Assembly (NCBI GenBank): GCA_021613535.1 | Contig: CP075492.1 | Location: forward strand, 14,643,205 to 14,707,204 | Length of the DNA: 64,000 nucleotides | From: Adineta vaga | Lineage: Eukaryota > Animalia > Rotifera | Direction: 5' to 3' | In this document: one piece after another, positions 1 through 64,000 of the stretch | Layout of the letters: each line of letters starts with the position of its first letter | Position numbering within the stretch: position 1 is the first letter of the stretch | Program-made: the position numbers and the translations under genes | Notes under the pieces: generated by a model | The model's input: the letters and a program-made list of their open reading frames with translations, nothing else | Databases searched by the model: none | Told to the model about the DNA's origin: nothing

Positions 1-1438
1 ACCACAGCATATAAGAAGACCAATCAGCACATAGTGTGCAAGTAATAATCAAAATGTGAACTTGTACAGTAGTTTCCTACAATAGTTTGCTTCATTGAAC
101 TGCTCATATTGAACTTTTGAATGAACAGGAAATACCCATATGCTTCCCTATCAAAGAAATGATGATATCGACTTAAACTATCCAGGAGAAACTCTTCAAC
201 TGGACAATCAGCTTTGTATATTTGATCGATGACTAGTGCAGCTATTGGTAAAGCGATTGCTATGAATAGCATAATCAGTAGTACTATTTTCTTTGCTGTC
301 ATTCGATGTTGATGGAGTAATGTATGTCGGACTTGGTATGACATCGACTCTTGAATTGAATGGTAGTGGTTTATTTGAAACTTCTATGGGCTTAGGTGTC
401 GAATCTATCCAACAAAGATGCAAAATTTTAAATCATATTAACTATTTTACAATCGTCACATAAATTATTAATCATAACTCAATGATATATTTTTAAAAAA
501 GAATCAAAGAGGTAATGTTATCTACCCGCATGTTCACATACTTTCGATGCTGTTTATTTGTTCGTACCGAAGCGAATACGAATCGTTCTCCGTGTAAAAT
601 CATTTTATTACAAGTAGTATTCCGTAGATCATAGCACTAGAACGATGTTCTTTTTTCCATCCCAATGCATCATTAGCGATGTGAGGACATATTCTTTCTC
701 GTCGTTCTTGAGCGCCAACAGTCTTGGGCTGAACATCAATAGAATCAGGTTTTTGTTTACATTGCAAGACTACTTGTATAGTGTACATTTGTGAATTTTG
801 AGGTCAAGTAAAGCTATATGTAACAGCATACTGATCAAGTCCAGCATAACTAATTGATGGTGTTGTAAAAACATACCGCTCTCCCGATATATGACCTTCG
901 CGTATTGATAACATTTTACCGTGCATCGTCACATCATCAGGTAACAGTAGTTGTCGATGTATAACTAGCAACGCTAAATGTGTCTGAAAGATTAGATGGA
1001 TAAGATCGATTGCAATAGCATCGATCATAATGAAACATTGTCTAGAAATTCTCGACCAACACGTAAATTTCCACATTCAACCATTACTACAGCTATAATA
1101 GATGAAAAAATATCGTATGATAAGAAACAAGTTATAGTAGAAGATATCAACTTTCGACGTTGTTTTCGAGTGAGTAAATATTTATGTTTGCTTATCTATC
1201 AGAAGATTGTACATTATTTCTTTTATCATATTCGACTTCGGAAAAGCATCGATGTGTGAGACGTGTTCTGTGCAAATTTATTAATATAGTAGATTCTAGA
1301 AGAACAACAATTAATGAGTAAAAAATAAAAATAGAAGTATAATAACGTCAATTAAATAAAAGCACGAATGAGAAAATTATATCACAATGATTTAAAAACC
1401 ATCATCATTTGTTTAGCTTCTATCTCAGACATTTTCAA

Positions 1439-2392
1439 ATGACGATCTCAAATTATCATCGTTCATGGTTTCTTTTAATACCATTGATTCCATCAAGTCT
1501 AGTTACTATCTTTGATTTATATCATTTTCTTCGTTCTCGAGCAACTCGAACTGCTCTTCATAATCATGTTATTATTCTTCTTCTATGTTATGTTCTTATT
1601 GAAAATCTCACTGATATTATTTGGCAAATCTATTATTATCATAATGACAAAGTTCTTTTATTTACACCTTTATTCTGTCAAATTTGGATATTTATTGGTT
1701 CAGCAATGTATATATCAGTGCATACATTGATGGCATGGGCATCCATCGAACGACATATTCTTATTTTTCATTCATATTGGTTTGCTACGAAAATTAAACG
1801 AATTATTTTTCATTACTTACCATTGTTTTTATGTATTATTGGCCCTATTGTATTTTACTTTCTTACAGCTTTTATTCTACCTTGTGATGCTGTATTGGAT
1901 TTCAATAAGAGATTTTGTGGCATATATTCATGTGTTTCTTTAAAACGAGAAACTTCGTTAATTGATAGTATTGGCAACTTTATAGTTCCTACTTTTATCA
2001 CAGTTTTGTTTTGTGTTACTCTTTTTCTACGTATCTTGTATCATCATCGTTATCATATTCATCGACAAGTTCAATGGAGAAATTATAAGAAATTAGCGCT
2101 TCAACTGCTCCCATTATCTATACTATACATTTTCTTACAAGTTCCACCAATAACATTGTATGTCGCATATTCGATTGGATTATCACGAACAATCGCATAT
2201 GATTATTATTCTGATGCTTTCTTTTTCACTTTTTGGATTGTTCTATTCATTCCATTTGCTAGTGCATTATCATTACCTAACTTGCGCAAGAAATGTAGAA
2301 ATATTCTTTTATTTTGGCAACACGAATGTGCCATAGATTTACAAATGTTTGTCTTGAATCGTCGAACTAGAAGAATAACACCGATAATATAA
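1439..2392 (+). CDS. Rhodopsin-like 7TM receptor (GPCR), single exon
   Basis: ORF 1409-2392 has seven hydrophobic segments and an ERH (DRY-like) motif, ASIERHILIF, after TM3. The first ATG is at 1439; the ORF-track start at 1409 is a TTG. It ends at TAA. Confidence 0.7.
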   Translation: MTISNYHRSWFLLIPLIPSSLVTIFDLYHFLRSRATRTALHNHVIILLLCYVLIENLTDIIWQIYYYHNDKVLLFTPLFCQIWIFIGSAMYISVHTLMAWASIERHILIFHSYWFATKIKRIIFHYLPLFLCIIGPIVFYFLTAFILPCDAVLDFNKRFCGIYSCVSLKRETSLIDSIGNFIVPTFITVLFCVTLFLRILYHHRYHIHRQVQWRNYKKLALQLLPLSILYIFLQVPPITLYVAYSIGLSRTIAYDYYSDAFFFTFWIVLFIPFASALSLPNLRKKCRNILLFWQHECAIDLQMFVLNRRTRRITPII

Positions 2393-2684
2393 TAAACATA
2401 TAGAAAATTCGTTGTTTGTATACTTGATTGTACGAATGAATGAATCAAACAAATCCATTAACTGTCCATAAATTCATTTTCGTTCTTTCGAAAAATAGTA
2501 CACTTGCTTATTTCAATCGAACAGTAAAAATGTGGAGAAAATTTTCTTTGTTGTTGTTATTTTTCTATCGACTTTTCAGGTTACTTGCGAAATTAGAACA
2601 ATTTCAATACATAAACTCTTCTGAAACAGGATTATGCCTCGTTTGATATATTCAGGTATCGTTATTTTAACAAATATATTATAA

Positions 2685-3658
2685 TTGTTTTATATGTTTT
2701 TTCTTCTTCTATTGATAATAGTACTCGTCTGTGTATTAATTAGTTTCTGCTTATTCAATGTTAATGAAGTAAACAAAAGAATTTCCATGAGTTTAAAAAT
2801 AGCGATTAAACATATGATCGATGTTCAATCGTATTTCGAAGAGAAAACCATTCCTGTGAATGAATGTCCTGATCATCAATATAAGATTCAAATCATTACA
2901 CGAAATCCATTGATTATTTATATTGATAAATTTCTAACTCAAAATGAAATCAAGCATTTAATTGAATTGGCGTAAGTTGAATCAAACTCGAAGAAAGATT
3001 TCTAAAAAACGAATTTTTTTAGAGAACCATTATTTAAACAATCAGGTGTTTATGATAATCATGGTAAACTTATTCAAAATAACTATCGAACATCATGGAC
3101 AGCGGATCTTGAACGTCAGGAAACGCCTATTGTGAAATGTATTGAACAAAGATTTGCTCAACTTCAAGGAAATATCGATGTAGAATATCTTGAACCATTA
3201 CAAATCGTCAAATATACATCTGAACAAGAAGTTTGTCGTGTAGTTCTACTTTTGGATCATCAGAAAACAATTTCATTTCATTCTAGTTTAAACCACATTT
3301 TGATTGGTTTTCTCAAGCTGATGTCTTGAAAAATAATGGACAACGAATTACAACATTTTTTACATATCTTTATTCGAATTGTTCATATGGTGAAACTGAA
3401 TTTGTTCATATTCGCTTTGATAAAGTTTTACATAAGAAATTTTGTCAAATTTTAATCTGTGATGACAAATCTTCACAAATGGGTCTTCGATTTCGGCCAT
3501 TACCAGGAAATAGTATCTTTTGGTTTAATGTCAATGAACAAGGTAAAGGTGATTATTTAACATATCATGCTGGTCGACCACCGAAAAAAGATGGTCTCAA
3601 AATCGGATTAAACACATGGACACATGATAGCAAAGTTTTTGTAAAAAAAAGAGAATAA
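2685..3658 (+). CDS. Prolyl 4-hydroxylase alpha-like 2OG-Fe(II) oxygenase with N-terminal membrane anchor, 3 exons
   Basis: Exons are join(2685..2971,3023..3230,3287..3658), with a GTAAGT donor at 2972 and introns of 51 and 56 nt. The spliced protein shows P4H motifs: PLIIYIDKFLTQNEIKHLI, RTSWTADL, EPLQIVKYTSEQEFKPHFD (HxD), and PGNSIFWFNV...HAGRP. An N-terminal hydrophobic anchor is present. Confidence 0.75.
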
Positions 3659-5123
3659 ATTTCTTTTCATACAAAACAAAACAAAATGAACTGAAAATAA
3701 TTTACAAATTATGATTATCATCGTCTTCATCTGATTTACGAGTACAAATTTGTGATGTGACAACGAATAATAGATATGATATTTCATTATTATTTTGAGA
3801 ATATCAAATGTAAGAAGTTTTAAACTCTCTAATACTAAAGATTTCACTTGAGTAAAACGATGCATTGGTGCGACATGATAAATTGATCGATATCAATGAC
3901 TAATTCAACCCTTTTATATTCATAAAAAATCTTTTGTTCAATATTTGAGGGTACAATTGTCGGATATATTATATTGATAGCTAAATCACTAATATATCCA
4001 GTAGTAATTTGAAATGTAAAATTAAATTTTCGAATATTTGTTTTGAAAAGAACATCTTTTCATTGATTACCACATCACTTAAATCATTTTTACCATTCGC
4101 TTCGGTAGTTACATGTATTAATTCATTTAAATCATTCAGACATTGTTTGAACAGATTTCAACGATATAATCAGATCTATAAATCATCAACGATTAAATGA
4201 GTTAAGACGTCAGCTTGTTGATGAAATAATGAAAAAATATTCTTCTGTTATATGGAGTTGATACGGTATAGTTTTATCAGATAAGATCATTGAAATGATT
4301 GTTCAGATTTTTGAATGATCGGGATGAGTTCAATAGACAGAATCATATCAGTCGTAAAATAAGAAAGACGAAATAGAACGTACGGATCCAATGTAAATTT
4401 CTTTTTCTGTATAAAGGGATATTCCTCATTGAATATAAGCAATACATTTACATTATGTTCTCGTTTTCTGATATTTATTGTATTGATATATGCACATATT
4501 TTGTAACAAATTTTAAATTGCAAACATAAAATTTTTTTGTTTTTCTATCAGTTAGATCTCACTGAAAGCACATTTATTTCAATGTTGATATTATTAACTA
4601 TTTATAATTCATCGATTGACGTCACTGTTTATGTCATTTGCAAATCGTATTATGAAGAAAAAAACAAATATGACTCTTTCTTTAATGAAAATGACATCTT
4701 ACAATGACGTCGATCTCAAATTTATTTGAAATTCAGAGCAGAAAAATGGTTCTCAATTAAGTTTTTTCTATCATAATTTCCTTCTTTGTTGTAGTCGAGA
4801 ATTAGATTATCATCTTCATCGGAAAAATTGTCTTTCTACTTGAGAAGTATAACTAAATCAAGTTGACGTCAAATGCAGTTAGATGATGCGTTACAGAAAT
4901 ATCTCGAAGAAAATAATTTGTATAAGTAAGTCACTATCTCAATTTTCTTTCTTCAACGTTTCTACTTTCATTATTAAAAAAAAGACGCATAAACTGAAAA
5001 TGACAGATAAATATTTTATATACGATAAGCCATTATTTGTTCCTAAAAGATAAATATTACCTATGTTCTTTCTTATTCAGGATATAGTTGAAAGTATTCC
5101 ATCTTTTATTACTTATAGTTATC

Positions 5124-6152
5124 ATGTCGAGTTCAATCAATAGTTTTGTTACGAATCTAAACCTGATCTCGACTTGGATTAATCGCGTTTTTCCAGTTTT
5201 ACAAATTGTTTTTGGCACATGTGGAAATCTGTTCAACATTATCGTGTTTACTCGACCGACATTACGCGACAATCCGTGTTCAATGTACTTTTTAGCGGGC
5301 ACAATTAGTAACTTTATTGAAATTTATATGGAGATACTTTATCAATATCTTAAAAGTAATTGGAACTGGGATCCAACGAATACCAACACTATTTGGTGTA
5401 TAATACGTAACTGGTTGACATATCCTGCTTTATGTCTCGTACTATGGTTTATCGTTCTATCAAGCTTCGATCGATTTCTTATAAGTTCACATAATGTACG
5501 AATTCGTCGCATGAGTAATACATCAGCAGCTAAGAAAACAATCCTATTCACCATTTTATGTTTTTTCCTGATTTATGCACACATGCCATTTTTTTATAGA
5601 GCTATTAGACTCGGTACTTTGAACATTTGCACTGTTCAATCATCAGAATATATAATTTTTTCTAATATTTTATTTGTTATGGTTTTCTGCCTTTTACCGA
5701 TCCTATTTATGGTCATTTTTGGTACTTTAACATTTATCAACGTTCGTACAATACGCAATCGTATTAATCCACAATTCAACAACACAAGACAAGAACGTAT
5801 ACGAGCCAATGATCGTCAACTGACTAGAATGCTGCTATCACAAGTACTAATCACTACGCTACTGTCAGTTCCCTATTGTTGCATCAACATGTATAGCACA
5901 TTTGTGTTAACCTTGCTTAAAAAGCAACTTTCAACATCTGATCGAGCAATTTTCAGTCTGACATTTTATGTTACCCGAACACTTCATTTCACCAATCCTG
6001 TGATTGGATTTTACGTATATACTTTGAGCAGTTCAAAATTTAATGCTGAATTCAAACGATGCATTCGATATGGATTGAGAATCATTTTCACAACAACAGG
6101 TATCATAAAATATCTGCCACGAAGAAGGCAACAAGTACTACTCAATCTTTAA
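5124..6152 (+). CDS. Rhodopsin-like 7TM receptor (GPCR), single exon
   Basis: 7TM profile with FDRFL (DRY-like) after TM3 and NPVIGFYVY (NPxxY) in TM7, followed by a helix-8-like FNAEFKRC. The first ATG is at 5124; the track start at 5088 is TTG. An acceptor-like cag at 5078-5080 suggests a possible upstream exon or UTR intron. Confidence 0.7.
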   Translation: MSSSINSFVTNLNLISTWINRVFPVLQIVFGTCGNLFNIIVFTRPTLRDNPCSMYFLAGTISNFIEIYMEILYQYLKSNWNWDPTNTNTIWCIIRNWLTYPALCLVLWFIVLSSFDRFLISSHNVRIRRMSNTSAAKKTILFTILCFFLIYAHMPFFYRAIRLGTLNICTVQSSEYIIFSNILFVMVFCLLPILFMVIFGTLTFINVRTIRNRINPQFNNTRQERIRANDRQLTRMLLSQVLITTLLSVPYCCINMYSTFVLTLLKKQLSTSDRAIFSLTFYVTRTLHFTNPVIGFYVYTLSSSKFNAEFKRCIRYGLRIIFTTTGIIKYLPRRRQQVLLNL

Positions 6153-7197
6153 GGACAACTGGAGAAGCAAATAAGGTTCGTTCTACTCACCATCAACAAA
6201 CAATAGCGAAAACAACGATGGTATAAACATATATACTGTCACTCTCTTGTTAGGTAGAAAGGCTCTATCACATTAAATATCATCAATCGAACGTATTGGA
6301 TTGGAATTAATAATATATGCATATGATTCGATTCTAATTACCTTTATCTTGACCAATCCATATTTTATTATCTTGCCTATAGGATATGTAAATAGATATA
6401 GATTTTGATCCTTTTCCAATTGCCTGAAGGTTGTGCAAGAAAATAACAATTACTATGATCAACAGGTTTGGACATCATCAGTAGATACTCACCATTTCAT
6501 TTACAACGAAACGAATAACTCATTTGATATCTTTCTATTTGACTGATCGCCAGTTTACCACATAAATCATAAATTATCGAGGCATCTTTTCAAAGTTCAA
6601 TTTCTTTTATTCTATAAACCAGAACGATCTTTTAACATAGGATAAGCATCAGTACGTAGTGCTCGTTCGAAAATTTTCTATGAATTTAATTTGTTTTCTC
6701 GACTAAAGGGATGATTGAAGGTGTGCTTGTGTATATATTTTCTCTTCAACCATATATACACCCTCGAGGTTAATATTCTCGAGAAATGAGTCATGATGTG
6801 GATCTAATCGTACAGTGATAATACATTGGCTCCATATAATGGCGCCCTCTTTTGTTTTGTATTTGTACCATTTTTTGTTCTTGAAATAAAAATGTAGTAC
6901 TATCCAGAAACATTTTCTCAATCGGATTGCACTGAATTTATCTTTGTGACTTTGAAAAAATACGACGACCAATCTCTTATTCGTATATATTTTAGGCCAT
7001 CGACAAACATGTACAGTATAGGATTTATTTTCTTGTTTTTACTCTTTATCGTCGGCGTAGAAGTTCATAGTACGTACTTTAGTTACGCAAAGAACGTATA
7101 TGATGATGATGATGATGATGATAGTGCAAAAAATTCAATATATATTTAGATTGATACTGCTCGAGTAAAACTGCATTTGTGAAATACAATCACAAAG

Positions 7198-8379
7198 ATG
7201 GTTAATCTGGTCTTATATTTTCTTCGTCAACCAGAAACAAAAGCACTACTTTTTGTTTCTCTATCAATTCTTCTTCTACCATTATCAGCTCTTTCAGTAC
7301 CTTTAATTCCTCATTGTATTTGGGTATTTGTTCGTTCATCATATCTATGTATTGCACTTTACTTTATCGGTGTTTATTGTCTTTCACGATGGATTGCTCG
7401 TGGTGGTCAATTTGATGCATTGAAAACAAAGGATCTCAATGGAAAGACTTATTTAATCACTGGATCTGCTGGTGGTATTGGAAAGGAAACAGCTCTCGAA
7501 TTAGCGAAACGTGGTGCTAAAGTAGTTTTATTTGCACGACCAAGCAATCTTCAAGAAACAATTAATGATGTTAAAAAAGTGGCACGAGATGCTAAACTTG
7601 TAAGTGGTTATCCAATTGATTTAGCTGATTTACGTTCAATCAAAATTGGTATTGAACAATATAAAAAAGTTGAAGGCGAGTAAGTATCATATTAATCAAA
7701 GAATCTTTATATATAGATACATATATATATATATATATTTGTTATTTGTAGAAATGCTTCAATTACTGCTTTGATCAATAATGCTGGCGTCATGGCTCTA
7801 CCCTATGCACGTACTAAGGATGGTTTTGAAATGCAAATGGGTACTAATCATTTTGGCCATTTTTATCTGACTCAATTACTTCTTCCTCAATTACTTAAAT
7901 CCAAATCGCGTGTTGTTAACGTTTCATCATTAGCTCATGTTATGTGGAAAGTCCCATGCACACCTGACACGTATGCTGAACAATTTAACAAACAAACATA
8001 TAAACCTTGGAATGCCTATTCTCTCAGTAAAACAGCAAATATTTATTTTACTCACGAATTACATCGTCGTTTTCATGCACAAGGTCTTACTGCATATGTT
8101 CTTCATCCTGGCGGAGTTAATACAGGATTGGCAAGACATATAGCACTTTCATCAGTATTAATTGCACCTTTTCGATTGCTTCTCTTTAAAACACAGCTGG
8201 AAGGTGCTCAAACAAATCTATATTGTGCTGTATCAGACGATGTGGTATCAGGAAAATATTATTCCGATTGTCAAGAATTGGAATTAGGAAATCCATATGC
8301 GAATGATTCGGATCGAGCTCGTGAATGGTGGGAATATTCAGAAAAGATTGTCGCCGAAAAGATCAAAGAATTGAACTAG
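7198..8379 (+). CDS. Short-chain dehydrogenase/reductase (retinol dehydrogenase / WWOX-like), 2 exons, N-terminal TM anchor
   Basis: Exons are join(7198..7679,7752..8379), with a GTAAGT donor at 7680 and a 72 nt intron. It carries the Rossmann motif [12 protein letters not shown], the NNAG motif, and the YxxxK active site. Stop is TAG. Confidence 0.8.
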
Positions 8380-8779
8380 ACATTTGATATCTCTGTCATT
8401 ATTTTTTCGTACATGTTTATGAAATATAAAAAACAAATAACCATCATTTATTTTCTAATATTTTTATCACATTGAAACGTGAAGTTCTGCTTCATTAGTT
8501 AGAGGGAGAGAAAAGAAAATTAAAGAACACATGGGTGTACGGATGATATTTTCTTTCTAAACTCAATCGATATATATATATATATCAATGGATGAATGTA
8601 TCCTTTTTTTATTTAGACTGTAAAACATACATTTCATATTGAGAAACTTCAGAAGGTGAGTTGAAAATAGTGCAAAGAGTGTATTCGTCCATTGATCGAG
8701 TGGAAGTAAAAATATATCACTTTGATAATATTATAGAATAAACGTGATCATTGTGTCATAATCATAGTATTGACAAAAG

Positions 8780-10525
8780 ATGCCTTCATTAACAGAATCA
8801 GATAATTATTGGGAAACGGCAACAGATGATATTCGAGCGCAAATTATTACGACGTCAAATACAAACTCTAGACGAAATATATTTCAACGCATGATTGATT
8901 CATTTAAACGTGTACCTTCATCTAAAAATATTTCGATTCCAATGACGGAAACTGATAGAAGAGATGACCAAAACGATGAAGTCGAAAAAGGAGAAAGTGG
9001 TTTGCATCGAGCACTGAAAAATCGACATTTGCAGATGATTGCCATAGGCGGATCAATTGGTACTGGTCTTTTTGTTGGATCAGGTTTAGCACTAGCATCG
9101 AGCGGTCCTGGTGCACTTGTTCTTGATTTTGCCATCATTGGTTTTATGCTTTTCAATGTATGTATGGCATTGGGAGAGCTTAGTGTCGTTTTTCCTGTGT
9201 CTGGCTCATTTGCTGCTCATAGTACACGTTTTCTTGATCCTGCATGGGGATTTGCTATGGGATGGAATTATGCTCTCGGCTGGTTAATTATTATGCCTCT
9301 TGAATTAACAGCTGCTGGACTTGTAATTAACTATTGGACGACGTCGATAAATGTTGCAGTATGGATCACCATTTTTTTAATTGCACTTTTGATTATCAAT
9401 TTATTTGGTGTACGTGGATATGGCGAAATTGAATTCGTTATATCCCTCATTAAAGTAATTGCTGTCATTGGATTCATTATTCTCGGTATTATTCTAGTTT
9501 TCGGAGGTGGACCAAATCATGAATATTTAGGAGGGAAATATTGGCAGAATCCAGGTGCATTTGCCAATGGTTTCAAAGGTATATGTTCGACTTTTGTAGT
9601 GGCTGCTTTTGCTTTTGGAGGTACAGAACTAGTTGGCTTAGCTGCAGCCGAAACAGATAATCCTCGAAAGACTATTCCACGAGCCACAAAACAAGTCTTC
9701 TGGAGAATAATGATATTCTATATTGTATCATTAACACTTATCGGTTGTTTAGTACCTTATACATCTCGACGTCTTTTGAGTGGAACTTCGGCTTATGACG
9801 CGTCAGCATCACCTTTCGTTATTGCTATTGAAGATGCAGGCATCAAAGTTCTACCTTCGATATTCAATGCCATGATACTTTGTGCTGTACTTTCAGTTGG
9901 TAACTCGTCTGTTTATGGTGCATCTCGAACTTTATGTGCACTTGCTGAAAATGGTCAAGCACCAAACATATTCGCTTATATCGATCGTAAAGGTCGTCCA
10001 CTTTCTGCGGTCGCCTTATCGATGCTCTTGGGTTTCATAGCTTATATCAATTGTGCAGAAGTAGGTTCACAAGTATTTCATTGGTTACTAGCACTTGCTG
10101 GTTTGTCATCATTTTTTACTTGGAGTTCTATATGTGCATGTCATATCATGTTTCGAATAGCATGGAAAGCGCAAGGTCACACACTGGATGAACTGACGTT
10201 TGTAGCACCTTTTGGTATTTGGGGAAGCTGTATTGGTCTTTTGCTCAACATTCTATGTCTTATTGCTCAATTTTATCTAGCTATTTTTCCATTAGACTCT
10301 CCTCCAAGTGCAGAACGGTTTTTTCAAGCATATCTTGCTGCTCCCGTTATTCTTCTCTTATATGTAACATGGAAATTGTGGAAGAGATCACCATTTATGC
10401 GACCGAACACCATCGATCTGACTACTGGAAGACGTTTGCTCGACTCCCAACAGCTTATCGATGAAGAAAAAGCAGAACGTATGACTCGGCCTAGATGGAA
10501 AAGAATATATTACACACTATGCTAA
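8780..10525 (+). CDS. Amino acid permease, APC superfamily, yeast/bacterial AAP type, single exon
   Basis: 581 aa ORF with about 12 TM helices. The hallmark motif NRHLQMIAIGGSIGTGLFVGSG matches fungal Gap1-like and bacterial AroP/LysP permeases. ATG at 8780, TAA stop. Confidence 0.85.
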   Translation: MPSLTESDNYWETATDDIRAQIITTSNTNSRRNIFQRMIDSFKRVPSSKNISIPMTETDRRDDQNDEVEKGESGLHRALKNRHLQMIAIGGSIGTGLFVGSGLALASSGPGALVLDFAIIGFMLFNVCMALGELSVVFPVSGSFAAHSTRFLDPAWGFAMGWNYALGWLIIMPLELTAAGLVINYWTTSINVAVWITIFLIALLIINLFGVRGYGEIEFVISLIKVIAVIGFIILGIILVFGGGPNHEYLGGKYWQNPGAFANGFKGICSTFVVAAFAFGGTELVGLAAAETDNPRKTIPRATKQVFWRIMIFYIVSLTLIGCLVPYTSRRLLSGTSAYDASASPFVIAIEDAGIKVLPSIFNAMILCAVLSVGNSSVYGASRTLCALAENGQAPNIFAYIDRKGRPLSAVALSMLLGFIAYINCAEVGSQVFHWLLALAGLSSFFTWSSICACHIMFRIAWKAQGHTLDELTFVAPFGIWGSCIGLLLNILCLIAQFYLAIFPLDSPPSAERFFQAYLAAPVILLLYVTWKLWKRSPFMRPNTIDLTTGRRLLDSQQLIDEEKAERMTRPRWKRIYYTLC

Positions 10526-10959
10526 ATTACTGTATACAAACTTTGTTCGAATATTTTGTTTTTAAAGTGTGAAAAAAGATCTTATTTATTTTCCGCTCAC
10601 TCACATCCTCAAGGTTACAATAGAAAGAGAAAATTAAAAAAAAATGTTGTTGTTGTTACTGTTGGTGAATCAATGTTTGATTTTGTCGTTCTACCGGCAA
10701 GAATTCTTGCTGTGTAACACAACTGTAGTAACAATAATAGAGAGAATTGCACCATTTCAAGAAAGGGAAAAAAATCCCACGTGGTGTGTATTTATGTATT
10801 ACGGTTACTTTCTTTTTGAAAAGATGTTGAGAATTAGGTTATAGTTTCAGACAAGAATACATTGTTTTGAAATCATACATTAGCAGTAAATCAACTACAG
10901 ACAAAATCTCATCTGCATCTACAGTTTTTGTTATTGCCAGAATTAACCGCTTAAACCAT

Positions 10960-13329
10960 ATGGCTTTAGACAATATGGTAGACATTCGAGAGCAATGCAC
11001 TTTTCTTCTCAGTGCAACACGTAATTCTACTGTGAAGGAACAACTACCTTTATTTTTGGATAATGTGCTCAAATGTTTGAAAAAAATTCCTTCTATATGG
11101 GCAAAGCCCGATGTTATCGTCGAAATAACAAAGGCATTGTTAGCAGTTGATAGGGTACCATGGTTTCTACAACCTCAAGTGCTTCAACACCAGCTCTTCA
11201 TTATTCTACGTGATTACTTGGTAGAAGTTTTATTCGATGACAAACAAGCAGAAATGGTAACGAACTTATCCGCTCTATTCCACAAAATTTGTGAAAATGA
11301 TCCGATAAAAGATGAAATGATCAGCTTAATGTTGTACAAACCTCTTATTGACAAGATGAATGTTTTTATTACTGAATTTGATCAAAAACATGGTACAACG
11401 AAGCAAATTGAATGCATGTGTATTTTACTCCATATATTTAAACGTATCCAAATGATACATATCAATCTTTATCAACATCCACTTTTAGAAATTCTATTTC
11501 TCACCGTCTCTAAATTGATTAATTCAAAATTTTTGATCGCTCAACTTTTTAATACACGAAATCTTATGATGAATCTCGATCCAATACAAACATTTCTATT
11601 TGATACTTGTATCGAATTCATGTACTGGCAACCTTATGAAGAAAGTTTATTGCGAAGACAAAATTTAAAACAAATTTGTGAAACACATATTTCTACCATA
11701 GTACGAATGATGTCTTCATTATCCTTCTCAGAACCTGTTATTCGTATGGCTTCATTACTTAGTATTTATATTATGGTTCAAGAAAATGATAATGATGAAA
11801 AAATTCTTCATCAAGATTATTATGATCTTCTAAAGTACTGTGTAGCAATGCTTGACAATGGAAAGATTCACTCAAAAGAAAGACTTCTTTTGGAATGTAT
11901 TTGTCATCTTAGCAATCATCCTGATTTACTGATTTTATTAAAAGAAAATGAATCATTGAAAACTTTATTATTGACATTGAGTGAAGTAGATGATAGTGGT
12001 ATATCATTTAGTTCCTATCGTATTTTAGCATTAATTATGTGCGAAGATGATATTAAAACACTGAAGAATGCTAACAAAATTGTCGGAGTATTCTATCTCT
12101 ATTTGATTAGTATGTTGGATGATCCAGTTCAAAGAACAGCTTTTCTCAATCTTCTGTACAGTTTAAAAAGTAATTCATATGAATATAATCAGAATAGTAA
12201 ACAGATAATAATTGTATTCATTTCTAGGTTTAATACAACACGATCAAGTCAAAGTAGAAATCGTGCAGCAAGATATGATTTCTCCACTCATTCAATGTGT
12301 CACCGTCAAACAAAAGTTTCATTCGATTAAAATACAACAGTATGCTATCGAAATTCTAATAGCACTTTCATTCAACGATGATGCCATGCATATTCTTGAG
12401 CAAGATCACGATCTCATCGAATGTCTAACAACACTGAAGAGTTCCGACGAAGAATTAGTTCAACGAGCAGCAACTCATTTGATATGGCGATTCGAACAAA
12501 AACGTCGTGTTTCGCATCCCAAAGTATTTCAATCGATCTCAAAATCAAAATTTGATATTATGATTAGTTATTCACACAGTGATAAACAACTGTGTTTTCA
12601 AGTTTGTGATTTTCTTGAAAGAAGTGGCTTTCGTGTATGGCTTGATCGTGATCGAATGCATGGAGATGCAATTGTAGCCATGGCTGATGCAATTGAAAGT
12701 TCCGAATTTATCATTATTTGCATGTCAGAAACTTACAAATTAAGTCCTTATTGTCAAGCTGAGGCAAACTATGCATTTCAACGACAATGTAAACTAGTAC
12801 CACTTATTATGAAGTCAAAATATAAACCTGATGGTTGGCTAGGATTCATAACAAGTGGAAAGATTTATGTAGATTTTGCCAAACATGAATTCACTGTAGC
12901 TTGTTCAATGCTGACAAAAGAAATCGAAAGTAAACGTGAACTTACAACACATAGAGAAAAATCGCCCATCATCGTTCACGAATCAATAACAACTAGTACT
13001 TCTCCGATGAAAATCAATCAGCAACACATACGGATGTAAGTGCGGATATTGAGTACATCTATCTATTAATATGATTTAATTTAAGAGATTTGCCACATTC
13101 CGTTGACAAATGGTCTACTGATCACGTGCAGTCTTTCCTTATTAAGAACGAGTTGACTTCATTTTCGACCATATTGACTAATTTTAATGGTGATTTCTTG
13201 CATCAAACTTATTTAATGTGTGAAAAAAGTCGAGAATCAATGTTTCAAGCAATGCGACAAGAAGTTAGTGCAAATGGTAATTCATCGATCTTGACATTGG
13301 GTACTTACTACGCTTCCTTCAAGAATTAA
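10960..13329 (+). CDS. Armadillo-repeat / TIR / SAM domain protein (SARM-like, rearranged order), 3 exons
   Basis: Exons are join(10960..12169,12228..13035,13086..13329), with a GTAATT donor at 12170 and a GTAAGT donor at 13036; introns are 58 and 50 nt. The N-terminal roughly 500 aa is a helical ARM/HEAT-like repeat. A TIR domain (FDIMISYSHSD...RVWLDRDR...SPYCQAEANYAF, roughly 12551-12940) follows, then a C-terminal SAM domain (WSTDHVQSFLIKNELTSF...LGTYYASF) in the last exon. Confidence 0.75.
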
Positions 13330-14024
13330 AAAAATATATTCCAATCGACACGAAAAAATCTTCGAAACTTTAAAAATCAGTATTCTGAGGCATTATGTAT
13401 ATGTCGTTTTGCGCTTATGATCTCTTGAATAAATACATGCTCGAGGGTGGTTAAGAATAAAGATATCTCTGCTTTTCAGCCATCCACATTCACATCTACG
13501 AGATGCTTGTGTATGCCGCAAAAAATAGAATACGAAGCAAGTACATGAATGAACGAATATTTCTCATTCAGGGTTTCTTTTTTATCATTTCTTGTGTTGA
13601 TTTCTCGATGTCTTCTTATACTATATAACTATATCTTTCTCCTATCAAAGGATAACATAGTTCCATTTGGTAGCGTTGAACTAATCAGATATACAATTGG
13701 TACACTTCATTGTTTGTTCGTTACCATATTTTGTTTATTTTACCCTAAGTGGTATATTTCTTATTTATTTAAAAGATGAACGATATCATGAACTTTTATC
13801 TCGTATATTCTCATGTTTTGGACATTCAAATTCAGCAGTAGATGTTCTTGTATGTAATTCTACTTTTTTTTCGATTTTTCCCATGCCGTTAATTGACATG
13901 TGCAACATCGAAGTAACTAGCCTTTTAAGTTATCATTTTTTGATATAAAAATTAGATTTATTTATTTTGCAAGAACATTGTTATAAGAAAAGAAAAATTC
14001 TATTCATTCATTAATTATCTATCT

Positions 14025-14673
14025 TTAACATTTGATTGAATATAGAAGGACATGTAAACGTGGTTCTTGTGTTGAAGAAAACCATAAATAATCACGATAG
14101 ATACTGGATGACAATGATGATATACCATAATCTTGTCCAACAACAACATTGTATTTACCAAATCTTGTACTTGAAAATTCATTAGCAATATATTGTGCAA
14201 TTTGACTACGTGTACCTTTAAATACGAATATAGAAAGGATTAATTAAGTATATCTCTTATATCAACTTGTGATACTTACCAATTTTATATCCAAATCGTT
14301 TTACAGCATCTATCATTAATTTTACAGCTAATTCTTGATCTTTATTATTCATATTCGTTTGACGAATACGAATATATGATGGTAAGAAACTGTTACTGTG
14401 AAGTGAAGAACTTGAACCACTCTTAATACTATTGAAACTATGTGATGAGTCAGAATTGAACATAGATGATGGTGATGAAGATCGTGGAGAATTATGACTA
14501 CCAAAGACAAGTGCAGAAAGTGCTGAACTTGGTGATGTTGTTGAAGGCAATGGAGCCATTGTTGTTGTTGTTGTTGATGTCTTTGATTTACCAAAGAGAA
14601 ATCCATGAGATAATGTTGATGATTGAAGAAGAATAGCAGCAACAAAAATAGATAAGATAGATGATGACATCAT
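14025..14673 (-). CDS. Dynein light chain LC8-like domain protein with long Ser/Thr-rich N-terminal region, 2 exons
   Basis: Exons are complement(join(14025..14215,14280..14673)), with a GTAAGT donor after G14280 and a 64 nt intron. The N-terminus is hydrophobic and signal-like, followed by a Ser/Thr-rich tract. The C-terminal roughly 90 aa aligns to LC8: ELAVKLMIDAVKRFGYKIG / IAQYIANEFSSTRFGKYNVVVGQDYG / LHVLLYSIKC. Confidence 0.5.
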
Positions 14674-16441
14674 GATAAATATTAATAGAATTAAATTACC
14701 TAAAATGAAGAGAAAAGACTCGATAATTTTTTATGATTATATTTCAAAATATAAATATAAGAATTTACTTACAATAAATAGTCTTATTGCTTGTATTTGT
14801 ATGTTAGGTTATAAAGTGTATTTAAATGAATGAATGAATAAATGATAAAAAGAAACACAGTTTATATACTGTCTAACTTTCTAGTATCATATAGTACAGA
14901 TGAATACATAAACAATGTCTAGATTAAATGACTATTATCCTTTCTGTTATTGTTATACGAATAGATTTAATACATTCTAGACGTAAAGAAAAGAAAATAA
15001 AGTCATCTCGTTCATTATGATATGTTCTAGGTCTTTTATCGCTATAGATAGAAAGAATGAATCGAGGGTATTCGAATGAAATGTATACAATAACTACAGA
15101 TAAATAACAGTATAAAAACAGTGTTTAACCATCATGTAGAATTTATTGTCTTTGCACCTTGTTTTCTCTTAAGTATATACGGTTGAAAACTAGGATTGTC
15201 ATGAAAAACGTTATTGATTTTCATAGAGATTGATCTCTTTTATATATGATCTGTTGACAAGTTTTCATAAAACAATCTTCCAATATATAAATACATGATT
15301 ATTAATATACGTTTGAATGTGTATTTAATTTATAATTCTGTTGAAGAGATTTTCTATTGGAAACTATAACATACGAACGGGGAAAGAAGAATAAGAGAGT
15401 GTTTATTGCAGACAAGTAAAATAAAACTATATCTTATGAAGGAATTTAAATCATACGTCGAGCAAGAATTCTTATGACATACATGAAATTGAGAAATATA
15501 TTGTAGAACTCTATTTGATTGATATGACAGGAGTATGATGTTGTTAACGTATTATATACAAAGGAATATATAAAAGACTTAGTATTTTCATTTTCTTTCT
15601 TTCTTTTTATCAGTTAATCTTATCAGCAGTCTGACAGGTAAGAATATTATATTTTTAGCTTCAAGTTTAAATCATTCGAAGCAGAATCTATCCGAAAATT
15701 AGTTCTGTCGACTTCTTCGAAAACAAAACTGATTACTCACAACGATTTGAATAGTCCAGTGTTTTATAAGTGAAGATCTTCTCTCTTCTTCTTGAACGGA
15801 TGTCAATTTTCGTCAAAGATATCTGAAGATCGTTCAGAAGTTCTATATTTTCTTCTTGGTATTTCTCCTTATCCAAAACGAATATTAATGAATTCTCTAA
15901 TTAGCTCTTTAAATATCGAAAAATAATCTATCATGTTCTTTTTTTCATAAATATCACATCTGACTGCAAATATTTATTTGTTCTTCTTCTGGGAAAAAGA
16001 GATTTGAATGAAAATATGCTTTAGATATATCAATATTATTTAAAATGCAAAGTGGATCATGGATTTTACTACTCGTATTTTTACATGATGCTACAGATAT
16101 GAACTTTTTAATATGACATAAAAATCCTCACTACTGTTTTCATGTTACATGCATCATCATGATACTATCAAAAGAAAAAGTCCACGTAGTGTGGTACATC
16201 AGATTTACCAATGAAGTTCATATAGTTGCGAACACCAATGATTGCTTATGTTTTTCTTAATTTCCTAAGGACAGTATTCATTTTCAGGAAAATATAAGTG
16301 CAGCATAAGCTTGTTTATTTTATCAGTCTTTGGATAGGTTTTCTGAAAATATTCATCACTCGTTTTTGACTCATACGTCTCCAGTTAATCTGAATACTTC
16401 TTTTCTAAGTTGATTACTTAGCGTACCTAATTTTTTTGTAG

Positions 16442-17389
16442 CTCTTTGGTATAACCGACCAAAGTTTAGTACGTGTGCATCATGGAAACCAAACGGCATA
16501 ACTTTCGCAAATGAAACTATGCTTGGTGGATTTCCTCATGGACTTTTTGTCGACACAAACAACACTATCTATGCAGGTAGCTGCTACAATAATATGATTA
16601 AAGTATGGGCCAATGGTAGTTTAACTTTATTGAGAACTATTACAAATGGTTTATTTAGACCCTTCAGTCTCTTTGTATCGATGGGTGGTGATATCTATAT
16701 CGATAATGGCTTTTCGAATGGTTCGAGTTGACAAGTGGACATTGAATGCAACTAATGGTGTAAGTGTCATGAATATCAGTGAAGCTTGTCATGGTCTTTT
16801 TATTGACACCAACAATTCCCTTTATTGTTCTTTGGAAAATTTAAATATGATAGTCAAGGTTGATCTGAACAAGAATTCCACGACACCAACCAGAATTGCT
16901 GGTAATGGTACCGCTGGATCAACATCATCACTGCTTAGTGCTCCGTGGAGAATTTTTGTTGACATAGACTTCACTTTGTATGTGGCAGATTCTAAGAATA
17001 ATCGCATTCAACGTTTCGATCTTGATGCATGGAATGCAATAACTGTAGCAGGAAATAGAGCACCTAACACTATCTCACTGAATTGTCCAACTGGAATCAT
17101 ACTAGATGGTAACGGATTTTTATTTATTATGGATACTGATAACTATCGTATTGTTGCATCGAGTTCTGATGGATTTCGATGTGTAGTTGGATGTTCACAG
17201 GTTGGTGGATCAGCACCGAATCAATTGTATCATGCTCGTTACATGGCATTTGATACGTATGGTAATATGTTTGTAGCTGACGATGACAATCATAGAATTC
17301 AAAAGTTTGTTCTTGCATCAAATTCTTGTGGTACGTCCATTATTCATAGTAGATTGAAATTAAATTTTACGTCGCCTTATGTTAAATAA
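16442..17389 (+). CDS. NHL-repeat beta-propeller protein, partial model (5' exons unresolved, apparent 1-nt frameshift near 16723)
   Basis: NHL blades (GLFVDTNNTIYA, NNRIQRFD, NHRIQKFV) lie in two overlapping frames (ORFs 16519-16731 and 16646-17389). A blade reads ...GDIYIDNGFSNG|RVDKW across the frame switch. An acceptor at 16440 precedes the first exon. A GTACGT donor at 17331 and a candidate terminal TM exon at 17418-17512 are also present. Confidence 0.5.
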
Positions 17390-18569
17390 TACGAAACAGG
17401 ATGATCATAGTTGTTAGTTGAAATTTACTTCAATGAAGAATGTATCTCCAAAATAATGCTAGTATTGTTTCTAAGCTTCTTTATTTCGATTTTGTTCGAA
17501 ACCGAAGCTTGATTATTATAGTTACGTAATAGTACATATGAAAAGATGATTTGTTCTATCTGTTCTATAGTCGAAACAATGAGCACAGTGGCTTCTACTC
17601 GAGTGATTACAACTACCAATGTTGTATACACCTCTATGTCAAATAATTCGAGTTTTTCTCATCGCAGTAAATATTTATTTCAAACTTCAGTTTAAACGTA
17701 TATTTTCTTTTTAGTACAAATAACAACAATCAACAAGATATCGAATCAAACGACTAGTGTTGATGATCGTCTATCCACCACCAGTATGTTCAGTACTACG
17801 ATAGGTGGTACACGTAGTGCAATGGGAACCAATATGCTGAATTTAATATATTATCATCTCTTTCTTCTTTCTTTCCTAGCCTTCGTCTTTTAATAATAGC
17901 TAGTAAAAGTTTCTATAATCACTCTCTTTTATTGTATACTTATACTCACCACTCGTTACTTTTCTTGCTTCTGTCTTATTGATATTTTCTTCATGCTTAA
18001 TATTTACTCACACCCTATCTAAAATTAAAATAATCGAACGATTCAGACTATAATTTATTTTATAACTTTGTTCGCATATGTAATTAATACTTGAGGATAG
18101 TGTGAAAGGTAAGAGAACACACTCACGAACATATACCCTCAAGATGCAGTATATTTCAAGAAGCAAATCTTAAGTGATATATTCTATCATTAGAACCATA
18201 ACTTTGTATTTCGCTAAGAATTAGCAAAAAGATCTTTATTCTTCGTAAAATAAAGGATGTGGACGAAGATAATTAGTTTTTTGATAGACGGTATTTATTT
18301 AAACAATATTTACATAATTTATCATATGGTTTGATTTCCTTTTTTGATAAACAATATTCGTGAATATTTTCGATATCACATCAGCATTAGCAAAATAGTT
18401 TTTATTTTTCTTTAATTTTCATAATATTGATAAATCAGGTTTGTCGTGGGTTGTTGTTTTTTTAAAATTAGAATAAGATTGGAGGGGGCTAGATATTCAC
18501 CTTTTTTTCAGATAAAGAAAGTTAGACTACTAATTTTTTCTTTGATCATGAGTCTGACTGATTTTAGTC

Positions 18570-18830
18570 AAAGAATGGAGTTGAGTCAATTCAAGTGAAC
18601 TTACAGAGGTTCCAGTATTAGAATGTTAGAAAGATTATTTGACATGAGTTCGATTAATAGGCTTAGCTTGAAATTCTATGATCATAGATTTCAAGCTAAG
18701 CACTTCACCAATCGAACCATGTCAAAATACTCGTTCTAACATTTCTAATAAAACCTATGAGAGACTTACAAAATTAAGTTCCAGTTCTTGAGGCTTGGTC
18801 TTGTAGAACTATTTTGAGACTCAATGCCTT
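18570..18830. repeat. Foldback / MITE-like imperfect palindrome
   Basis: Inverted arms of roughly 70 bp (18616-18684 vs 18684-18750) are centred on tctatgatcatagat, with weaker similarity extending outward. The region is non-coding. Confidence 0.45.
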
Positions 18831-20101
18831 GTTCTAAAAATTATTTAAAGCCAGTTTCTTATTTAGTTTTGCATGATCTATCAGAAAAGTTAAGTTAAAA
18901 GATTCTAGCTTGTAACACATCTGAGGAAAAGAGACATTTTTAAAAAGTTGCGAAGTTATCTGTTTTCGACACCTTCCGAGTTTTTTCAGTATTTCACCTG
19001 GAAAAAAGTTTTAAAAAACGCAGAGCACACATTTTCTTGATTTACGTAAAATTCTCTATTGAATGGTGTATGAAAATTAAAAGAAAAACCTTTTTTACTT
19101 TATTTTTTCTTTGCGTACACCTTATAAGACTTACGTTAGAGAGAGAGAGATATTTCATAAAATGCAGATATAGAACTTTAGTGAAAATCTGTTATATAAG
19201 ATGCATTCTATTCAAAATTATTATTTTTGAGTTTAAAATTGTGACGATTTTTGATAGAAGAAGCTACAGGGCTCATGAAGCTACGCTTTTCTTCATTTCT
19301 TCATATCCTACATCGCATATTGCTCTTATATAAAACAATGACGTATACGCTCTTCCGAAGGCGAGAAGGACAAACGATTATAAGAATAGAATACAAAGTA
19401 CTGACAAAATGCAAAGTAAGGACACCAAAAAAAAGGATATAACGCTTTTCACAAATTTCGTCACAAAAATAGTTTCCTTTATTACATTTTTATTATATCC
19501 TTGAAGATATTCTTCGTTTTTTCTTATAAATTGGAATCGCTCTAAGCAAAATTAACTATTCGACTCCTTGTACTTTTTTCTTAAAATAAATTTAATGTGC
19601 TTTTATTCTTAATATTAAACTGTTCTTTAATATGAGTTTCTAGTACAAAATATAATGTTGATGTTCACATATATTCTATTGAATGCAAGCATTTTATATT
19701 ATAAAAGATATCGTTTTTTGAATCATCTGCGGATAGCGCCGTGAATCTTTTCCCCACTATATGCATGTTTTTCATATTGCGATGATCTAGAAAATGGAAC
19801 ATCAGAAAATGATAGACGCGGCTTTTGTTGAAATAGCTGATATCTTGTTGATATAGTATATGTCTGTTAGTAAATGACAATACAAAGAAACTTATTAACA
19901 TTCTTCATCTTCATTTTCATCGTATTCCATACTCGAGTGAAACTCTAATACCATCTAGTTTCATCTTTCTCATAATGTCACGAAATTATATCAGAATAAA
20001 TGCTCTCGCTTCAGATTGTAGTTAATAGAAATTGTTTTTTTCATTAGACATTAAATTTTATTCTGAACACATAGATTAAAAAGCAAACTATTAGAACTTC
20101 T

Positions 20102-21127
20102 ATGTCCACTATTAATATTCTTATCGATCAAATCAATGACGCAGCGTCAATATGTTTTCTCACAATATCTATTGTGAATTTTATCTTAGGTTCCATTGGA
20201 CTTCTCTTAAATATCTATGTTTTTTCTCGATCAATTCTTCGTCGTGAACCTTGTGCAATGTATTTTCTTTCATCGACAATTTACAATTTATTTGTTGTAT
20301 TTATTGTTATGCCTGTTCGTGTCCTTTCCAATGCATATAATATATCAGCATCCAATTATAATCTTGGTTTATGTAAATTTGAATACTTTATCTTCTATGC
20401 TACACGTGCCACATCAATTTGGTTAATTGTTTTAGCATGTCTTGATCGTTATTTACATAGTTCATCATATCCACATATTCGTCGATTGAGTTCAATGAAA
20501 ACGGTCAAATTATCAATTACAATTATTGGAATAATAGTGCCAATTTTATATAGTCATATGGTTATTTATTATGAAATATACTATGTATTAGATCCATATG
20601 GTAGTATAACACCTTCTTGTCGAAGTCAAAAAGGTCTTTATAGTACATTCTTTGGATTTTCACATATGGTTGTGTATTCACTTTGTCCATCATTTTTAAT
20701 GTTAGTTTTTGGCTGTTTAACATTGAGAAATATACGTCAACAACGTCGAATGACTCGACAATTAAATGAAAATATAAGAATTCGCCGAAGAGATACTCAA
20801 ATGTTACGAATGTTAACTGCTCAAGTAGTTGTAATTATTATTGCAACATTACCATTTTCAATTCATCAACTTTATATATCATTTACAAATACATTAGTTA
20901 AGAGTACACTTCGAATTGCTCAAGAAAATTTATCTGCACGAATTACTGGTATCATGACATATTTTGCACATTCAACTAGTTTCTATTTGTACACATTAAC
21001 TGGAACTATTTTTCGAAAAGAAGTTAGCAAGTTTATTCGAATCTGTTGGCAATCCAATGAAAATCGTATACATACAATTGACAATGAACGACAACAAGTA
21101 GATGTATTACAAAATAATAATGTGTAA
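20102..21127 (+). CDS. Rhodopsin-like 7TM receptor (GPCR), single exon
   Basis: 341 aa with a 7TM profile and a DRY-type motif, ACLDRYLHS, after TM3. ATG at 20102, TAA stop. Confidence 0.75.
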   Translation: MSTINILIDQINDAASICFLTISIVNFILGSIGLLLNIYVFSRSILRREPCAMYFLSSTIYNLFVVFIVMPVRVLSNAYNISASNYNLGLCKFEYFIFYATRATSIWLIVLACLDRYLHSSSYPHIRRLSSMKTVKLSITIIGIIVPILYSHMVIYYEIYYVLDPYGSITPSCRSQKGLYSTFFGFSHMVVYSLCPSFLMLVFGCLTLRNIRQQRRMTRQLNENIRIRRRDTQMLRMLTAQVVVIIIATLPFSIHQLYISFTNTLVKSTLRIAQENLSARITGIMTYFAHSTSFYLYTLTGTIFRKEVSKFIRICWQSNENRIHTIDNERQQVDVLQNNNV

Positions 21128-22569
21128 ACCATTATTATTCAAAATATTTAATAACACTAATAACCAATAAAGATGACGCACGTACTTGGTTTTTTTCTGA
21201 AAATTAATATAAACTCCTCCCTAGATTAAAAGACTCGAGGTCTTCTAATGTGATATTCGATAGAAAAAAGAACTAAATACTTCGAAATTTCTTCAATTTA
21301 TTAATTTTCATCAAAACAAAAACAAAATTGTAGAAATATATATAAATATAAAATAAATGCGAAAACGTCGGATTTTATCCGAAAGTTATGTGTACTGCAA
21401 AAAGTGTATAGGGTAGAAGATATAGAAAAATATCGATGTTTTTCTAAGAACTCGGCAATGGCTCGTTCAACCAGGCTCATCTTTGAACTTCACCGAGATA
21501 TTGATGTGACAATACTTGATAGAAAATCTCATCATAATTGGAAACAACTTTAATAGAATCATTATCGTCACCGGAATCATTTGTTGAATTATCTGAATTG
21601 AGATAGTTCACCAAAGACATTTATTTTAATCTATCTGTTCGAAATGCGTCGTTTATACAGTCGTTCTTCTACCAATAGAGACAACGAAAGAATTATTGTC
21701 TACTTTTCTTTCTTTTCTGTTAGATATACAAACAATTTGATTATAGGCACTTGTTTTACAGTCCAAGTAATCCATATATGTAAGGATAAAAAAGAAAAAG
21801 AACTCTCTCGACTGATCAAAAGTTCGCTGTATATACTTTGTATCACGTACGAATGAAAGAGAAGAATATTTCAGTGAATTTATTCATAGTATTCGTCGAA
21901 ATGATTTTATAAAAGGGGTCTTCTAATACAGCTTTTAAACTTATTGTCGAAAAGGGTCTTTTAATTTGAGGAGGGGTTTATGGCAATTTTAGATATAAGC
22001 AGTGGTAGGAACATTGATACAACTAGGCTTTGCTTTACTTCTTCTTCATGTCATATATCGTATTATTTTTATGAAAAGTCTAGGTTTATGCACTCGTCGA
22101 TAAGAGAAGAACGAAAGATCGTAAAAGAGAAAGATTATAAAGACAACATAAACTGCGAGAACAATGTAATCAAATAGAAAAGGTAGCAAAGGTAAAAGGT
22201 TAAAAACAATAGATAATATAGAAAGAAGTAAAAGTAGGACAAATATCATTACAATATGCTTCAATTCTATCTATAGTAAGTTGTACATATAACAAATGTG
22301 GATAGGAATGAGGGTAAAGGATGGATGCATATCCACACCACTTTAATATCAGTAAAGCTACTAAAGTTGAAGATATTATTTTTGTAAACAATTAAACGTA
22401 TTCTATTCGATGATATTTAAACTATACACTTGTTTCGCGATGCGCACCATGTCGTACTTTAGTTACGCATGTGCCGTACTTTTTCTTTTTCTTTACGTAA
22501 TAGATTTTGTCGTCGGTAGAGAAAGTATATAAAGGCCTTGTTTTCTTTTTCTTTCTGATCATTATTAAC

Positions 22570-23542
22570 ATGTCGTCAAGTAAAGAACGTGTGTTTGTCA
22601 CTGGAGCAAGTGGAGGCATTGGTAGTGGTGTCGTTCGTGGTCTTGTTAAAAAAGGAATTGATACAACTGCATACGTAAGAAGCGAAGAAAAAGCAAAAGA
22701 ACTATTCAAAGATGAGCTTAAGAGTGGTCACTTGAAGATTGCCGTTGGTACTTATTCAACTGTTGACGACTTTAAAGAAGCGATTCAAGGACATACACGT
22801 CTTTTTCTGCTATTTGCTGCTGTTCATAGTAAACCAGCCGATATGAGTGAAGTCAAAGGAACTCTTGCAAAGATCGCTTTCGAACAAGGTGTTCAACAAA
22901 TTGTTGATCTCTCTTCGGCTTTTGTTAGTACTTATGGTAGAAAAGGTATCATTGGATACATGCATACGACAGCGGAAGAAAAACTTTGGACACTAGCAGA
23001 TGAAAATCCTAACCAACGTTCTCTTGTTGTACTTCGTCCCGGATCGTTCACGAATAATCATCTTATGGCTGATGTTCATCATATAAAACATTCGAACAAA
23101 CTTGTTTCATGTGGATCGCCTTCATCAGTTACGACTTGGATTGATACAAGAGGTAAGACAAAACTAATGACTACTTTTAATGCATAGTTCTTTTTTGTTT
23201 GTAGATATTGCTGATTGTGCCGTAGCCGTTCTAAGTGAATCCATAGAAAAACATGATCGTAATATTTATGAACTTGGTGCCGAAGCTTTGAGTAATGAAC
23301 AACGAGCAGCTATTTTCACAAAAGTCCTTGGTAAACCGATTAATTATGAACAACAATCATTTCAAGACTTCTACAAGGCAATGACTGGTTTAGGCATGCC
23401 ACATTCGATCGTTTATAATTTTACATTAATTGCTTCGAAAGATATTTGTGATTCTACAACTCCACAAATAGCCATTATCATCGGTCGACCATTGCACACA
23501 CTTGAAGAATGGATAACTGACAATATCAAAGAATTTCAATAA
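22570..23542 (+). CDS. NmrA-like NAD(P)-binding protein (atypical SDR), 2 exons
   Basis: Exons are join(22570..23152,23205..23542), with a GTAAGA donor at 23153 and a 52 nt intron. It carries the Rossmann motif VFVTGASGGIGSGVVRGL, and NmrA-like conservation continues across the splice (WIDTR|DIADCAVAVL). Confidence 0.75.
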
Positions 23543-24092
23543 AGAATTTTATGTCACAGTATTCCGTTTGTTTCAATGAAAAAAAAGGAGTGTAGATGAG
23601 AGTTTGCACAGACAGAAGTTATCTAATATATAATGGAGTCTTTAATTGTTTGAAAGTTTATATTATTTATGTATTTTCGTTCTTGAGAAACTATGTTTAA
23701 GAGTCGTCATACTATCCATCGAGAAATGGACACTATAGTCAGATTTAAATAAATTCTAGTTTGATAAAAGTTTTCTTGAATAATGTTATGTATCTTTGAG
23801 GTAACGTTAAACAAGTAGATTGCCAAGTCAATTCTCAACATTGTGTAAATGGAAGAAAGTATCATTATGAGTTGATGTCAATTGATGTTGATGAAATGTT
23901 TTCCTTGTAAGGTTATGATCACCGAAGTATTATTCCTGATACTGATCTTCTACACCAACAACAATATCATACGAAAGACAAATATGGAATATGACACGGT
24001 TTTTTACTTCATAAATCTTCTGAAAAACATTACGAACGATGTATGATACTTTACATTCATAAATTCTATAAAAATGTCACCATTTGTTGTTT

Positions 24093-24160
24093 TACTCCTG
24101 TCAAATGCAAATGATGAAGTCTATCATGCCTGCTGCTTCAAAGTCGATTTGACAGGAGTA
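24093..24160. repeat. Perfect 14-bp inverted repeat (hairpin) with 40-nt loop
   Basis: tactcctgtcaaat at 24093-24106 has its exact reverse complement, atttgacaggagta, at 24147-24160. The region is intergenic, about 550 nt 3' of the NmrA-like gene. Confidence 0.5.
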
Positions 24161-24361
24161 AATTAACCTCTTATATATACTTTTTTTCGATCTTCATGTT
24201 GACTCTTAATCAGATTGATGGTTTTATTTACTGTATATACACATATTTAATAAGAATTCAAATCTTTTACGATACAACATCTAATTATTAAGAGAAATAG
24301 TTTATATTGAGTACAAATGTTGTGTTTCTTTCACTTTTCATTCATGTCGAATTTGTAAATA

Positions 24362-25788
24362 TTACTTTTTGTGAAATATAATTTTCAGTTGTTGCATCAA
24401 TTCTTTACGGAAAAAAGTGGAACTGAAACAATGAATGTAAAAATTTATCTAGAAGTCAAAAAAGAAAAATGTTTACTTCATGATTATATAAAAAAAGAGA
24501 AAAAATTACGGCATAATTGAGACTTTTAATCCACCATGTTATTGTCAATATATTAATAATCAGATTAATTTCACTAATTGCGGTAGTTCTCGGCAGAATT
24601 ATTCTTGATAAGCCTAAGGGAAGATTCGTCAATACAAAGATACAAATACTTGTCAGTACTAAAATAAACATTTGATTTTGAATATTTCCTTGTCGATTAT
24701 TCGGTTGGCTACCATGTTCAACTTGATTCGGAATAATCACTGCTCTTCTATGTATACGAACATTGATAAAAATATCAAACAGAATAATTAACATCAAAGA
24801 AGCTGGTATCAAACAGACTATTAAAATCTAAATAGACAATTTATAATGGCTCTTTATTTGAAGAATAGAATAAATTCTTGATACTAATTTTCCATGAATG
24901 AATTATGTTTTTACTTTAATTTAGAGAAAGTATTCTTCTTGAAATATGACTGAAATAGTCATTGAATTCAACTTATGAGCGGATATAAACAAAGCGTTTC
25001 GAATGAAACAAAACTAATATATCATCTTTCTACCTGAATAATATTCCATGTTAAGTAATAGAAGAAGAAATATTCGCTATTATAAATTGGTGGTCCACAA
25101 GCTAAACTGGCATGTCCTGGTAATGATATTCCAAATAATGGAGTTAATATATGAGAATGAAGGCCAATATCTATCATAATTAACATTGCGACTGCTATGA
25201 GAACTTTTTTGGGCGTACATATCGAGTTCGATTTGAACGGAAATCGTGTCCGAATCCAACGATCTATCGAAACGATTACCAATATCCATGCTGATGCTAC
25301 TTGCGCTACATTCATAACGAATGTACGAAATCGACATAGTTCACTGTACGCAACATGACGATAGAGAGGAACCTAATTCAAAAAGAAAACAATGTATTTT
25401 TTTAGCAATGAACTAGTAGTACCTTAAAACCAAATTCAATATAATCAAAGACACTCATAAGTAGACATAAAATATCCGAAGTAGCTAAACAAATGAAGAG
25501 ACATCCAGTTGATATCTTTCGTAGTTTTGATCGAGAAAAAGTAAGTAAACTAGCCGTATTGCCAATAAAACCAAGTAAAAATGTAATGGAATAACCGATT
25601 TGATAGAATCGAATGGTGATCAATGGATTAAAGAAAGAATCATAGAAATAGTCCAGGAAATTAACTGGAGTTGTATTATTCATCTTTGAAGTTGCAAAGA
25701 AATGAAAATAAATAAGACAATAAAGATTGTCATATAAAAATTGCCTGAAAAAGTAAGTGACATTTGAGAGAAATCCTTCTCTTTTCAT
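24362..25788 (-). CDS. Rhodopsin-like 7TM receptor (GPCR), 4 exons; paralog of 35256-36388
   Basis: Exons are complement(join(24362..24448,24510..24827,25034..25372,25423..25788)). It has the DRY-like motif SIDRWIRTRFPF. The last exon encodes INFYIHCFSSTFFRKEL (TM7 / helix 8). Introns are 61, 206 and 50 nt, with GTAATT, GTAGAA and GTACTA donors. The exon 2 and 3 boundaries match the plus-strand paralog exactly (both have a 318 nt exon). Confidence 0.7.
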
Positions 25789-26128
25789 ACTAAAAGGGAA
25801 GTTATTACATTGAATGACTATCGAATATAAAAAAAGTTGTTTTTAATTTTGAGGGTATGAGTGTATGTGGACTCATAATATAAGATTCTAATGTCCACAT
25901 AAAATGATTTTAAACATGTTTCTACAGATATCCTTTTATTCAAACTCCCAACAATCTCTGTTTCCAGTCATAGATGATCATTAATGTATGCATTCTTATA
26001 ATTATGTCTATATAAATGAACACGTGAATGAACCAAAGATTTATTTCAGTTTATTTTTAATTAATCTTGGGTTAATGAAGAGAACTTTCAATTTAAACAA
26101 TTATTTTTGAATACTAAATTCTATTATC

Positions 26129-27567
26129 TCATTTTGGATATTGATATATTTCAAGAACGTCGCTTGTATCACTATCTTTCTTTCGAAGGAGAATTAAATT
26201 ATTTTGAACTGTAATATCTGTTATATTTGATGATAAGATCCACTTTTGATCATACCGTTGCATATTGTTATCCAATACATAGCAATATTCTTTGTATGGA
26301 ATGCGAGAAAAAAATAACCAACCAGAATGGTTTGGCAAGTTAAATAATCTCGTCGTGTCTGGAAAATGCTCATAGTCGGTTTCTATGCGACGAAGAGTTG
26401 ACATACCACGATTTCTCAATTTAAAATAGAATAAACCTGTTGTTTTTTGCGAACTAATGAATTTTTCAATGATAACTGCAATATGAAACTCATTTATTCG
26501 AATACATTTGATTTGATCATGTGGTTGACACGAAATCGGTGGACACCAAGAATTGCGTGGCAGCGTATCAATGTGCCATTTGTGATTAGGTGTTGACCAT
26601 TCGTCAATTTTTTTATTGTAAACAATTAAGACAATCTGTTTATAACATGTTAGCATTTTGATATTGTAATTCGATTTAGGAAAAATCTCTTCGCGTGATC
26701 CAGTATTAGGGTCGATCTGATATAATACAGTTGGATTTTTGGACTTAGGAATATTGAGTAACGTCAGAAATCGTCCTATATTTGCACACCAATGTATTTC
26801 AATCGTGTCAGAAAATCCGTGCAGACTTCGCCATGAATTAACATTCAGATATATGTAACAGGTAATTGATTCAAACAGTTGAATGCTATGCTGGAATCGC
26901 TTATTGGGTACATTCGACCTGGCTGTATAAACGACAGATCAATAGATTTCCAAGGTTTTTTGGACGTTAGCAATTAGTCCACAAAATAGTAAACTGGGCC
27001 AGATGTTGAAACTGTAGGCAGAGGTGAAGGAGTCATCGATGGTAAAATCAGTTTGACATGGATTAATTCCTTCGAAATCTCACGAACTTTGGTTTCGATG
27101 GGAAAATATTCGATTTCATGCTTTAGTTGTTCAAATTTACTTGTCAATTGATCAATATCATTCTCACGTAATATAACTAGTTCATCAGATAGTTTAGAAA
27201 ATTTCTCCTTCAACTTATTAGATTCAGTGCATATTATTGCTTGCAAATGTTGACGTGCGCATAGTGCTTGCTGTTAGATCAACTCGATTGTATTCAATTC
27301 CCATTTATTGATGATATCGAATTGTGCTTGAATATCTGTAGACCATTGTTGCTCGTAAAGTGTTGAAATTTTATCTTGCAATGCATTTCTTTCATTCACA
27401 ACTGTATTCTCAAGTAAATCGGTTAAATATTGCCGATGATCCGCGATATGTCGTGCACAAAAATATTTCTGACAGCCAAGACAATGTAGAATACCCACTT
27501 TTGGTTTTTGCTCCTCAGCAATGGTTTCACATATAGCACAAAGATTTGGTAATGACGCACTTGCCAT
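26129..27567 (-). pseudogene. B-box zinc finger / coiled-coil (TRIM-like, no RING) gene with in-frame TAA in coiled-coil and unrelated C-terminal domain; possibly pseudogene
   Basis: The B-box is CAICETIAEEQKPKVGILHCLGCQKYFCARHIADH at 27567 downward. The coiled coil continues in frame across a TAA at 27274-27276. The C-terminal roughly 255 aa domain is an open frame from about 26895 to 26129; the junction between the coiled-coil exon and this domain could not be resolved. It is paralogous to the plus-strand gene 40099-41611. Confidence 0.45.
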
Positions 27568-27980
27568 TATTTATTATCAAAAAAATAATGCCTGACTATA
27601 TTCTGATGTTGTTTGCTTTTGAATCAAACAGCAAAAACAAAATTCATTCACTACTCGAAATTTTTGCATGTTTCTTAATGCAATGAAATTCTTGTCAAAA
27701 CAATTTTCATTTCTACAGCATCAAAAATAATATTCCTAGTGTTTCAACAAAGAATTGAATTCGTTCATAATTACTGTAGATGTCGTATCATGCTATAGTT
27801 TACATATACCATCTCATTTAAATGAAACGTATTTTCATTCGTTGTACAAAATCAACTGTATCATCATAATTCGTCCTCGTTACTCTTTTTCGTTCTCAAT
27901 GTCAAATAACTTATGATCACTTTTTTTCTTTACAAATAATTTCGACTATACCTCTGTTCCAGCTCTCAAGAAATAAGATC

Positions 27981-28262
27981 ATGTTTTCATCATTTTCAAA
28001 AATTATTTTTCAATCACAACTATCTCGATCTTTAATTAAACAACAAAGTCCATTTGCATCAAGCAAAACAAATTCATCATCTCGATCAACATCGAAACCA
28101 ATCGCTGATCCATCAGACAAAGCTGGTCCACACACTCAAAAAGAACGTAGTGAATGGGAAAAAAAAGAACAAGGTTTTACTTCAGATACAGAAACACGTC
28201 AAGAACGAATTCCTCCAAATGAAAAAAAGACGAACAACAAAATTAAATCATCAAAAAAATGA
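27981..28262 (+). CDS. Small low-complexity (Ser/Lys/Glu-rich) hypothetical protein
   Basis: 93 aa ORF starting at an ATG. It is divergently oriented about 410 nt from the B-box gene start. Composition only, no homology. Confidence 0.25.
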   Translation: MFSSFSKIIFQSQLSRSLIKQQSPFASSKTNSSSRSTSKPIADPSDKAGPHTQKERSEWEKKEQGFTSDTETRQERIPPNEKKTNNKIKSSKK

Positions 28263-28496
28263 ACGCATCTTTTATTCGAACTAAAACTATTCTCTTCTTA
28301 TGACTTATAATATAAATAAATTGCACTGAGAGAAAATTTTCTTACAGGCACTTTCTTCTTTTTGAAAGTAAACAAGTGATGTTGTTATTAACAACTTATG
28401 TTAATGCAGTTGCTTCAACGCCTATACTATTTCACATCGACAATTATTATTTCAAAGTGTGAAAAATCGTATCGAAGAAAACAACTCGTTTTATCG

Positions 28497-28715
28497 ATGG
28501 CAGGATCAAAAAGTATCAGTGAACATAATGAAAATATTCGTCAAATGCAATCTGAACTTGAAACATTACGATCTAAAGGTTCACATGCTGGAAGTTCGTA
28601 CAATCGTCATATTGCAGATCGTATTGGTTATCTCAAAGCTCAAATTCATGTCGTTACTTTGAAACGTAATGAAGAAATTCGACAAAGTTATGCACGAAGT
28701 CCCAGGAACGAATAA
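28497..28715 (+). CDS. Small coiled-coil hypothetical protein (~72 aa)
   Basis: ORF 28398-28715, with an internal ATG at 28497 (MAGSKSISEHNENIRQMQSELETLRSK...). It is heptad-like, with no recognisable family. Confidence 0.3.
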   Translation: MAGSKSISEHNENIRQMQSELETLRSKGSHAGSSYNRHIADRIGYLKAQIHVVTLKRNEEIRQSYARSPRNE

Positions 28716-28871
28716 AAACTATGTAAATTACATCGTTGAAAGGATTTTATTTTATTTTCAAAGACAAAAAGACGTAGATTGTCATTTTTATCAACGAGTT
28801 TTTTAATATATAAAATGCTTAAGTTTCTTTTATAAGAGATAAGACGATTCATCTTCACAAACTATACGAAA

Positions 28872-29816
28872 ATGTGCTTTATTGAAAAGAATGTTGTTGT
28901 TGTCTTAATTTCGTTTATTTTCTTTTTCAATTTATTGAACATATCAAATGCAGTAGATCCTTGTATTTATGATTTAAATCCCAAAGGTATTATTGATTTA
29001 ACAAGTGTTGGACATAAAGATGGTACACCTGTTTGGAAAGATGTTTTTCCAGAAAGAAAAGATGATCATGGTAATTATTATATTCAAATCAATCGTAATA
29101 AAAATCATTGATAAAGACATTATCCATCATTTTTCTAGTGTATTCTTACAATCCATGTCATTCATTTACTCAAGGTAATTGTGTAGATGTTGCTGCTTGT
29201 CAAGGTATAAGAAAATTTGATATCGTGTCTGCAAGAGAATAATTTGATGTAATTCTATTTGAAGCATATGCTACGGATGAGAAACTAACCTATTCATTGG
29301 GTACTCAAAATAGTGTTCAATGGAGAACAACAGTTGATCAAGAAATACCAACATTGGTATATAAAAGTGCAGATCGAACGTTGGAAGTTAGTTTAAAATG
29401 TATCGGTGCAAAAGAATCTGATAAATTAGATGTAGTAGGAGTTGATTCAATAAAACAAATCTATCTCATGACATTATCTTCCAAATGTGCTTGTTGGAAT
29501 GGGTGTAAAGGTTATTTCTTTGATTACATACTTATCATTAAATTAGATTCTATGATATATTTCAGGTGGTTCTGGTACGAAATCAAACGGTGAAATAAGT
29601 GGAGGAAGCATTTTTCTTATCATCGTGTTGATTTTATTAATTGTCTATTTGATTGGTTTTATGGCATTCAATAAATTGAAGCGAAAAGCAACAGGAATCG
29701 ATATAATTCCACATCGTACATTTTGGGTTTCATTACCTAATTATGCAGTGGCAGGAACGAAGTTTACCTTTGGAAAAATAACGAACCAAAAAACAAATTA
29801 CAATGCTATCCCATAA
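28872..29816 (+). CDS. Mannose-6-phosphate receptor homology (MRH) domain type I membrane protein, 4 exons
   Basis: Exons are join(28872..29070,29139..29204,29265..29510,29566..29816), with introns of 68, 60 and 55 nt. It has a signal peptide, an 8-Cys MRH-like domain (DPCIYD...YSYNPCHSFTQGNCVDVAACQ...LKCIG...SSKCACWNGC), a TM helix (IFLIIVLILLIVYLIGFMAF) and a short cytoplasmic tail. Confidence 0.65.
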
Positions 29817-29891
29817 AAGATAACTTTTTTTTCCAAATTTATTTCAATTTATAACGAAAGAATAAATAACTTTTCTCGTTTTATGTTACAA

Positions 29892-30263
29892 CTAATAATA
29901 ACAATAATTACAAAAACTTTCTTCATTATAATCAACTTTTCGCCATACAATGACTTCTAAATTACCTTCCATTCGTTGTTTTACTCGAAGTCCATGAGTT
30001 ACAGGGCACATATCTTTCATATTTCCATTACATGTATGATTTCCATGTTTTCGTCGATCAGCATATTTTTTTGGACAACATCTACAACTTAAAGTTCGCC
30101 GTGCAAAACCATTATTATTATATGTCCACTTGCGCCAATGTCGACTCTCAGGATTTTTCTCTCGTCGTTGACGCTTATAAGCACTTCGTGTATTGTTTCG
30201 TTGCGTACGAGCTCGAGATTTAAATTGATCAGAAACAGTATCAAATGTGTAGTCGTTTGACAT
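29892..30263 (-). CDS. Small basic Cys/His-rich hypothetical protein
   Basis: 123 aa ORF from the ATG at 30263. It contains RCCPKKYADRRKHGNHTCNGNMKDMCPVTHG, a possible zinc-ribbon-like spacing, in a highly basic sequence. No family is recognised, and internal splicing cannot be excluded. Confidence 0.3.
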   Translation of the reverse strand: MSNDYTFDTVSDQFKSRARTQRNNTRSAYKRQRREKNPESRHWRKWTYNNNGFARRTLSCRCCPKKYADRRKHGNHTCNGNMKDMCPVTHGLRVKQRMEGNLEVIVWRKVDYNEESFCNYCYY

Positions 30264-30926
30264 ATAAAATGTATTTCTGAGATATTTGAAATCATGTAGT
30301 ATAGATCTGTGTTTTTATACGTTTGTTGCGGCTTATTCATCGATACTGATGATACATTTTACAGAACGCAAAACAAAGTCAACGAAGAGGCATGCTTATC
30401 TTTCTTTTTGTTTTTCACTACATTATTTAGATAACGATGACTCATCTACTGATATATATCATGACGACATGCACTTTTGAATATAATACGATTTTCTTCT
30501 CCATACATTTTCATCCATCTGTTGCAATACCAATTTTTTTTATTCGTGATAGGATATGAAATGAATCATAACAATTGGAATCATTCAAGAAACAAAGTTC
30601 AGTTGATGCATTTCGTAGATGATACGGTCGACTAGAATAAACGAATTATTTTTCACATATGTTTGTTAAACTTTGTAATTTATCATTACAACATTTTTTT
30701 TAAAATACTTCCACTGAAGAAGACAAACGGTGACTATTCTTATTAGTTTTTGATGGAGGATTACACATATATTCATACAATTGAAGCATATTAAACAACT
30801 TGACATGTCGTGATAGTTTAGCAAAGAGATACGATGCTGCGTTTTTTTTATTGAGCACAGTGCAAAGTATAAGATTCTCGATCTGTGAAGGATTGATTTT
30901 AGTTTTTTTTTCGCTTACAAATTTTA

Positions 30927-30932
30927 ATAATA
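30927..30932 (-). terminator. AATAAA polyadenylation signal downstream of truncated MVP gene
   Basis: The minus-strand aataaa lies about 125 nt 3' of the MVP TAA (31058-31060), in A/T-rich non-coding sequence. Confidence 0.3.
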
Positions 30933-31057
30933 CAAATAAACGCTTCTTTATTTAGTTTTGAAAAACAGTATTTTAACTATTACACGAATTTTATCGAAAG
31001 AAACGACGGTAAAAAAACCAGAGAGCAAGTAAAAACACACCACAAAAGAACACTGGC

Positions 31058-31898
31058 TTATTTCTCGTCAGTTTTTGACACCAAAAAATTACGGCTAAGT
31101 AGGCAATGTGGAACAAAGAAGCTACTATCCTTCCGGATATCATTGAGATAAGTAAAATGTTCATCGGGTCCTAAGATAACTAATTCGGGTCCAAAAACAA
31201 TTCTTGATTGTTTATTTTTATAATCATAAATTTGAACAACTTCATTTTGTGGAACACAATACGTGACGACTTTCCATCGATCACGTTTTGTTGTTTTTGC
31301 ATTTGTATTATTGGAATTGATATATCGATTAACTAATATATCTGCTTGAAGGAATCCTTCAATTTGTAATGGCAAATCTTTTTCCCATAATTCTTCATGT
31401 TCTGTCAGTAAATAAGTGTTGCCAATAATTGCTCGAACACGACCTGTTTTCGTATCACGTACATAGATACCTTCATTTTCGTCTAGATCATAGAAAAGAG
31501 AATATTAGACATATTTAATAATCTAAAGAGGCGTAATCTACCTAATGGTATCGCTTTTCTTCGTAATAACACTTCAACTTGTGTCGGAGGAATATATTCG
31601 CGTGGTCCTCGAAGAAGCCATCGATCACCTTCAATGACAAAAAATTAATCATTGAAATCAAACATATATTTACGAATTTACCTGCCATCCGTGTTACTTT
31701 ATCAATATCATCTTCAAATGATTCTGTACATCGAAGAATAAGACCTTCATCTTCTTCCAAGATATATATTTCTTGAATACCTTTTTCTAATTGTTCATTC
31801 GGTTGTAAGAAGAAGGATTTTTCACCGATAATTAACTTCTTCTTTCCTAATTGATTCTTTCCATCAACTTCAATAAAAAAATCATTATTATATAACAA

Positions 31899-31934
<36 letters not shown>

Positions 31935-32945
31935 TACCTCCAACTGGATTTAATATGACACAATATTGTCTCGAATTTAAGACTGTAATATCAATAGTCT
32001 TAATAAGTTCTTCATAGACATTTAAAATATGTGTTTCTGTTTGTTCGGATGTGATTAACCATTCATCTCCATTATTTCGTGTTTGACTAAAATCATCTGT
32101 AAATGTATTCAACGCACGTAAATGCAATGCTCTTTTATTCGTTAAGATAAAAGCATCTTCAACATTAACAACTGTTTCATGTGCCAATGGTGTATAAGCA
32201 CCTGGTTTTTTCACTAACCACTGTTCACCTGTTACACGACGCTGACCAAGACGATCGATAAGTTCTTTTTTCGCACTTAATTTTATTGCTTGATTTGGAC
32301 CTATAATCGTTGCATTGATCTGTTCTTCAATCGTTACTTCTTTACGTGGAATATAAGTACCTTAAAAATATACAAACAAGTTTTCAATCGTTTATTGTAT
32401 AGATAATAATAATGATCTACCTGGTCCTTCGAACAACCATTCATCACCTGCTTTTCGTTGTTCACTATGATCATCAAAATCAAGAATAGCTTTTAATCGT
32501 AAAGCTGAATTAGCTGCAACATATTTCAATGGTGTGACCGGCTAGAATGTGATCATTTTCAAAAAGTTTATCTTCTCAATAATAGACATAAACATACTTG
32601 TTTTAAAACTTCACCAGGATATAAAGGAAACGGTTCTTGATAATCATCATGCAATCGAATATTTACATTCGCATGTGATAATTTAATTTGTCCATTTTTA
32701 TCAAATTCGACTTGTCCTATTTGATTTTTAATCACAGGATTTTCCACAATACAATAATGTCTCGGTGGTATTGTAATCATTTTTTCTGGCCCAAAACAAA
32801 TCGTTTCATTATCTTGTTTGAAAAATATCTTCGGTCCAATTTCTAAACGTGTTACACTTATATTCTGATCTAATACATGAATATAATAAAATGGTGGAAT
32901 ACGATAAATAGGACCAGTTTGGGATGAGATATTTTTCGATGACAT
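31058..32945 (-). CDS. MVP: Major vault protein, repeat-domain-only (C-terminally truncated) copy, 6 exons
   Basis: Exons are complement(join(31058..31482,31542..31628,31682..31867,31938..32360,32421..32541,32598..32945)), about 529 aa. There is strong MVP identity: [110 protein letters not shown]. The frame ends at TAA after [15 protein letters not shown], where vertebrate MVP continues into the shoulder and cap-helix domains. Confidence 0.8.
31903..31930. repeat. (TA)n microsatellite inside MVP intron
   Basis: About 14 TA units. Shorter (TA)n runs also occur near 7717-7736 and 8573-8588. Confidence 0.9.
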
Positions 32946-33195
32946 ATTGTTGGAAGAAAACTAAATTCACTTGCTAACTATTTATAACAAACAATTGTGC
33001 GATAGTTGTGAAATATTTTTATTGAATCATCGCAATGTAGGCGCGTTATTGCACAATCAACATAGACGCACATATCATGATTTTCAAAGGACATATTTGT
33101 TTTTCTTTCAACACTCGCAGCAAATGTCCTTTTATTTTCTATTAATAAAAGCGGAACTAAAAGAAGATCAAACATTTGTTTTACAGACTATCGAA

Positions 33196-34128
33196 TTATC
33201 CATTAAGTTCACCGGTTAAAATCCATCTAGTTCCTTCTTCATCTAATTCTTCTCTTGCTCGCTGTAGATATATCTCACTGTCTTCATCTGTTAATATTCC
33301 TTTCCAACGATCATTCGTTCCTTGACAAAAAAATGACTTAGCGCCACCTAAAAACTGTTCTTTTTCTACCATTTTATCTGCATTTGTTTTCATATAATTA
33401 AATGAACAATGTTCTAAAATATCATTCCATCGTAAAGGATCAATATCAATATTAAGAAATGTTGCAATTCGTTTGATTTCATTTGGTAAATCTTTTTTTA
33501 ATTGATAATAATGAACTAAAAGTATATTTGGTAAATGACGCATATTCCACCAAGATTTTATATATGTGAAAAATGATGTTTCCGATTGAGCAACAATATT
33601 TGATTCAAAAAGTTCATTGACAGAGTTCGGTTTGACAACACCTTCGGAAGTACCATTTATACGATGATTATAAATACTACATGCAACATCACGTCCGTCA
33701 CGAGCAACAAAAATATATTTGGCTTTCGATGAGAAGAGAAGTGCATCAAATGGTAAATGACTTTTAATAAATCGTCGATGAGTTTGTTGTTCTAAAATTT
33801 CGAGAACTTTCTCATTCGAACCATATTTGTCTTTATTGAAACGAAAATCAAGCCATGGTGAAACATCCTTTACATTGATAGACTCACTGCCATTGAATAT
33901 TAATTGACCAACGATTTGTTGCATCCATGTTGTACCACATTTTGGAAATGTGTCGATAATAATATCATTATCACGATATTGAAAATGATTCCATAGTTTG
34001 GAATCAAACCAAAAATTTTCAAGTTCGATTTTTTTCCTTGGATATAAAGTGTAGATGTCAGACATTGTTCTCTTGTTAACGAAATGAAAAAGAATAGTTG
34101 TTGTTTTAAAGATTTCAAAAGGTAACAT
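33196..34128 (-). CDS. Cytosolic sulfotransferase (SULT family), single exon
   Basis: It has the PAPS-binding 5'-PSB motif TFPKCGTTWMQQIV, the 3'-PB region RDGRDVACS, and SULT-like C-terminal conservation. The ATG is at 34128; an alternative start (MSD) lies 21 codons in. Confidence 0.85.
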   Translation of the reverse strand: MLPFEIFKTTTILFHFVNKRTMSDIYTLYPRKKIELENFWFDSKLWNHFQYRDNDIIIDTFPKCGTTWMQQIVGQLIFNGSESINVKDVSPWLDFRFNKDKYGSNEKVLEILEQQTHRRFIKSHLPFDALLFSSKAKYIFVARDGRDVACSIYNHRINGTSEGVVKPNSVNELFESNIVAQSETSFFTYIKSWWNMRHLPNILLVHYYQLKKDLPNEIKRIATFLNIDIDPLRWNDILEHCSFNYMKTNADKMVEKEQFLGGAKSFFCQGTNDRWKGILTDEDSEIYLQRAREELDEEGTRWILTGELNG

Positions 34129-35255
34129 TTATATGCAAATCATGTATCAGTTCTACGACATTCTTTTCGTTCTTTCATGATGTAATTCCATAGAAAAAAA
34201 GGAAAAGAAAAAGTTCTGTTCGTCCATATTATGTGATCGACAGAGAAAGATCTGATTGCCATAGCTTTATCATTTGGATTAATTCGATGCATTACTACGA
34301 GGAATGGTTCTTTCTTCGTTATATAGTTAATAAAAATGTCTCCAATACCCTATTGTTTTCTTTTCTTTTGTACTAAAATAGAATGTACTTTGCGTATATA
34401 TATTCTAGGTCATAGTCAGTACTCAATGAGATATGACTATTCGCGTTATTCGGGTATTTCAAAATCGATCAAGATGAATTGAATACAATAATGACCGCAT
34501 AAATGCGTATAGATAACAATTTGTGTAATGATTTAAAACTTGATGCTTGTTTATTAGATGTCTATGAAATATTGCTTCAATATCTGGTAGGTGAGGGAAG
34601 ATATCAATAATTCGTAATAATTAATTCTATTTACCAGTTTTATCTGTAATAAGAAAAATTCTCGTTTCATAACTATTGTTATCATCATATAATTTATCAT
34701 AACACACAATTGGAATACTTATTTGAAGTCTAATTGTATTTGAAATTTCAGATAGTATTGAAGATCTGTTTTTATCGAACAGCAATCAGAATTATATATA
34801 AATGATATACTTTTATCACAAAATGATTGGATCCAATAAACATTCGTTGTTTTTTTATTATAGGAAAGTACCTAAAATTTATTCTTATTCATCACAAGCA
34901 ATGCGTGATGTTGAGCCTCATAGTATTCTAGTTCGATCTGACAATTTCTGGGACGGTTTGAATCTAATCTTATTATTCCTTTTTTTTAGATTTATAATCT
35001 CTAGGACATATATATATATATAGAAAAAGAATGAAATACTTCTGAAAATTTGTTAAAGAAAAGTTACTCGTGATTTTTAATATTTATCCCAATTAAAATA
35101 CTATGGATTAGTAAGAAAAGAAGATTATTTTGTTGATACTTTGATCTATATCTTTTTATAATTGAATTTACGTAGCTTCAGCTATAAATTAATTATCACG
35201 AAAGCAAAATGGACAATATAAAATTTACATTTTATTCACAAGAAAGAATATCAAT

Positions 35256-36388
35256 ATGGCAAATCTTGAAAATAAGGACGACTTTTCCAATTCATCATCA
35301 TTGCTTGTTATATCAAATCCTCCAATCCTTGTATTTTTGTATCGGTATGGATTGAGTTTCATCTTTTTCTTAGGTTTTATCGGTAATCTAGCAAGTGTAG
35401 TAACATTTCTACAACCAACATTACGTGTTACTTCGACTAGTTGTCTTTTCTTGATTTTGGCGATACTTGATACGATCTTTTTAATCGTATCGATTTTTGA
35501 TTATGTTGAAGTTGGTTTGATTGAAAAACCCATATTAATGAATATCTACGATGTTCTATGTCGATTTCGTTGGTTTTCAAAAGGATTTATACAATTTTGT
35601 TCGGCTTGGATTTTAGTACTCATTGCAATAGATCGTTGGTTACGAACACGATATCCATTCAAAGCAAATACATGGTGTATACATCGAAATGTTGCTATAG
35701 TTGTTTCATTTATTCTTATCATTGGCATTGTTTTAAATGGCCATATGTTAAGTGTTCAACTCTTCGGTAGTTTAATGCCAGGTATTGCAACATCAGCATG
35801 TGGACCTGCAAAGTCTTCTAGTTCATATGCTAATTTTTATCTTTCTCAATGGCCTTTTCTTCAAGTATGAGCGGAGAGTAATTTCATTCTCGGACATAAT
35901 TTATTTATTTATATTTTAGGTCGTTTTTATTTCGTTGATTCCTGTTTGTATCATGCTTTTCTGTAGTTTTGATATTTATCGAATCATTCAAAAGAACAAA
36001 ACTCGTATTCAACCGAATCAAACAAATCAACAAAAATTACATCGTCATGAACGTTTGAATCGGCAAATGTTAATCTTAATGACAACAAGTATTTTTATCT
36101 TTTTCATTACAACATTGCCTGTCAGTCTTCGACGAATTCTCGCTGCATATGAAATATTAATTGGAAAGGAGAATAAGATACAGCAAATTGTTATTGATAC
36201 CGGTATCCTTACGATATTATTAACATTCAATTATGCAGTAAGTACATCTAAAATACATTAAAAATAAGTTAATCTGATGACTTATAATTGAATAGATCAA
36301 CTTCTATATTCATTGTTTAACATCAAACTTATTTCGCAATGAATTTCTTCAATGTTTAAAATTCATCTTTCGAACCATGAAGTATTAG
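35256..36388 (+). CDS. Rhodopsin-like 7TM receptor (GPCR), 3 exons; paralog of 24362-25788
   Basis: Exons are join(35256..35864,35920..36237,36296..36388), with GTATGA and GTAAGT donors and introns of 55 and 58 nt. It has the DRY-like motif AIDRWLRTRYPF. The terminal exon encodes INFYIHCLTSNLFRNEFLQCLKF. Confidence 0.75.
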
Positions 36389-36826
36389 TGAACAATAGTA
36401 CAACTGGAAATCCTCGTACTTGAATGACGGCTAATAAGAATGAACTTTCTTCTTGTAGAACGCTTGATTGCAAAGCAGTTCACACGTAAGTTTCAATAGA
36501 ACATGAAACAAATCAAACAGTGCTGTGTGTATCTATTTAAATAAAGAGAGAATACATCTTTGAATATTTATCGAGTTCGTATACTTGTATTGATAAACAA
36601 CCTATTCATCACATTTTACCTGCATATTTGATTGACAGAATAAATCATATTCGTCGTTTTATGAATAGATATCAATTCATTATCACAATGAAGCTTTCTT
36701 TCTTTTTCTACATACGCCATCCAAACATTCTATCTACTGAAATAAGTATAAAGAGACGAAGCACTCAATAATTACCAAGATTAAAGAGTAAACGATTGCA
36801 TTTTCAAATTGTATATTGCAACAGAC

Positions 36827-37945
36827 ATGATGATTTCTTCGTTTCTTGTCGTCTTCTTCTTCTTATTGAATCAATGTAGTTCATATCCGCAATTTGCTTT
36901 AAAGTTACAACCCGATGCATTACATCCTTTTCAAGAACCAGGCCCATTTGATATTCGTGGTCCATGTCCAGGTTTAAATACAGCTGCCAATCATGGTTAT
37001 ATTAGTCGTAATGGTATCACAACATTTGCAGAATTAGTTCAAATGCAGCAAGAGTTATATAATGTTGGTCTTGATTTAGCTCTTCTTTTAGCTACTATTG
37101 GTGTTGCTCTCGATGGTGATATCATTACAGGTAAATTATCGATTGGAAAAGAATCAACAGCTGTTCCAGGACTTCTACGTACACCAGGTGGATTAAATGC
37201 ACATAATAAATTTGAAGGTGATACTTCATTGACACGAAATGATTATTACTTAGCTAATGGAGATAATTTCAAATTTAACGGAACTTTATACGGAATGATG
37301 TTTGCTGAAGCACAAAATAATGGTGGCTTATATAATTGGAAAACAATGGCTGACTATCGTTATAAACGTTATCAACAATCATTAGCAGAAAATGGACAGT
37401 TTCTTTTTCCTCCCCAAGCTATTTTACTTTATGGAGCTGCAACATTTCTTTATGAGTTATTTCCAAATGGAACAGATAAATTACCTACAGAAACGGTGAT
37501 TTCGTCTTTTTTTGGTGCAAAACAAACAGAAAATGGAAAATGGGAAGCAGTATCGGAAAAAATTCCTTCAAATTGGTATAGAAGAGAAACACCATTTACT
37601 TTAGTTGATATTGCTATTCAAGTATTAAAACTGTATTTAGAACATATAGCTTTATTTGGAGGTAATACTGGTCGACCGAATTCATTTATTCTTGATCCTT
37701 TCCAATTAACATTGGATAAACAAAATATTAATGGAATTTTGTGTCTTCTATATCAAACAGTTTTATCTGTTGTACCATCACAAGTAGAAACACTGATTAC
37801 TTCACCTGTAGCTATACTCAATTTTTTAATAGCAAAGTTAGATCCAATATTTGGTGTACAATTTGGATGTCCATCGACTAGTTTTGATCAAGCAGTACCT
37901 ACACCATTAGAAAATATTGTCAAAAAAACAATTCTTCGTCGTTAA
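36827..37945 (+). CDS. Heme-thiolate peroxidase / unspecific peroxygenase (chloroperoxidase-like, fungal type), secreted, single exon
   Basis: A signal peptide is followed by the diagnostic PCP motif, RGPCPGLNTAANHGYISRNG (Cys codon 36965-36967), with acidic residues downstream (EHD region). It is intronless, and the first ATG is at 36827. Confidence 0.85.
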   Translation: MMISSFLVVFFFLLNQCSSYPQFALKLQPDALHPFQEPGPFDIRGPCPGLNTAANHGYISRNGITTFAELVQMQQELYNVGLDLALLLATIGVALDGDIITGKLSIGKESTAVPGLLRTPGGLNAHNKFEGDTSLTRNDYYLANGDNFKFNGTLYGMMFAEAQNNGGLYNWKTMADYRYKRYQQSLAENGQFLFPPQAILLYGAATFLYELFPNGTDKLPTETVISSFFGAKQTENGKWEAVSEKIPSNWYRRETPFTLVDIAIQVLKLYLEHIALFGGNTGRPNSFILDPFQLTLDKQNINGILCLLYQTVLSVVPSQVETLITSPVAILNFLIAKLDPIFGVQFGCPSTSFDQAVPTPLENIVKKTILRR

Positions 37946-38658
37946 TTTCAATGACATAACTGACATTGAAACTACAGTAGAATTTTTCTTAATCATTGCT
38001 TTCAAATAAATCTTTCTTTTTAAAACTTCACTCATACTCTCAAGTTAGTTGTTGCTAGTTGAAATGAAACATTTAAGTCACTGAGAAATGACAGTTTCAT
38101 CGCAATCGAATGATGGTTCGAGCAAATCTAAAGCAGCTGTTCCAGCAAATGTCACATAGTATCAATTTTAGTGCTCTTGCCAATTCATCGTAACGTAATA
38201 TGCATGTTCATACCCATACTATGAGATAGCTGTACTATGCCACTTGGCAGATTATTTGCAATCCATCGATAGGCAATAATAAAAATTTGATCTGTACTAC
38301 TGAAACTAAACATTACATCGGTACTAGTTCACGCATTTCTCGTCATCAGTATAACAATGATGCGAATAAAACGAAATGTTTTATCACAGTATTCGTTAAC
38401 TTGCGTTATCTGTTTACGACATATTGTATATATAGTTGGCTTGTATCAAGATTTTAAGTTTATTATAACATGAAAAAACGACCAAGAACGCTCGTAAAAT
38501 ATATCGATATAAGGTATGTCTGAGTACGAATATTCTTTACTTCTATATACAAGATTTATCTCCCTGTTTTGTTATCAGATCGAAAACGTTTGTCTTGAAA
38601 GATTGTTGTAAGAAAAGAAAGAAACGGATCATTTTCACTTTATCTATTAACAAAGAGA

Positions 38659-39818
38659 ATGTCGTTTTCTTTTATTGTCTTGATTCTATGTGCATGTATT
38701 CATTATGAAGTTCATGGTGTTCGTTGGACGGTTGAACAAGCCAATGCATGGTATGCTGAACAACCCTGGTATTTTGGTGCTAACTTTGTACCCTCAACGT
38801 CGGTAAATCAAATTGATATGTGGTTCACATTTGATACAACAACAATGCAACGCGAATTAGAATGGGCTGCTGGAATTAATATGAATATAATGCGTGTCTT
38901 TCTTCATGTTCTTTTTTATCAAGAGAATCCTGAAGTTTTCTATAAGAAAATGGATGATTTTCTCGCTATAGCTGATCGACTTCATATTAAGATTGCTTTT
39001 GTTCTCTTCGATGAATGTTGGCGACCAGATCCGGCTCTTGGTATACAACCAGCTCCTATTCCAGGTGAACATAATTCTCAATGGGTGCGATGTCCAGGAC
39101 AGGATTGGTTACTGGATGAAACCAAATGGCCTTTTTTAAAAAAGTCAGTATAGGAAACTTAAAATTAAATGAATTATTTCTATATTAAATTAGGTATACA
39201 ATTGATATACTGACTCGTTTTTCCAACGATTCACGAGTCATTTTCTGGGATCTATACAATGAACCACAATGTAGTAAACAAGTATCTACAGTCTTACCAT
39301 TACTTCGCGAAGTTTACGCTGCTGCTTTAGAAGCGAATCCTCGTCAACCTCTAACCTTTGGTATTTTACCTGAACCATTAAATGTTTCATTATCTGTATT
39401 TGAATTGGAATCTTCCGATATCATTACATTTCATAGTTATGAATCTTTATCTGGTACGATGAATCAAGTTGCTGAACTTCGTAAATTCAATCGACCATTA
39501 ATTTGTACTGAATACATGGCACGTACAGCTGGTAGTACTTTTCATACACATACTCGTTTTTTTCATCAGGAAAAAATCGGTGCCATCAATTGGGGACTCG
39601 TAGCTGGTAAAAGTCAAACATATTTTCCATGGGGATCACCTGTTAATGCACCAACACCACTTGTATGGTTTCATGATATCTTCAATGCTAGTGGTATACC
39701 TTATTCATCTTATGAAATTCAATTTTTTAAAGATTTAGGTGGATCTACTTCAACAAGATCTGCTTCCAATAGAATTACTATATTCTCTCTTGTTTTTTTC
39801 TTTACTCTGATTGCATAA
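38659..39818 (+). CDS. Glycoside hydrolase, GH5-like (clan GH-A TIM barrel), secreted with GPI-anchor-like C-terminus, 2 exons
   Basis: Exons are join(38659..39143,39194..39818), with a GTCAGT donor and a 50 nt intron. It has a signal peptide, the acid/base motif VIFWDLYNEP, and the nucleophile motif LICTEYM. The C-terminus is S-rich followed by the hydrophobic tail ITIFSLVFFFTLIA. Confidence 0.75.
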
Positions 39819-40098
39819 AATATATTCAAAGAAAATGTATCTCTATGTCCAAAGAATTTTCATTATTAATTCACTCATTGAGAACTATCGACACATGTCC
39901 TTGCTCACCATTCACTCATTATTCGGTAAATTATACTTCTCCGCATCCTATTCATAGAAGAGAAGAAGAAAAATTCATTTTCATGTCTAATATAATTGAA
40001 TACCTTGATCAATGTACGTGTAATTCGATTTTTTTCATGCAATTGAATATTTGTCTATATTAATTTGTACTTGAAATCGTTTCTCATCATTCTTCTCA

Positions 40099-41611
40099 AT
40101 GACGACGAAAAATAATAAAATGCATTGTTTCAATTGTGGCAAAGAACGAGCCATATCCAAATGTACTGGATGTTTAAAAGATTATTGTTATTTTCATTTA
40201 ACTGCACATCGACGAGAATTAGATCGACAATTTGATCATATCGAACGAAATCGTGATATATTCAAACAGGATCTTAATGAACAAATACATCATTATAATC
40301 AAGATTTTCTTATGAAACAAATCAATCAATGGGAGGAAGATTCAATAAAACTAATACAACAAGTAGCTGATGAATGTCGAAATATTTTAATACATCATCG
40401 ACAACAATATTATGAAAAAATCAAATTAAATCTAAAAACTTTCACTGAACAAGTAAGCGAGATTCGACAAACACATGATTTTAATGAAATTGATTTAAAT
40501 CGATTTAAAGACAAATTTAAACAAATTCAACAACAACTTCATCCACCAATGAATCTTTCTCTTCAACATGAATCATGCATACCACTTGTACACAAAATTT
40601 CTCTTGTTATATCATCTGGTAAGACAAATACATTGAGTTTTATTGAGTCTATTGTTTGTTTTTTTCTTCTATTCAGGACAATCTATTTCCCCAAAGAATA
40701 TTGATAATAATACGAAATGGAAACAAAATGGAATAACAATTGCTGGTGGAAATGATGGAGATCATCAAATGAATCAACTTTGTTTTCCTCAAGGAATTTG
40801 TATTGATTATGATAATGATGATTTAATCTATATAGCTGATTATGAAAATCATCGTATTATTGAATGGAAATGTGGAGAAGCTCATGGAGAAACGATTGCT
40901 GGTGGAAATGGACGAGGATATCGTATTGATCAATTGAATAGTCCAACAGATGTGATTATTGATCGTAGAACAGATTCATTAATTATTTCGGATGCAGGAA
41001 ATCGACGGATAGTTCAATGGTCTCGTCTTAATCGAACATATTTACAAACACTTGTCTCTGATATCGATTGTATTGGTGTAACAATAGATAATCATGGAGA
41101 TTTGTATGTATCAGATTATATGAAGAATGAAGTTAAACGTTGGAAACAAGGTGAAATATGTGGAATAGTCGTTGCTGGTGGCCATGGAAAAGGAGATGCA
41201 CTAAATCAATTGAGTTGTGCAACTCATATTTTTGTTGATGATGATTATTCTGTGTATATTTCGGATTGTAATAATAATCGTGTCATGAAATGGATAAAAG
41301 ATGCTCAAGAAGGTATTATTGTTGCTGGAGGACATGGATTAGGAGATGATTTAAATCAAATATGTCTTCCTCAAGGATTAGTTATTGATCATTTGGGAAA
41401 TCTTTATGTTGCAGATTCATTAAATCATCGAATTATGAGATGGTTAAAAGATGCAGAAGAAGGTTCGATAATTCTTGGTGGAAATGGAGAAGGAAATGAA
41501 ATGAATCAATTCAATTGTACTGTAAGTTTAGTATTTGATCGACATGGAAATCTCTTTATTGTTGATTATAATAATCATCGAGTACAAAAATTTGATATTG
41601 AATCGAACTAA
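40099..41611 (+). CDS. B-box zinc finger / coiled-coil / NHL-repeat protein (TRIM-NHL-like without RING), 2 exons
   Basis: Exons are join(40099..40618,40677..41611), with a GTAAGA donor and a 58 nt intron. The B-box is CFNCGKERAISKCTGCLKDYCYFHLTAH, followed by a coiled coil and six NHL blades (NHRIIEW, NRRIVQW, NNRVMKW, NHRIMRW, NHRVQKF). Confidence 0.8.
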
Positions 41612-42225
41612 AACATATTTTTATGTTTATATAATTTTTATTGAAATGATTATTTTTTGAATAAAATTGAACATTCTCTTTTCATTATATAGGCAACTGT
41701 CAACTCCGTTGATTTATTATCTACCTCTAATATCTGACTTTTTCTTTTCGTTTTTCTCTACTTAATCAAAACAAATCAAATTGTCAATGCATCGATAATC
41801 ATTACAGTGAAGTAAAATAATAAAATACATACATAACGTGGTAGAATATTCAATATTTATATTCAGCGTCTCTAATACTATTGACAGTTTGACATTTTTC
41901 ATGTAGGCATATCGATATTCTTATTTCTTCATCAATCATCGCATTGAATATTAAAAAAAACACAAGGTAAGTACTACTACTACTACCGTAAAAAATATAA
42001 GTGTGATTGTTTATGAATACCTGATATCTTGCCAATTATTTTGAGTAGGGTGATAATATAAGTGAATCGATAGTATGAATCTAATCTTTGTTTTTTTTAT
42101 TTGAAATAATATTAGAGAAAAGAAAGTCGTTTTCATTTTTGTCTTTAATCAATTTCATATCATTAGGTGATTCATTTATCTCAAAAGAACTGATTTCGTT
42201 GACTTGTCTCTTAACGTGGAACAGT

Positions 42226-45200
42226 ATGGCTTTAGATACAGAACAAAATAAGAATTCAATCGCAGATTTGAATAGTACTACTAGCGAAAAAGAAATGACG
42301 ATGCTTGAGACTACGTATGTTTTACTTTCTTATAATTAATTTCACTTATAATTTGTACGACAAACTTTTCATAGAAATTTTGATGATAGATTAGGAACGA
42401 AATTCACCCTCGTAGCTATTTTAACATCCTGTGTATTCTGTGGCATTGCCATGTTTATTGGTATTCTCGTCATTTGTCTAACTACTTCCGAAAAACCAAG
42501 TAATTCATCTTTTTTTCAACTCCTTTTCTGGACATTTAGTAATAATATATTTACTTCTTTAGTACCAAAATGTACTTTAAATTTTGCTCCAACAATGACG
42601 AATCCAATTGAATACAATTATCGTCCACGATCTGTTGCCGTCGGTGATTTCAATCAGGATAATATATTGGATCTTGCTGTTGCTAATTCAGCTGTTGACA
42701 CTATTGTTATTTTCCTTCGACATGAAAATGGTAGTATAGAAAGTCCAATCACTGTTTCAGATGAATCTAATTCTATTCCATATATGCTCGCGGTTAATGA
42801 CTTGAATAACGACAATCGATTAGATATTGCAGTAGCAAACTATGGTACACATAGTATAGGTATTTTCTTCGGACTTGGAAACGGATCCTTTGAGAATTTT
42901 ACAATACTTTCTACGGGTACATCACGTCCTATTTCAATTCTTATAAATGATTTCAATAACGATACATTACTGGATATTGTTACTGTTAATTACGGTACCG
43001 ATAGTATAAACATCTATTTTGGGTACGGAAATGGTACCTTCTCATCACCTGTCACATACTGGCTAGGTTACGATTCTTTGCCATATGCAGTTGCAGCAGA
43101 AGATTTTAATAATGACACACAAATCGATTTAGTTATTGCTAATCATGGTACTAATAGTATCGTTATAATCTTTGGAGATATGAACGGCAATTTCATTAAA
43201 AGAACAACAATTTCTACAGGCTTGAATTCGCATCCCTATTCGATTGCAGTTAGCGATTTAGATAATAACAATTTGTTGGATATTGTCGTTGCTAATTATG
43301 GTACGAACAGTATAGGTATATTTCTTAACTATGGAAATGGATTCTTTTCAAAACAAAATACATATTCATTGGGTACTGCTTCACCATGTTGCATTAGTAT
43401 TGGTGATTTGAATAATGATCATCAAATGGATATTATTGTTACTAATCAAGGTGTTGATAATGTTGCTGTTTTTATTGGCTATGGTAATGGTACTTTTACA
43501 GATCCAAAAATGTATTCAACTGGTTCATTATCTACAATCTCACTTGCTACAGGTCATTTTAATAGTGATAATCGATTAGATATTGTAATCGTTAATAATG
43601 ATACGAATAGTATAAATATTCTATTTGGTTATTATGATGCGTTTCCAATTCAGCAGAAGTTTTCAGCGGGTCCTTCATCGTATTCAATAGATGTGGGTGA
43701 TTTTGATAACAACAATGAACTAGATTTTGTGACTAGTGATCAATTTGATGGAACGATACGCGTCTTCTTAGGACAAGGTGATGGTTCTTTTATACAGAAA
43801 ATCACTAAACTATTCAACTATTATCTGTTTTCTTTGTCTGTTGGTCATTTTAATAACGATGGAAGATTGGATATTGTCGTCACTGATTCTTTCGATAATC
43901 AAGTAACGATCCTTCTTGGACTTGGTGATGGATATTTTGAAGAGCCAAAGAAATATTCCGTTGGTAATGCTCCGTTCTTTCTAACTGTCAGTGATTTAAA
44001 TAAGGATACATATATGGATATAATTATCGCTAATGTGAATAGCAATGATATAACTGTACTTTACGGCTATGGCAATGGTTCTTTCAGAAATGACACCAGA
44101 TATAAAATGGGATCAGTACCGCAATCGGTAGTTGTTAATGATTTCAATAATGATACTCATCTAGATTTAGTCATTGTTAATGGTGGTAACGAAAGTGTGA
44201 GCATTCTACTTGGTTATAGCAACGGTACTTTTTCTGAAGAAACACGATACTCTGTTGGTTCTAATCCGTATAATGGAGCTGTTGGTGATTTTAACAATGA
44301 TAAACGACTAGATATTGTTGTTTGTAATGCAGGTAGTAACGATATAAGTATCTTACTTGGAAATGGTGATGGTTCTTTTCTGAAACAAATGAATTATGCA
44401 ACTGGTGATAGTCCTCGATCTTTAGCTATTGCTGATGTCAATAACGATGCTCGACAGGATATTATCGTTGTTAATACTGATGGTAATACAGTAGGTATTT
44501 ATCTTGGATATGGTAATGGTTCTTTTGAAAATCCCATGATCTACTTGCCTGGTTCTATGCCGCGATGTGTAGCTGTCGGCGATTTTAATTATGACGGTCG
44601 AATAGATATCGTAGTTGGTAATCTAAACGATAATCTAGTAACAGTATTATTTGGTTACGATCGTGGAGCTCTGGAAAACAGAGTAGCTTTCGCATCGGGT
44701 GAAGCTTCACGTTTACAATATGCTGCTGCGGGTTATTTCAATGATGATACATGGCTTGATCTTATTGTTGCTAATTATGGTACTAATGATATAGGTATTA
44801 TGTTCGGTCATGGAAATGGTACATTTGAACGTCAACTATTAATTCCAACAGGTTTAAACTCTGCTCCCAAATCAATCGCTATTCAAGATTTTAATAATGA
44901 CGGTCAACTAGATATTGCAGTAGCGAATTATGGTACTAATAATTTAGCTATGCTACTTGGTGATGGAAAAGGAATGTTTACAAATCAAGCAAATTATGAC
45001 AATAATATGAAGTATCCTCCAGCAACTATTATTGCTGCTGATTTCAACAATAATAAACGATCTGAAATTGTAGTCACATATGATAATACGGACAATATAG
45101 ATATATTTATTTCGTATGATACAGGAACTTTTATTTACGACAATTCTTATACAGTTGGTGTGCTTCCACAATATGCCGCTATTGGTGATTTTAATAATGA

Positions 45201-46758
45201 TATGCAACCCGATATTGTTGTTACTAATATGTGGGATGGTACGATCAGTATACTTCTCGGTTACAAAAACGGTACTTTTGCGAAACAAACTATATATTCA
45301 AGTGATTGGTATCCAATTTTTGTCGTTATAAATGATATCAATCAGGATACTATATTAGATATTATCGTTGTTAGTCGAGTTAAGGATACGGTAAATATTT
45401 TTCTCGGCAATGGAAACGGTACTTTTAGAAATCCAATTAAATATTCAACTGGTAGTGTACCATACTACATTGATGTTGGAGATTTCAATAACGATACATA
45501 TATAGACATTGTTACCAGCAATGCAAATAGTAATGATATGAGTATCTTATTAAATTATGGTAATGGTTCATTCAAAGATCAAATCAAATACACAACTGGT
45601 TCTCATCCTCAATCTATAATTGTCAGTGACATTAATAATGATCGACAACTCGATATCATTGTTGTCAATGAATTTGATAATGATCTCAGCATTTTTCTCG
45701 GTCATGGTAATGGATCTTTTCGAGAACAAATTCGATATTCAACTGGTACTAATCCAGTCTCACTTGTTATTGGTGATGTAAATAATGATACAAAATTAGA
45801 TATTGTTGTTTCTAATAGTGTTACTCATGATATAAGTGTTCTTATTGGATATGGTAATGGATCTTTTCAAAATCAAACAAGATATTCAACTGGTTCTCGT
45901 CCAGGATCATTAAGTATTGGTGATTTCAATAATGATACATTCCTCGATATTATCGTCACTCATTCAATTGCTAATAGTATAAGTGTTTTTATCGGATATG
46001 GTAATGGCATTTTTGCATATCGAATTACATATTCAACGAATGCAGGTCCGAATTCTGTTGTTTTTGCAGATTTTAATAACGATCATCGAATAGATATTGC
46101 TATTGTTTGTAGTGGTTCATCTAAAATTGACGTACTCTTTGGAGATATCAGTCAGTCATTTGTAAAAAAGACAACATTGATTAATGATAATGGATCTCGA
46201 CCGAGATCACTAGTTGCAGGTGATTTTAATCATGACAATCAACTAGATATTGCAGTTGCAAATTCAGGTACTAATAATGTGGGTATCTTTTGGGGTCATG
46301 GAGATATTTCATTTACAAATCAATATATCATTTCAAGTAATTATTCTCCATGGTCTATAACTGTTGGTCATTTGAATAATGACACTCTATTAGATCTTGT
46401 CGTTGCCAATTATCATAACGATAGTATTGGTATATTTTTTGCATCTACAAATAACTCCTTTTCTACACAATACATATTTATAACGGGTTCGAAATCGAAA
46501 CCATATGCAACTGTTGTTGCGGATTTTAATAATGATAATAGACAAGACATTATTGTCGCCAATTATGGCAGTAATGATGTAGGTATTTTTCTTGGTGATG
46601 GTAGTGGTTCATTTGCAAGTATAATGATTATTCCCGTTGGTTACGGAACTCTTCCGTTTTCTATCATCGTTGGTTATTTTGATAATGATCCTAAATTGGA
46701 TTTTGCTGTTATCAATGAAGGCACTGATAATCTAAGAATTTTCTTACAAACATGTTAG
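42226..46758 (+). CDS. Giant FG-GAP/VCBS-repeat beta-propeller protein, predicted type II membrane protein (~1.46k aa), 2 exons
   Basis: Exons are join(42226..42314,42375..46758), with a GTATGT donor and a 60 nt intron. It has a short N-terminal cytoplasmic segment, a TM (FTLVAILTSCVFCGIAMFIGILVI), and about 28-29 tandem repeats of roughly 48 aa (DFNNDxxLDIVVANYGTNSIGILLGYGNGTF...Y..G..P), consistent with four 7-bladed propellers. Confidence 0.75.
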
Positions 46759-47397
46759 AAACTTATTGTCTGTTTTTTATTCCGAATAAATTGATTAAAT
46801 AAATTCACAAGTCAATGAAATTCATTGAAATTATTAGATAAAATATGCAGATATTGTTGACATCTCATAAAAGTGAGGGAATTTTTGTTATAATTATTCG
46901 TATTTTGAGTCACGCATAGTACTTAAAAACGAAATAGATTATTGTCATTAATTGATTGAAGTCTTTTAGTCGGAAAATGAGGGGTTAGAATATAAATACT
47001 CTGTTGATACATCGAAACCTATACTCGCACACTCACCTTTATATCATAACAATACGGTCACGTGTTTTTTCTTTGTTTTCTTAATCGCAGTCAGTCATGT
47101 TACATATTCAAGTATCGAAGACATCATAATGGCTTTATTATATAACTAGTATACTCGCTCTTAATAATCGACAGAAATATTAAGTATGTATCGTGAAAAT
47201 GATTTGAAACTAATTTGTTTTTTACAGTGAATAAGAGATATTAAATGAAAGATCTCTAAATTTTATATGGATCTACTTTTTTAGTTTATGAATGATTAAA
47301 GACTCTCGTTAACAAACCAAAAAATTTTGCAAAACATTTGAATCTCTTCAAAAGAATTATTAGGCATTATAATTAATGAATTGTTTTTCTTGTAGAG

Positions 47398-47712
47398 ATG
47401 TCAAAGATAAACATACAAATCGGCAACGATTTAATTAAAGGAAAATCCGTTGGATCGAATCACTGGCAATTCTGGTTCAATGGAAAACAGTTTAGTATTG
47501 ATTCTCCCGATGCAAAATACGATACTATTGAAATACTAACAGACGGAGCTATTACTCTACAAGGAAAACAAATTCATGGAAATGTATGGAAAGCAGAACA
47601 TTCATTTTATGGATCTTCAGCATGGGGTACTATTTTTATACGATATACTTTAGAATTCAATACGGAATCAATGAAAACAACTGTACAAAGTGAAACAAAT
47701 GTTGATGCATAA
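47398..47712 (+). CDS. Small Cys-free hypothetical protein (104 aa), beta-rich
   Basis: ORF from the ATG at 47398, with no signal peptide and W/G/Y-rich segments (HWQFWFNGKQFSID, GNVWKAEHSFYGSSAWGTIFIRYTLEF). No family is recognised. Confidence 0.35.
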   Translation: MSKINIQIGNDLIKGKSVGSNHWQFWFNGKQFSIDSPDAKYDTIEILTDGAITLQGKQIHGNVWKAEHSFYGSSAWGTIFIRYTLEFNTESMKTTVQSETNVDA

Positions 47713-48432
47713 TTTAAAAACAGTATTAGTTAGTGTAATGCTCGAATTTCCGGTCAAAATAAAACGATGAATAATCGTGTTGAAATGATTTCGTTTCGAA
47801 GTTGATGTTCATCTGTTGCTGACTGTATTGATGGAAATAGCTTGAGATTTTGTAACGTATGTTTTATTTTCCTCCATAATCAATCAGATTTTTTATAAGT
47901 ATTAGCCACTAAAATGAAATACAGTCGTGATTACAGTTTTTCTCAAAGTTATTTTCGGAAACTTTCATTTAAGCAGATTTCTTCGCGTATCTATTCAGAG
48001 AATTTAGAAAAGATATACATACTTTATATTTGAAATTCAAAGTAGCAGCAACAATAATAGGTGAAACGTAGTTTAAAGATAGTAGAATAGAGTGCAATTG
48101 AATTTTACCAAAAGAAAATGTATATAACTTTTAGAAGTGAGGATATAAAATCGACAATTACGCAGTACAAACTTATTTATATTCAAGGATGAAATTAACA
48201 TACGGCTAATTGTTCTTTCTTTTATTGAAGACAATATGTTTCTTTTCTAGTATAGCAATAAAAGTAAGTTAATCAGTACTGCGCGAAGTAGTGAAGTGAT
48301 AATTTCAAATAATTTGTGTTTCTTTCATTCATTTCGATAGGTTTTCGAAGGCTACATATAAAGTTGATCTTTTTTTTTAATACAATAAACAAAAATCAAG
48401 AAAATTTGGCTATAGTAACATCATCCAAAATT

Positions 48433-50003
48433 TTAGTGATGTAAAAGAATACTAATGCTATTCGAATAGAAATTTGCAACAATAATGTCTAGTTTATTGT
48501 CATTATTCACATCAGTTAATGTTATTGCAACAGGACCATTACCAACTGAGTAAATATATTGAGAAGAAAAACTGCCATTGCCAAGATTGAAAAGTACACC
48601 AACATTATTTGAACCATAGTTTGCAACAACAATGTCCAGTGTATAATCGTCATTCAGATCAGCTAACGCTACTGCGATTGGACCACTACTAACCGAATAG
48701 GTTCTTGAGTATTGAAATGAACCGCTGCCTATGTTCAATAATATTCCAATAGTATTCGAACCATAGTTTGCAACAATAATATCAGATTTATTATCACCAT
48801 CTACATCAGTTACTATAACTGCTCGTGGATTGTTTCCAACTGAATACATAGTCGAAGGATAAAATGTACCGTTGCCTTTGTTAAGAAGAATACCGATATT
48901 GTTTGAATAATAATTTGCAACAATAATATCGGGTTTATTATCATTATTAACGTCGCTTGTTGTGATTGAGATTGGATTGAGAAAAACTGGATATGAAGTT
49001 TCAGTAGAAAATGTCGCATTACCCATGTTCAGAAGAACGCAAACTGTGTTCGAATTGTAATTTGCTACAATGATATCGAGTTTGTTGTCACCATTCACAT
49101 CAGTTACTGTAACTGATCTTGGATAGGATACAATTGTATAAATGATCTGAGAAGAAAACGTGCCATTACCGGTGTTAAGAAGAATACAAATATTGTTTGG
49201 AACTGGACTTGCGATGACAATATCGACTTTATCATCACCGTTCATGTCGCCTACGACAGCTGTCATTGGATTAGTACTAGTTAAGTAGGTAATTTGATTC
49301 CGAAACGAACCATCACCTAAATTAGTAAGAACACCAATGTTATTGGAACCGTAATTAGCGACAATAATATCGGATTTGTTATGATTGTTTAAATCGATTA
49401 CTGCGACTGAATACGGTTCATAACCAACTTGATAAGACACTTGAGGGAGAAACATATCACTATTGTTATACACTAAAGAAATATCAGGAAAAACAAGTAA
49501 TATTCTTCTGTATTTCGAAACTTGTTGGTATGAACATAACGTGCAAGACTTACCAGTTGCTATCGTCGTTGCTATTGATGTTGACGAAGTTGACATGAAT
49601 TGATCTGTATTAGAGAAGTAATAGTAACAATAAACAACGTCGCTCGACACAAACAAGAGAGAAATAGATAGCTAATCGTTGCGATTATTTTCAGTAAAAA
49701 CTTACTTGATACTATTGATATTGATGATTGATTACTAAAGATATATGTGGCGTCGACATGAAATTCGATGACAATTGAATGATTCTTCAAAGAAAACAAT
49801 TGACATGTTTTATTCATTGAAAAATAATTTAATGCAAATATGAATTTATTTGATGCTCTAGCCATTTGACATATACATTCCTCTTTTGTTAGATTAACAA
49901 ATGACATATTTATATAATCGACCATTATATTATTCTCTATTTTACCGATAGATATCGATTGACTAGCAGAAAATAACGATAGAAGTAATAATATCCAAAA
50001 CAT
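48433..50003 (-). CDS. Secreted single-propeller FG-GAP/VCBS-repeat protein with N-terminal Cys-containing domain, 3 exons
   Basis: Exons are complement(join(48433..49472,49554..49604,49706..50003)), with GTAAGT donors and introns of 81 and 101 nt. It has the signal peptide MFWILLLLSLFSASQS, a roughly 80 aa domain with 4 Cys, a S/T linker, and 7 FG-GAP-like blades (DxNxDxKxDIIVANYGSNxIGIL). Confidence 0.7.
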
Positions 50004-50584
50004 GTCCTCTCGCTTCAATTACTTGAACGTTATTGAGTATTTTAGAACAAAAAAATATCATGTTCTTTTGATAACTACGTCATATTCACAAGAATATAGT
50101 GAAAAACTTGTTAAAAAATGTTATTTATATTTCTAAATACTCATCATTATTGTTATATTAGGTGTGAAAAAGTCAATCGCTAAATGAAACTTTCTTTTTT
50201 TTATAATTAAACTATTATTATCTGTAAGAACAATTTTTCTAGAATAAACCATGATTGCAAAAAAGAAATGGTTTAGACGCGTGACAAATGATCTACATGT
50301 TTGTCAATGTGTATGAATATGCGTATATTGCATAGGAAAATGAATTCTATATTCTATGTAATTAGACCAGATTAAATCTTCGATAAGACTTTCAAATAGT
50401 ATCATAAATATACATTGTTTAATAGAATTCTATTATATATAGATTACATTAATTTAATAATATTTTGAGAATATAGGACTGTTTTAGTAATATGATCTAC
50501 AGTGTTAATTAACTATAATCCCTTTGATAATAACGTCAATACTTTTCTTCCGATATTCTTTTTGTTATTTCTTGGAAACAGAAT

Positions 50585-51623
50585 ATGTCTTCATCAAACT
50601 CTACTCTTCCATCGATATCTTCGTCGGAAATTGTTCATCTGCAATTTATTTTACGATTAGTCGTTGGTATATTAGGTTTACCAATGCTCCTTGCTGGTAT
50701 CATTGGTAATACAATTAATATTTTTACTTTTATTAAATTAGGTTATTATCGAGAGAATTCTTGTTCACTTTATATTCTATCTCGATCGATTTTTGATTTA
50801 ACTCTTCTTATAACTGGACTTGGAACACGTATTCTAAGTCAAAGTTTTCAAATTGATTTTACATTAACAAATCATCTTTGGTGTAAATTACGTGTTCCTA
50901 TTATTTACATTAATACGTTGAGTTCCTATACATTTCTATGTCTTCAATCGATTGATGCATTTTTGGTTACATCATTATCCGTTTCTTTTCGACAGAAAAG
51001 TAATATACAAAGAGGTCGATATTTTCTGATTAGTTTTCTTCTTCTTTGGATTATTGAAGAATTACCTTATCTCTATTTTCAAGAATTAATTATCAGTTCT
51101 GATGGAACGAGTTTCATGTGTATAACAATCAATTCAACATATGCGAAATATCGAATATATTTTGTTTATCTTTTTCTAACGACGATTGTTCCACTTGTTC
51201 TAATAATTGGATTTGATTTTTTAACCTATCGACATCTACAAATGTATACACTTCAACAACAACGCCATTTACTTTCAATTCTTGCAAGACAAATGACTAA
51301 AATGACTCTATTTCATATAGCTGCTGTTTTTCTCTTTCAAACACCATTTGCTATTGCACAATGTTATTTCCTTACCACAGGACTTAGTAAAGAACCTATT
51401 CGAAATGCACAAGAACAAATCATACAACAATTTTTCAATATACTTGGATATGGCATCTATGCAGTAAGATGAAAAACTTTTCTTTTTCAATATGTATTCA
51501 ACTGTTGTTTGTATATAGACATCGTTCTATTGTTATTTTATTGCATCAAAACGTTTTCGTCAACAAGTATTCAATGCATTTTTTAACCATCGACAAGGCC
51601 AAAATCGAATACAACCGACATAA
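50585..51623 (+). CDS. Rhodopsin-like 7TM receptor (GPCR), 2 exons
   Basis: Exons are join(50585..51463,51519..51623), with a GTAAGA donor and a 55 nt intron. It has a 7TM profile, and the terminal exon encodes a helix-8-like ASKRFRQQVFNAFF. Confidence 0.7.
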
Positions 51624-51724
51624 ACAAGTTGCATCATTGATTTGCTAAGAAACACGTGTTGTCGTTTTTCTTTCTCGAAGTAAAAGAATATATAGAATAT
51701 TTCATAATCATTTTGTAATTTTAT

Positions 51725-52888
51725 ATGATGCAAACAGAGAATGTGTTTATTATTGCTGGAGCAGGCATTGGAGGTTTAGCAACTGCTTTAGCATTGCAAC
51801 AGAATGGATTTTCGTATGAAATTTATGAACGTGACATAGATTTTAATTCTCGTCGACAAGGTTATAGTTTAACTATTCAAAAGAATGGATTTGCAGCATT
51901 GAAAGAACTTGGTTTAGGTGATTGTGTACGAGAGATGGGTGCAGATTCTGTAATCGCAGGAACAGCTACATACAACAATTTGGGTGAAGTGATCTTTTCT
52001 AAATCTAAACGAAATAGGGATCGATATAATTTCAATAATTTTGCAGTACCACGACAATCTCTTCGTACATGTCTAATGAATGAATTAAAACCAAATGTTA
52101 TTCATTGGAATAAAGAAATTATTCGATATGAATCGTTACAAAATAATTCTCATCAAATTCGAGTTATCTTCTCGGATAATACATCCGTTGTTGGTCGTGC
52201 ATTGATTGGCTGCGATGGAGTTCGTAGTACAATTCGTAAACAAATGTTAGGTGATGATTTGAATTATCTTGGTGTATGGGCGATTAATGGTATTTCATCT
52301 CATCAACAGAATCCACTTCTTGTCAATAAAACTGTTCAGATGCTTGATGGAAAATCTCGTTTATTTATTAAACCATATTCTCTTCATAAATCTATGTGGC
52401 AATTGACTTTTCAAGTTTCGAAAGATGATCAAACTTACAATCAAAATGATTTAGAAGATTTATTAAATAAAGCAAGACATACTACGAAAGATTGGTATGA
52501 ATCAATTACAAAATTAATTCATGACACGTCAGTTTCAGATATTCGTGCTGGTCCAGTTTTTGATCGAGATCCATTGGAAATTATTCGCAAAGACGTCGAA
52601 TGTGTGACAATGTTAGGTGATGCTGTACATCCTATGAGTCCTTTTAAAGGACAAGGAGCGAATCAGGCATTGACGGATGCAGTTAATTTAGTAAAATTTA
52701 TAATGAAATATCAAGAAGAGAATGATGGCGTCGAAAAAGCTTTTCATGATTTTGAAAATGAAATGCTCATACGTTCAAAACGTTCTGTTTTACAATCAAG
52801 ATCAGCGGTAAAATTTCTTCATACTAACAATGCTCTTCTAAACACAAATATGTCTCAATTTATCAGTGGTAAACTTGTATTCGAATAA
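51725..52888 (+). CDS. FAD-dependent aromatic-ring monooxygenase (salicylate hydroxylase-like), single exon
   Basis: It has an N-terminal GxGxxG FAD fold (FIIAGAGIGGLATALAL) and the C-terminal FAD motif GDAVHPMSPFKGQGANQALTDAVNL. ATG at 51725, TAA stop. Confidence 0.85.
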   Translation: MMQTENVFIIAGAGIGGLATALALQQNGFSYEIYERDIDFNSRRQGYSLTIQKNGFAALKELGLGDCVREMGADSVIAGTATYNNLGEVIFSKSKRNRDRYNFNNFAVPRQSLRTCLMNELKPNVIHWNKEIIRYESLQNNSHQIRVIFSDNTSVVGRALIGCDGVRSTIRKQMLGDDLNYLGVWAINGISSHQQNPLLVNKTVQMLDGKSRLFIKPYSLHKSMWQLTFQVSKDDQTYNQNDLEDLLNKARHTTKDWYESITKLIHDTSVSDIRAGPVFDRDPLEIIRKDVECVTMLGDAVHPMSPFKGQGANQALTDAVNLVKFIMKYQEENDGVEKAFHDFENEMLIRSKRSVLQSRSAVKFLHTNNALLNTNMSQFISGKLVFE

Positions 52889-53134
52889 ATAAATCATTCG
52901 AAAGACTTGAATTATTTTGTCATTCTAAACTTTTACTGTGTATTATTTGAAAATAAACAGTAGAAGCTATATTCACGATCAATCACACATTGATTACTAT
53001 AATTTTGATATGTTAACCTACTCAAAATTCGGACAAAGAATTTTTTCATTAATTATCTGATCAACAGAAAAATGATTATTAACAAAAAAAAAGAAAGAAA
53101 AAACGAAATATTAATAGTTTATCAAATGTAAGAT

Positions 53135-53510
53135 TCAACAATGAGAAAGATTGCCGTAACAATAAAAACTAGATACATAACCAATGCCTCCTTGTTTTAA
53201 ATTGATTTGATACCATTTATTATCGTTCGTTTCACCAATTTGAACATTTTCACCTTTCACCCAACAATCAGCTGGATATCTATCTCCTGCATGAATAGTG
53301 CTTATAGATGAACAATGCGTATTACTACATAGACGAATATCTGCTTCTTGCTTACATTCCACAAATCCAGTCTAGATAAAACTTAATTTTTTATTATATT
53401 TTTAAAATAGAAACGATGATCATTACTTCGGATTGATGAATTATCATCAATAATAATAACAACACCAGAACAATAGAAATGATGTGCATGTTTTTCTTTA
53501 GATTGAGCAT
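53135..53510 (-). CDS. Small secreted 6-Cys protein with bacterial-type SH3 (SH3b)-like segment, 2 exons
   Basis: Exons are complement(join(53135..53371,53427..53510)), with a GTAATG donor and a 55 nt intron. Exon 1 encodes a 28 aa signal peptide (MLNLKKNMHIISIVLVLLLLLMII). The mature roughly 78 aa has CWVKGENVQIGETNDNKWYQINLKQGGIGYV, an SH3b-like pattern. Confidence 0.55.
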
Positions 53511-55342
53511 GACCTTCGAACACTGTATCTTTGCTTATTATATACAAAGACGAGAATAAGAAGAAAAAGAATGTTCGTCAGTCACGATTGAATGCACATT
53601 ATCTACACGTTGTATTCATAGATCATTCACATAAGAAAAAGAATGAGACAAAGAAAGTAAATGTATACATCGTCTTTTTTGTGTTATATTTTGATGCGTA
53701 CAGTAAACTTTTCTAGATAACTTCAGCGAGTTCAATTTCTTATTCTTTTTCTTATCCTCATTATGTATGAATTGGTTTACAGGTATGTATATAAAATTGT
53801 ATTAATATCTTACCTAATTGTATTTATGTATAACAGAATTCACGATCAATGAAATGATTCAATCATATCACTAATTTCTTTACAGAAATACAATTAGCTG
53901 TAGCTGTATAGAGGTCGTTCGAAATCGTAATAGCATATTCCTACAAAACAAATATTTTCTTCAAATTAGATATCATTTACGTAGCATTTGCTTAAACGTA
54001 CGTATGACTATAACGAACAACTTCGACAGAAACATATCAATTATCCAACAGGTGGAGATTTTCCACGAAGAAAGCCAGTGCTTATGCTTAATCGGAGTAA
54101 AAAATCTTCCAAGATATTTATATTAGTTCCCGCCTTTACATATTCAACCAAAACAATGGATTCATCAAATGGCTACGTTTGTTGAGGATTCAGTTCATGT
54201 ACATTTTTTTCTCTTCCATCAAGTGACGATATCTATCACGTATGTTTCCGCATGCATACGTCCTCATCTGTGTTCTTATAGTTCGCACTTTTTTATGTAC
54301 TTAATTTGTTTTTTGATCAGGCGATCGGATATAGTATGATACTGGATATTCCTCGTGCTATATATAAAGGATGGAGAACAGACATTAGGGCGGAGGGTGC
54401 TCTTTCAAAGAATAAAGTATCAACATCTATCTCTTGGACCCAGCATAGACATTGTCACGACCATTTTTAAATTTTCATTTTCAATAATAAACTATATGAA
54501 TGTAATCTATTACGTCTTCAGAAGCAATCAATTCATTTAGAATATCAAAAATGAGATAGAATACTCGTATTATTCAGCAGAGCGATATTTTAAATGTTCT
54601 CTAATATAAAGGAATTCACAATCTAGTTCTTGCGCATAAATACGATGAAATTTAATTGAAAATAAAGAACATTAACAAATATAATGAATTCTAATAGTTG
54701 TGATGATATCTTTTGTTCAGTCAATTAAATTAAAAAAAATGTCTATCTTGAAGCAATTTAGGAACTTCAGCACAGTCTTCACGAGACGAGATTCTTGAAG
54801 GATATTTATACGTTTCCTCATATGAATGAGCCCATTGTTTTTCATCTTCATAAGCATAATCATAAGTACTTCCAAGAATAAATATCTATATAATCAATAA
54901 CTTGAACGATCATTTATAGTCCACGGCTGTTGACAATTACACATAAATGATTAATTATATGAAGGTAGTACAATAGAATATTCATCATTTAGAGAAACAT
55001 TATAACTGGAGTATCACTTCGAAGCACAAGAGCACTACGAGAACATTGCAGCATCTTGAGGGTGGAGGAAATCAAGGATAAAGATTAGAGATGCATACCT
55101 TCACAATAATTTCAACTGATAAAATTGTTGACTGAATCAATAAGCGAATAGACTAGAAAATATTGAAGAAAAGGTCAATTATAAAGTTGCATTCATTTGA
55201 TAGAATATATTCGGTAAGATTATTCTTGTTGTTAAAGTAGATGTTAGGATTAGTTCTATTGTAGTTGTTCGTCGAGCGGAACGTTCTTTTAAGATTATTA
55301 CTGTTACCAGAATACTTGTAACCCGTACAAATGTGATAATAA

Positions 55343-55368
55343 CACACCCACACACACCCACACACACC
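55343..55368. repeat. CA-rich simple repeat (cacaccca)n
   Basis: The run is acacaccca cacacaccca cacacacc. Confidence 0.8.
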
Positions 55369-55732
55369 AGTAGAATGTCATGTCTATATTGAGATTTTCA
55401 GTCGCTATTTGGACACTAAAATCATGAAATGGAATAATGAATTTATTATTGAAAAAGTCAGTTTTAATGTAGGACGAAAACAATGCTGCTAAATCAATAA
55501 ATACATCGTCTTGGAATTAATATTAATTGATATGTTCCATTTGTGTTTTCTTGATAAAATGTTAGCGCGAGGTATGAAATGAATGAGAACATCTTGAGAA
55601 TTTGCATGGCTGAATATTTATTATAAAGCTGTACATGAAAATATAGAAATATGCAGGGTAATATACAATTCAATTGCTAGTTAATAAGCAAAGGATAGAG
55701 GATAAGTAGAATTCATGTTTATGTTTTTCATT

Positions 55733-56991
55733 TCATTGATTTGTGGTAGCGACTGATTCACTGATTATGTTTTTGCTTCTCTCACGTGCATTAGTAACGA
55801 TGAGATCGATAACGTTGCTGTTGAGTGCTACATTAGCAAGAATAGCAATAGGGTTGACACTGTGTGTTATATCAGTCACGGTAGCTTGTGCGTTGACCGT
55901 GTTAGTTTTATTTTGTTCATTCGCCGGAGTAACAATAGATTCGATTGCATTACCACCCAGTATCACATTAGCAGCGGTAATAATAGGATCAACCATACTA
56001 TTATTAGCTGGTAGAGTAGTAGTATTATTTGTACATCTTGCACGTGCATTAGCAATGACTGATTCAATTGCATTACTACTAAGTGTTACATTAGCAGCAG
56101 TATCGATAGAACTGATTGTTGTTGTAGTCAGATCAGGTATTCTTTTCAAAGAAGAAAAAAAAACGTTGAGAAAAATATAAATGAATGTCAAAGAGTTATT
56201 ACCCTTTGACTGATCCTTGTGATTGAATTTGAGTATTTGTTGCTGCTTGTGCATGAGAAGTAATGATAGTTGTCGTTGTTGATTCCAATAAATGTTGAGT
56301 TTCTTGTTGATTTATTTCCAGAATTTGATCAGTAAGATTATCAATATTTGTTTTATTCTGTAATTGACTTTCAATTAATGCATTCACTTTATCTGTATTA
56401 GCTTGATTATTTAAAATATCGATTTGTTTTTTTGCTTCATTTAAAATCGTTTGTTGTTTAGTTTGTAGATCATGTTCTAAATCTGCTAATGTTTTAGCTT
56501 TAACAGCATCTAATGTTTGAATAACATTTTTTAATTGATTTTTATATTCATTATCAATAATTAAATGGCGTCGATTAGCCATAGATAGCAATTCTTCCTG
56601 TTGATGTTGAGTATTTGTAAGAACATCTGCAATTGATTTTTGAACCTATATTTACAATTGAATTAACAGAGAAAAATATATAAGACAAAATTACTAGTTC
56701 ATTAATTTCTGCCACACGTGCTCGAGAATATTCATTTACTTGTGCATATGTTGTACCTAATTGTAGGAGTAAATTTTCAATGTTTAATTTTGTATTGATT
56801 GTTGCATTTGCTTGAGTTTCTGATGATATAACAGATTGTACTTGAACATTATCAGCTGCAGCCGATGTATGAAGATGTTCACTGGCAGTTGTACTCTGTT
56901 CTGTAACAGTTTGATTTTTGTCTGTAGTAGAATTTTGTTCGTCGGATTGTGCTGAAAAGGTGCCAAATAATGCATTAATAATCGACGACAT
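55733..56991 (-). CDS. Gln/Asn/Thr-rich coiled-coil protein with three C-terminal ~40-aa repeats, 3 exons
   Basis: Exons are complement(join(55733..56141,56203..56645,56695..56991)), with GTAATT and GTAATA donors and introns of 49 and 61 nt. There is a long amphipathic helical region (LDAVKAKTLADLEHDLQTKQQTILNEAKKQIDILNNQ...). The C-terminus repeats ANVxLxxNAIESVIxNAR three times. Confidence 0.6.
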
Positions 56992-57609
56992 TATATTTTC
57001 TAATTAATAATTGAAAACAGAAAAATATTGGATCTAAAATGAATTTATATCTAAATTGTTAGATTGAGAAAAAAAAATATTCATAACATGATATAGGTTA
57101 TAGAAATTCTCCTTTTTTCCATCTCTTTACATATTTTGTGCGCAATATGTTTATTGTTATTATGATGCTCTTAGGCACATGCTTTGTTTTTTCTTCTCTA
57201 TTATAGAACATAGCTCTATATGCAATGTACCAAACGATAGAACTAGAAAGAAAAAAAAATGCTTATATGAATTATTTCCACTGATATTACTCAAATGTGG
57301 ACAGAAAAACAAGAAAATATTATCTATGTCGAGGAAATGTTGATGCACTGATTGATTGCTTCGTAATATGATATAACCGATAAAGGTTAAGAGATGATGA
57401 TGTTATTGCACAGTAAAACTTGATCAATGAAATTCGATGTTCTCTATATACAGTACAATACTCTGATTCTATTGACAATTTTTTTTAAGAACAAATATTC
57501 TTTCGTTTTACATATTTTTATTATAAAATGAGCGGTGTGTGAAAAACATTTTCATTTATAAGAACTCCGATCATTAAAATGCACTGTATAGTTAGTACGA
57601 AGATGTAAT

Positions 57610-60020
57610 CTATTTCGAGTCTTGTTCTAGACGATTGATATTTGCGAGTTGTTCATCAATTTCCTTGGCTTGTTTCTCCCAGTTCATATCTTCATAGAGT
57701 TTTTTGGCTGCTGTCAAGTTTATACGAGCTGCTTCGAAATCACGTAAGCCAAGTTGAAGATCAGCTAGCTGTATGTGACTTTGAATCACAATGTTCTTTT
57801 TATCTTCGATCTCTTGCAAGTCGTGAAATGGAAGTATCTCATTGCTCTGTACCGTTGCATGATGTTTCAAAAGTCGATACTTCAATGCTGATGAAAGATC
57901 TTTGAGATTGTCTTTGTAGATGTTGGATATACGTTGATAAATGCGAGACAAATCTTCATGATTGTTCTGAGCGACGTAGATCTTACAGATTTCTTTGTAG
58001 TTTATCAGAGCCTCATCAAATATCTCCATCTCTTCCTGAAGCTCAGCAATATTCTTGTAGCATTTGCCCAATTGTCTATCGATAGGTGAGCAAAATTTTA
58101 AAAGAGCTTGAAGTCGAAGTTGTTCGTAGTGTAGAGCAGATTTTTTGTCTTCCTTTTTATCATTTATCTCTTCCTTTTCTAAGTAAACCGTCGATAAGAT
58201 CTGATATAACACTGCTTTTTGTCTTTCATTATCTGGTAACTGATTCAGAGTGGTTTTACAGATTAATATTGCAGCATCATATTGTTCCTGAGCCGACTTG
58301 TCGTCCTCGAAATGAAAGTAATGCAGGCGACCTATTTTCAGATGAAGATTGGCAATTTCGAAACCATTGTTCTCAGGATATCTTTGCCAGATTGTAAGCG
58401 CTTGTTTGTAGTATGTCAATGCTGCTTTGTAATTTTCCCGACCATATCCCTCTTGATATCCACCCAATGCTCTGTATCTCTCGGCCTCCAGTTGTTCTCC
58501 CTCCGAAGTAAATAATTCATTGAGTTCATCGAAAATAGTGTTAATCTCCTCTTCTGGAGCATCTTTGCACACTTTTCCAGCAATGATACTAACACACTCT
58601 TTCAGACTAATTTTTCTGTTCTCGAACGGCAGAATATAATCATCTTCCAATGTCAGCATCACCTTGATAATCTTTTCATCTTCACTGTAACTACTGCTCC
58701 GAAGACGAAGAAATGTTCCCATCATGAGAAGTATTTCTTTCTCGTTGGAGAATTCACTCAAATGAGAAATATCTCCGAAAGGTTTAGAGTTGTATCTGGC
58801 GTTTAGATTAATTTCTAGCAGCACCCGGACGTAACCTTCCATCACTGAGGATATAGGCGGAAGAAAACTGAGCGATAGACGCCGATCAAGCGATGTCGAC
58901 AGAAAACTGGTTAACCTCACCATATAGGCAGACTTTAATGTTTCGACTTCATCCTCAGACATGATCTGTCCTCGAAACACTTGCACTTGTACGTTGTCTA
59001 CGTTGGTGGTTTTGAATGTTTCGTGTTCCTTTTTTAATTGGAGAAATAAATCTTTAATGTAGTAGCCGAATGCAAACATTACTCTGACGTTGTACTGTCG
59101 ATTAGCTTTGTTGATCAAGCGAAAAAAGAAGGTATCCCGTGTATACCACCAAACAGCCTTATCAGGAGTATACTCACGCTCGAACTCATCGATAACACGC
59201 AGTTCTCCAACTTTTCCATCGTAATAATTTCGTAGTTCAGTAGTGAGACGCTGGTGGCATACTTCTCTTGGATAAGGTAAGTGGCAGAGAGCATCCATAA
59301 ATATTACCCACCATGAAGCAGAACCAGATTCTGTTGTTCTATCTTGTTTGTCGAAGTTACCAAATACACCATCCTTCTCTTTTTCCAGATATCTCTTTAC
59401 GTCACTATCGACTGCCTGAAGTAAGGATTTGTGATTCGTGTACACTTTCTTAACCTGCAGTAAAAAAGTGTCTTGCGTCGCAGAAAAAAACTAAGTTTAA
59501 ATCTTACCTTTGTGTACGAACTCGGCCAGCTTTGAAGATGTTCACTATTCTGAGAGTAGACAAAAATTGAACGAATGTTTTGCAAGTGATGAATTTCTGG
59601 AATTAACTGCTTGCCGATGTTGTCTGAACAGACTAGAAAACACACGACATATTGTGACTCTTGTAGATAATGTTTACAGGAGTCTTGATTGTCAAAGAAC
59701 TTGGTGTAGTCGACAATTTCACGTAATTTGGAGATGGTCAGGTCTCCATTTAAGCCATCGTGAACATGGTTATCGCACCAGACTAACTGATGTGACTCAA
59801 GATTGAGTCGTTCACGGTCGAAAAGGCGAGATCGTATAGGGGAATTTCCTTGAATTGTATTATCGGCCGATATCATGGAAGATTGTGATGATCCAACGAA
59901 TGTGTTCATATTTTTTGTAGCCGTTAAATTTCGTCTTCTCAATAGTTTTAACTTTAGTTTGTCTCCATGGCTCGAGAAACATAACATTACTGTTCTGTGT
60001 ATGTGCTGCTTTTTTTTCAT
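57610..60020 (-). CDS. Multidomain protein: unknown alpha/beta N-domain + R-S-ExE mono-ADP-ribosyltransferase (toxin-like ART) + TPR repeat array, 2 exons
   Basis: Exons are complement(join(57610..59454,59508..60020)), with a GTAAGA donor and a 53 nt intron. The ART motifs in order are VQVFRGQ (Arg codon 58972-58974), FLSTSLD (58891-58899), and NEKEILLMMG (ExE at 58735-58743). They are followed by about 350 aa of TPR-like helical repeats (e.g. YKAALTYYKQALTIW, LGKCYKNIAELQ). The alternative start is MNTFVG at 59909. Confidence 0.75.
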
Positions 60021-60822
60021 CGCTTCATCATCATCTCCATGGTTTACGTTTTACGGAGAACAAGTAAAATAAATGTGTTCTCACAATTTCCACTTTTGTT
60101 TGTTTGTCGGAGAAGGCGTAAACACGTGTTTTTACGCGTCCAGACGTGCACATTTCAACACGTTATAAATGTATTTTTGTGAAAAACTTTCTCCGATTGT
60201 GTCTGCCTGGCAAATGTTTGATTCATATATTTTCTTTCGACAGGTTCAACTAAAATAGCAAAAAGTAGAACGACGAGATTATTGTCAGAAACAACCACCA
60301 TGACGATTGTAGGGTGAACCCTATATCAACAATAAAAATTCAACAATGTAAACAAACGTCGTAATGCTTTATTATTATTATTCGATATTTTATTTAACAA
60401 AACATAGTACACAATGATGCTATTAGTCAACACATGATGCAGTTTATTTACTGTCGTTGGTTAGTTTTTTAGACCTTTCATAAAGCGCAGAAGAAATATT
60501 TATTAATGTATATTAAGTATGAATGGTTCTAATTTTGTTAGCCATGACAATAATTTCATCAAGTTTTTTTATGACTTTAGGTGGCATAAAATGACTTAAA
60601 TTTGAGTTCTGATTGATTTAAATCAATCACTTCCTTTTCCCCTGATAACCAGCTTCTTGCATAAGAACAAATTCATCTGGAGGTATGATGAAGATCACTT
60701 CTCTTCAGCTATATATCCTTTTTCATTATTAAGTTCCTATTTGACAAAAAAAGCAAAAACTTTATTAATTTAACAATATCAATCACAAAAAACGACAATA
60801 ATTCGTTCATTTCTTTTGTCTG

Positions 60823-63800
60823 CTAAATATAACTAAAGCAATGATTTCTCCTACAGCTTTGTCGCCATTTTTTCATTGACTTGACAAATTTTTCTTTGTA
60901 CAGTGTTGATGGCAGAACGTACATGATAAAAATCAAAGTCGTAGGAATAAATGCCGTAAAATAACTCGAAACATATAACCAGGAGCTTTGAGATGCTTTT
61001 ACACATCGAAACAATGATGAAATAATAATAAATGGCAATGTGAAGATGACCAATAGCAGAGGACCAATAAGTAACGGTTTGTGTTGATAAACTTGCTCTC
61101 TAAGATGCTGACGGCGACCTTTATATTTTCGAGCTGCTGCTTTTCGACGAACAATTGTATAAATAATGAATAGAGATGAGAAAATATTGATAAAAAATGG
61201 TCCAAGCACATGAAGAAATGAAATTGCTGTTGTATAGATATATAAATTTGATGAATAAAGAGTAACACACCAGACACGATCTTCTTCAGTATCATCAAAT
61301 AAATCACGAGAAAAGCATTCATAAATATTTGAACCGATAAGTAATAATACTAAAACAATCACAATACATCGAGCAGCTTTGATACTATGTGTTTTATTGA
61401 AAGATATTCCTTTCGAAGTATTTATGGCACGTTCAATTGATACACAAGCATTCAACCAATTATTCATCCATGAACAAAATTTCAGTAAAGGTTCAATCGA
61501 CAAACATCCAAAACGAAGAACAGCACGATTTGTTTCTAAATTCATTTGAGAAAGTAAAACAAACCAAAATTTCATCATCAACACGGTAATAGTAATCAGT
61601 GAAGTGATTGACAACATTAAAAGATAAATGCCACATCCAACTACACGCGTATCTCGCCGAGAAAATGTAATTAATGAAAGAATACTATTGACTAAGCCAA
61701 TAACAAATAATATCATGGTAAAAAACATACTTAACTTAACCATTTCAGATTGATTACTTAGACGAATATTTGATCGAATTTCATATCGAAAGAGATCATC
61801 AAGTGTTAATCCTATTCCTTTCGCATAAAATTGACATTGATTACCAAAGAAACAATCAATACAATTACATATAGTTGTAAGTGGACATATTGGATGATCT
61901 TGTAAACATTGTCCATCATTGAGACAATGAACATTTTCTTTGCATTGAAAATCATGTTGATGATCAAATGCAAAACAATTAGCATGATGTTCTGTTGTAC
62001 ATAAACACATATACGATTCATCAAAGAAACATTTTAAATGAGGATTGTTTTGACATAAAGTATGATAATATTTAATTCGTTGAATTCTGAGTAATTTGAT
62101 TTGTTTAGAATCGAGAAGTTCATTAACAGACGGACATCGTCGAGTGGAATCGATTGTTGTTGAGATGTTAGATGTTTCCGATTGTTGAAGCACAGTCAAA
62201 TAATAGTTATTATTCGTTAGAATAAACACCATTTGAAATACTTGTTGGAGATAAAATGTCACATTTCTCTGCAGTGTAGTTATTTTTCTTAGTATTGTTT
62301 CGTGTGCTATTGGTGGCTCCCAGGGAATGTTTGAATAGATAAACGCTATCAGATATGATGATATTTTTCTATCATTGAGAGTGATATGTAACCGTGACGT
62401 TGGAGATTCACATCTTTCTCCTCGAAATTCTTCGGGACATAAACATTCATAACTAGTATCAACCATTCGTTCATCAGTAACAACGCACACACCATTATTT
62501 TCACAATAATTTATTGGACATGAATGTTTGAGCAAACAACGATTACCGAACTTTTCAAGAGGACAAATACAGATTGATCGATTATGTGCACGGTCAATAC
62601 AAATTGAATCAGATGAACAATCATCGCAATCAATTGAAATATGACACTGAGCACCAGTCCAACCTTTCTGACATTGACAAAAGAACTTTTCTTCATTTAT
62701 ATACTTCACACAGATACCATGTTGACATTGAAGAGAACACAAACCAGAATAAGCAATATGATTCGATCCCAAAGTTAATAGAACAGCAAGTCGGTTCACT
62801 GGCAGAAAATTGAAAGGAACTTTGAAATACCAACTAGCAAGATATTCCACTGAAACCTTATCATAAACATCAATGTGAATACTGTAGTTTTTTGAAAGAT
62901 GTTTTGGTCTTGTTGAATACGGAAGATATTTATCGAATGGTTGACCACATGTTATTTTAGCAATATAGATGATTTGTTCATACGATTGTATTTGTTGTTG
63001 ATCATTATCATCATCAATTAGTTTAATGAAAATAGCAAAAGTATGATATCGAATGATAGCTGATAATATTAATGTAAGACTCACTCGTTGATTCTGATAT
63101 TGACATTGATTTCCATAATAATTTGGTGGACATAGACAAATTGTAGTGTCATTTTCATTTCCTAACCAAAGACGCATGGGTGAACCACGTGTGCATTGCC
63201 ATGATGGAGTATAAACGTGTGAAAATTTTTGTGGTGCATCATCAGCAGAAGTGATGATATTATTTTCGACTAATGGACAGGTTTCAGATGATTCTAATGT
63301 GAATGGAACACGAGACATGGTACCAAAACGACAAAGAATATCTTGAACTTCAGTGAGATTATAATCAGTCCATTCTTCACATACGTCTGTATAATATATT
63401 TCATTATGTAAATCACATAGTATAAAAGGTTCGATACATCTTGCGTCATTCAAACAACGAAAACTATATGAAATTCCACTAAAGAAATCTGCTACTCGAC
63501 ATAATTGTGGTTCATCTATTCCGCCAAGACAATCAACAATGCCATTTCTCACTTCATGTGCTGGTATACATATCATTGTATAATTATAGGGTGACGTACA
63601 TTCAAGAAAACGATGAGAACAGTTCGATGGTCGACACTTTTCTTCATCTTTACCATTTTCACAATCCCAAAATCCATCACATCTTGTATAAATATTATTG
63701 CAAGGCCAATATTCACAATCACTTTCATCTGTATAATTTTGTCCATTGATTATTTCAGGTGAAGTATCAATCGTTTTATCACATATTTGATTGAAAACGG

Positions 63801-64000
63801 TATTATCGATAGTTTTCACCTCACTTTCTTCAAATTCACAACCATGTAGTTGAAGTATTGACGATCGACATCGACTTTCATTTGGACATGTAAAACGATT
63901 AGGCTCATTAAGTGAACAACTTAATTTAAAATCTTCTTCATCATCATGCAAGTAACAATCAATGATGTTGTCAGCAATTCGACGTGTTGAAATATATTTG
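60823..64000 (-). CDS. 7TM receptor with large EGF-like/LDL-receptor class A ectodomain; 5'-partial (continues beyond window)
   Basis: The ORF is open to the window edge at 64000. It has an LDLa module (CEYWPCNNIYTRCDGFWDCENGKDEEKC) and multiple EGF-like Cys patterns (CLCPPNYYGNQCQ, CQCQKGWTGAQCH, CLCPEEFRGERCE, CNCIDCFFGNQCQ). The C-terminus has 7 TM helices with SIERAI (DRY-like) after TM3. No introns were detected. Confidence 0.75.
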   Translation of the reverse strand, partial: KYISTRRIADNIIDCYLHDDEEDFKLSCSLNEPNRFTCPNESRCRSSILQLHGCEFEESEVKTIDNTVFNQICDKTIDTSPEIINGQNYTDESDCEYWPCNNIYTRCDGFWDCENGKDEEKCRPSNCSHRFLECTSPYNYTMICIPAHEVRNGIVDCLGGIDEPQLCRVADFFSGISYSFRCLNDARCIEPFILCDLHNEIYYTDVCEEWTDYNLTEVQDILCRFGTMSRVPFTLESSETCPLVENNIITSADDAPQKFSHVYTPSWQCTRGSPMRLWLGNENDTTICLCPPNYYGNQCQYQNQRVSLTLILSAIIRYHTFAIFIKLIDDDNDQQQIQSYEQIIYIAKITCGQPFDKYLPYSTRPKHLSKNYSIHIDVYDKVSVEYLASWYFKVPFNFLPVNRLAVLLTLGSNHIAYSGLCSLQCQHGICVKYINEEKFFCQCQKGWTGAQCHISIDCDDCSSDSICIDRAHNRSICICPLEKFGNRCLLKHSCPINYCENNGVCVVTDERMVDTSYECLCPEEFRGERCESPTSRLHITLNDRKISSYLIAFIYSNIPWEPPIAHETILRKITTLQRNVTFYLQQVFQMVFILTNNNYYLTVLQQSETSNISTTIDSTRRCPSVNELLDSKQIKLLRIQRIKYYHTLCQNNPHLKCFFDESYMCLCTTEHHANCFAFDHQHDFQCKENVHCLNDGQCLQDHPICPLTTICNCIDCFFGNQCQFYAKGIGLTLDDLFRYEIRSNIRLSNQSEMVKLSMFFTMILFVIGLVNSILSLITFSRRDTRVVGCGIYLLMLSITSLITITVLMMKFWFVLLSQMNLETNRAVLRFGCLSIEPLLKFCSWMNNWLNACVSIERAINTSKGISFNKTHSIKAARCIVIVLVLLLIGSNIYECFSRDLFDDTEEDRVWCVTLYSSNLYIYTTAISFLHVLGPFFINIFSSLFIIYTIVRRKAAARKYKGRRQHLREQVYQHKPLLIGPLLLVIFTLPFIIISSLFRCVKASQSSWLYVSSYFTAFIPTTLIFIMYVLPSTLYKEKFVKSMKKWRQSCRRNHCFSYI

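Follow-up and report, generated by a model that had tools for sequence, protein, structure and literature searches.

The function of vaults is a long-standing open question. Their shell, as resolved in rat and human (PDB 4V60, 11DR), is built from canonical major vault protein (MVP), which has nine N-terminal repeat domains (R1–R9) and, beyond them, an SPFH-like shoulder (PF11978), a cap-helix coiled coil and a cap-ring; vaults reportedly cannot assemble without the coiled coil (van Zon 2002, as cited in PMC3762200). Through its shoulder domain MVP is a structural relative of the SPFH-family proteins (PMC13100048). The SPFH membrane cages (stomatin, prohibitin, flotillin, erlin and HflK/C) are oligomeric wall formers held at the membrane by a terminal hydrophobic or transmembrane element; their anchor is N-terminal, their SPFH domain is present and they have no counterpart of the MVP repeats. 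Cryo-tomography of Dictyostelium in the same study found vaults touching the membranes of the ER and the nuclear envelope at the height of the shoulder, and its authors stressed that vaults have no known membrane-binding motif (Geissler et al. 2026, PMC13100048). Tail-anchored and C-terminal hairpin proteins combine a large cytosolic N-terminal domain with a basic-flanked hydrophobic C-terminal end and lack a signal peptide. Full-text literature searches turned up no account of an MVP with such a tail or a membrane anchor, and for MVP in bdelloid rotifers they returned only one expression study (PMC10809525).

We analyzed a 64-kb stretch of DNA from the bdelloid rotifer Adineta vaga (hereafter, the window), which is AT-rich (~31% GC) and has introns of ~55–70 nt. 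The explanation that accounts best for the locus, to which we assign a probability of about three in four, is a cap-less MVP paralogue with a predicted membrane-anchor tail that is frameshifted in the A. vaga assembly. The gene lies on the minus strand (32945..31058), and its six-exon model gives a spliced product of 529 amino acids that is 100% identical to the NCBI entry “hypothetical protein I4U23_015588 [Adineta vaga]”, encoded on a contig of 20.35 Mb. Exon 1 (32598..32945, 348 nt, the same length in the orthologues) was located by exact splice mapping, begins with the ATG at 32945-32943 and encodes repeats R1–R2. Splice mapping together with orthologue exon lengths placed exon 2 at 32421..32541 (121 nt), exon 3 at 31938..32360 (423 nt), exon 4 at 31682..31867 (186 nt) and exon 5 at 31542..31628 (87 nt), all on the same strand, and splice mapping placed exon 6 as annotated at 31061..31482 (minus strand), followed by a TAA stop codon at 31060-31058.

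In a tblastn search of the 64 kb, human MVP residues 7–499 were matched by five collinear minus-strand segments (32909..31142), and a phmmer search against the PDB aligned query residues 12–502 to MVP residues 6–499. The four Pfam repeat families Vault, Vault_2, Vault_3 and Vault_4 (PF01505, PF17794, PF17795 and PF17796) were detected with E-values of 2e-64 to 9e-15. All nine repeat domains of canonical MVP are present, at 50–60% identity to human residues 7–499. Human residues 500–893 had no tblastn match anywhere in the 64 kb, and the C-terminal 369 amino acids of a full-length bdelloid MVP had none in the window or at three sister-species loci (up to 10 kb per side where the contig allowed). 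Pfam detected no shoulder domain (PF11978) in the I4U23_015588 product, and this is the only SPFH-like part of MVP, leaving the protein without an SPFH/band-7 domain; the cap-helix coiled coil and cap-ring were found by tblastn neither in the 64 kb nor at the orthologous loci (up to 10 kb per side). Given the splice mapping, the identity to I4U23_015588 and the domain searches, the gene model and its truncation are real. An earlier note, made from the letters of this stretch alone, had proposed the six-exon model through the N-terminal repeats, its stop codon and the absence of shoulder and cap-helix, and these claims held. Full-length MVPs, for which that note had suggested a search, exist elsewhere in the A. 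vaga genome as canonical copies (P0040, P0081; FUN_011957/011958).

A protein search identified further shoulder-less MVPs of ~526–552 amino acids in A. ricciae, A. steineri, Rotaria socialis, R. sordida and two further Rotaria species. The A. ricciae, A. steineri and R. socialis genes have the six-exon structure 348/121/423/186/87/~490 nt in common, and the introns of short-form genes measure 45–121 nt. In a neighbour-joining tree of 488 repeat-region columns, the short proteins were monophyletic in 200/200 bootstraps, and within this clade Adineta and Rotaria separated as the species tree predicts. The sister group, again with 200/200 bootstraps, is formed by a pair of full-length MVPs from another bdelloid, Didymodactylos carnosus (P0005 and P0031, 72% and 67% identical to the A. 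vaga protein), which belong to the same paralogue lineage. The first five exons of P0005 have identical lengths (348/121/423/186/87 nt), whereas the introns of canonical bdelloid MVP genes differ. These results show that the A. vaga locus is an orthologue of a bdelloid MVP paralogue, here named short MVP, that D. carnosus keeps the ancestral full-length copy of this paralogue, and that the shoulder, cap-helix and cap-ring were lost from it in the Adineta and Rotaria lineage. Because the short clade predates the Adineta/Rotaria split, as judged from the tree and the exon lengths, the loss of shoulder and cap occurred before that split.

Gene order in the window, sulfotransferase–short MVP–ATG27, is collinear with that of A. 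ricciae, and the A. steineri locus has the MVP–ATG27 pair in common with it; the R. socialis gene has other neighbours, so that conserved gene neighbours are limited to the Adineta loci. The earlier note had named an assembly gap or misjoin immediately downstream as a way in which C-terminal exons might be concealed. Apart from the truncation itself nothing speaks for such an artefact, and we consider it vanishingly improbable, as the window contains no Ns, both flanks are collinear with A. ricciae and A. steineri, and the identical truncation is present in independent assemblies of seven species.

The same note had weighed a naturally truncated paralogue against a decaying duplicate. Decay, which would make the locus a pseudogene of MVP, could explain the loss of the C-terminal 350 amino acids, a frameshift at position 31141 (see below) and the faster evolution of the short form, whose Adineta–Rotaria identity is 72% compared with 88% for canonical MVP. 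This acceleration is spread evenly along the protein, and short MVP, although faster than canonical MVP, is clearly constrained: dN/dS in the repeat region is 0.06–0.20 among orthologues at dS of at least 0.7 (dN 0.10 and dS 1.09 for A. vaga versus A. ricciae), and splice sites and reading frame are intact over six exons in at least seven species. The short clade being older than the Adineta/Rotaria split also argues against decay.

Published RNA-seq data, a check that the earlier note had proposed, point the same way. Table S3 of Moris et al. 2024 (PMC10809525) lists FUN_013870-T1 as “MVP” with only four repeat Pfams and a mean count of 1501. Neighbouring genes are FUN_013871, which encodes a sulfotransferase whose best matches are cyanobacterial, and FUN_013866, which is NmrA-like; in the window, NmrA lies at ~23.2 kb, MVP at 31–33 kb and the sulfotransferase at 33196–34128, and this agreement in order identifies FUN_013870 as the short MVP gene analyzed here. 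For animals X-irradiated in the desiccated state, its induction at 2.5 h was ~15-fold (log2FC 3.94, FDR 4e-75), and the gene belongs to the core response common to rehydration and radiation (PMC10809525). The canonical MVPs FUN_011957/011958 were radiation-induced as well, and PARP4-like genes were co-induced with short MVP. The short MVP gene is thus transcribed and strongly regulated. With a 200/200 clade, conserved exons, synteny within Adineta, low dN/dS and strong inducible expression, the naturally truncated paralogue is well supported and a decaying duplicate is very unlikely. We place high confidence in the statements on the identity and evolution of short MVP.

What canonical MVP has beyond R9 is replaced in short MVP by a two-helix hydrophobic tail. 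In the orthologues a segment of ~45 residues directly follows “...INLSGS” at the R9/shoulder junction (“...FTYINLSGS” in the orthologues) and stands in place of everything from the shoulder onward. It comprises two hydrophobic helices of 15–20 residues with a basic loop (QKLTxNK) between them and RRF at the end; the R. socialis tail reads LIVSLLSLVFLSILLVLRRFVTNKRIFFPSIFALILCFFLRRYI, and that of A. ricciae has 46 residues. The tail is in frame in the genomic DNA of all seven other named-species copies, and profile searches of metagenomes recovered at least 14 distinct tail-bearing last-exon ORFs. Across 21 tails, the length counted from “FT” is 53–55 residues, with three outliers of 59–60, and the hydrophobic peaks occupy fixed positions at approximately residues 10 and 35, where Kyte-Doolittle hydropathy averaged over 15 residues is mostly 2.0–3.3; the loop carries basic residues (xSNKK), and most of the tails end in RRF. 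An AlphaFold2 model of the A. ricciae protein P0003 placed helices at residues 507–528 and 530–551, with a mean pLDDT of 62.8 overall and 50–79 in the tail. When 1.84 billion cluster representatives were searched exhaustively with a profile, only ~4–6 had a match that ran through the tail; the tail-bearing family is small and appears confined to bdelloid-like sequences. In P0250 and P0254 the hydrophobic ends diverge, perhaps as artefacts of read-through.

Two origins of the tail were considered, of which the first is not supported and the second was rejected for this lineage. The first is frameshifted shoulder-coding DNA: MAFFT opened a 14-nt gap at this point, but local alignment of the tail with ancestral shoulder DNA was no better than with shuffled sequence (in the best case, 38 of 500 shuffles reached the observed score). 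Neither the D. carnosus nor the canonical MVP loci matched a profile HMM of the tail in any frame. The second is intron read-through, as some MVP models outside the bdelloids stop or read through at this position (P0047 compared with P0042). In the D. carnosus genes (864 amino acids), no intron separates “INLSGS” from the normal shoulder, cap-helix and cap-ring that follow it and that short MVP lacks, and no MVP exons lie downstream of short MVP; simple read-through fails because the break falls inside exon 6 of the full-length paralogue.

In the window, the tail is not in the same frame as the repeats. The MVP-homologous part of exon 6 (R8–R9) spans 31142..31482 on the minus strand, as delimited by the end of the tblastn match at 31142 and by DNA alignment with the orthologues. 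At 31141 (minus strand) there is an extra single base, a G on the coding strand, which sits right after an invariant Asn codon, shifts the frame and has no counterpart in A. ricciae, A. steineri or R. socialis in the DNA alignment; the aligned tails otherwise have no internal indels. The annotated C-terminus (31058..31140, minus strand; 27 residues and the TAA at 31060-31058) is an out-of-frame reading of the tail. The +1 frame is open from 31170 to a TAA at 30993-30991 and encodes, at 30994..31140 (minus strand), a conserved tail of 49 residues with the two hydrophobic helices, the basic loop and the terminal RRF. Its stop codon (30991..30993, minus strand) lies at most two codons from those of the orthologues, and an AATAAA polyadenylation signal follows ~40 nt later at 30947..30952 on the minus strand, in agreement with the poly-A position estimated in the earlier note. 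A tail HMM built without A. vaga matched this ORF over positions 2–46 of 46 (E=4.9e-18), and its Kyte-Doolittle peaks are 2.35 and 2.37. The annotated 27-residue ending, by comparison, reaches a maximum of 1.09 and has no membrane-spanning character. As a consequence of the extra G, the last 27 residues of the annotated 529-amino-acid product are unrelated, and this product would be soluble.

These results change the picture of the gene's 3′ end given in the earlier note. Its statement that no coding frame follows the stop codon is incorrect for the first 67 nt, through which the tail frame continues. A 15-residue segment that it had aligned with vertebrate MVP (CLLSRNFLV with ALCLLLGPDFF) is a chance resemblance within the out-of-frame reading of the conserved hydrophobic tail; homology of CLLSRNFLV to CLLLGPDFF was rejected, as in the nucleotide register given by MAFFT the ancestral frame corresponds to a third, stop-containing frame and not to the annotated one. 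Nor does “repeat-only” describe the family, since every other named-species copy has the two-helix tail in frame and the tail of the window copy is displaced by a 1-nt insertion.

The tail in the +1 frame carries a signature of purifying selection, as do the repeats. Between A. vaga and A. ricciae, w was 0.157, with pS of 0.61 against pN of 0.18 (Fisher p=5e-6); tail dN/dS was higher in the other species pairs (0.28–0.60), where dS is saturated. With 61% of synonymous but 18% of non-synonymous sites differing, the tail was therefore translated in the +1 frame over most of the period that followed the divergence of A. vaga from A. ricciae. Because the tail ORF is intact and bears this signature, the extra G is either very recent or heterozygous, or an assembly error. 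An exact look-up found no second A. vaga sequence over the extra G, and the best match of a last-exon search had 61% identity.

The A. vaga protein may really lack the tail. On a rival reading, which takes up the repeat-only paralogue of the earlier note, the functional product is a soluble R1–R9 protein, a free decoy or modifier of vaults for which the tail is irrelevant. The annotated A. vaga product does stop before any hydrophobic segment, a stop in the last exon would let the transcript escape nonsense-mediated decay, consistent with the high expression, and a second frameshifted copy was found on a metagenome contig (P0133/L007). That contig is labelled with 4x coverage, so its shift may be an error; and the conserved length and motif of the in-frame tail in each of the seven other copies from named species and in at least 14 from metagenomes, together with pN well below pS even in A. 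vaga, make a soluble product improbable as the functional form. The role of “dominant modifier” of vault caps suggested in the earlier note found no support, and the evidence favours membrane anchoring instead.

Alternatively, programmed +1 ribosomal frameshifting or a micro-intron might restore the A. vaga tail. The tail ORF is intact and displaced by exactly +1, and a 31-nt GT..AG segment (roughly 31121-31091, read by eye) would restore the frame. Such an intron would be far shorter than the 45–121-nt introns of these genes and would remove most of helix 1, no slippery or stop-codon context is present at 31141, and the orthologues are all simply in frame; both routes were judged implausible, and rescue of the frame is highly improbable.

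We consider the tail to be, probably, a C-terminal membrane anchor, either a transmembrane or a hairpin pair of helices. Membrane insertion is predicted from hydropathy and the low-confidence AlphaFold2 model, and topology is ambiguous under the positive-inside rule because the loop and the C-terminus are both basic. Segments of 15–20 residues with hardly any residues other than F, L, I and V are characteristic of helices that cross a bilayer and would tend to aggregate in the cytosol. In short MVP they have hydropathy of 2–3.3 and K/R flanks, which argues against another reading, in which the tail is a self-association element standing in for the cap-helix bundle. The tail is located where the oligomerising shoulder and cap-helix would start, and AlphaFold2 predicts a helix-turn-helix, as that reading would have it; we nevertheless rate it as quite unlikely.

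If the tail is an anchor, short MVP resembles tail-anchored and C-terminal hairpin proteins in its general plan, with two hydrophobic segments where tail-anchored proteins have one. It would likewise share with the SPFH cages a wall-forming part held at the membrane by a terminal hydrophobic element, although at the C-terminus instead of the N-terminus, and with the SPFH domain lost. The tail would fix a rod of ~500 residues (R1–R9) to a membrane on its cytosolic side, by the end at which the shoulder would otherwise start, and leave R1 as the free, distal end. Possible ligands of this rod are vault partners and the waist (the R1–R1 junction) of a canonical half-vault, and the repeats could still form lateral or R1–R1 contacts. 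Short MVP alone should not build a closed vault, because it lacks the cap-helix and the coiled coil has been reported as essential for assembly.

The geometry of a C-terminally anchored R1–R9 rod matches that of the membrane-bound Dictyostelium vault, in which contact is made at R9/shoulder height and the repeat wall and waist extend into the cytosol (Geissler et al. 2026, PMC13100048); a link between the two is hypothetical. The Dictyostelium state involves full-length MVP, whereas in bdelloids a dedicated paralogue, known from its sequence, would hard-wire the geometry. It is conceivable, as a tentative proposal, that short MVP takes a direct part in docking or nucleating vaults. A full scheme, which we offer as speculation, is that a membrane-anchored, cap-less paralogue induced by DNA damage and desiccation plants R1–R9 at the barrel height of the ER and nuclear contacts, there nucleating an open half-barrel or docking half-vaults via R1–R1. 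Were this scheme correct, short MVP would be the first genetically encoded vault-membrane adaptor, and the A. vaga reference with its frameshifted anchor would provide a natural anchorless variant for comparison. Short MVP, in which a predicted anchor replaces the shoulder and all that follows it, has been maintained from a time preceding the Adineta/Rotaria split and is activated along with the DNA-repair programme upon irradiation; it offers a testable handle on vault-membrane biology and bdelloid stress tolerance.

A practical consequence is that current annotations hide the tail, through the frameshift in A. vaga and through the gene models of four other copies, in each of which the genomic DNA is intact and in frame. 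The A. steineri model (P0004) places a spurious intron over the tail, and mis-splicing or fusion with a neighbouring gene affects the models of R. sordida (P0008), Rotaria sp. Silwood1 (P0007) and the second A. ricciae copy (P0002).

Public annotation of the 3′ end was found to be wrong for several bdelloid short MVPs, the major vault protein paralogues that comprise repeats R1-R9 and a hydrophobic tail. In the models P0002 (the second A. ricciae copy), P0004 (A. steineri), P0007 (Rotaria sp. Silwood1) and P0008 (R. sordida), at loci L005 and L011-L013, either a spurious intron runs through the tail or the gene is fused to its downstream neighbor, although the genomic sequence at the corresponding loci encodes an intact tail. 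The P0009 gene model, judged from the model alone, is fused as well. Because these 3′-end models are wrong, the tail is hidden in protein databases.

We identified a second short MVP copy with a shifted tail, encoding protein P0133, at positions 1315-1839 of locus L007 (ENA ERZ26165376, contig ctg348693_4x_l). Its tail is displaced into the same relative frame as that of A. vaga, the shifted ends being “...CRPKTDE*” in P0133 versus “SKTDEK*” in A. vaga. This shift may be an error, since the contig label denotes 4x coverage; if it is real, the predicted membrane anchor was lost more than once.

Two full-length MVP genes of the short-MVP paralogue lineage were located in Didymodactylos carnosus, in convergent orientation on one contig (L008, 6001-9355 on the plus strand and 13428-15355 on the minus strand). 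Outside bdelloids, the JGI entries P0042 and P0047 proved to be models of one MVP gene, for which an alternative 521-aa model reads through past “...FTLIS” into an F/L/I-rich hydrophobic stretch. Several further truncated MVP models stop at the same point. Together, these models suggest a common intron position at the R9/shoulder junction in other lineages, where AT-rich read-through could readily give rise to hydrophobic tails.

In A. ricciae, two short MVP copies (L001 and L013) lie about 22 kb apart on contig CAJNOJ010000073.1. Each copy has a guanylate cyclase (HNOB/HNOBA) gene and ATG27 as its flanking genes, an arrangement that looks like a segmental duplication. No guanylate cyclase gene is present between the sulfotransferase and MVP genes in the A. 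vaga window. This sulfotransferase ORF is intronless, encodes 310 aa (33196-34128, minus strand) and lies on the same strand as the MVP gene, about 250 nt upstream of it. The best hits of its model, FUN_013871, are cyanobacterial (Moris 2024 Table S3, PMC10809525), and this similarity suggests an origin by horizontal gene transfer. Since FUN_013871, like the MVP gene, is over-expressed in the rehydration/radiation core response (same table), the two genes may be co-regulated or linked by read-through.

Between the MVP gene and ATG27, a minus-strand ORF (29892-30263) encodes a basic, Cys-rich protein of 123 aa (MSNDYTFDTV...CNYCYY), with weak conservation in A. ricciae (tblastx, 29 aa). Much of intron 3 of the MVP gene consists of a (TA)n microsatellite with some 14 repeat units (approximately 31903-31930). 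Elsewhere in the window, GC content rises locally to 0.39 within 58001-60000, compared with about 0.31 in the remainder.

Follow-up and report, generated by a model that had tools for sequence, protein, structure and literature searches.

The locus described here raises the question whether an animal chromosome carries an intact gene of the fungal heme-thiolate peroxygenase family and, if so, from where this gene came and what kind of protein it encodes. The window, by which we mean the whole stretch of 64,000 nucleotides that was analysed, contains on its forward strand an open frame from 36809 to 37945, the first ATG of which opens a coding sequence (36827..37945) for 372 amino acids followed by a TAA stop codon. 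Alignment of the annotated Adineta vaga protein I4U23_015590 (P0001) to the window gave 100% identity for residues 1–372 in one block and thus a single exon, and this protein is encoded on an A. vaga contig of 20.35 Mb. An earlier note, prepared from the letters of the DNA, had placed an intronless gene between exactly these ends and had assumed an animal host. Both assignments were borne out, the host being the bdelloid rotifer A. vaga. The N-terminus MMISSFLVVFFFLLNQCSSY (36827..36886, forward strand) is hydrophobic, with ten-residue Kyte-Doolittle means of 2.0–3.0 across the first eight segments; judged by this hydropathy it fits a signal peptide and is a probable secretion signal. A short hydrophobic N-terminus is common to the bdelloid homologs. 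On the same strand, a TATAAA sequence 80 nt 5′ of the ATG (36747..36752) and an AATAAA sequence 60 nt past the stop codon (38005..38010) are, as mere sequence matches, a possible core promoter element and a possible polyadenylation signal, respectively.

The deduced protein matched the Pfam family PF01328 (Peroxidase_2) with an E-value of 2.5e-52 and a score of 178.5 bits (cut-off 26.9) over positions 1–185 of the 186 positions of the family model, and the sequences of unspecific peroxygenases (UPOs) with solved structures matched it at E-values of 7e-41 to 2e-37. A Foldseek search with an AF2 model of the rotifer protein (pLDDT 75.5, pTM 0.76) returned UPOs or chloroperoxidases as all of the best 33 PDB matches; superposition with AaeUPO and PabUPO-II gave TM values of 0.68–0.78 with a probability of 1.0 at about 31% identity, in agreement with the all-helical UPO/CPO fold. 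The stretch RGPCPGLNTAANHGYISRNG corresponds to residues 44–63 of the protein and contains the PCP motif P46-C47-P48 (codons 36962..36970, forward strand), which is equivalent to P35-C36-P37 of AaeUPO, with Cys47 as the predicted proximal heme thiolate ligand in place of Cys36. This motif was invariant in 120 of 120 homologs, these being the best 120 of 662 matches. The segment E130-G-D132-T-S134 (37214..37228, forward strand) aligned with E122/G123/D124/S126 of AaeUPO and represents the EGD-S motif defined in PMC8293615, the putative cation (Mg2+) and heme-propionate site; its E, D and S were likewise invariant in 120/120 of these best 120 of 662 matches, while the middle residue was G, A or S. 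Cys306 (37742..37744) and Cys348 (37868..37870), both on the forward strand, aligned with Cys278 and Cys319 of AaeUPO as first and second half of a predicted C-terminal disulfide and were kept in 118/120 and 115/120 sequences. Phe129 and Phe207 are the retained equivalents of F121 and F199 of AaeUPO, and the positions of F69, F76 and F191 are occupied by the aliphatic residues Val, Leu and Ile. All superfamily-invariant residues are present in the A. vaga protein. Its membership of the fungal heme-thiolate peroxidase/peroxygenase family, with a long (family II) UPO fold, is confirmed at the level of sequence comparison and predicted structure. The earlier note had called RGPCPGLNTAANHGYISRNG diagnostic of chloroperoxidases and UPOs; this held for the motif and the superfamily, and it did not hold for peroxygenase activity, as the Arg189/Glu196 pair is replaced.

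This replacement is located in the distal-helix segment Q197-AILLYG-A204 (37415..37438, forward strand), in which Gln197 stands for the charge-stabilising Arg189 and Ala204 for the acid-base residue Glu196 of AaeUPO. HMMER alignments to 9rfy and 7pn4 and three MAFFT alignments agreed on Ala at the Glu196 position; the partner of Arg189 was Gln197 in two of the MAFFT alignments and Ala198 in the third. A scan of residues 190–204 found none of the basic residues Arg, Lys and His, and the aligned distal segment of the rotifer protein is free of Asp and Glu as well as of these three. Every rotifer sequence showed Gln for Arg189 together with Ala for Glu196, as did 119 of the best 120 of 662 homologs, and proteins lacking Glu196 made up the majority of the diverse full-length representatives aligned. 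Glu210 of the YELF motif was considered as a substitute acid-base residue and rejected, since it lies six residues past the Glu196 position, outside that face of the helix, and several members have Gln or Arg instead.

A canonical UPO (EC 1.11.2.1), which like AaeUPO performs H2O2-driven hydroxylation and epoxidation via Compound I, would share with the rotifer protein the family, the fold, the PCP and EGD-S motifs, the equivalents of Phe121 and Phe199, the disulfide cysteines and the predicted secretion signal, and fungal relatives are automatically named, for example, ‘aromatic peroxygenase’. We nevertheless regard this assignment as unlikely. The acid-base pair Arg189/Glu196, which reviews count among the essential residues of family II UPOs (PMC8293615, PMC6417270), is replaced by Gln197/Ala204, the aligned segment offers no charged residue and Glu210 follows only six residues on, with Gln or Arg in some members. 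Moreover, motif-based mining for UPOs deliberately leaves out sequences without the Glu/Arg pair (PMC6417270). Judged from its residues, the protein is a member of the peroxygenase family and not a demonstrable peroxygenase; the loss of the pair might result in weak or no catalysis.

Alternatively, the gene might be a transferred copy that is in decay or already without function, a pseudogene the frame of which is still open in A. vaga. In the A. ricciae ortholog, TCA is changed to the in-frame stop TAA at codon 184, which both records show and an annotated ‘intron’ hides, and an environmental copy from a JGI contig (L009) has an in-frame TGA at an invariant Trp. We also considered L009 as a transcript and rejected this, as it looks genomic and carries the in-frame TGA. 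The two in-frame stops indicate that copies are sometimes lost, and the absent catalytic pair could be counted as a further sign of decay. Against a relic in A. vaga speak its 372 intact codons with each superfamily-invariant residue kept, dN/dS values of 0.12–0.23 among the rotifer copies at dS of 0.9–1.7, the retention in rotifers of 86 of the 116 columns conserved at least 95% in fungi, and the existence in A. steineri of tandem duplicates and several intact paralogs. Furthermore, the Arg/Glu pair is missing already in the fungal donor subfamily, hence its absence is not decay after the transfer. Decay of the A. vaga gene is therefore quite improbable. The base composition is that of the host: GC3 is 0.137, compared with 0.12–0.30 in host ORFs and 0.63 in a fungal-type homolog (GC of its contig 0.55), and GC at 36.5–38 kb is 0.31–0.33 within a range of 0.27–0.40 across the window, without a break. 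The gene has taken on the base composition of its host, and purifying selection has acted on it. The earlier note had proposed comparing GC3 with the flanking genes and looking for a GC discontinuity at 36.5–38.0 kb; the former turned out host-like and unlike the fungal type, and the latter was not present.

Relatives of the protein were inspected in the best 120 of 662 matches and in 150 of 1593 representatives of 50% clusters. The best 120 of 662 comprised Adineta and rotifer-like metagenome sequences, followed by named sequences which were all fungal, mostly from Pezizomycotina; the fungal homologs among them were 45–54% identical over 84–89% of the length. The named cluster representatives that were looked up among the 150 of 1593 were fungi, Adineta fragments and one entry of an oak assembly labelled ‘aromatic peroxygenase’. 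Other named animals were found neither among the best 120 of 662 matches nor among the 150 of 1593 representatives, and Rotaria, the proteomes of which are present in the searched database, yielded no sequence among the best 120 of 662. A neighbour-joining (NJ) tree without fragments and with eight outgroups of the R/E type united the rotifer sequences in 200/200 bootstraps and placed them as sister to the named Pezizomycotina, with nesting inside these in just 2/200 bootstraps. P0022 and P0031 are the sequences nearest to the rotifer clade from outside. In an earlier NJ tree, which had one outgroup and retained the fragment P0063, bdelloid monophyly was obtained in 25/60 bootstraps. Five positions carry fixed rotifer-specific substitutions compared with the fungal homologs. 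The rotifer sequences form one clade and go back to a single acquisition. Horizontal transfer from a fungus, with Pezizomycotina as closest named relatives, is well supported as the origin of the gene; the rotifer clade stands beside and not inside the named fungal clade. The suspicion of a fungal-type, horizontally acquired gene, voiced in the earlier note, was thereby upheld, the named close non-rotifer relatives being all fungi among the best 120 of 662 matches. Of the homology and phylogeny check which that note suggested, the fungal relatives stood; nesting within the named Pezizomycotina was recovered in just the 2/200 NJ bootstraps mentioned.

The sister position in the NJ trees would also be expected for vertical descent from an opisthokont ancestor followed by loss in nearly all other animals. 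This origin is highly improbable: no other named animal occurred among the inspected matches (best 120 of 662; 150 of 1593), and the Rotaria proteomes contributed nothing to the best 120. The identity of about 50% to Pezizomycotina is too high for a split of more than 1 Gyr, considering that AaeUPO, from within Dikarya, is only about 31% identical. In addition, a 2022 review describes Holozoa/Metazoa as devoid of UPO genes and long (family II) UPOs as confined to Dikarya (PMC8772875).

Several genes around the coding sequence are of host type. Upstream on the forward strand lies a gene for a rhodopsin-family GPCR (exons 35256-35865 and 35921-36261; Pfam 7tm_1, model positions 1–144 and 164–242) with a 55-bp GT-AG intron. 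Further upstream, on the reverse strand, a cytosolic-type sulfotransferase gene (33196..34128; PF00685, E=2e-49) and exons for the major vault protein (31542..32945; Pfam Vault_2 and Vault) provide host context, as does a B-box/coiled-coil/NHL-repeat gene (40099..41611, forward strand; Pfam NHL, E=2e-26). The immediate downstream neighbour, I4U23_015591 (PF00150), encodes a secreted GH5-type glycoside hydrolase on the forward strand (approximately 38659-39144 and 39192-39818) with a GT-AG intron about 48 bp long between its exons; the annotated protein (P0299, 369 aa) aligned to 38659-39144 and 39192-39815. Its homologs are found in Adineta and Rotaria and then in bacteria (for instance Chitinophagaceae, Acidobacteriaceae, Gemmataceae, Spirosoma), and by these matches it is of bacterial type and a second foreign gene. 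Being foreign, the GH5 gene says little in favour of a host context, and the argument is based on the genes for the GPCR, the sulfotransferase, the vault protein and the NHL-repeat protein together with synteny across species. The A. ricciae locus (L002) shows the order vault, sulfotransferase, homolog, NHL gene, with 66.6% identity to A. vaga for the sulfotransferase and 68–79% for the vault exons. The A. steineri loci (L006-L008) show the order GPCR, homolog, GH5, NHL gene, with GH5 in the same position on L008. These arrangements show that the transfer took place before A. vaga, A. ricciae and A. steineri diverged.

The placement given in the earlier note, between an intron-containing GPCR gene and an intron-containing GH5-like gene, was correct, both introns being of the GT-AG type, and integration into the host chromosome, which that note had deduced, is corroborated by the neighbours named above and by the same gene order in A. 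steineri, which A. ricciae shares in part. The further claim of a region rich in foreign genes holds for the two neighbours examined, the bacterial-type GH5 gene and the amino acid permease gene of the window, which is of the fungal GAP1 type. Rotifer cultures and habitats often contain fungi, and all of the nearest named non-rotifer homologs are fungal (best 120 of 662), but fungal DNA joined to a rotifer contig as a contaminant or assembly chimera is effectively refuted already by the host-like composition of the gene (GC 0.33, GC3 0.137, compared with a fungal-type GC3 of 0.63 and contig GC of 0.55), the identity to fungi of just about 50%, the size of the host contig (20.35 Mb) and the recurrence of the gene order in three Adineta species that were assembled independently.

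In our view, the locus is most probably an intact single-exon A. vaga gene of fungal origin, coding for a putatively secreted heme-thiolate protein with a long-UPO fold that may act as a non-canonical oxidative enzyme. By homology, Cys47 of the PCP motif would ligate the heme iron, E130, D132 and S134 would form the cation and heme-propionate site, and Cys306 and Cys348 would pair up as the C-terminal disulfide. Phe129 and Phe207, together with Val, Leu and Ile, are predicted to line a hydrophobic distal pocket, in which Gln197 and Ala204 would stand in for Arg189 and Glu196, with which characterised UPOs cleave H2O2. A textbook H2O2-driven UPO is not expected from such a set of residues. CYP152 peroxygenases employ substrate-assisted peroxide activation, and CYP74 enzymes rearrange organic or lipid hydroperoxides. 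One can speculate that the rotifer protein activates peroxide in a similarly non-canonical manner, either assisted by its substrate or by use of organic or lipid hydroperoxides. As a best guess, still unproven, we propose that it works outside the cell as an oxidative enzyme on small, hydrophobic compounds that are food-derived or toxic. Around the genes of three fungal subfamily members, neither a lipoxygenase nor an oxidase that produces H2O2, nor any other partner, recurred; dehydrogenases of the short- or medium-chain type were observed near some of them, which is uninformative.

Gene transfer into bdelloids is well known, and the PF01328 gene is a further example; our literature search found no published report of it and no paper that connects bdelloids, or animals of any kind, with the peroxygenase family. 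The gene constitutes an exception to the published view that the family is absent from animals (PMC8772875). It also draws attention to long-UPO-like proteins without Glu196, a group that is discarded by motif mining (PMC6417270) and has no characterised member. That purifying selection operates on one of them in a foreign host suggests that such proteins are useful and, if the proposed reading is true, their retention under this selection in an animal would argue that they are active. As a tentative proposal, possible and still short of probable, the comparative analysis would make Adineta the first animals known to have and keep a PF01328 gene, taken from a large Arg/Glu-less branch with possibly different chemistry, for which reactions of the CYP152 and CYP74 types are candidates. 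The foreign repertoire of rotifers gains one more predicted secreted oxidative enzyme, the known foreign share of about 8% of bdelloid genes remaining unchanged, and genes for a fungal-type and a bacterial-type secreted enzyme have stayed next to each other from a time before the Adineta species split.

Among known systems, AaeUPO of Agrocybe aegerita (PDB 2YOR, 5OXT) and PabUPO-II of Psathyrella aberdarensis (PDB 9HE6) resemble the rotifer protein in Pfam family, fold and similar length, in the PCP and EGD-S motifs, the equivalents of Phe121 and Phe199, the C-terminal Cys pair and predicted secretion. In contrast to AaeUPO, the rotifer protein has Gln197 for Arg189, Ala204 for Glu196 and aliphatic residues for Phe69, Phe76 and Phe191, and it is encoded by an animal. 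A closer counterpart is provided by Pezizomycotina proteins without Glu196, annotated as ‘aromatic peroxygenase / heme haloperoxidase domain’ proteins, for example from Agyrium rufum, Sclerophora amabilis, Didymella, Mollisia scopiformis and Cercospora beticola. They share the GAA[ST]FLYELFP distal helix, Ala at the Glu196 position and the same Cys pair, and some of their genes are also intronless (in Mollisia, 1203 bp for 400 aa); unlike the rotifer proteins, they are extended at the N-terminus by a conserved stretch of about 60 aa (PGVDSS...KR...CPFN).

As a recipient, A. vaga is known for a foreign share of about 8.3% of its genes (PMC10809525). Examples are reported by Szydlowski et al. 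(2015), with cellulolytic enzymes of A. ricciae from fungal and prokaryotic donors, and by Hespeels et al. (2015), with foreign genes of trehalose metabolism in bdelloids. The gene described here resembles such bdelloid genes in its non-metazoan best matches, its integration among metazoan genes, its host-like composition, its conservation across species and its foreign neighbour from another donor. The UPO genes of oomycetes, which were acquired by horizontal transfer from Ascomycota and fall in family I (short) (PMC8772875), are a further case of a PF01328 gene that moved from fungi into another eukaryotic lineage; the rotifer case differs from it in its metazoan recipient and in the long type of its gene.

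The open reading frame at 36809–37945 (+) encodes 372 residues from an ATG at 36827 to a TAA at 37943–37945; TATAAA and AATAAA, as sequence matches only, lie 80 nt 5′ of the ATG and 60 nt 3′ of the stop. The encoded protein was identical over its full length to the A. vaga 'hypothetical protein' I4U23_015590 on a 20.35-Mb contig, and other ORFs of the window were identical to A. vaga I4U23_015578 and I4U23_015591, so that the window represents bdelloid rotifer chromosomal DNA. The motif RGPCPGLNTAANHGYISRNG reported in the earlier note is present at residues 44–63. The protein scored 178.5 bits (E = 2.5e-52) with the profile PF01328 (Peroxidase_2), whose cut-off is 26.9, the alignment spanning 185 of 186 model positions; HMMER comparison revealed matches to solved long unspecific peroxygenases (UPOs) with E-values of 7e-41 to 2e-37, those to short UPOs and chloroperoxidase being weaker. 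An AlphaFold2 model calculated from an input alignment of 40 sequences (mean pLDDT 75.5, pTM 0.76) most resembled, by Foldseek, the long UPOs PabUPO-II of Psathyrella aberdarensis and AaeUPO of Agrocybe aegerita (TM 0.68–0.78, probability 1.0); each of the 33 significant matches in the PDB was a UPO or chloroperoxidase. The peroxygenase-family match of 36827–37945 is thus confirmed as far above chance.

The peroxygenase-like gene maps as a single block, confirming that it is intronless, and no paralog was found within the 64-kb window. Upstream lie major vault protein exons (31.5–32.9 kb, −), a sulfotransferase gene (33196–34128, −) and a rhodopsin-type GPCR gene, whose two exons (35256–35865 and 35921–36261, +) are separated by a 55-bp GT-AG intron; downstream follow the two-exon GH5-type gene I4U23_015591 (~38659–39144 and 39192–39818, +) and a B-box/coiled-coil/NHL gene (40099–41611, +). 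The previously proposed position between two intron-containing genes is confirmed, and no GC break occurs at 36.5–38 kb (GC 0.27–0.40 over the window). In A. steineri, one locus (L008) carries GPCR, homolog, GH5 and NHL genes in this order and two further loci (L006, L007) carry GPCR and homolog together with a tandem duplicate; the A. ricciae locus L002 shows the order vault, guanylate cyclase, sulfotransferase, small GPCR-like ORF, homolog and GH5+NHL. Given this synteny in three Adineta species, the gene was already resident here, with GH5 beside it, before A. vaga, A. ricciae and A. steineri diverged from their common ancestor. Contamination or a chimeric join as its source is excluded for practical purposes. 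The A. steineri tandem copies lie at L007 (4723–5814 and 10001–11092), and a partial extra copy (7515–7916) is present upstream of the L008 gene; homologs form four 90%-identity clusters in this species, whereas a single one was found in A. vaga.

When 5.8 billion proteins were searched, 662 matched, and the best 120 of these were inspected. After A. vaga itself came A. ricciae (76% identity), four A. steineri clusters (57–66%) and metagenome proteins; named fungal matches start at P0010 (45–54%), and all named non-rotifer matches among these 120 were fungi, namely lichen-forming Lecanoromycetes, Dothideomycetes, Leotiomycetes and one Sordariomycete. No Rotaria homolog occurred among the best 120 of 662; the database did cover Rotaria proteomes, since Rotaria matches were obtained for the GH5 and permease neighbours. 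Among the best 150 of 1593 representatives of 50%-identity clusters, the named ones looked up were fungi, including one basidiomycete and one chytrid, except for Adineta fragments and an 'aromatic peroxygenase [Quercus suber]' (P0237, NCBI POE72865.1). The match to this 389-aa oak entry is confined to residues 265–382, and it probably represents fungal contamination or a chimeric gene model in the oak assembly. The GC3 of the gene (0.137) falls within the 0.12–0.30 of most flanking host ORFs; a fungal-type homolog on a metagenome contig (L003, GC 0.55) has a GC3 of 0.63. The fungal identity of the named non-rotifer matches, the host-like GC3 and the Adineta synteny together bear out the candidate horizontal acquisition.

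In neighbour-joining (NJ) trees calculated from Kimura distances, for which eight long UPOs of the Arg/Glu type served as outgroup, all rotifer-type sequences, including those of metagenome contigs L004 and L005, formed a single clade (200 of 200 bootstraps) that is sister to a clade of named Dikarya, almost all Pezizomycotina; the matches P0022 and P0031 branch near the rotifer clade. Nesting of the rotifer clade inside the named Dikarya, the kind of pattern that the earlier note proposed to test for, was seen in only 2 of 200 NJ replicates. Faster evolution in rotifers could have pulled their clade towards the base of the tree. Our conclusion from these sequence comparisons is a single acquisition, whose fungal donor was presumably a relative of Pezizomycotina. 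The L004 and L005 homologs (ENA metagenome ERZ26165376; 63–65% identity) lie on contigs with a GC of 0.43–0.46, far above the 0.29–0.36 of the Adineta loci examined, next to genes for a 7tm_1 GPCR, a eukaryotic RdRP, an ART+MORN protein and malic enzyme; their hosts are perhaps unsampled bdelloids or other micro-animals.

Pairwise Nei-Gojobori dN/dS was 0.12 with A. ricciae, 0.17 with L004 and 0.23 with L005 (dS 0.9–1.6). Fungal members share 116 columns with a conservation of 95% or more; at least 6 of 7 rotifer sequences keep 86 of these, and only 5 show fixed rotifer-specific changes. The A. vaga copy is intact. In the A. ricciae ortholog (L001; L002 10001–11083), both records show the same in-frame TAA at codon 184 in place of the A. 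vaga TCA (Ser); the annotation skips this codon by a spurious ~60-bp 'intron', giving a 340-aa product that lacks 20 conserved residues, and the copy was probably inactivated recently. An AT-rich rotifer-type homolog with 73% identity (L009 353–1426, JGI metagenome 3300056851) carries TGA at an invariant Trp (W250 in A. vaga) with an intact frame beyond, and its 90% cluster also has a 362-aa member. Judged from these coding sequences, the rotifer family is kept overall, single copies sometimes dying.

Two neighbours named as foreign in the earlier note are supported as such by their homologs. The GH5 gene has homologs in Adineta and Rotaria, and outside rotifers all named matches are bacterial (Chitinophagaceae, Acidobacteriaceae, Gemmataceae, Spirosoma); its ~48-bp GT-AG intron was presumably gained after transfer. 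The permease I4U23_015578 (8780–10525, +; 581 aa, intronless) belongs to a bdelloid-wide multicopy family (Adineta, Rotaria) of fungal GAP1/YAT type, with Ascomycota GAP1-type permeases as next relatives (58–60% identity). From their homologs, the peroxygenase-like, GH5 and permease genes thus look foreign, with at least two kinds of donor. I4U23_015591 is a predicted secreted glycoside hydrolase with a hydrophobic C-terminal tail, which the A. ricciae annotation joins with the downstream B-box/NHL gene into one 822-aa product. Among the fungal matches of the permease stands one from a tardigrade (Paramacrobiotus metropolitanus LOC129588863, 59% identity), a hint that tardigrades may have acquired such a gene in parallel.

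Pfam searches also identified an intronless FAD_binding_3 monooxygenase ORF (51725–52888, +; 387 aa) and an NmrA-like/NAD(P)-binding gene of apparently two exons (22507–23542, +), both called foreign-type in the earlier note, as well as a 1435-aa uninterrupted ORF with 23 FG-GAP_3 (VCBS-like) repeats (42451–46758, +) and, on the opposite strand, a 407-aa relative (48433–49656, −). ORFs of 611 and 207 aa with TPR_12 and a weak ADP-ribosyltransferase-exotoxin match (57610–60020, −) form the GC-richest stretch (0.39; ORF GC3 0.39 versus 0.12–0.30 in most other ORFs), a compositional outlier that could be a younger acquisition. Five rhodopsin-family GPCR genes on one strand within 50 kb (1409–2392, 5088–6152, 20102–21127, 35256–36261 and 50585–51472, all +) constitute a dispersed local family interspersed with foreign-type genes. 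A 487-aa ORF with no family assignment (10867–12330) overlaps at its end an ORF with an armadillo-like (ELMO_ARM) segment and a TIR_2 domain (12212–13039, +), and the two are therefore probably one gene.

As foreign genes make up ~8.3% of A. vaga genes (PMC10809525), gene transfer into bdelloids is an already known phenomenon. A 2022 review described Holozoa, including animals, as lacking UPO genes and long UPOs as restricted to Dikarya (PMC8772875); the gene described here contradicts the statement on animals. The literature searched showed no link between this family and rotifers or any animal, and database tags on Adineta homologs are automatic ('heme haloperoxidase family profile domain-containing').

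Residues were mapped to AaeUPO/PaDa-I by HMMER and three MAFFT runs. The PCP motif (Cys47), E130-G-D132, S134, the equivalents of Phe121 and Phe199, and both disulfide cysteines (Cys306, Cys348) are conserved. The positions of AaeUPO Arg189 and of the acid-base Glu196 are occupied by Gln197 and Ala204, and those of Phe69, Phe76 and Phe191 are aliphatic. Alanine at the Glu196 position is not rotifer-specific, being shared by 119 of the best 120 homologs (of 662), none of which has Arg at the 189 position; the Arg...Glu pair occurs in only 9 of 98 diverse full-length representatives, where the alignment is less certain, most having Ala, Thr or Gly. Reviews regard long UPOs as requiring PCP together with EGD-S-R-E (PMC8293615), and the main genome-mining study dropped 'UPO-like' sequences without the motifs (PMC6417270). 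The earlier assignment as a peroxygenase hence holds for the heme-thiolate peroxidase superfamily and the long-UPO fold, yet with Gln197 and Ala204 in place of Arg189 and Glu196 the protein fails two UPO-defining features. It draws notice to an uncharacterised Glu-less branch that is selectively maintained in an animal. The gene neighbourhoods of three fungal members examined gave no functional clue. The protein would be secreted and would bind heme via Cys47, its hydrophobic distal pocket presumably not supporting textbook-style activation of H2O2. Known heme-thiolate enzymes that lack an acid-base catalyst on the distal side either obtain it from the substrate, as CYP152 peroxygenases do, or use organic hydroperoxides as substrates, as do CYP74 and CYP8A. 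By analogy, CYP152-like substrate-assisted or CYP74/CYP8A-like organic-hydroperoxide chemistry are the leading ideas for what the peroxygenase-like protein may catalyse.

Follow-up and report, generated by a model that had tools for sequence, protein, structure and literature searches.

We propose that a gene spanning positions 42,226 to 46,758 of a 64,000-nucleotide stretch of Adineta vaga DNA (termed here the window) encodes a type II membrane protein whose ectodomain would consist of four FG-GAP/VCBS propellers, one of them nested within another, forming a surface binding platform built from a bacterial-type propeller module. Taken jointly, these features offer the best explanation of the observations described below, and one that we consider probable, if well short of certain.

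Gene structure and membrane leader

The locus is an intact three-exon A. vaga gene, the splice junctions and start codon of which are predicted. Read after splicing, the open frame runs on the forward strand from an ATG at 42226 to a stop codon at 46756-46758. The initial annotation had placed the start codon at 42226 and joined 42314 to 42375, and both assignments were borne out: the intervening 60-nt intron (42315-42374) is bounded by GT and AG, and the spliced frame is open. Exon 1 is required because the stop-to-stop ORF, which begins at 42352, contains no ATG before that at 42451, in the middle of the transmembrane (TM) segment. The gene model is as follows.

42226-42314, forward strand: exon 1; start codon and first 29.7 codons, cytoplasmic tail MALDTEQNKNSIADLNSTTSEKEMTMLETT (read directly from the sequence)
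42315-42374, forward strand: predicted intron 1; 60 nt, GTATG...CATAG
42375-42499, forward strand: exon 2; remainder of the tail and the signal-anchor TM helix
42500-42562, forward strand: probable intron 2; 63 nt, in frame, stop-free, GTAATT...TTTAG
42563-46758, forward strand: exon 3; 4.2 kb, without introns, entire ectodomain
46785-46799, forward strand: AATAAA / ATTAAA polyadenylation-signal motifs, 27-38 nt past the stop codon (motif match only)

Comparison with homologous sequences makes it very likely that 42500-42562 is a second, in-frame intron, which had been overlooked. The 21 residues encoded by this stretch (SNSSFFQLLFWTFSNNIFTSL) are missing in 23 of 24 aligned homologues, the ENA protein P0036 being the only one to possess them. 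Furthermore, an annotated gene of A. steineri (L083) carries a 70-nt intron at exactly this site, the boundary between the TM segment and a conserved cysteine, together with an intron approximately 10 aa ahead of the TM segment, at the position of A. vaga intron 1. Both leader intron positions are common to the two genes and the propeller exon is intron-less. Splicing of 42500-42562 would yield a product of 1469 aa; the single-intron model yields one of 1490 aa.

The hydrophobic segment FTLVAILTSCVFCGIAMFIGILVICL (aa 40-65, nt 42403-42480) was identified as the TM segment. It lies at the N-terminus, is the sole hydrophobic segment of the protein and, in alignments, occupies the same location in the homologues. 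The type II (signal-anchor) layout described initially was likewise recovered in relatives from A. steineri and Rotaria, where tail, TM segment and cysteine-containing segment again precede the blades; we infer an orientation with the N-terminus inside and the C-terminus outside. At least 90% of the homologues in the alignment share the cysteine between the TM segment and the first blade. Searching the cytoplasmic tail against Pfam returned just weak, chance-level matches, with no signalling domain and no recognisable signalling motif.

A regular array of 28 blades

The ectodomain comprises 28 tandem units of 48-51 aa each (tandem period 147-153 nt), in keeping with the roughly 28 units of consensus DFNNDxxLDIVVANYGTNSIGILLGYGNGTF proposed at the outset. 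The Pfam HMM scan suggested with that proposal returned FG-GAP_3 (PF13517) over 23 stretches (E=2.4e-165, 537.7 bits; curated Pfam cut-off 26.9 bits) and, as a second match, FG-GAP (PF01839; E=9.5e-54), with no domain beyond the FG-GAP types in the protein. The DxNxDxxxD loop of FG-GAP/VCBS blades, also named in the initial annotation, is present as the full motif in 23 of the 28 blades. It takes the form of an Asp-rich Dx[DN]x[DN]xxxD loop joining strand A to strand B, in which position 6 of the Ca-loop is frequently not Gly; no columns of the family alignment are more conserved than its ligand positions. An A-B loop with the motif DxDxDG has been described for the VCBS superfamily (PMC8023676). 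The segments of the ectodomain and their proposed assignment are given below.

42565-42621, forward strand: N-terminal segment PKCTLNFAPTMTNPIEYNY; conserved Cys and a strand proposed as the outer (D) strand of blade 28
42619-43674, forward strand: blades 1-7, propeller 1; blades of 50-51 aa, conserved NYGTN B-C loop in most
43675-44703, forward strand: blades 8-14, propeller 2; blades of 49 aa, B-C loops variable
44704-45162, forward strand: blades 15-17, putative part one of proposed propeller 3
45163-46191, forward strand: blades 18-24, propeller 4, proposed insert in propeller 3
46192-46755, forward strand: blades 25-28, proposed part two of propeller 3

Fold and ring topology

Two predicted models (pLDDT 88.4 and 86.7) were all-beta with four strands per blade, and the blades form seven-bladed propellers. 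The four propellers initially predicted accord with 28 blades (4 x 7); the rings are, though, probably not simply consecutive, one being apparently nested. We assigned rings from sequence landmarks, secondary structure and pLDDT, the second model, which omitted blades 18-28, serving as an indirect test.

Blades 1-7 were modelled by AF2 (model 2) with four strands per blade at pLDDT of approximately 85-95 and would form one ring, with blades 8-14 forming a second. Blade 14 terminates in the atypical sequence GYDRGALENRVAF and is followed in both models by a low-confidence hinge. Blades 15-17 resemble blades 1-6 in type; their pLDDT was approximately 80 without blades 25-28 and approximately 87 with them. 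Within the model, confidence was highest in blades 18-24 (pLDDT 90-97). Blades 7, 14, 17 and 24 are atypical, their positions being conserved between genera, and the C-D hairpins of blades 17 and 24 are long. Together, these landmarks suggest that the propeller of blades 18-24 is inserted into that of blades 15-17 and 25-28, as an excursion within the ring. An alternative and still conceivable assignment pairs blades 25-28 with 1-3 and blades 4-7 with 15-17; the second model favours rings of blades 1-7 and of blades 15-17 plus 25-28.

Blade 28 is cut off after strand C and the protein ends in LRIFLQTC, the C-terminal cysteine being invariant in 34 aligned sequences. Segment PKCTLNFAPTMTNPIEYNY resembles a loop and D strand, the elements missing from blade 28. 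In the model without blade 28 this segment had a pLDDT of 44-50 and the N-terminal strand was disordered. These features suggest that the N-terminal strand and the conserved cysteine pair close the last blade: the strand following the TM segment would complete blade 28, and a predicted disulfide between the post-TM and C-terminal cysteines would pin it. The nested arrangement of rings with which we began would then constitute a closed assembly, both ends of which are held at the membrane.

A precedent exists for a propeller completed after an inserted one, the arrangement suggested for blades 15-17, 18-24 and 25-28 of the A. vaga protein: in Trm734, the chain closes one ring only once it has built another (PMC6847430). 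When a 21-blade fragment was searched with Foldseek, the top matches were the triple-propeller proteins DDB1, SF3B3 and Trm734, at approximately 8% identity and TM-scores of 0.25-0.3. These proteins share with the A. vaga protein several seven-bladed rings per chain (three in theirs) and, on the arrangement proposed, an interleaved topology, but are of WD40 type and cytosolic or nuclear. The likeness is an architectural analogy only.

A bdelloid family of FG-GAP proteins

At E<=1e-10, 2185 homologous proteins were retrieved, and all named or inspected top matches were bdelloid (Adineta or Rotaria), several bearing the title 'FG-GAP repeat protein'. Top metagenome homologues, considered as candidate bacterial sequences, were rejected as rotifer DNA: their contigs had a GC content of 34-36%, a neighbouring 7tm_1 gene and an NRPS split by introns. 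The closest relatives (from A. steineri, A. ricciae and Rotaria spp.; for example P0046, P0059 and P0021) are 46-52% identical to the A. vaga protein over nearly the full length, and share with it the short tail, single TM segment, cysteine, 28 blades ending in ...LQTC, atypical blades 7, 14, 17 and 24, and intron positions; they differ from it in nothing essential. Other subfamilies possess approximately 21 or 35 blades, or additional C-terminal parts. Blade counts of approximately 21, 28 and 35, which derive from a rough motif count with noisy blade-type labelling across homologues, are multiples of seven, and the C-terminal cysteine recurs in the aligned relatives. The remark that such an array is unusual for a metazoan gene thus holds for animals generally, but not for bdelloids, which have a very large FG-GAP family. 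FG-GAP has been listed among the lineage-specific expansions of bdelloids (PMC3846280). This was the only mention, a passing one, in the searchable literature, which contained no dedicated study of these proteins.

A second member lies in the window, in the convergent orientation:

48433-50003, reverse strand: paralogue; predicted exons 50003-49706, 49604-49554 and 49472-48433

Its splice sites were picked by eye from GT/AG dinucleotides and reading frame. A smaller secreted paralogue on the opposite strand, 1.7 kb downstream, had been reported before, and we find seven 147-nt units there (FG-GAP_3, E=1.3e-58). The product comprises a predicted signal peptide (MFWILLLLSLFSASQS), a cysteine-containing region of approximately 75 aa, a Ser/Thr linker and one seven-bladed FG-GAP propeller. 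Between the two genes lies a 104-aa ORF (47398-47709) identical to UJR11412.1, an Adineta vaga protein encoded on a 20.35-Mb contig. Pfam returned no match in this ORF or in the N-terminal cysteine-containing region of the paralogue. The flanking genes encode a rhodopsin-type GPCR and an NHL protein, and, the blades aside, a search of the flanks of both FG-GAP genes revealed no terminal repeats or transposon-like features.

Origin of the propeller module

The module was compared with bacteria and archaea and with solved structures. In total, 286 bacterial or archaeal loci matched the window propellers. Full seven-blade matches at 36-41% identity were found in Pyrinomonadaceae, Terriglobia and Chloroflexi, some on multi-Mb contigs, and the nearest non-rotifer relatives found were single propellers of soil bacteria. 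Bacterial propellers scored 190-240 bits against those of the window; propellers within the same rotifer protein scored 168-278 bits against one another. The repeats are therefore of bacterial type, as originally noted, in that bacterial propellers are as close to them as rotifer propellers are to each other. The FG-GAP_3/VCBS propellers of Acidobacteriota, Chloroflexota, cyanobacteria and others have the same 48-51-aa blade, DxNxDxxxD and GxGxGxF motifs and seven blades. By contrast, the two bacterial genes inspected encode a secreted multidomain protein with a single propeller, and possess neither introns, nor an N-terminal signal anchor, nor the N- and C-terminal cysteine pair. GC content among 15 tabulated bacterial loci was 36-62%. 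The confinement of both introns to the leader, leaving the propeller exon intron-less, was counted in favour of the bacterial type.

Judged by these comparisons with bacteria, archaea and solved structures, horizontal acquisition from bacteria appears the likelier origin. The propeller module would have entered the lineage before Adineta and Rotaria diverged, been fused to eukaryotic leader exons and subsequently expanded in number, although its high similarity to bacterial propellers may in part reflect a strongly constrained repeat consensus.

Vertical inheritance, in which the protein would be a divergent animal relative of integrin alpha, ITFG1/LINKIN, ITFG2 or CRTAC1, is in our view possible but unlikely. 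It draws support from CRTAC1 (9etn), the sole match in a PDB sequence search with a 1390-aa query. That match is, however, marginal (E=3e-5, 25 bits), CRTAC1 alone of ITFG1/LINKIN, ITFG2 and CRTAC1 was found, and the same search identified no integrin chain at E<=1e-3. Single bacterial propellers, at approximately 190-240 bits, outscore by far any animal protein among the solved structures compared. Integrin alpha subunits are type I proteins in which one propeller is followed by thigh and calf domains, and they have a partner beta subunit. The A. vaga protein, in contrast, contains no thigh/calf or other integrin domains, no C-terminal TM segment and no GFFKR-type tail, and ends in its last blade; similarity to the integrin alpha head propeller (PF01839) is structural only, at 13% identity. 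Its predicted membrane orientation is also the reverse of that of integrin alpha and ITFG1. LINKIN (ITFG1) is a type I protein anchored C-terminally (PMC4275582). Whereas CRTAC1, ITFG2 and ITFG1/LINKIN are single-propeller proteins of other architectures and topologies, four propellers and an N-terminal anchor are found here. Additionally, eukaryotic members of the VCBS supercluster have been described as satellites of prokaryotic clusters (PMC8023676), which again argues against vertical descent.

Proposed function

The near-invariant Asp/Asn loop of each blade is predicted to bind Ca2+ and to rigidify the rings. Differences between family members fall mainly in the B-C and D-A loops and in the outer strands, and these two sets of loops make up the ligand-binding face of integrin-type propellers. 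On this basis we propose that the ectodomain functions as a Ca-stabilised surface binding platform that would mediate adhesion or recognise an external ligand, perhaps a glycan or a microbial surface, and that the protein would belong to an extensive and diversified set of such proteins in bdelloids. Tachylectin-2 and the Psathyrella velutina lectin, propeller lectins of the VCBS supercluster to which the present blades also belong, demonstrate sugar binding by this type of blade, sometimes with Ca2+ (PMC8023676), but are small, soluble single propellers. Loop variability between paralogues may, on the other hand, reflect mere weak constraint.

The protein might instead have a mainly structural role and not be a specific receptor, for instance by adding glycosylated bulk to a coat or matrix that covers the syncytial integument or lines the gut, which we regard as doubtful. 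The ectodomain contains 29 N-x-S/T sequons, the tail is without a signalling domain and the copy number of the family is very high, all of which would suit such a role. Yet the sequons derive largely from GNG[ST]F, a structural motif that bacteria share, and diversification centred on surface loops suits binding better than bulk.

Integrity of the gene and of the array

Could this be an unexpressed or decaying member of the family? Exact look-ups of the 1490-, 1469- and 1435-aa products in a collection of 5.8 billion clusters found no identical or near-identical protein (best match 52% identity), and in so huge a family some copies must be dying. The missing product says little, however, because 8 of 9 other ORFs in the window are likewise without an exact match. 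Furthermore, a frame of 1468 open codons would arise by chance at a probability of approximately 1e-51 at this AT-rich base composition, and the TM segment, both cysteines, Asp loops and atypical blades are all intact and polyadenylation motifs present. We consider a pseudogene highly improbable.

It had been suggested that the repeats are highly identical to one another in DNA sequence, reflecting recent concerted evolution, and that the array might have collapsed in assembly. A long tandem array with a regular period of 147-153 nt could indeed be an artefact or be recently homogenised, which would render its copy number unreliable. The blades are too diverged for this to retain more than a very slight probability. 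Mean DNA identity between them is 58% (maximum 72%, so that blades differ by at least 28%) and mean protein identity 37% (maximum 59%); Tandem Repeats Finder detected just one short two-copy stretch with 74-76% matches. The atypical blades are closer to the blades at the corresponding positions in Rotaria and A. steineri than to any blade of their own protein. The alignment with a Rotaria protein is gap-free across 1296 residues, and proteins of A. steineri agree in blade count and in the positions of the atypical blades. Owing to the low DNA identity and the positional match across genera, the blades are best regarded as old and diverged; recent concerted evolution is unsupported and the risk of collapse small.

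Bacterial contamination of the assembly, raised by the fact that the closest non-rotifer relatives found are bacterial, can be dismissed almost entirely given a GC content of 32-33%, similar to the flanks, two short spliceosomal-type introns at positions common to the A. steineri gene, rhodopsin-type GPCR and NHL neighbours on a 20-Mb A. vaga contig, and a best bacterial identity of only approximately 40%.

Implications

The expansion of the family and the fold were already known, and the result for the window is mainly one of annotation. The nested, end-to-end closed propeller assembly that we propose would be of interest for structural biology: if true, a closed, nested, disulfide-pinned four-ring ectodomain would be an architecture undescribed for FG-GAP proteins. 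More broadly, a propeller of bacterial FG-GAP type has been amplified in bdelloids, where each genome encodes hundreds of membrane proteins built from it.

A bolder and, to us, rather speculative reading is that these proteins make up a rotifer-specific surface-recognition repertoire founded on a soil-bacterial module. The rings of blades 1-7 and of blades 15-17 plus 25-28 would serve as a conserved scaffold and those of blades 8-14 and 18-24 as variable readers; the number of reader rings would vary by paralogue, the ligands would be microbial or glycan, and the repertoire, immune-like in nature, would replace classical secreted lectins. In one survey of rotifers, such lectins were few and had not expanded (PMC8878817). 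Should the proteins turn out to be recognition receptors, they would be relevant to the way in which an ancient asexual animal rich in foreign DNA handles pathogens and surfaces.

Gene structure

The window is AT-rich (31.5% GC), and at this base composition the 1468-codon stop-to-stop frame of the FG-GAP gene has a chance probability of approximately 1e-51. The initial annotation of this gene was real and for the most part correctly read: its coordinates, the ATG at 42226, the intron at 42315-42374 and the frame to the stop at 46756-46758 were all borne out by our reading of the sequence. Furthermore, the upstream exon that it proposed is needed, since the sole ATG of the long ORF ahead of the repeats falls midway along the hydrophobic segment.

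To this reading we add a second intron. Alignment of the product with 24 relatives revealed 21 additional residues (SNSSFFQLLFWTFSNNIFTSL, encoded by 42500-42562) between the transmembrane (TM) helix and a conserved cysteine. These residues are absent from 23 of the 24 relatives; only P0036, an unnamed ENA protein, has them. The annotated A. steineri counterpart gene (protein P0046, locus L083) has two introns, the first approximately 10 codons ahead of the TM helix and the second exactly between the helix and the cysteine. Given the relatives without SNSSFFQLLFWTFSNNIFTSL, the in-frame GT..AG stretch and the matching A. steineri introns, we take the gene to possess three predicted exons and a 1469-aa product.

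Features of the FG-GAP gene and its convergent paralogue
42226-42314, +, exon 1, ATG at 42226, 89 nt coding
42315-42374, +, intron 1, 60 nt, ends GTATG...CATAG
42375-42499, +, predicted exon 2, between introns 1 and 2
42500-42562, +, probable intron 2, 63 nt, in-frame, stop-free, ends GTAATT...TTTAG
42563-46758, +, exon 3, open frame to the stop
approximately 30 nt 3' of the stop, +, polyA-type motifs AATAAA and ATTAAA, by motif match
48433-50003, -, FG-GAP paralogue, exactly seven 147-nt units, FG-GAP_3 E=1.3e-58

The smaller paralogue previously placed on the opposite strand is likewise real. It probably has two 5' exons, with splice sites read from GT/AG and frame only, which would code for a signal peptide, a Cys-containing region (without a Pfam match) and a Ser/Thr linker. 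As in the window protein, the last blade lacks its outer strand and a strand-like segment lies ahead of the first blade.

Repeat array

The TM helix (residues 40-65) is followed by a short segment, PKCTLNFAPTMTNPIEYNY, and then by 28 units of 48 to 51 aa that match the consensus given by the initial annotation. A Pfam scan for FG-GAP-type repeats was positive (FG-GAP_3, E=2.4e-165 in 23 stretches; FG-GAP, E=9.5e-54), and 23 of the 28 units carry the D-x-[DN]-x-[DN]-x-x-x-[DE] loop in full.

Pairwise identity among units averages 58% for DNA (maximum 72%) and 37% for protein (maximum 59%), and Tandem Repeats Finder reported just one two-copy stretch in the array (74-76%). Five blades (7, 14, 17, 24 and 28) are atypical in sequence, each being closer to the same-position blade in Rotaria or A. 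steineri proteins than to any other blade of its own protein. Additionally, a Rotaria protein aligns to the window protein over 1296 residues with zero gaps. The dissimilarity of the blades, the positional conservation of the atypical ones and the gapless alignment together indicate that the 28-blade array is old and positionally stable, a point beyond the earlier reading. The high DNA-level identity and recent concerted evolution claimed there are thus unsupported, and the suspicion of assembly collapse is of no concern for an array so diverged and stable.

Propeller topology

Two AlphaFold2 models, built from 34-sequence alignments, together span the ectodomain: the N-terminal segment with blades 1 to 17 (pLDDT 86.7, pTM 0.74) and blades 8 to 28 (pLDDT 88.4, pTM 0.62). 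The best Foldseek matches of the 21-blade fragment were two proteins of three seven-bladed rings apiece, DDB1 and SF3B3, at TM-scores so low (0.25-0.3) that the likeness is architectural only. Relatives possess approximately 21, 28 or 35 blades. The models, the matched architecture and these counts support the four seven-bladed propellers first proposed from the sequence.

The blades are of two kinds: 1-6, 15-16 and 25-27 are 50 to 51 aa long with a mostly conserved NYGTN B-C loop, and 8-13 and 18-23 are 49 aa long with variable B-C loops. Atypical blades occur at 7, 14, 17 and 24, with none at 21. In the model, the C-D hairpins of blades 17 and 24 are longer than usual, as would be expected where the chain exits and rejoins a ring. 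Blade 28 ends after strand C, at a family-invariant cysteine. The post-TM segment begins with a cysteine kept in at least 90% of relatives and resembles the absent loop and D strand of blade 28, with blade 1 then following at normal spacing. The model without blade 28 shows this segment as disordered (pLDDT 44-50). The pLDDT of blades 15-17 is ~87 with blades 25-28 and falls to ~80 without them, while that of blades 1-7 remains high.

Rings could alternatively be drawn from blades 25-28 with 1-3 and 4-7 with 15-17. The simplest reading of the blade kinds, atypical positions and hairpins, terminal cysteines and strand, and pLDDT changes is four rings comprising 1-7, 8-14, 18-24 and 15-17 with 25-28, whereby ring 18-24 would be an insertion into the last. 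The N-terminal strand, with a bridge between the two cysteines, would close blade 28. We regard this nested, closed topology, an addition to the initial annotation, as probable; Trm734, in which a ring is finished only after an inserted ring, provides a precedent (PMC6847430).

Bdelloid relatives

Among the candidates scored, 2185 proteins were homologous at E<=1e-10. All named proteins in the top 120 are from Adineta or Rotaria, several already named 'FG-GAP repeat protein'. The closest full-length relatives (46-52% identity) share the tail, TM helix, cysteine, 28 blades and ...QTC end; no protein in the collection searched exceeded 52%. The closest Rotaria relatives, gene models P0021, P0062 and P0034, cease to resemble the window protein one to three blades short of its end, where unrelated C-terminal sequence takes over; they lack blades 27 and 28 and the terminal cysteine. 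Fusion or mis-splicing of the gene models is a more probable cause than a genuine difference in architecture.

A non-rotifer source for the top metagenome homologues was rejected. Two such contigs, L001 (ERZ12298641 scaffold_10743) and L002 (ERZ12298644 scaffold_26040), encode 1800-aa FG-GAP proteins, of which some are source-labelled 'predicted nucleotidyltransferase' or 'streptogramin lyase'. Their 34-36% GC, a rhodopsin-type GPCR (7tm_1) neighbour on one and NRPS modules fragmented as if by introns on the other identify them as rotifer DNA. Prokaryotic gene calling on rotifer contigs thus places eukaryotic proteins with misleading names in metagenome protein sets.

Neighbouring genes

A predicted 104-aa ORF between the convergent FG-GAP genes (47398-47712, +) has no Pfam match and is the sole window product with an identical entry in the protein collection (hypothetical protein I4U23_015592 of Adineta vaga, UJR11412.1, 20.35-Mb contig). 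Usually non-animal gene types lie near the pair (36827-37942, 38599-39815 and 51725-52885, all +): a fungal-type haem-thiolate peroxidase (Peroxidase_2, E=2.8e-52), two ORFs with weak GH5 cellulase/GH2 TIM-barrel similarity and a FAD_binding_3 monooxygenase (E=2e-20). These are candidate foreign genes, which are typical of bdelloid genomes. Five ORFs in the 64 kb encode rhodopsin-type 7TM receptors, another expanded bdelloid family (1439-2389, 5124-6149, 20102-21124, 35256-35867 and 50585-51472, all +); four exceed the Pfam cut-off and 1439-2389 falls below it (24 bits). Of two NHL-repeat genes (16646-17386 and 40099-41611, both +), the latter is directly upstream of the FG-GAP gene and seems joined, by a short intron or a shift of frame around 40640-40700, to a Cys/His-rich N-terminal ORF (CFNCGKERAISKCTGCLKDYCYFH) with no Pfam match. 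A major vault protein gene (31061-32960, -; Vault, Vault_3 and Vault_4 repeats) comprises several ORFs split by short introns, and an EGF-like-domain frame of at least 1058 codons (60826-63999, -) extends past the window end.

Origin and function

A scan of bacteria and archaea, one genome per species, matched 286 loci. Pyrinomonadaceae, Terriglobia, Blastocatellia, Chloroflexia and cyanobacteria contain complete propellers of seven blades that share 36-41% identity with a window propeller; some of these are on multi-megabase contigs. The two loci inspected have ordinary bacterial gene context and a single propeller inside a secreted multidomain protein. By BLASTP, comparison of these bacterial propellers with window propellers gave 190-240 bits, and comparison of the window protein's propellers with one another and with the paralogue gave 168-278 bits; this quantitative closeness is new to the present analysis. 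Among all solved structures searched, only CRTAC1 was detectable by sequence (25 bits). The propeller exon is intron-less, both introns lying in the leader coding for the tail and TM helix, and the VCBS supercluster has a prokaryotic centre with eukaryotic families as satellites (Pereira and Lupas, PMC8023676). These observations fit a propeller gained from bacteria before the Adineta-Rotaria split, then fused to leader exons and amplified, a history to which, on comparison with bacteria, archaea and solved structures, we give slightly better than even chances.

In the 34 relatives compared, hardly any change is seen at the GxGxGxF turn or at the four Asp/Asn ligand positions in the A-B loop. 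Variation is greatest in the outer strand, in the B-C loop of five residues and on either side of the D-A loop proline. Integrin-type propellers coordinate Ca2+ through the A-B loops of one face, and ligand binds at a face built from the B-C and D-A loops. Pfam identified no catalytic or signalling domain in the window protein. A mainly structural coat role would be a reasonable alternative. From the loop pattern, the integrin analogy and the domain content, we favour a Ca-stabilised surface platform that may serve in adhesion or recognition, one of many diversified paralogues. One survey found few classical secreted lectins in rotifers and none expanded (PMC8878817), which, as a lead only, may leave room for another recognition family.

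In the literature searched, FG-GAP is mentioned solely within a list of expanded bdelloid families, with NHL, 7TM receptors and others (PMC3846280). We conclude that the window gene belongs, in well-preserved form, to a large bdelloid FG-GAP family with bacterial-type propellers, annotated in databases but unstudied.

Follow-up and report, generated by a model that had tools for sequence, protein, structure and literature searches.

The question raised by this locus is whether a gene on a chromosome of the bdelloid rotifer Adineta vaga encodes an intact arginine-specific ADP-ribosyltransferase (ART) of the toxin type fused to a TPR array and, if so, what such an enzyme would do within an animal. 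To our knowledge, the animal arginine ADP-ribosyltransferases of the R-S-E type described so far are, in essence, a few extracellular ecto-enzymes. Bdelloids are asexual and desiccation-tolerant, and they are known for foreign-gene uptake and an unusual defence biology. A preliminary description, made from the letters of a 64,000-nucleotide stretch of A. vaga DNA (hereafter called the window), had proposed an intron-containing, host-encoded gene with this fusion. The analysis presented here points to an intact R-S-E enzyme, cytosolic by prediction, which shares its chain with a CheY-like domain and a TPR array and has thousands of divergent copies in bdelloids.

Gene Structure and Genomic Setting

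Conceptual splicing of the locus, which lies on the minus strand and has two exons and one intron, gave a product of 785 aa, and this product is identical (100%, full length) to the GenBank/NCBI entry "hypothetical protein I4U23_015597 [Adineta vaga]", the record of which is placed on a 20.35-Mb contig. The features of the gene are as follows (positions are those of the window).

59508..60020, minus strand: exon 1, codons 1-171 (513 nt, in frame), encoding the low-complexity N-terminus and most of the CheY-like domain
59455..59507, minus strand: intron, 53 nt, GT..AG (GTAAGA...TGCAG), phase 0, between K171 and V172; evidence from a read-through stop, the relative L001 and the junction motif
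57610..59454, minus strand: exon 2, codons 172-785 and stop, encoding the end of the CheY-like domain, a linker, the ART domain and the TPR array
57517..57522, minus strand: putative polyadenylation signal AATAAA, ~90 nt past the stop codon, suggested by sequence inspection

If the intron is retained, the frame of exon 1 meets a stop at 59397, and its removal restores a conserved motif, Y-x-K followed across the junction by V/I-K-x-V, in which K171, the final codon of exon 1, is near-invariant across 29 homologs. The relative L001, which was found on a metagenome contig and is 72% identical, has an intron of 50 nt (GT..AG) at the same codon boundary; the intron sequence has diverged, whereas the exon flanks are 75-77% identical. 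The proposal of a host-encoded gene with a 53-nt GT-AG intron is thus borne out by the identity with I4U23_015597, the intron of L001 and the junction motif. Bacterial contamination was rejected on the grounds of the intron, the 20-Mb A. vaga contig and the rotifer-only relatives, and the locus is confirmed as a real, spliced and host-encoded A. vaga gene. Because the closest relative begins at the position equivalent to M12, the true start codon may, judging from this alignment, be M12 (ATG at 59987) rather than that at 60020.

No second copy of the family was found within the window by tblastn. A neighbouring ORF of 1042 aa had been described as an EGF/LDLa GPCR; its EGF domains alone pass Pfam, and the LDLa and 7TM models gave no match in the Pfam scan.

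The ART Domain

The catalytic domain and its motifs occupy the following positions.

58612..59325, minus strand: R-S-ExE mono-ADP-ribosyltransferase domain, residues 215-452, with an N-terminal helical subdomain (WWYT...LINKANR) followed by the beta-sandwich core
58972..58974, minus strand: codon of catalytic Arg332 (FRG 331-333, strand 1); R in 173/179 relatives, aligned with YRG of Vis
58891..58899, minus strand: codons of Ser357-Thr358-Ser359 (STS 357-359, strand 2); S357 in 178/179 relatives, aligned with STS of Vis
58735..58743, minus strand: codons of Glu409-Lys410-Glu411 (ExE, EKE 409-411), closing the ARTT loop LSEFSNEKEILL; E409 in 176/179 and E411 in 178/179 relatives

The order and spacing of the motifs (25 aa from R to S and 52 aa from S to E in the 785-aa numbering) agree with the preliminary description, and the R/S/E/E quartet (R332, S357, E409 and E411) is intact in 170 of the 177 aligned relatives. 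Because the quartet has been kept to this extent, a chance origin of the R-S-ExE motif set is excluded, as judged by conservation in the alignment.

Taken by itself, the sequence of I4U23_015597 scores below the Pfam thresholds for both ART families that had been proposed for a check, with 19.6 bits for PF01129 (ART), whose cut-off is 22.3, and 16.2-18.3 bits for PF03496 (ADPrib_exo_Tox), whose gathering score is 23.4, but many of its relatives pass the same check: PF03496 is matched by 18 of 23 family members, at best with E 8.8e-10, and PF01129 by 14 of 23. A phmmer search of the single sequence against PDB gave nothing relevant. Because these single-sequence Pfam scores are marginal, the ART assignment is based on the family profile and the fold. 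A profile built from 23 homologs matches the Vis toxin, "NAD(+)--arginine ADP-ribosyltransferase", with an E-value of 3.6e-11, and further ART toxins come next. In the alignment with Vis, the YRG, STS and ExE motifs are all in register, and the ARTT loop LSEFSNEKEILL faces LSEYSKEAEVLF of Vis. An aromatic residue four positions before the first Glu of ExE is strongly conserved in the family, as is that Glu, and I4U23_015597 departs from the family consensus in having LINKANR for LLNxALR and FRG for YRG.

The structure model of the ART domain has a pLDDT of 91.6 and a pTM of 0.87, and its comparison with solved structures gave a Foldseek probability of 1.00, so that the fold check came out in favour of the proposal. 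The predicted fold, a helical N-subdomain and a split beta-sandwich, was found to be superimposable on the solved members. In domain-model positions, R is on strand 113-123, STS is on strand 142-145 and ExE is at the start of strand 197-200, that is, at the junction from the loop to strand 5. The nearest folds obtained by the structure search are arginine-specific enzymes, all of which are transferases. From the profile, the fold and the conserved residues, we regard it as almost certain that the protein contains an intact ART domain of the R-S-E clade (C2/C3/VIP2/ecto-ART).

Domains Flanking the ART Domain

Two further regions of the protein are located as follows.

59398..59795, minus strand: CheY/receiver-like (beta-alpha)5 domain, residues ~76-190, encoded on both sides of the intron; a predicted pseudo-receiver, as its phospho-acceptor set has not been conserved
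57613..58560, minus strand: degenerate kinesin-light-chain-type (KLC-type) TPR array, residues ~470-785, assigned by Pfam TPR_12 and hhalign

The N-terminal region, to which no family had been given in the preliminary description, can now be assigned by its modelled fold. Residues 1-75 are of low complexity and are followed by an ordered alpha/beta domain (~76-190), for which structure comparison indicated the (beta-alpha)5 fold of CheY. Its identity to receiver domains is ~10%, and the Pfam scan of I4U23_015597 gave no match to Response_reg (PF00072). The receiver residues were assigned from where the sequence falls on the predicted secondary structure rather than by a residue-level structural alignment. 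On this mapping, most members have Gly or Ser where a receiver carries its phospho-acceptor Asp, after strand 3 (consensus S-G-x-x-G); no conservation is seen at the Thr position of strand 4 or the Lys position of strand 5, the Asp that follows strand 1 alone being common. Only a W, an L, a C and the Lys preceding strand 5 are invariant or near-invariant. A true two-component receiver was rejected since the phospho-acceptor set is absent, and the domain is, on the modelled fold, a pseudo-receiver.

In the C-terminal region, Pfam TPR_12 passes for residues 510-567 alone (41 bits, above the cut-off of 30.1; 2.2e-10). When residues 470-785 were compared with the canonical TPR arrays of paralogs, hhalign gave a probability of 99.5% (E 5e-23), and the register-shifted alternative alignments gave 97-99%. 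Because the register-shifted alignments also score high, residues 470-785 form a repeat array, and we assign the C-terminus, by these profile comparisons, as a degenerate KLC-type TPR array. The toxin-type ART and TPR fusion that had been proposed is therefore supported by the Vis profile match, the Pfam matches of the relatives and the hhalign result.

A Large Family in Bdelloids

The ART profile collected 774 clusters at 90% identity. With the N-domain profile, an exhaustive search of cluster representatives gave 4,078 clusters at 50% identity when the limit was set at E <= 1e-3, and 2,540 of them reach E <= 1e-10; a word-indexed search with the same profile found nothing beyond 12 short pieces of exon 1 from metagenomes. 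Of the best N-domain matches, 66 are long proteins, and the ART domain is present in every one of them. The named members that were seen belong without exception to Adineta, Rotaria or Didymodactylos, which are bdelloids, and I4U23_015597 is, by its sequence, an ordinary member of this very large family, named only from bdelloids as far as seen. Many members carry the UniRef names "NAD(P)(+)--arginine ADP-ribosyltransferase", "ADP ribosyltransferase domain-containing protein" or "Tetratricopeptide repeat protein", and the EC 2.4.2.31 name in UniRef has been transferred from the ecto-ART family. The earlier statement that this is not a standard annotated metazoan family was therefore overstated, as there are hundreds to thousands of paralogs and UniRef names many of them. 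No paper describing the rotifer ART-TPR proteins was found in literature searches.

The same ART core is also found with other partners, namely an NHL propeller (P0056), TPR with Jacalin and DM9 (P0057), and potato inhibitor I (P0012). A protein of 1179 aa known only from a metagenome (P0326) was considered as a bacterial source and rejected, since its contig carries fragments of cadherin and NHL genes and looks eukaryotic.

Selection and Predicted Location

The comparison with L001, a single pair, gave pN/pS values of 0.21 for the ART domain, 0.35 for the N-domain, 0.35 for the TPR array and 0.30 overall, and the ART domain is 80% identical between the two proteins. The gene is under purifying selection in this pair, and the value of 0.35 for the TPR array and the N-domain denotes constraint and not diversifying selection. 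Neither a signal peptide nor a membrane segment was found in the 785-aa protein, and there is no hydrophobic segment anywhere in it; the top 19-residue Kyte-Doolittle mean is 1.14, at residue 366 in the ART core. The protein is accordingly predicted from its sequence to be soluble and cytosolic.

Possible Function

We consider that I4U23_015597 is, on balance, probably an active protein-arginine ADP-ribosyltransferase, judging from its motifs and modelled fold. The ART domain would bind NAD+ and put ADP-ribose on the arginine side chains of target proteins. Transfer to arginine is proposed because the ExE form is present, the ARTT loop is near-identical to that of the arginine-specific Vis and the nearest folds are arginine-specific. 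ExE enzymes are not all protein-arginine transferases, as some R-S-E enzymes modify DNA or small molecules or mainly hydrolyse NAD+, and because of this variation the class of target is one that we infer. The TPR array would act as a specificity module, either by recruiting the substrate or by binding a ligand that releases the enzyme, and the pseudo-receiver would be a regulatory or oligomerisation module.

The family may be used in conflict or stress responses, as innate-immunity-like sensor-effectors, and not in core housekeeping. Since the family is so large, is restricted to one lineage as far as seen and reuses its ART core with other binding modules, we tentatively suggest that it serves conflict or immunity. 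A more specific form of this suggestion, which we offer as a rather doubtful one, is that the ~4,000 clusters (50% identity) constitute a bdelloid-specific, NTPase-independent immune or conflict repertoire, in which recognition of non-self or danger by variable TPR arrays, or in relatives by NHL propellers or Jacalin/DM9 lectins, would set free an arginine-ART or NADase effector in the cytosol.

It is less probable that the protein is an endogenous regulator, in which case the TPRs of the different paralogs would recruit particular host proteins, as in tankyrases, during desiccation, stress or proteostasis, with no non-self role. Purifying selection on all domains, including the TPR array (pN/pS 0.35), would be consistent with such a role, and TPR_12/KLC-type repeats are classic cargo- or peptide-binding modules. 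In A. vaga exposed to spaceflight, the GO term "protein ADP-ribosylation" has been reported to be enriched among down-regulated genes and was read by the authors as PARP (PMC12220480); this could also reflect the bdelloid ART family and so be counted for endogenous regulation. However, thousands of divergent paralogs, named from bdelloids only, are hard to square with conserved endogenous targets, and the pairing of one ART core with lectin, NHL or protease-inhibitor partners by recombination is more typical of conflict systems.

We regard as unlikely a second alternative, in which the protein is a NAD+-consuming effector of death or dormancy. Here a NAD+ glycohydrolase triggered by the TPR array or the pseudo-receiver would deplete NAD+ with no specific protein modification, by analogy with TIR/SARM1-type proteins and some bacterial ART-like toxins. 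R-S-E ARTs generally show measurable NADase activity, the intact NAD-binding and catalytic residues would fit hydrolysis equally, and a very large family in one lineage fits the logic of an abortive response. The ARTT loop serves acceptor recognition in characterised relatives, and the conservation of its first ExE Glu and of the aromatic residue four positions upstream would be needless for pure hydrolysis; the nearest folds, moreover, are transferases. Arginine transfer to proteins is the reading that we prefer, and it is very improbable that the acceptor is instead DNA or RNA, as for pierisin, ScARP and DarT-like enzymes, or a metabolite, even though several R-S-E enzymes with an intact triad target guanine in DNA or small molecules and agmatine, a free guanidino compound, is present in a crystal structure of Vis (entry 4xzk). 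That the protein is a catalytically dead scaffold or a decaying pseudogene copy of an expanded family is scarcely credible, because the sub-threshold Pfam scores of the single sequence, the degenerate TPRs and the departures LINKANR and FRG are set against an open frame of 785 codons with a conserved intron, the intact R332, S357, E409 and E411, the ART pN/pS of 0.21 with 80% identity to the closest relative, and a confident structure model.

If the proteins are active, bdelloids would own a large and apparently unstudied intracellular arginine-ADP-ribosylation system, and a role in defence or conflict is suggested by the size of the family and the exchange of binding modules within it. If the immune-repertoire reading were true, it would be an animal intracellular arginine-ART system without a counterpart in model organisms. 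Since "protein ADP-ribosylation" terms tend to be taken as PARP and DNA repair, the family probably distorts GO and Pfam enrichment in rotifer transcriptomics.

Comparison with Known Systems

Bacterial R-S-E toxins are secreted or injected and are single-domain or linked to delivery domains, whereas the rotifer protein has no secretion signal. Unlike them, it is encoded on an animal chromosome with a spliceosomal intron, carries a CheY-like domain and ~300 aa of TPR, and shares with them only 16-19% sequence identity. The order R / S-T-S / E-x-E is common to the rotifer protein and to Vis (Vibrio splendidus), HopU1 (Pseudomonas syringae), XopAI (Xanthomonas), a T6SS PAAR-linked toxin (PDB 6drh) and C3 exoenzymes. 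The arginine-specific R-S-E toxins of bacteria and the rotifer protein both have an N-terminal helical subdomain with a Y...N..(L)R motif, and the ARTT loops of Vis and the rotifer protein are near-identical. Binary actin toxins (iota/C2/VIP2) combine tandem ART folds, an adaptor pseudo-ART and an enzyme, with a separate translocation component; membership of this group was rejected because the rotifer protein has one ART domain and its N-domain is CheY-like and not ART-like.

Vertebrate ecto-ARTs are secreted or GPI-anchored, disulfide-stabilised, single-domain enzymes of the extracellular space. Likeness to them (ART1-5; rat ART2.2, PDB 1gxy; PF01129) is seen in the 14 of 23 family members that match PF01129. 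The rotifer protein differs from them in having no hydrophobic N- or C-terminal segment, two extra domains of the cytosolic type and a family of thousands, and membership of the ecto-ARTs was rejected since secretion signals are absent and the cytosolic-type TPR and CheY-like domains are present.

The NB-ARC/NACHT-TPR STAND proteins of fungi, invertebrates and bacteria resemble the rotifer protein in combining a KLC-type TPR_12/TPR_10 array with a toxin-type effector, in the very large expansion within one lineage and in the recombination of the effector with alternative binding modules. No NACHT/NB-ARC P-loop NTPase was found in I4U23_015597 by the Pfam scan, the N-terminus being occupied by the pseudo-receiver instead, and a STAND/NLR immune receptor was rejected for want of the NTPase switch domain. 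PADLOC gave no match for I4U23_015597 and generic TPR matches only for the tested paralogs, and NCBIfam likewise gave only generic TPR.

Tankyrases, which join clusters of ankyrin repeats to a PARP domain, belong to the H-Y-E clade, carry out poly-ADP-ribosylation, use a different type of repeat and are conserved single-copy regulators. By analogy, the logic that may be shared with them is that a solenoid array recruits the substrate to an ADP-ribosyltransferase on the same chain.

The closest comparison is with the auto-annotated bdelloid proteins, which belong to the same family and have the same architecture. The search proposed earlier for the combination of N-domain, ART and TPR in other sequences found full-length bdelloid relatives at 25-45% identity, with the motifs kept. 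Within this family, I4U23_015597 belongs to a sub-branch with degenerate TPRs, a longer N-terminal tail and the label "hypothetical protein". What is new here is the domain architecture, in which a pseudo-receiver, an ART domain and a TPR array are joined in one protein; the kind of enzyme is already known.

Gene structure and selection

A single minus-strand gene occupies positions 57610-60020, and its spliced product of 785 aa is 100% identical over the full length to the GenBank entry "hypothetical protein I4U23_015597 [Adineta vaga]"; the gene model drawn in the preliminary description is the deposited one. Since I4U23_015597 is located on a contig of 20,354,754 bp, the window (G+C content 31.5%) is bdelloid rotifer chromosomal DNA. 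The gene is composed as follows.

60020..59508, minus strand: exon 1, 513 nt
59507..59455, minus strand: intron, 53 nt, GTAAGATTTAAACTTAGTTTTTTTCTGCGACGCAAGACACTTTTTTACTGCAG
59454..57610, minus strand: exon 2, including the stop codon

At the sequence level, the intron is supported by three independent observations. Unspliced, the exon-1 frame meets a stop codon at 59397, and the frame of exon 2 is not open farther upstream. The exon junction restores Y-x-K|V/I-K-x-V, a motif kept in all homologs, and K171, the final codon of exon 1, is shared by at least 90% of 29 aligned full-length homologs. The closest relative, 72% identical and located on the metagenome contig L001, has a GT..AG intron of 50 nt and diverged sequence at the identical codon boundary, and the 60 nt of exon flanking the intron are 75-77% identical to the window. 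This relative begins at L001 position 1320 with MSSFSSHGDK, which the alignment places against M12 in the window protein (MLCFSSHGDK), and CA-rich non-coding sequence lies upstream of its start. Because the relative starts at the M12 equivalent, the annotated start at 60020 is perhaps 11 codons too far upstream, and the true start may be the ATG at 59987 with a product of 774 aa. No second copy of the family was found within the 64-kb window.

Comparison with the L001 relative shows that purifying selection maintains the gene and constrains the catalytic domain most. The pN/pS ratio is 0.21 in the ART domain, where 80% of the amino acids are identical, 0.35 in both the N-domain and the TPR array, and 0.30 across the whole gene; the Nei-Gojobori estimates are dN 0.165 and dS 0.83.

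Assignment of the ADP-ribosyltransferase domain

The catalytic motifs are located as follows (785-aa numbering).

Residues 331-333: FRG
Residues 357-359: STS
Residues 409-411: EKE

The spacing reported previously, 25 residues from R to S and 52 from S to E, was reproduced exactly. Across these 29 homologs there is no variation at S357 or E411, and R332, G333, Q334, T358 and E409 are kept in at least 90%. Of 177 relatives placed on the domain profile, 170 have the R/S/E/E quartet intact. With such conservation, the pattern is not due to chance. W274-Y275-T276 (invariant in the 29 homologs) together with N286 and R290 (kept in at least 90%) form what we take to be the helical-subdomain motif (Y...N..LR) typical of C3/VIP2/ecto-ART enzymes.

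The preliminary description had named an HMM search and a fold match as checks of its ART assignment. With the window sequence alone the HMM result was marginal and below gathering scores: the full-length protein reached 16.2 bits for ADPrib_exo_Tox (gathering score 23.4), and the isolated domain 19.6 bits for ART (22.3) and 18.3 bits for ADPrib_exo_Tox. A phmmer search of the window sequence against PDB found nothing. The family profile, however, was significant. Built from 23 homologous domains, it matched the Vibrio splendidus toxin Vis, named "NAD(+)--arginine ADP-ribosyltransferase" in the database, with E 3.6e-11. The alignment pairs up the YRG, STS and ExE motifs, and the two ARTT loops are almost identical (LSEFSNEKEILL here and LSEYSKEAEVLF in Vis). 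Weaker matches were VsdC, SpvB, XopAI, HopU1 and ExoT, and PF03496 and PF01129 were matched by 18 and 14 of the 23 individual members, respectively. We consider this family-level evidence decisive for the ART identity.

In the AlphaFold2 model of residues 215-452, which is confident (pLDDT 91.6, pTM 0.87), seven helices on the N-terminal side precede a beta core. R is carried by the first strand and STS by the second, and ExE lies where a loop passes into a strand. As predicted, this fold matches solved ARTs in PDB with Foldseek probability 1.00 (Vis, C3 exoenzymes, HopU1, Certhrax, ExoS/T, XopAI and Plx2a). By domain membership the window protein is an R-S-E clade ART, on which profile, triad and fold agree.

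N-terminal domain, TPR array and localisation

Residues 1-75 are of low complexity, and residues about 76-190 form five beta-alpha units in the predicted structure (pLDDT 85). A functional receiver is rejected by sequence, because the Pfam scan of the window protein gave no PF00072 match and the phospho-acceptor set is absent; the family consensus (FLVxSGxxG) has Gly or Ser after strand 3, at the site of the CheY phospho-acceptor Asp. Within the domain, full or nearly full conservation is limited to a strand-1 Trp, a Leu, a Cys and the Lys preceding strand 5. We call it a CheY-like pseudo-receiver; it probably has a regulatory role or mediates oligomerisation.

The Pfam TPR_12 threshold is exceeded only at residues 510-567 (41 bits; cut-off 30.1). 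A profile of residues 470-785 from the window sub-branch nevertheless matched the canonical arrays of KLC-type TPRs in more distant paralogs with hhalign probability 99.5% (E 5e-23), and since three register-shifted alternative alignments scored 97-99%, this segment is a repeat array. The "more than 300 aa of TPR" noted earlier are thus right, though the repeats are degenerate, and the structural interpretation as an ART + TPR fusion is borne out by profile, triad, fold and TPR alignment.

The window protein is predicted to be cytosolic, since no signal peptide or membrane segment was found in it (maximum 19-residue hydropathy 1.14). The full-length paralogs P0005, P0006, P0007, P0017 and P0026 in alignment A1 begin with MGC(K/N), resembling a signal for N-myristoylation and palmitoylation, so part of the family may be membrane-anchored; this start is absent from the window protein.

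Family size and architectures

The full-length search gave 59 homologs, the ART-domain profile 774 clusters at 90% identity, and an exhaustive N-domain HMM search 4,078 representative clusters (50% identity, E <= 1e-3), 2,540 of them at E <= 1e-10. Among the best 142 new N-domain matches, the ART domain is present in every one of the 66 proteins that reach 450 aa; in these sequences N-domain and ART are a fixed dyad, usually followed by TPRs. All source-named members observed are from Adineta, Rotaria or Didymodactylos (all Bdelloidea), and unnamed members come from environmental assemblies. The one member inspected among these sits on a contig that looks eukaryotic and also carries fragments of cadherin and NHL genes.

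Other architectures include ART core + NHL beta-propeller (P0056) and ART core + one TPR + Jacalin + DM9 lectin domains (P0057), each in a single open reading frame, and N-domain + ART + second N-domain + terminal potato inhibitor I domain (A. vaga paralog P0012, whose contig has the same 20.35-Mb length as that of I4U23_015597). Homologs such as P0193, P0195, P0207 and P0242 carry 2-3 N-domains according to the local HMM, and the exhaustive search matched as many as 5 stretches; such multi-copy proteins may result from gene models that fuse tandem paralogs.

The window gene does not stand out within its bdelloid family, which is very large, automatically annotated and apparently unstudied. 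A full-text literature search found no paper describing rotifer ART-TPR proteins. The novelty claimed previously has to be toned down: what is new is the architecture, in an enzyme of a known type, and the family is large and already auto-named in UniRef (many members are labelled "NAD(P)(+)--arginine ADP-ribosyltransferase", "Mono(ADP-ribosyl)transferase" or "ADP ribosyltransferase domain-containing protein").

Neighbouring genes

The following ORFs were found elsewhere in the window.

33196-34128, minus strand: sulfotransferase (Pfam)
36809-37945, plus strand: Peroxidase_2, fungal-type haem-thiolate peroxidase (Pfam, E 2.6e-52)
42451-46758, plus strand: uninterrupted 1435-aa ORF, about 23 FG-GAP_3 repeats, adjoining the second FG-GAP ORF
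48433-49656, minus strand: second FG-GAP ORF, 407 aa
51725-52888, plus strand: FAD_binding_3 monooxygenase (Pfam)
55733-56991, minus strand: Q-, N- and T-rich downstream ORFs
60823-63951, minus strand: 1042-aa ORF

The peroxidase, monooxygenase and sulfotransferase ORFs are an enzyme cluster of xenobiotic or secondary-metabolism type, some possibly of non-metazoan origin, which fits the earlier impression of an "accessory" region. Horizontally acquired genes are common in bdelloids, and the long, intronless, bacterial-looking FG-GAP repeat ORFs may be such genes. In the 1042-aa ORF, previously called an "EGF/LDLa GPCR", only EGF-type models were recovered (PF00008, 3e-07), and LDLa and 7TM families had no Pfam match even at E <= 1; its hydrophobic C-terminal half, seen in translation, may be a divergent 7TM domain. 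The ORFs at 55733-56991, formerly described as a "coiled-coil repeat protein", have no Pfam family above threshold and only a sub-threshold DUF7716 match.

Proposed function and comparison with known systems

The window protein is a soluble three-domain protein under purifying selection with an intact, conserved and well-folded R-S-ExE ART domain. This domain would bind NAD+ and move ADP-ribose onto arginine, a specificity we infer because the motif has the form ExE, the ARTT loop resembles that of Vis, and the nearest folds are all arginine-specific. The TPR array would be the specificity module binding substrate or ligand, and the pseudo-receiver a regulatory module. Rival readings are a NADase death effector, a tankyrase-like endogenous regulator, and an ART acting on nucleic acid or small molecules; a dead scaffold is the least likely.

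For the family as a whole, a role in conflict, immunity or stress is suggested, because it is very large and apparently bdelloid-restricted and its ART core is recombined with lectin, propeller and inhibitor modules. That it constitutes an NTPase-independent immune repertoire is a tentative and rather doubtful proposal. In the A. vaga spaceflight transcriptome, the GO term "protein ADP-ribosylation" was enriched among down-regulated genes and was discussed as PARP and DNA repair (PMC12220480); since the ART-TPR family is so large, this signal may stem largely from its mono-ARTs.

Among known systems, a vertebrate-type ecto-ART was rejected, as the window protein is without secretion or GPI signals, and so were a binary toxin, as it has a single ART domain, and an NLR, as it is without an NTPase. 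PADLOC gave generic TPR matches only. Functionally, the protein appears closest to a bacterial arginine-ART effector incorporated into a repeat-array protein of the host.

Follow-up and report, generated by a model that had tools for sequence, protein, structure and literature searches.

[quoted passage not shown]

The DNA analyzed here (the window) is a 64,000-nt stretch of Adineta vaga contig CP075492.1 (assembly GCA_021613535.1, positions 14,643,205 to 14,707,204). Translation of the minus strand gave a frame at 60823-63999 with 1058 codons free of stops, terminated by TAG at 60823-60825 and still open at the window end (position 64000), as a preliminary description made from the letters alone had proposed. 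At 32% GC, the probability that 1058 codons (3177 nt open) would lack a stop by chance is ∼3e-37. Residues 405-1403 of the 1416-residue A. vaga hypothetical protein I4U23_015598 (P0001) are identical to the window frame at 999 of 999 positions. The identity begins at residue 405 of this protein, and the ∼404 residues before it are therefore encoded beyond the window end. The in-window frame makes up the 3′ three-quarters of a single A. vaga gene, the product of which is best explained as a type-I-oriented cell-surface receptor of ∼1460-1500 aa. Upstream of TM1 the sequence carries 11 N-glycosylation sequons and 59 cysteines, and a hydrophobic, signal-peptide-like N-terminus was found in most full-length relatives. 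The ectodomain length of ∼700 aa given earlier is corrected to ∼750 aa inside the window and to ∼1150 aa in full, with the ∼404 outside residues included. That ectodomain and seven-helix (7TM) region form one gene rather than two was borne out: in A. ricciae the orthologue is encoded by one continuous 4461-nt ORF, and the full-length proteins among the best 150 representative matches are ∼1500 aa long and carry the 7TM at the C-terminus.

The public gene model I4U23_015598 departs from this frame at its 3′ end. Removal of its 266-nt “intron” (Table 1) deletes TM7, helix 8 and the tail and appends ELNNEKGYIAEEK, encoded at 60698-60736. Orthologues P0002 and P0004 retain a continuous TM7 and tail. 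Judging from these sequence comparisons, the intron that removes TM7 is probably an annotation error, and the public A. vaga model is flagged here as likely to be wrong in having TM7 spliced out.

Table 1. Features of the receptor gene in the window, listed from the N- to the C-terminus (residues are numbered from the first in-window codon)
Feature	Coordinates	Strand	Basis or remark
In-window coding part	60823..63999	-	1058 codons + TAG; ∼404 5′ codons beyond 64000
LDLa-like module, C-terminal half, cut by window end (residues 1-28, RIADNIIDCYLHDDEEDFKLSC)	63916..63999	-	
LDLa-like module 1 (residues 73-122), acidic core CDGFWDCENGKDEEKC	63634..63783	-	Pfam and regex
LDLa-like module 2 (residues 127-167)	63499..63621	-	Pfam Ldl_recept_a E=0.010, 16.5 bits, under cut-off
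LDLa-like module 3, degenerate (residues 182-207)	63379..63456	-	Family consensus comparison
EGF1 (residues 269-300)	63100..63195	-	Invariant Cys C269, C288, C290, C299; AF2 beta-hairpins
Beta-sandwich domain 1 (residues 301-420)	62740..63099	-	No Pfam family
EGF2-4, three tandem Notch-like modules (residues 421-531)	62407..62739	-	Pfam, PDB match, Foldseek; translation checked
Beta-rich domain 2 and short helical segment (residues 532-648)	62056..62406	-	AF2; no Pfam family
Cys-rich EGF-like unit (residues 649-685, including CLCTTEHHANCFAF) and EGF5 (residues 686-722)	61834..62055	-	Regex, AF2
Juxtamembrane stalk QFYAKGIGLTLDDLFRYEIRSNIRLSNQS (residues 723-751)	61747..61833	-	Translation checked
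Divergent class A seven-helix bundle (residues 752-1028)	60916..61746	-	AF2, PDB profile, Foldseek
E/DRY-equivalent E856-R857-A858, cytoplasmic end of TM3	61426..61434	-	Aligned to GPR4 DRY
TM7/helix 8 turn (P1030), helix 8 and basic tail (residues 1029-1058)	60826..60915	-	AF2 helix, model residues 298-323
“Intron” of public model I4U23_015598, 266 nt	60737..61002	-	P0001 leaves the ORF after FRC

From the N- to the C-terminus, the protein is composed of LDLa-like modules, EGF1, a beta-sandwich, three Notch-like EGF modules and a second beta-rich domain, followed by a Cys-rich EGF-like unit, EGF5, a conserved stalk, a class A 7TM, helix 8 and a basic tail. In the half module at the window end (conservation 0.71) the acidic D-C-x3-DDEED cluster is legible; this piece alone had no Pfam match. 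Module 1 scored E=0.022 (15.4 bits) against Pfam Ldl_recept_a, under the cut-off of 24.1 bits, and gave weak PDB matches to the LDLa modules of RXFP1 and VLDLR. Module 3 reads CDLHNEIYYTDVC against the family consensus FRCxNxxxCxxxxxLCDxxxDCxxGDDExFC and has lost the acidic cluster of the paralogues. The best LDLa match of the full protein P0001 was at E=0.0085; Ldl_recept_a was matched at E≤0.01 in 26 of the 32 relatives, with paralogues exceeding the cut-off. The earlier claim of at least one LDLa module thus stands in part. It is supported by the acidic core of module 1 and by paralogue P0036, in which the region equivalent to modules 2 and 3 reaches 29.6 bits, above the cut-off, with the third module matching best, but the modules of the window copy itself are sub-threshold and degenerate.

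Five to six EGF-like modules were counted in the ectodomain, three of them Notch-like, in agreement with the at least five EGF-like patterns noted at first reading. The Pfam EGF model matched the window protein at 31 bits (threshold 21.5). Residues 421-531 matched Notch2 EGF11-13 in a sequence search of the PDB (E=6e-9) and Notch1 EGF11-13 in Foldseek (E=8e-7, 28-32% identity), so that the six-cysteine EGF fold is found here by both sequence and structure. These three tandem modules share fold and arrangement with Notch EGF11-13; however, the D-x-D-E-C calcium-binding linkers are absent by direct reading, and the modules stand in a GPCR ectodomain. EGF1, the Cys-rich unit and EGF5 were recognized by their cysteines and AF2 models: residues 649-722 contain invariant cysteines and show hairpins in the model, and EGF5 is also matched by regex. 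The AF2 model of beta-rich domain 2 has its strands within model residues 274-355 and its helices within 364-390. Searched in isolation against Pfam, the two beta domains gave nothing useful even at E≤10. Their origin as duplicates of each other was considered and rejected (hhalign probability 0.2%).

The EGF5-to-stalk junction (CFFGNQCQFYAKGIGLTL) is the best-conserved segment of the protein. The top 18-mer (residues 716-733, the end of EGF5 plus stalk) scored 0.87, with 12 of its 18 positions conserved at ≥90%. Conservation was equal in the ectodomain (0.5-0.72) and the 7TM (0.49-0.73). The near-invariance of the stalk is a property of the 32-sequence alignment; a strict stalk regex matched few distant members, and inspection showed a looser family-wide motif, CQFxTxGFGLSLDAILGYxI. 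The stalk was modeled by AF2 at low confidence (pLDDT ∼46-60).

The last 300 residues form a divergent 7TM of class A (rhodopsin-type). The AF2 model (pLDDT 82, pTM 0.81) shows seven long helices (TM1 752-779, TM2 788-819, TM3 825-866, TM4 869-897, TM5 917-956, TM6 962-996 and TM7 1006-1028) and helix 8, and an extracellular N-terminus agrees with the hydrophobic segments and the signal-peptide-like N-termini of paralogues. All 55 PDB matches of the family 7TM profile were class A (GPR4 at 2.5e-10, MT1 at 1.9e-9) and none class B; the top 50 Foldseek hits of the 7TM model in the PDB were likewise all class A. Pfam 7tm_1 was matched in 14 of the 32 relatives (best 6e-15). The 7TM of the window protein itself matched no Pfam model even at E≤10, and the window protein alone matched MT1 at 4.7e-6. 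GPR4/GPR68 and melatonin receptor MT1 were the best profile matches (38-43 bits across TM1-TM7) and have in common with the window protein the TM3-ECL2 disulfide and the E/DRY arginine; identity is only ∼15-18%, which, on sequence, indicates class membership and not orthology.

The conserved positions of the bundle are N771, the C832-C911 pair, E856-R857, P934 and P989. The pair corresponds to the C3.25-ECL2 disulfide (C832 nearly invariant, C911 invariant, both aligned to the GPR4 cysteines). R857 is invariant in 32 sequences and E856 nearly so, and the third position is variable; the arginine of the DRY motif has been kept and the tyrosine has not. The remaining microswitches are not shared with GPR4, GPR68 and MT1. 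The D2.50 sodium site is an invariant serine, Ser800 (LSITS vs. LSIAD of GPR4). TM6 reads F-T-L-P in place of CWxP, with Ser/Thr at W6.48 and only P6.50 (P989) kept. TM7 has I1023-F1024-x-x-Y1027 (family IFxx(Y/F)) in place of NPxxY, the proline being displaced to P1019 in the MT1 alignment. With D2.50, W6.48 and NPxxY missing, canonical G-protein activation is not assured.

The preliminary description had called the bundle rhodopsin-type and not secretin/adhesion-type, with a DRY-like SIERAI after TM3, a basic cytoplasmic tail and no GAIN/GPS motif visible by eye. These four points hold: the first by the class A matches listed above, the second at E856-R857-A858, and the tail by direct reading (KEKFVKSMKKWRQSCRRNH). 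As for the fourth, GPS, GAIN and 7tm_2 gave no Pfam match in the 32 relatives, and the juxtamembrane 160 residues had zero Pfam matches at E≤10. Neither defining feature of an adhesion GPCR (class B2), a 7tm_2 bundle or a GAIN/GPS before TM1, was found. ADGRE/CD97-EMR and CELSR resemble the window protein in that a long modular ectodomain with EGF repeats precedes the 7TM, and in that a conserved element next to the membrane could work like a tethered agonist; the window protein differs in its class A 7TM and in lacking GAIN and the GPS autoproteolysis motif. The resemblance is convergent in logic, and the protein is not a member of that class.

The family comprises at least 451 clusters at 50% identity (representatives, E≤1e-30), and the 7TM is C-terminal in every full-length family match. 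The named members are all bdelloid (Adineta, Rotaria and Didymodactylos), in match lists that were saturated with bdelloid paralogues. The family is already present in databases, yet our literature search found no paper describing this rotifer receptor family. Homology to A. steineri P0128 (CAF1136684) begins exactly at C..G.QC.FY.KGIGLTLDD and runs to the C-terminus (stalk plus 7TM, 45% identity, E=3e-103), with NHL repeats upstream. P0128 and A. ricciae CAF0927344 (P0132) are bdelloid NHL GPCRs with the same stalk and 7TM, scoring 378-415 bits against the family 7TM profile; their own ectodomain, which lacks EGF and LDLa, is made up of NHL repeats and repeated beta-rich modules. The stalk and 7TM are a cassette that stands behind at least two unrelated ectodomain types, EGF/LDLa and NHL-repeat. 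Inside the window, ORF 42451-46758 was considered as a paralogue and rejected, being an FG-GAP repeat protein. The short 7TM ORFs of the window were rejected as close relatives after a search with the family profile, which matched only one of them, weakly (20102-21127, 20.7 bits).

Class A GPCRs are usually viewed as receptors with short N-termini that bind their ligands in a pocket. Like the window protein, relaxin receptors RXFP1/RXFP2 and molluscan GRL101 (LGR type C) have a class A 7TM and a large ectodomain; theirs contains LDLa modules, where that of the window protein has LDLa-like ones. In RXFP1, the ectodomain drives activation through a hinge/tethered element and ECL2. The window protein differs from LGR type C in that its LDLa-like modules are separated from the membrane by EGF modules and two beta-sandwich domains, and in that they are >500 residues from TM1. 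No LRR was found among the Pfam matches of the window protein or the 32 relatives, as would be needed for LGR type C, and no LGR/RXFP occurred among the 55 PDB profile matches. A recent survey gives LRR and LDLa as the additional domains of the rhodopsin family and places EGF with the adhesion GPCRs (PMC12716839, Table 1). An EGF ectodomain on a rhodopsin-like core, previously called unusual, is indeed so in the literature, but in bdelloid genomes the architecture is common.

We consider it fairly probable that the gene encodes a modular, ectodomain-sensing class A receptor, built on a cassette with adhesion-like logic that works independently of GAIN. The mechanism that we infer is modeled on the ectodomain-driven activation of RXFP1. 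The modular ectodomain would bind an extracellular protein, matrix or particulate ligand, and binding would be relayed to the helical bundle through a rigid EGF5-stalk junction, probably with participation of the conserved acidic ECL2 (RDLFDDxEExRxWCV). Such a relay would resemble the ectodomain-driven or tethered activation of RXFP1/LGRs, or that of the adhesion-GPCR Stachel, with neither GAIN nor autoproteolysis. Signaling would then use the retained E3.49-R3.50, P5.50, P6.50, Y7.53 and helix 8.

Four other readings were weighed against this one. The protein could be a receptor for adhesion, scavenging or endocytosis, with a 7TM that acts chiefly as a membrane anchor or trafficking module, LDLa and EGF that bind cargo or matrix in LDLR-like fashion, and no G-protein signaling. 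In line with this are the missing sodium-pocket and toggle residues (S replaces D2.50, and W6.48 and NPxxY are absent), the modules of LDLR and Notch type and the basic tail. We nevertheless find it unlikely: the invariant R3.50 and the retained TM3-ECL2 disulfide, P5.50 and P6.50 are unexpected for a mere anchor, the best-conserved helices are TM2 (0.73), TM6 (0.69) and TM7 (0.68), and the cassette has been kept behind two types of ectodomain.

A receptor of the conventional class A kind, in which a small diffusible ligand binds in the helical pocket and the ectodomain serves only localization, clustering or co-receptor roles, is quite improbable. The nearest solved relatives of the protein (MT1, GPR4 and 5-HT1B) bind small ligands or protons, and a large lineage-specific family recalls chemoreceptor expansions. 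However, the ectodomain and stalk are conserved at least as well as the 7TM, whereas chemoreceptor-like diversification would be expected in the pocket-lining helices and ECLs. In addition, the proteins without upstream sequence among the best 150 matches lack part of the 7TM and look like fragments.

An artefact, either the joining of two neighboring genes in a single ORF or a pseudogene copy in decay, is very improbable. The departure of the public model at the 3′ end, the degenerate LDLa module 3 and a Cys replacing the family Trp in the TM4 ARW motif of the window copy could be taken as signs of it. Against it stand the long stop-free frame and the single ORF of the orthologue, the same fused architecture in hundreds of clusters from three bdelloid families, and the invariant family positions, all of which are kept in the window copy (by definition). 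An ordinary class B2 adhesion GPCR with a diverged GAIN/GPS and CLCTTEHHANCFAF as a cryptic GPS is essentially refuted by the class A 7TM and the missing GPS/GAIN/7tm_2 matches, the similarity of CLCTTEHHANCFAF to the GPS consensus being superficial (C-x-C-..H..-F-A vs. C-x-C-x-H-L-T-x-F-A) and the one Foldseek match to the CELSR1 CADH9-GAIN region being of low probability (0.51, TM 0.12).

Returning to the ectodomain-sensing receptor, a bolder extension is possible, though we hold it only tentatively: a receptor system resembling that of adhesion GPCRs may have arisen independently in bdelloids, built on a rhodopsin-class scaffold. The cassette ...C-Q-F-x-x-K-G-x-G-L-T-L-D-D-I-L... would then be a GAIN-independent tethered or mechanical activation module, shuffled behind at least two unrelated giant ectodomains and multiplied into hundreds of genes; it would plausibly serve the sensing of surfaces, particles or non-self in an animal that is heavily exposed to its environment.

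The analysis marks out two beta domains that have no Pfam family. It also describes an animal lineage that combined a class A core with Notch-like EGF modules, LDLa modules and these two unclassified beta domains, retained a strongly conserved stalk, used the stalk-7TM unit again behind another ectodomain, and expanded the result to at least 451 clusters. Should the stalk prove to be an element of coupling or a tethered agonist, the family would offer a natural experiment in ectodomain-to-7TM signaling that is independent of GAIN, and would provide a handle on what bdelloids sense.

Translation of the minus strand gives one open reading frame at 60823-63999, of 1058 codons without the stop, which is still open at the window edge; a stop-free run of this length has a chance of ∼3e-37 at 32% GC. 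The preliminary description had read it as an uninterrupted ORF running past the window end, with a rhodopsin-type 7TM bundle of seven hydrophobic helices, SIERAI following TM3 and a basic tail, and all of these were found. The receptor sequence alone gave no match to Pfam 7tm_1; residues 752-1038 (numbered from the in-window part) matched melatonin receptor MT1 (E=4.7e-6). A profile built from 24 family 7TM segments matched 55 PDB sequences, all of class A (GPR4 at 2.5e-10, MT1 at 1.9e-9, also 5-HT1B, chemokine and angiotensin receptors) and none of class B, C or F. The AF2 model of the 7TM (pLDDT 82, pTM 0.81) has seven helices plus helix 8, and its best 50 Foldseek matches in PDB were all class A (TM 0.61-0.72). 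Pfam 7tm_1 was matched by 14 of 32 relatives (best 6e-15).

Motif positions were assigned via the GPR4 and MT1 alignments. The retained class A motifs are N1.50 (N771), C3.25 (C832) with the ECL2 cysteine (C911), E3.49-R3.50, P5.50 (P934), P6.50 (P989), Y/F7.53 and helix 8. D2.50 is replaced by an invariant Ser800, W6.48 is gone, and NPxxY has I1023-F1024 in place of its N and P, a proline being found at position 1019. By sequence comparison and predicted fold, the 7TM is clearly a class A member, and a strongly derived one. Because D2.50, W6.48 and NPxxY are missing, canonical G-protein activation is in real doubt, and the main rival to a signalling receptor is a non-signalling adhesion or scavenger role. 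A reading as an adhesion GPCR is effectively excluded, since all PDB matches are class A and 7tm_2, GPS and GAIN were matched in Pfam by 0 of 32 relatives, in agreement with the preliminary description.

The region before the first hydrophobic helix contains 59 cysteines and 11 N-glycosylation sequons. The EGF-like patterns described earlier were recovered: Pfam EGF was above threshold, and residues 421-531 are three tandem EGFs (EGF2-4) resembling Notch EGF11-13 in sequence (E=6e-9) and fold (E=8e-7). The proposed LDLa module was borne out in part. An LDLa-type acidic core (CDGFWDCENGKDEEKC) is present and 26 of 32 relatives match Ldl_recept_a, but the in-window modules are below the Pfam threshold (E=0.01-0.02), the acidic cluster having been lost from the third; in a paralogue (P0036) the corresponding stretch clears the cut-off. 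In the AF2 model of residues 262-748 (pLDDT 81, pTM 0.70) the order is EGF1, a seven-stranded beta-sandwich, EGF2-4, a second beta-rich domain with short helices, EGF-like hairpins and a short, poorly defined stalk helix. The majority fraction over 32 sequences was 0.5-0.72 in the ectodomain modules vs. 0.49-0.73 in the helices; the modules are conserved to the same degree as the helices, and there is thus no hypervariable domain.

The most conserved 18-mer (residues 716-733, CFFGNQCQFYAKGIGLTL) runs from the end of EGF5 into the stalk, the juxtamembrane segment before TM1, and the second lies at the EGF1-to-sandwich junction. Direct sequence reading shows G-x-x-C-x6-[VLI]-x-[LI]-T-L at all three junctions between an EGF and the next element. 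In the AF2 model the ..TL stretch of junctions 1 and 2 opens a beta domain as its first strand, and the stalk may be what remains of such a strand from a beta domain since lost. Three proteins from Adineta steineri and A. ricciae (P0128, P0132, P0144) reach 7TM-profile scores (378-415 bits) as high as those of true family members; their ectodomains consist of NHL repeats and other beta-rich modules, with EGF and LDLa absent. Within these NHL-repeat ectodomains an unclassified ∼110-aa module occurs three or four times (...YYYE.IQV.V...Y......G.IY...F.P..P..NL...YILVVTT...G.FSI.I.G). The receptor stalk and 7TM share 45% identity with P0128 (E=3e-103), in an alignment that begins exactly at C..G.QC.FY.KGIGLTLDD. 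The homologous segment is therefore combined with ectodomains of at least two types, and on these alignments stalk plus 7TM behave as a reusable cassette.

The structural case is strong: the anatomy, class A membership, the lack of GAIN, and the conserved junction with its reuse are shown, and the mechanism beyond these is a proposal. The proposed ligand of the ectodomain is a macromolecule, a matrix component or a surface, and the rigid EGF5-stalk junction would relay its binding to the bundle, probably assisted by the conserved acidic ECL2 (RDLFDDxEExRxWCV). Such a mechanism would resemble the established activation logic of RXFP1 and glycoprotein-hormone receptors, or that of the adhesion-GPCR Stachel, although without autoproteolysis.

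The best database match is I4U23_015598 of A. vaga (hypothetical protein, 1416 aa), in which positions 405-1403 (999 residues) are identical to window residues. The open frame places the 5' end of the gene outside the window, and the start of the match at position 405 puts the N-terminal ∼404 residues, with additional LDLa-like modules among them, beyond position 64000. After ...SSLFRC the I4U23_015598 model departs from the ORF and joins a short downstream exon; it also has no signal-peptide-like start of the kind found in paralogues. Such a hydrophobic stretch starts most full-length relatives, consistent with an extracellular N-terminal domain. In the A. steineri and A. ricciae orthologues (P0002, 63% identical, and P0004, 62%) the frame runs on without a break through TM7 and tail, which are well conserved, and the A. 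ricciae gene is a single uninterrupted ORF of 4461 nt. The continuous ORF is therefore taken as the real 3' end, and the 266-nt intron is probably an annotation error. A two-gene artefact is effectively excluded, as the single A. ricciae ORF spans both parts.

A full-length search gave 600 significant matches, and all named proteins among the best 120 were from Adineta or Rotaria. Against 1.84 billion representatives the 7TM profile yielded 1640 proteins at E<=1e-3, of which 944 reach E<=1e-10 and 451 reach E<=1e-30. With Didymodactylos carnosus, which comes in through the named clusters, members are present from Adineta, Rotaria and Didymodactylos. Among the matches listed, which are saturated by bdelloid paralogues, no non-bdelloid member was seen, and complete proteins of ∼1500 aa always have the 7TM at the C-terminus. 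At least seven A. vaga loci are among the top matches. In A. ricciae a paralogue is found in tandem; a gene of 1324 aa immediately upstream on a second contig (L002, 1-4183) is probably family member P0006, and the family thus appears tandemly duplicated. Giant genes (>2200 aa) flank the orthologue (locus L001, 1-5315 and 15162-20461), one matching SIR2_2, NPHP3_N and, faintly, nSTAND3.

Positions of the receptor features and neighbouring genes in the window
Feature	Position	Strand	Remarks
Stop codon TAG	60823-60825	-	Translation
SIERAI motif, E856-R857-A858	61426-61434	-	After TM3; translation
Junction 1, GNQCQYQNQRVSLTL	63067-63111	-	Residues 297-311; EGF-to-beta-domain
Junction 2, GERCESPTSRLHITL	62377-62421	-	Residues 527-541; EGF-to-beta-domain
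Junction 3, GNQCQFYAKGIGLTL	61801-61845	-	Residues 719-733; EGF-to-stalk before TM1
Implied intron of I4U23_015598	60737-61002	-	266 nt; removes TM7, helix 8, tail
Terminal exon of I4U23_015598, ending in ELNNEKGYIAEEK	60695-60736	-	Public gene model
TPR_12 gene (7e-11)	57610-60020	-	Adjoins receptor; weak ADP-ribosyltransferase exoenzyme match (E=0.004)
Candidate class A GPCR, no ectodomain	1409-2392	+	7tm_1 24.2 bits, E=2.7e-5
Candidate class A GPCR, no ectodomain	5088-6152	+	7tm_1 38.0 bits
Candidate class A GPCR, no ectodomain	20102-21127	+	7tm_1 56.7 bits
FG-GAP ORF, single, 1435 aa	42451-46758	+	23 matched stretches to Pfam FG-GAP_3 (E=2e-165)
Second FG-GAP ORF	48433-49656	-	Strand opposite to first
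Peroxidase_2 ORF	36809-37945	+	Pfam 2.6e-52
Amino-acid permease	8780-10525	+	Ordinary-looking; 1e-153
Sulfotransferase	33196-34128	-	Ordinary-looking; 2e-49
FAD-binding monooxygenase	51725-52888	+	Ordinary-looking; 2e-20

In the TPR_12 neighbour two ORFs overlap (57610-59445 and 59397-60020), suggesting that a short intron or a frameshift separates them. The three short candidate GPCR ORFs are uninterrupted (327-354 aa); two exceed the 30.5 bits required for Pfam 7tm_1, 1409-2392 falling short of it, and only 20102-21127 matches the family 7TM profile, weakly (20.7 bits). Peroxidase_2 is a mainly fungal family (chloroperoxidase/peroxygenase type), so its ORF is a candidate horizontal acquisition. 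Both FG-GAP ORFs fit the reported A. vaga repeat-protein expansions, and the gene content of the window matches the expanded 7-transmembrane receptor, TPR, NHL and FG-GAP families (Arkhipova et al., 2013; PMC3846280).

Full-text literature searches found no paper describing this architecture or family. A 2025 survey assigns two additional domains, LRR and LDLa, to the rhodopsin family and groups EGF with the adhesion GPCRs (PMC12716839, Table 1). Some members carry the automatic database name 'G-protein coupled receptors family 1 profile domain-containing protein', others 'EGF-like domain-containing protein'. The feature is real and was correctly read, and its interpretation is supported; the architecture, earlier called unusual, is ordinary within bdelloid genomes. 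The receptor is a class A GPCR whose ectodomain architecture is undescribed in the literature searched, in proteins already present in public databases.
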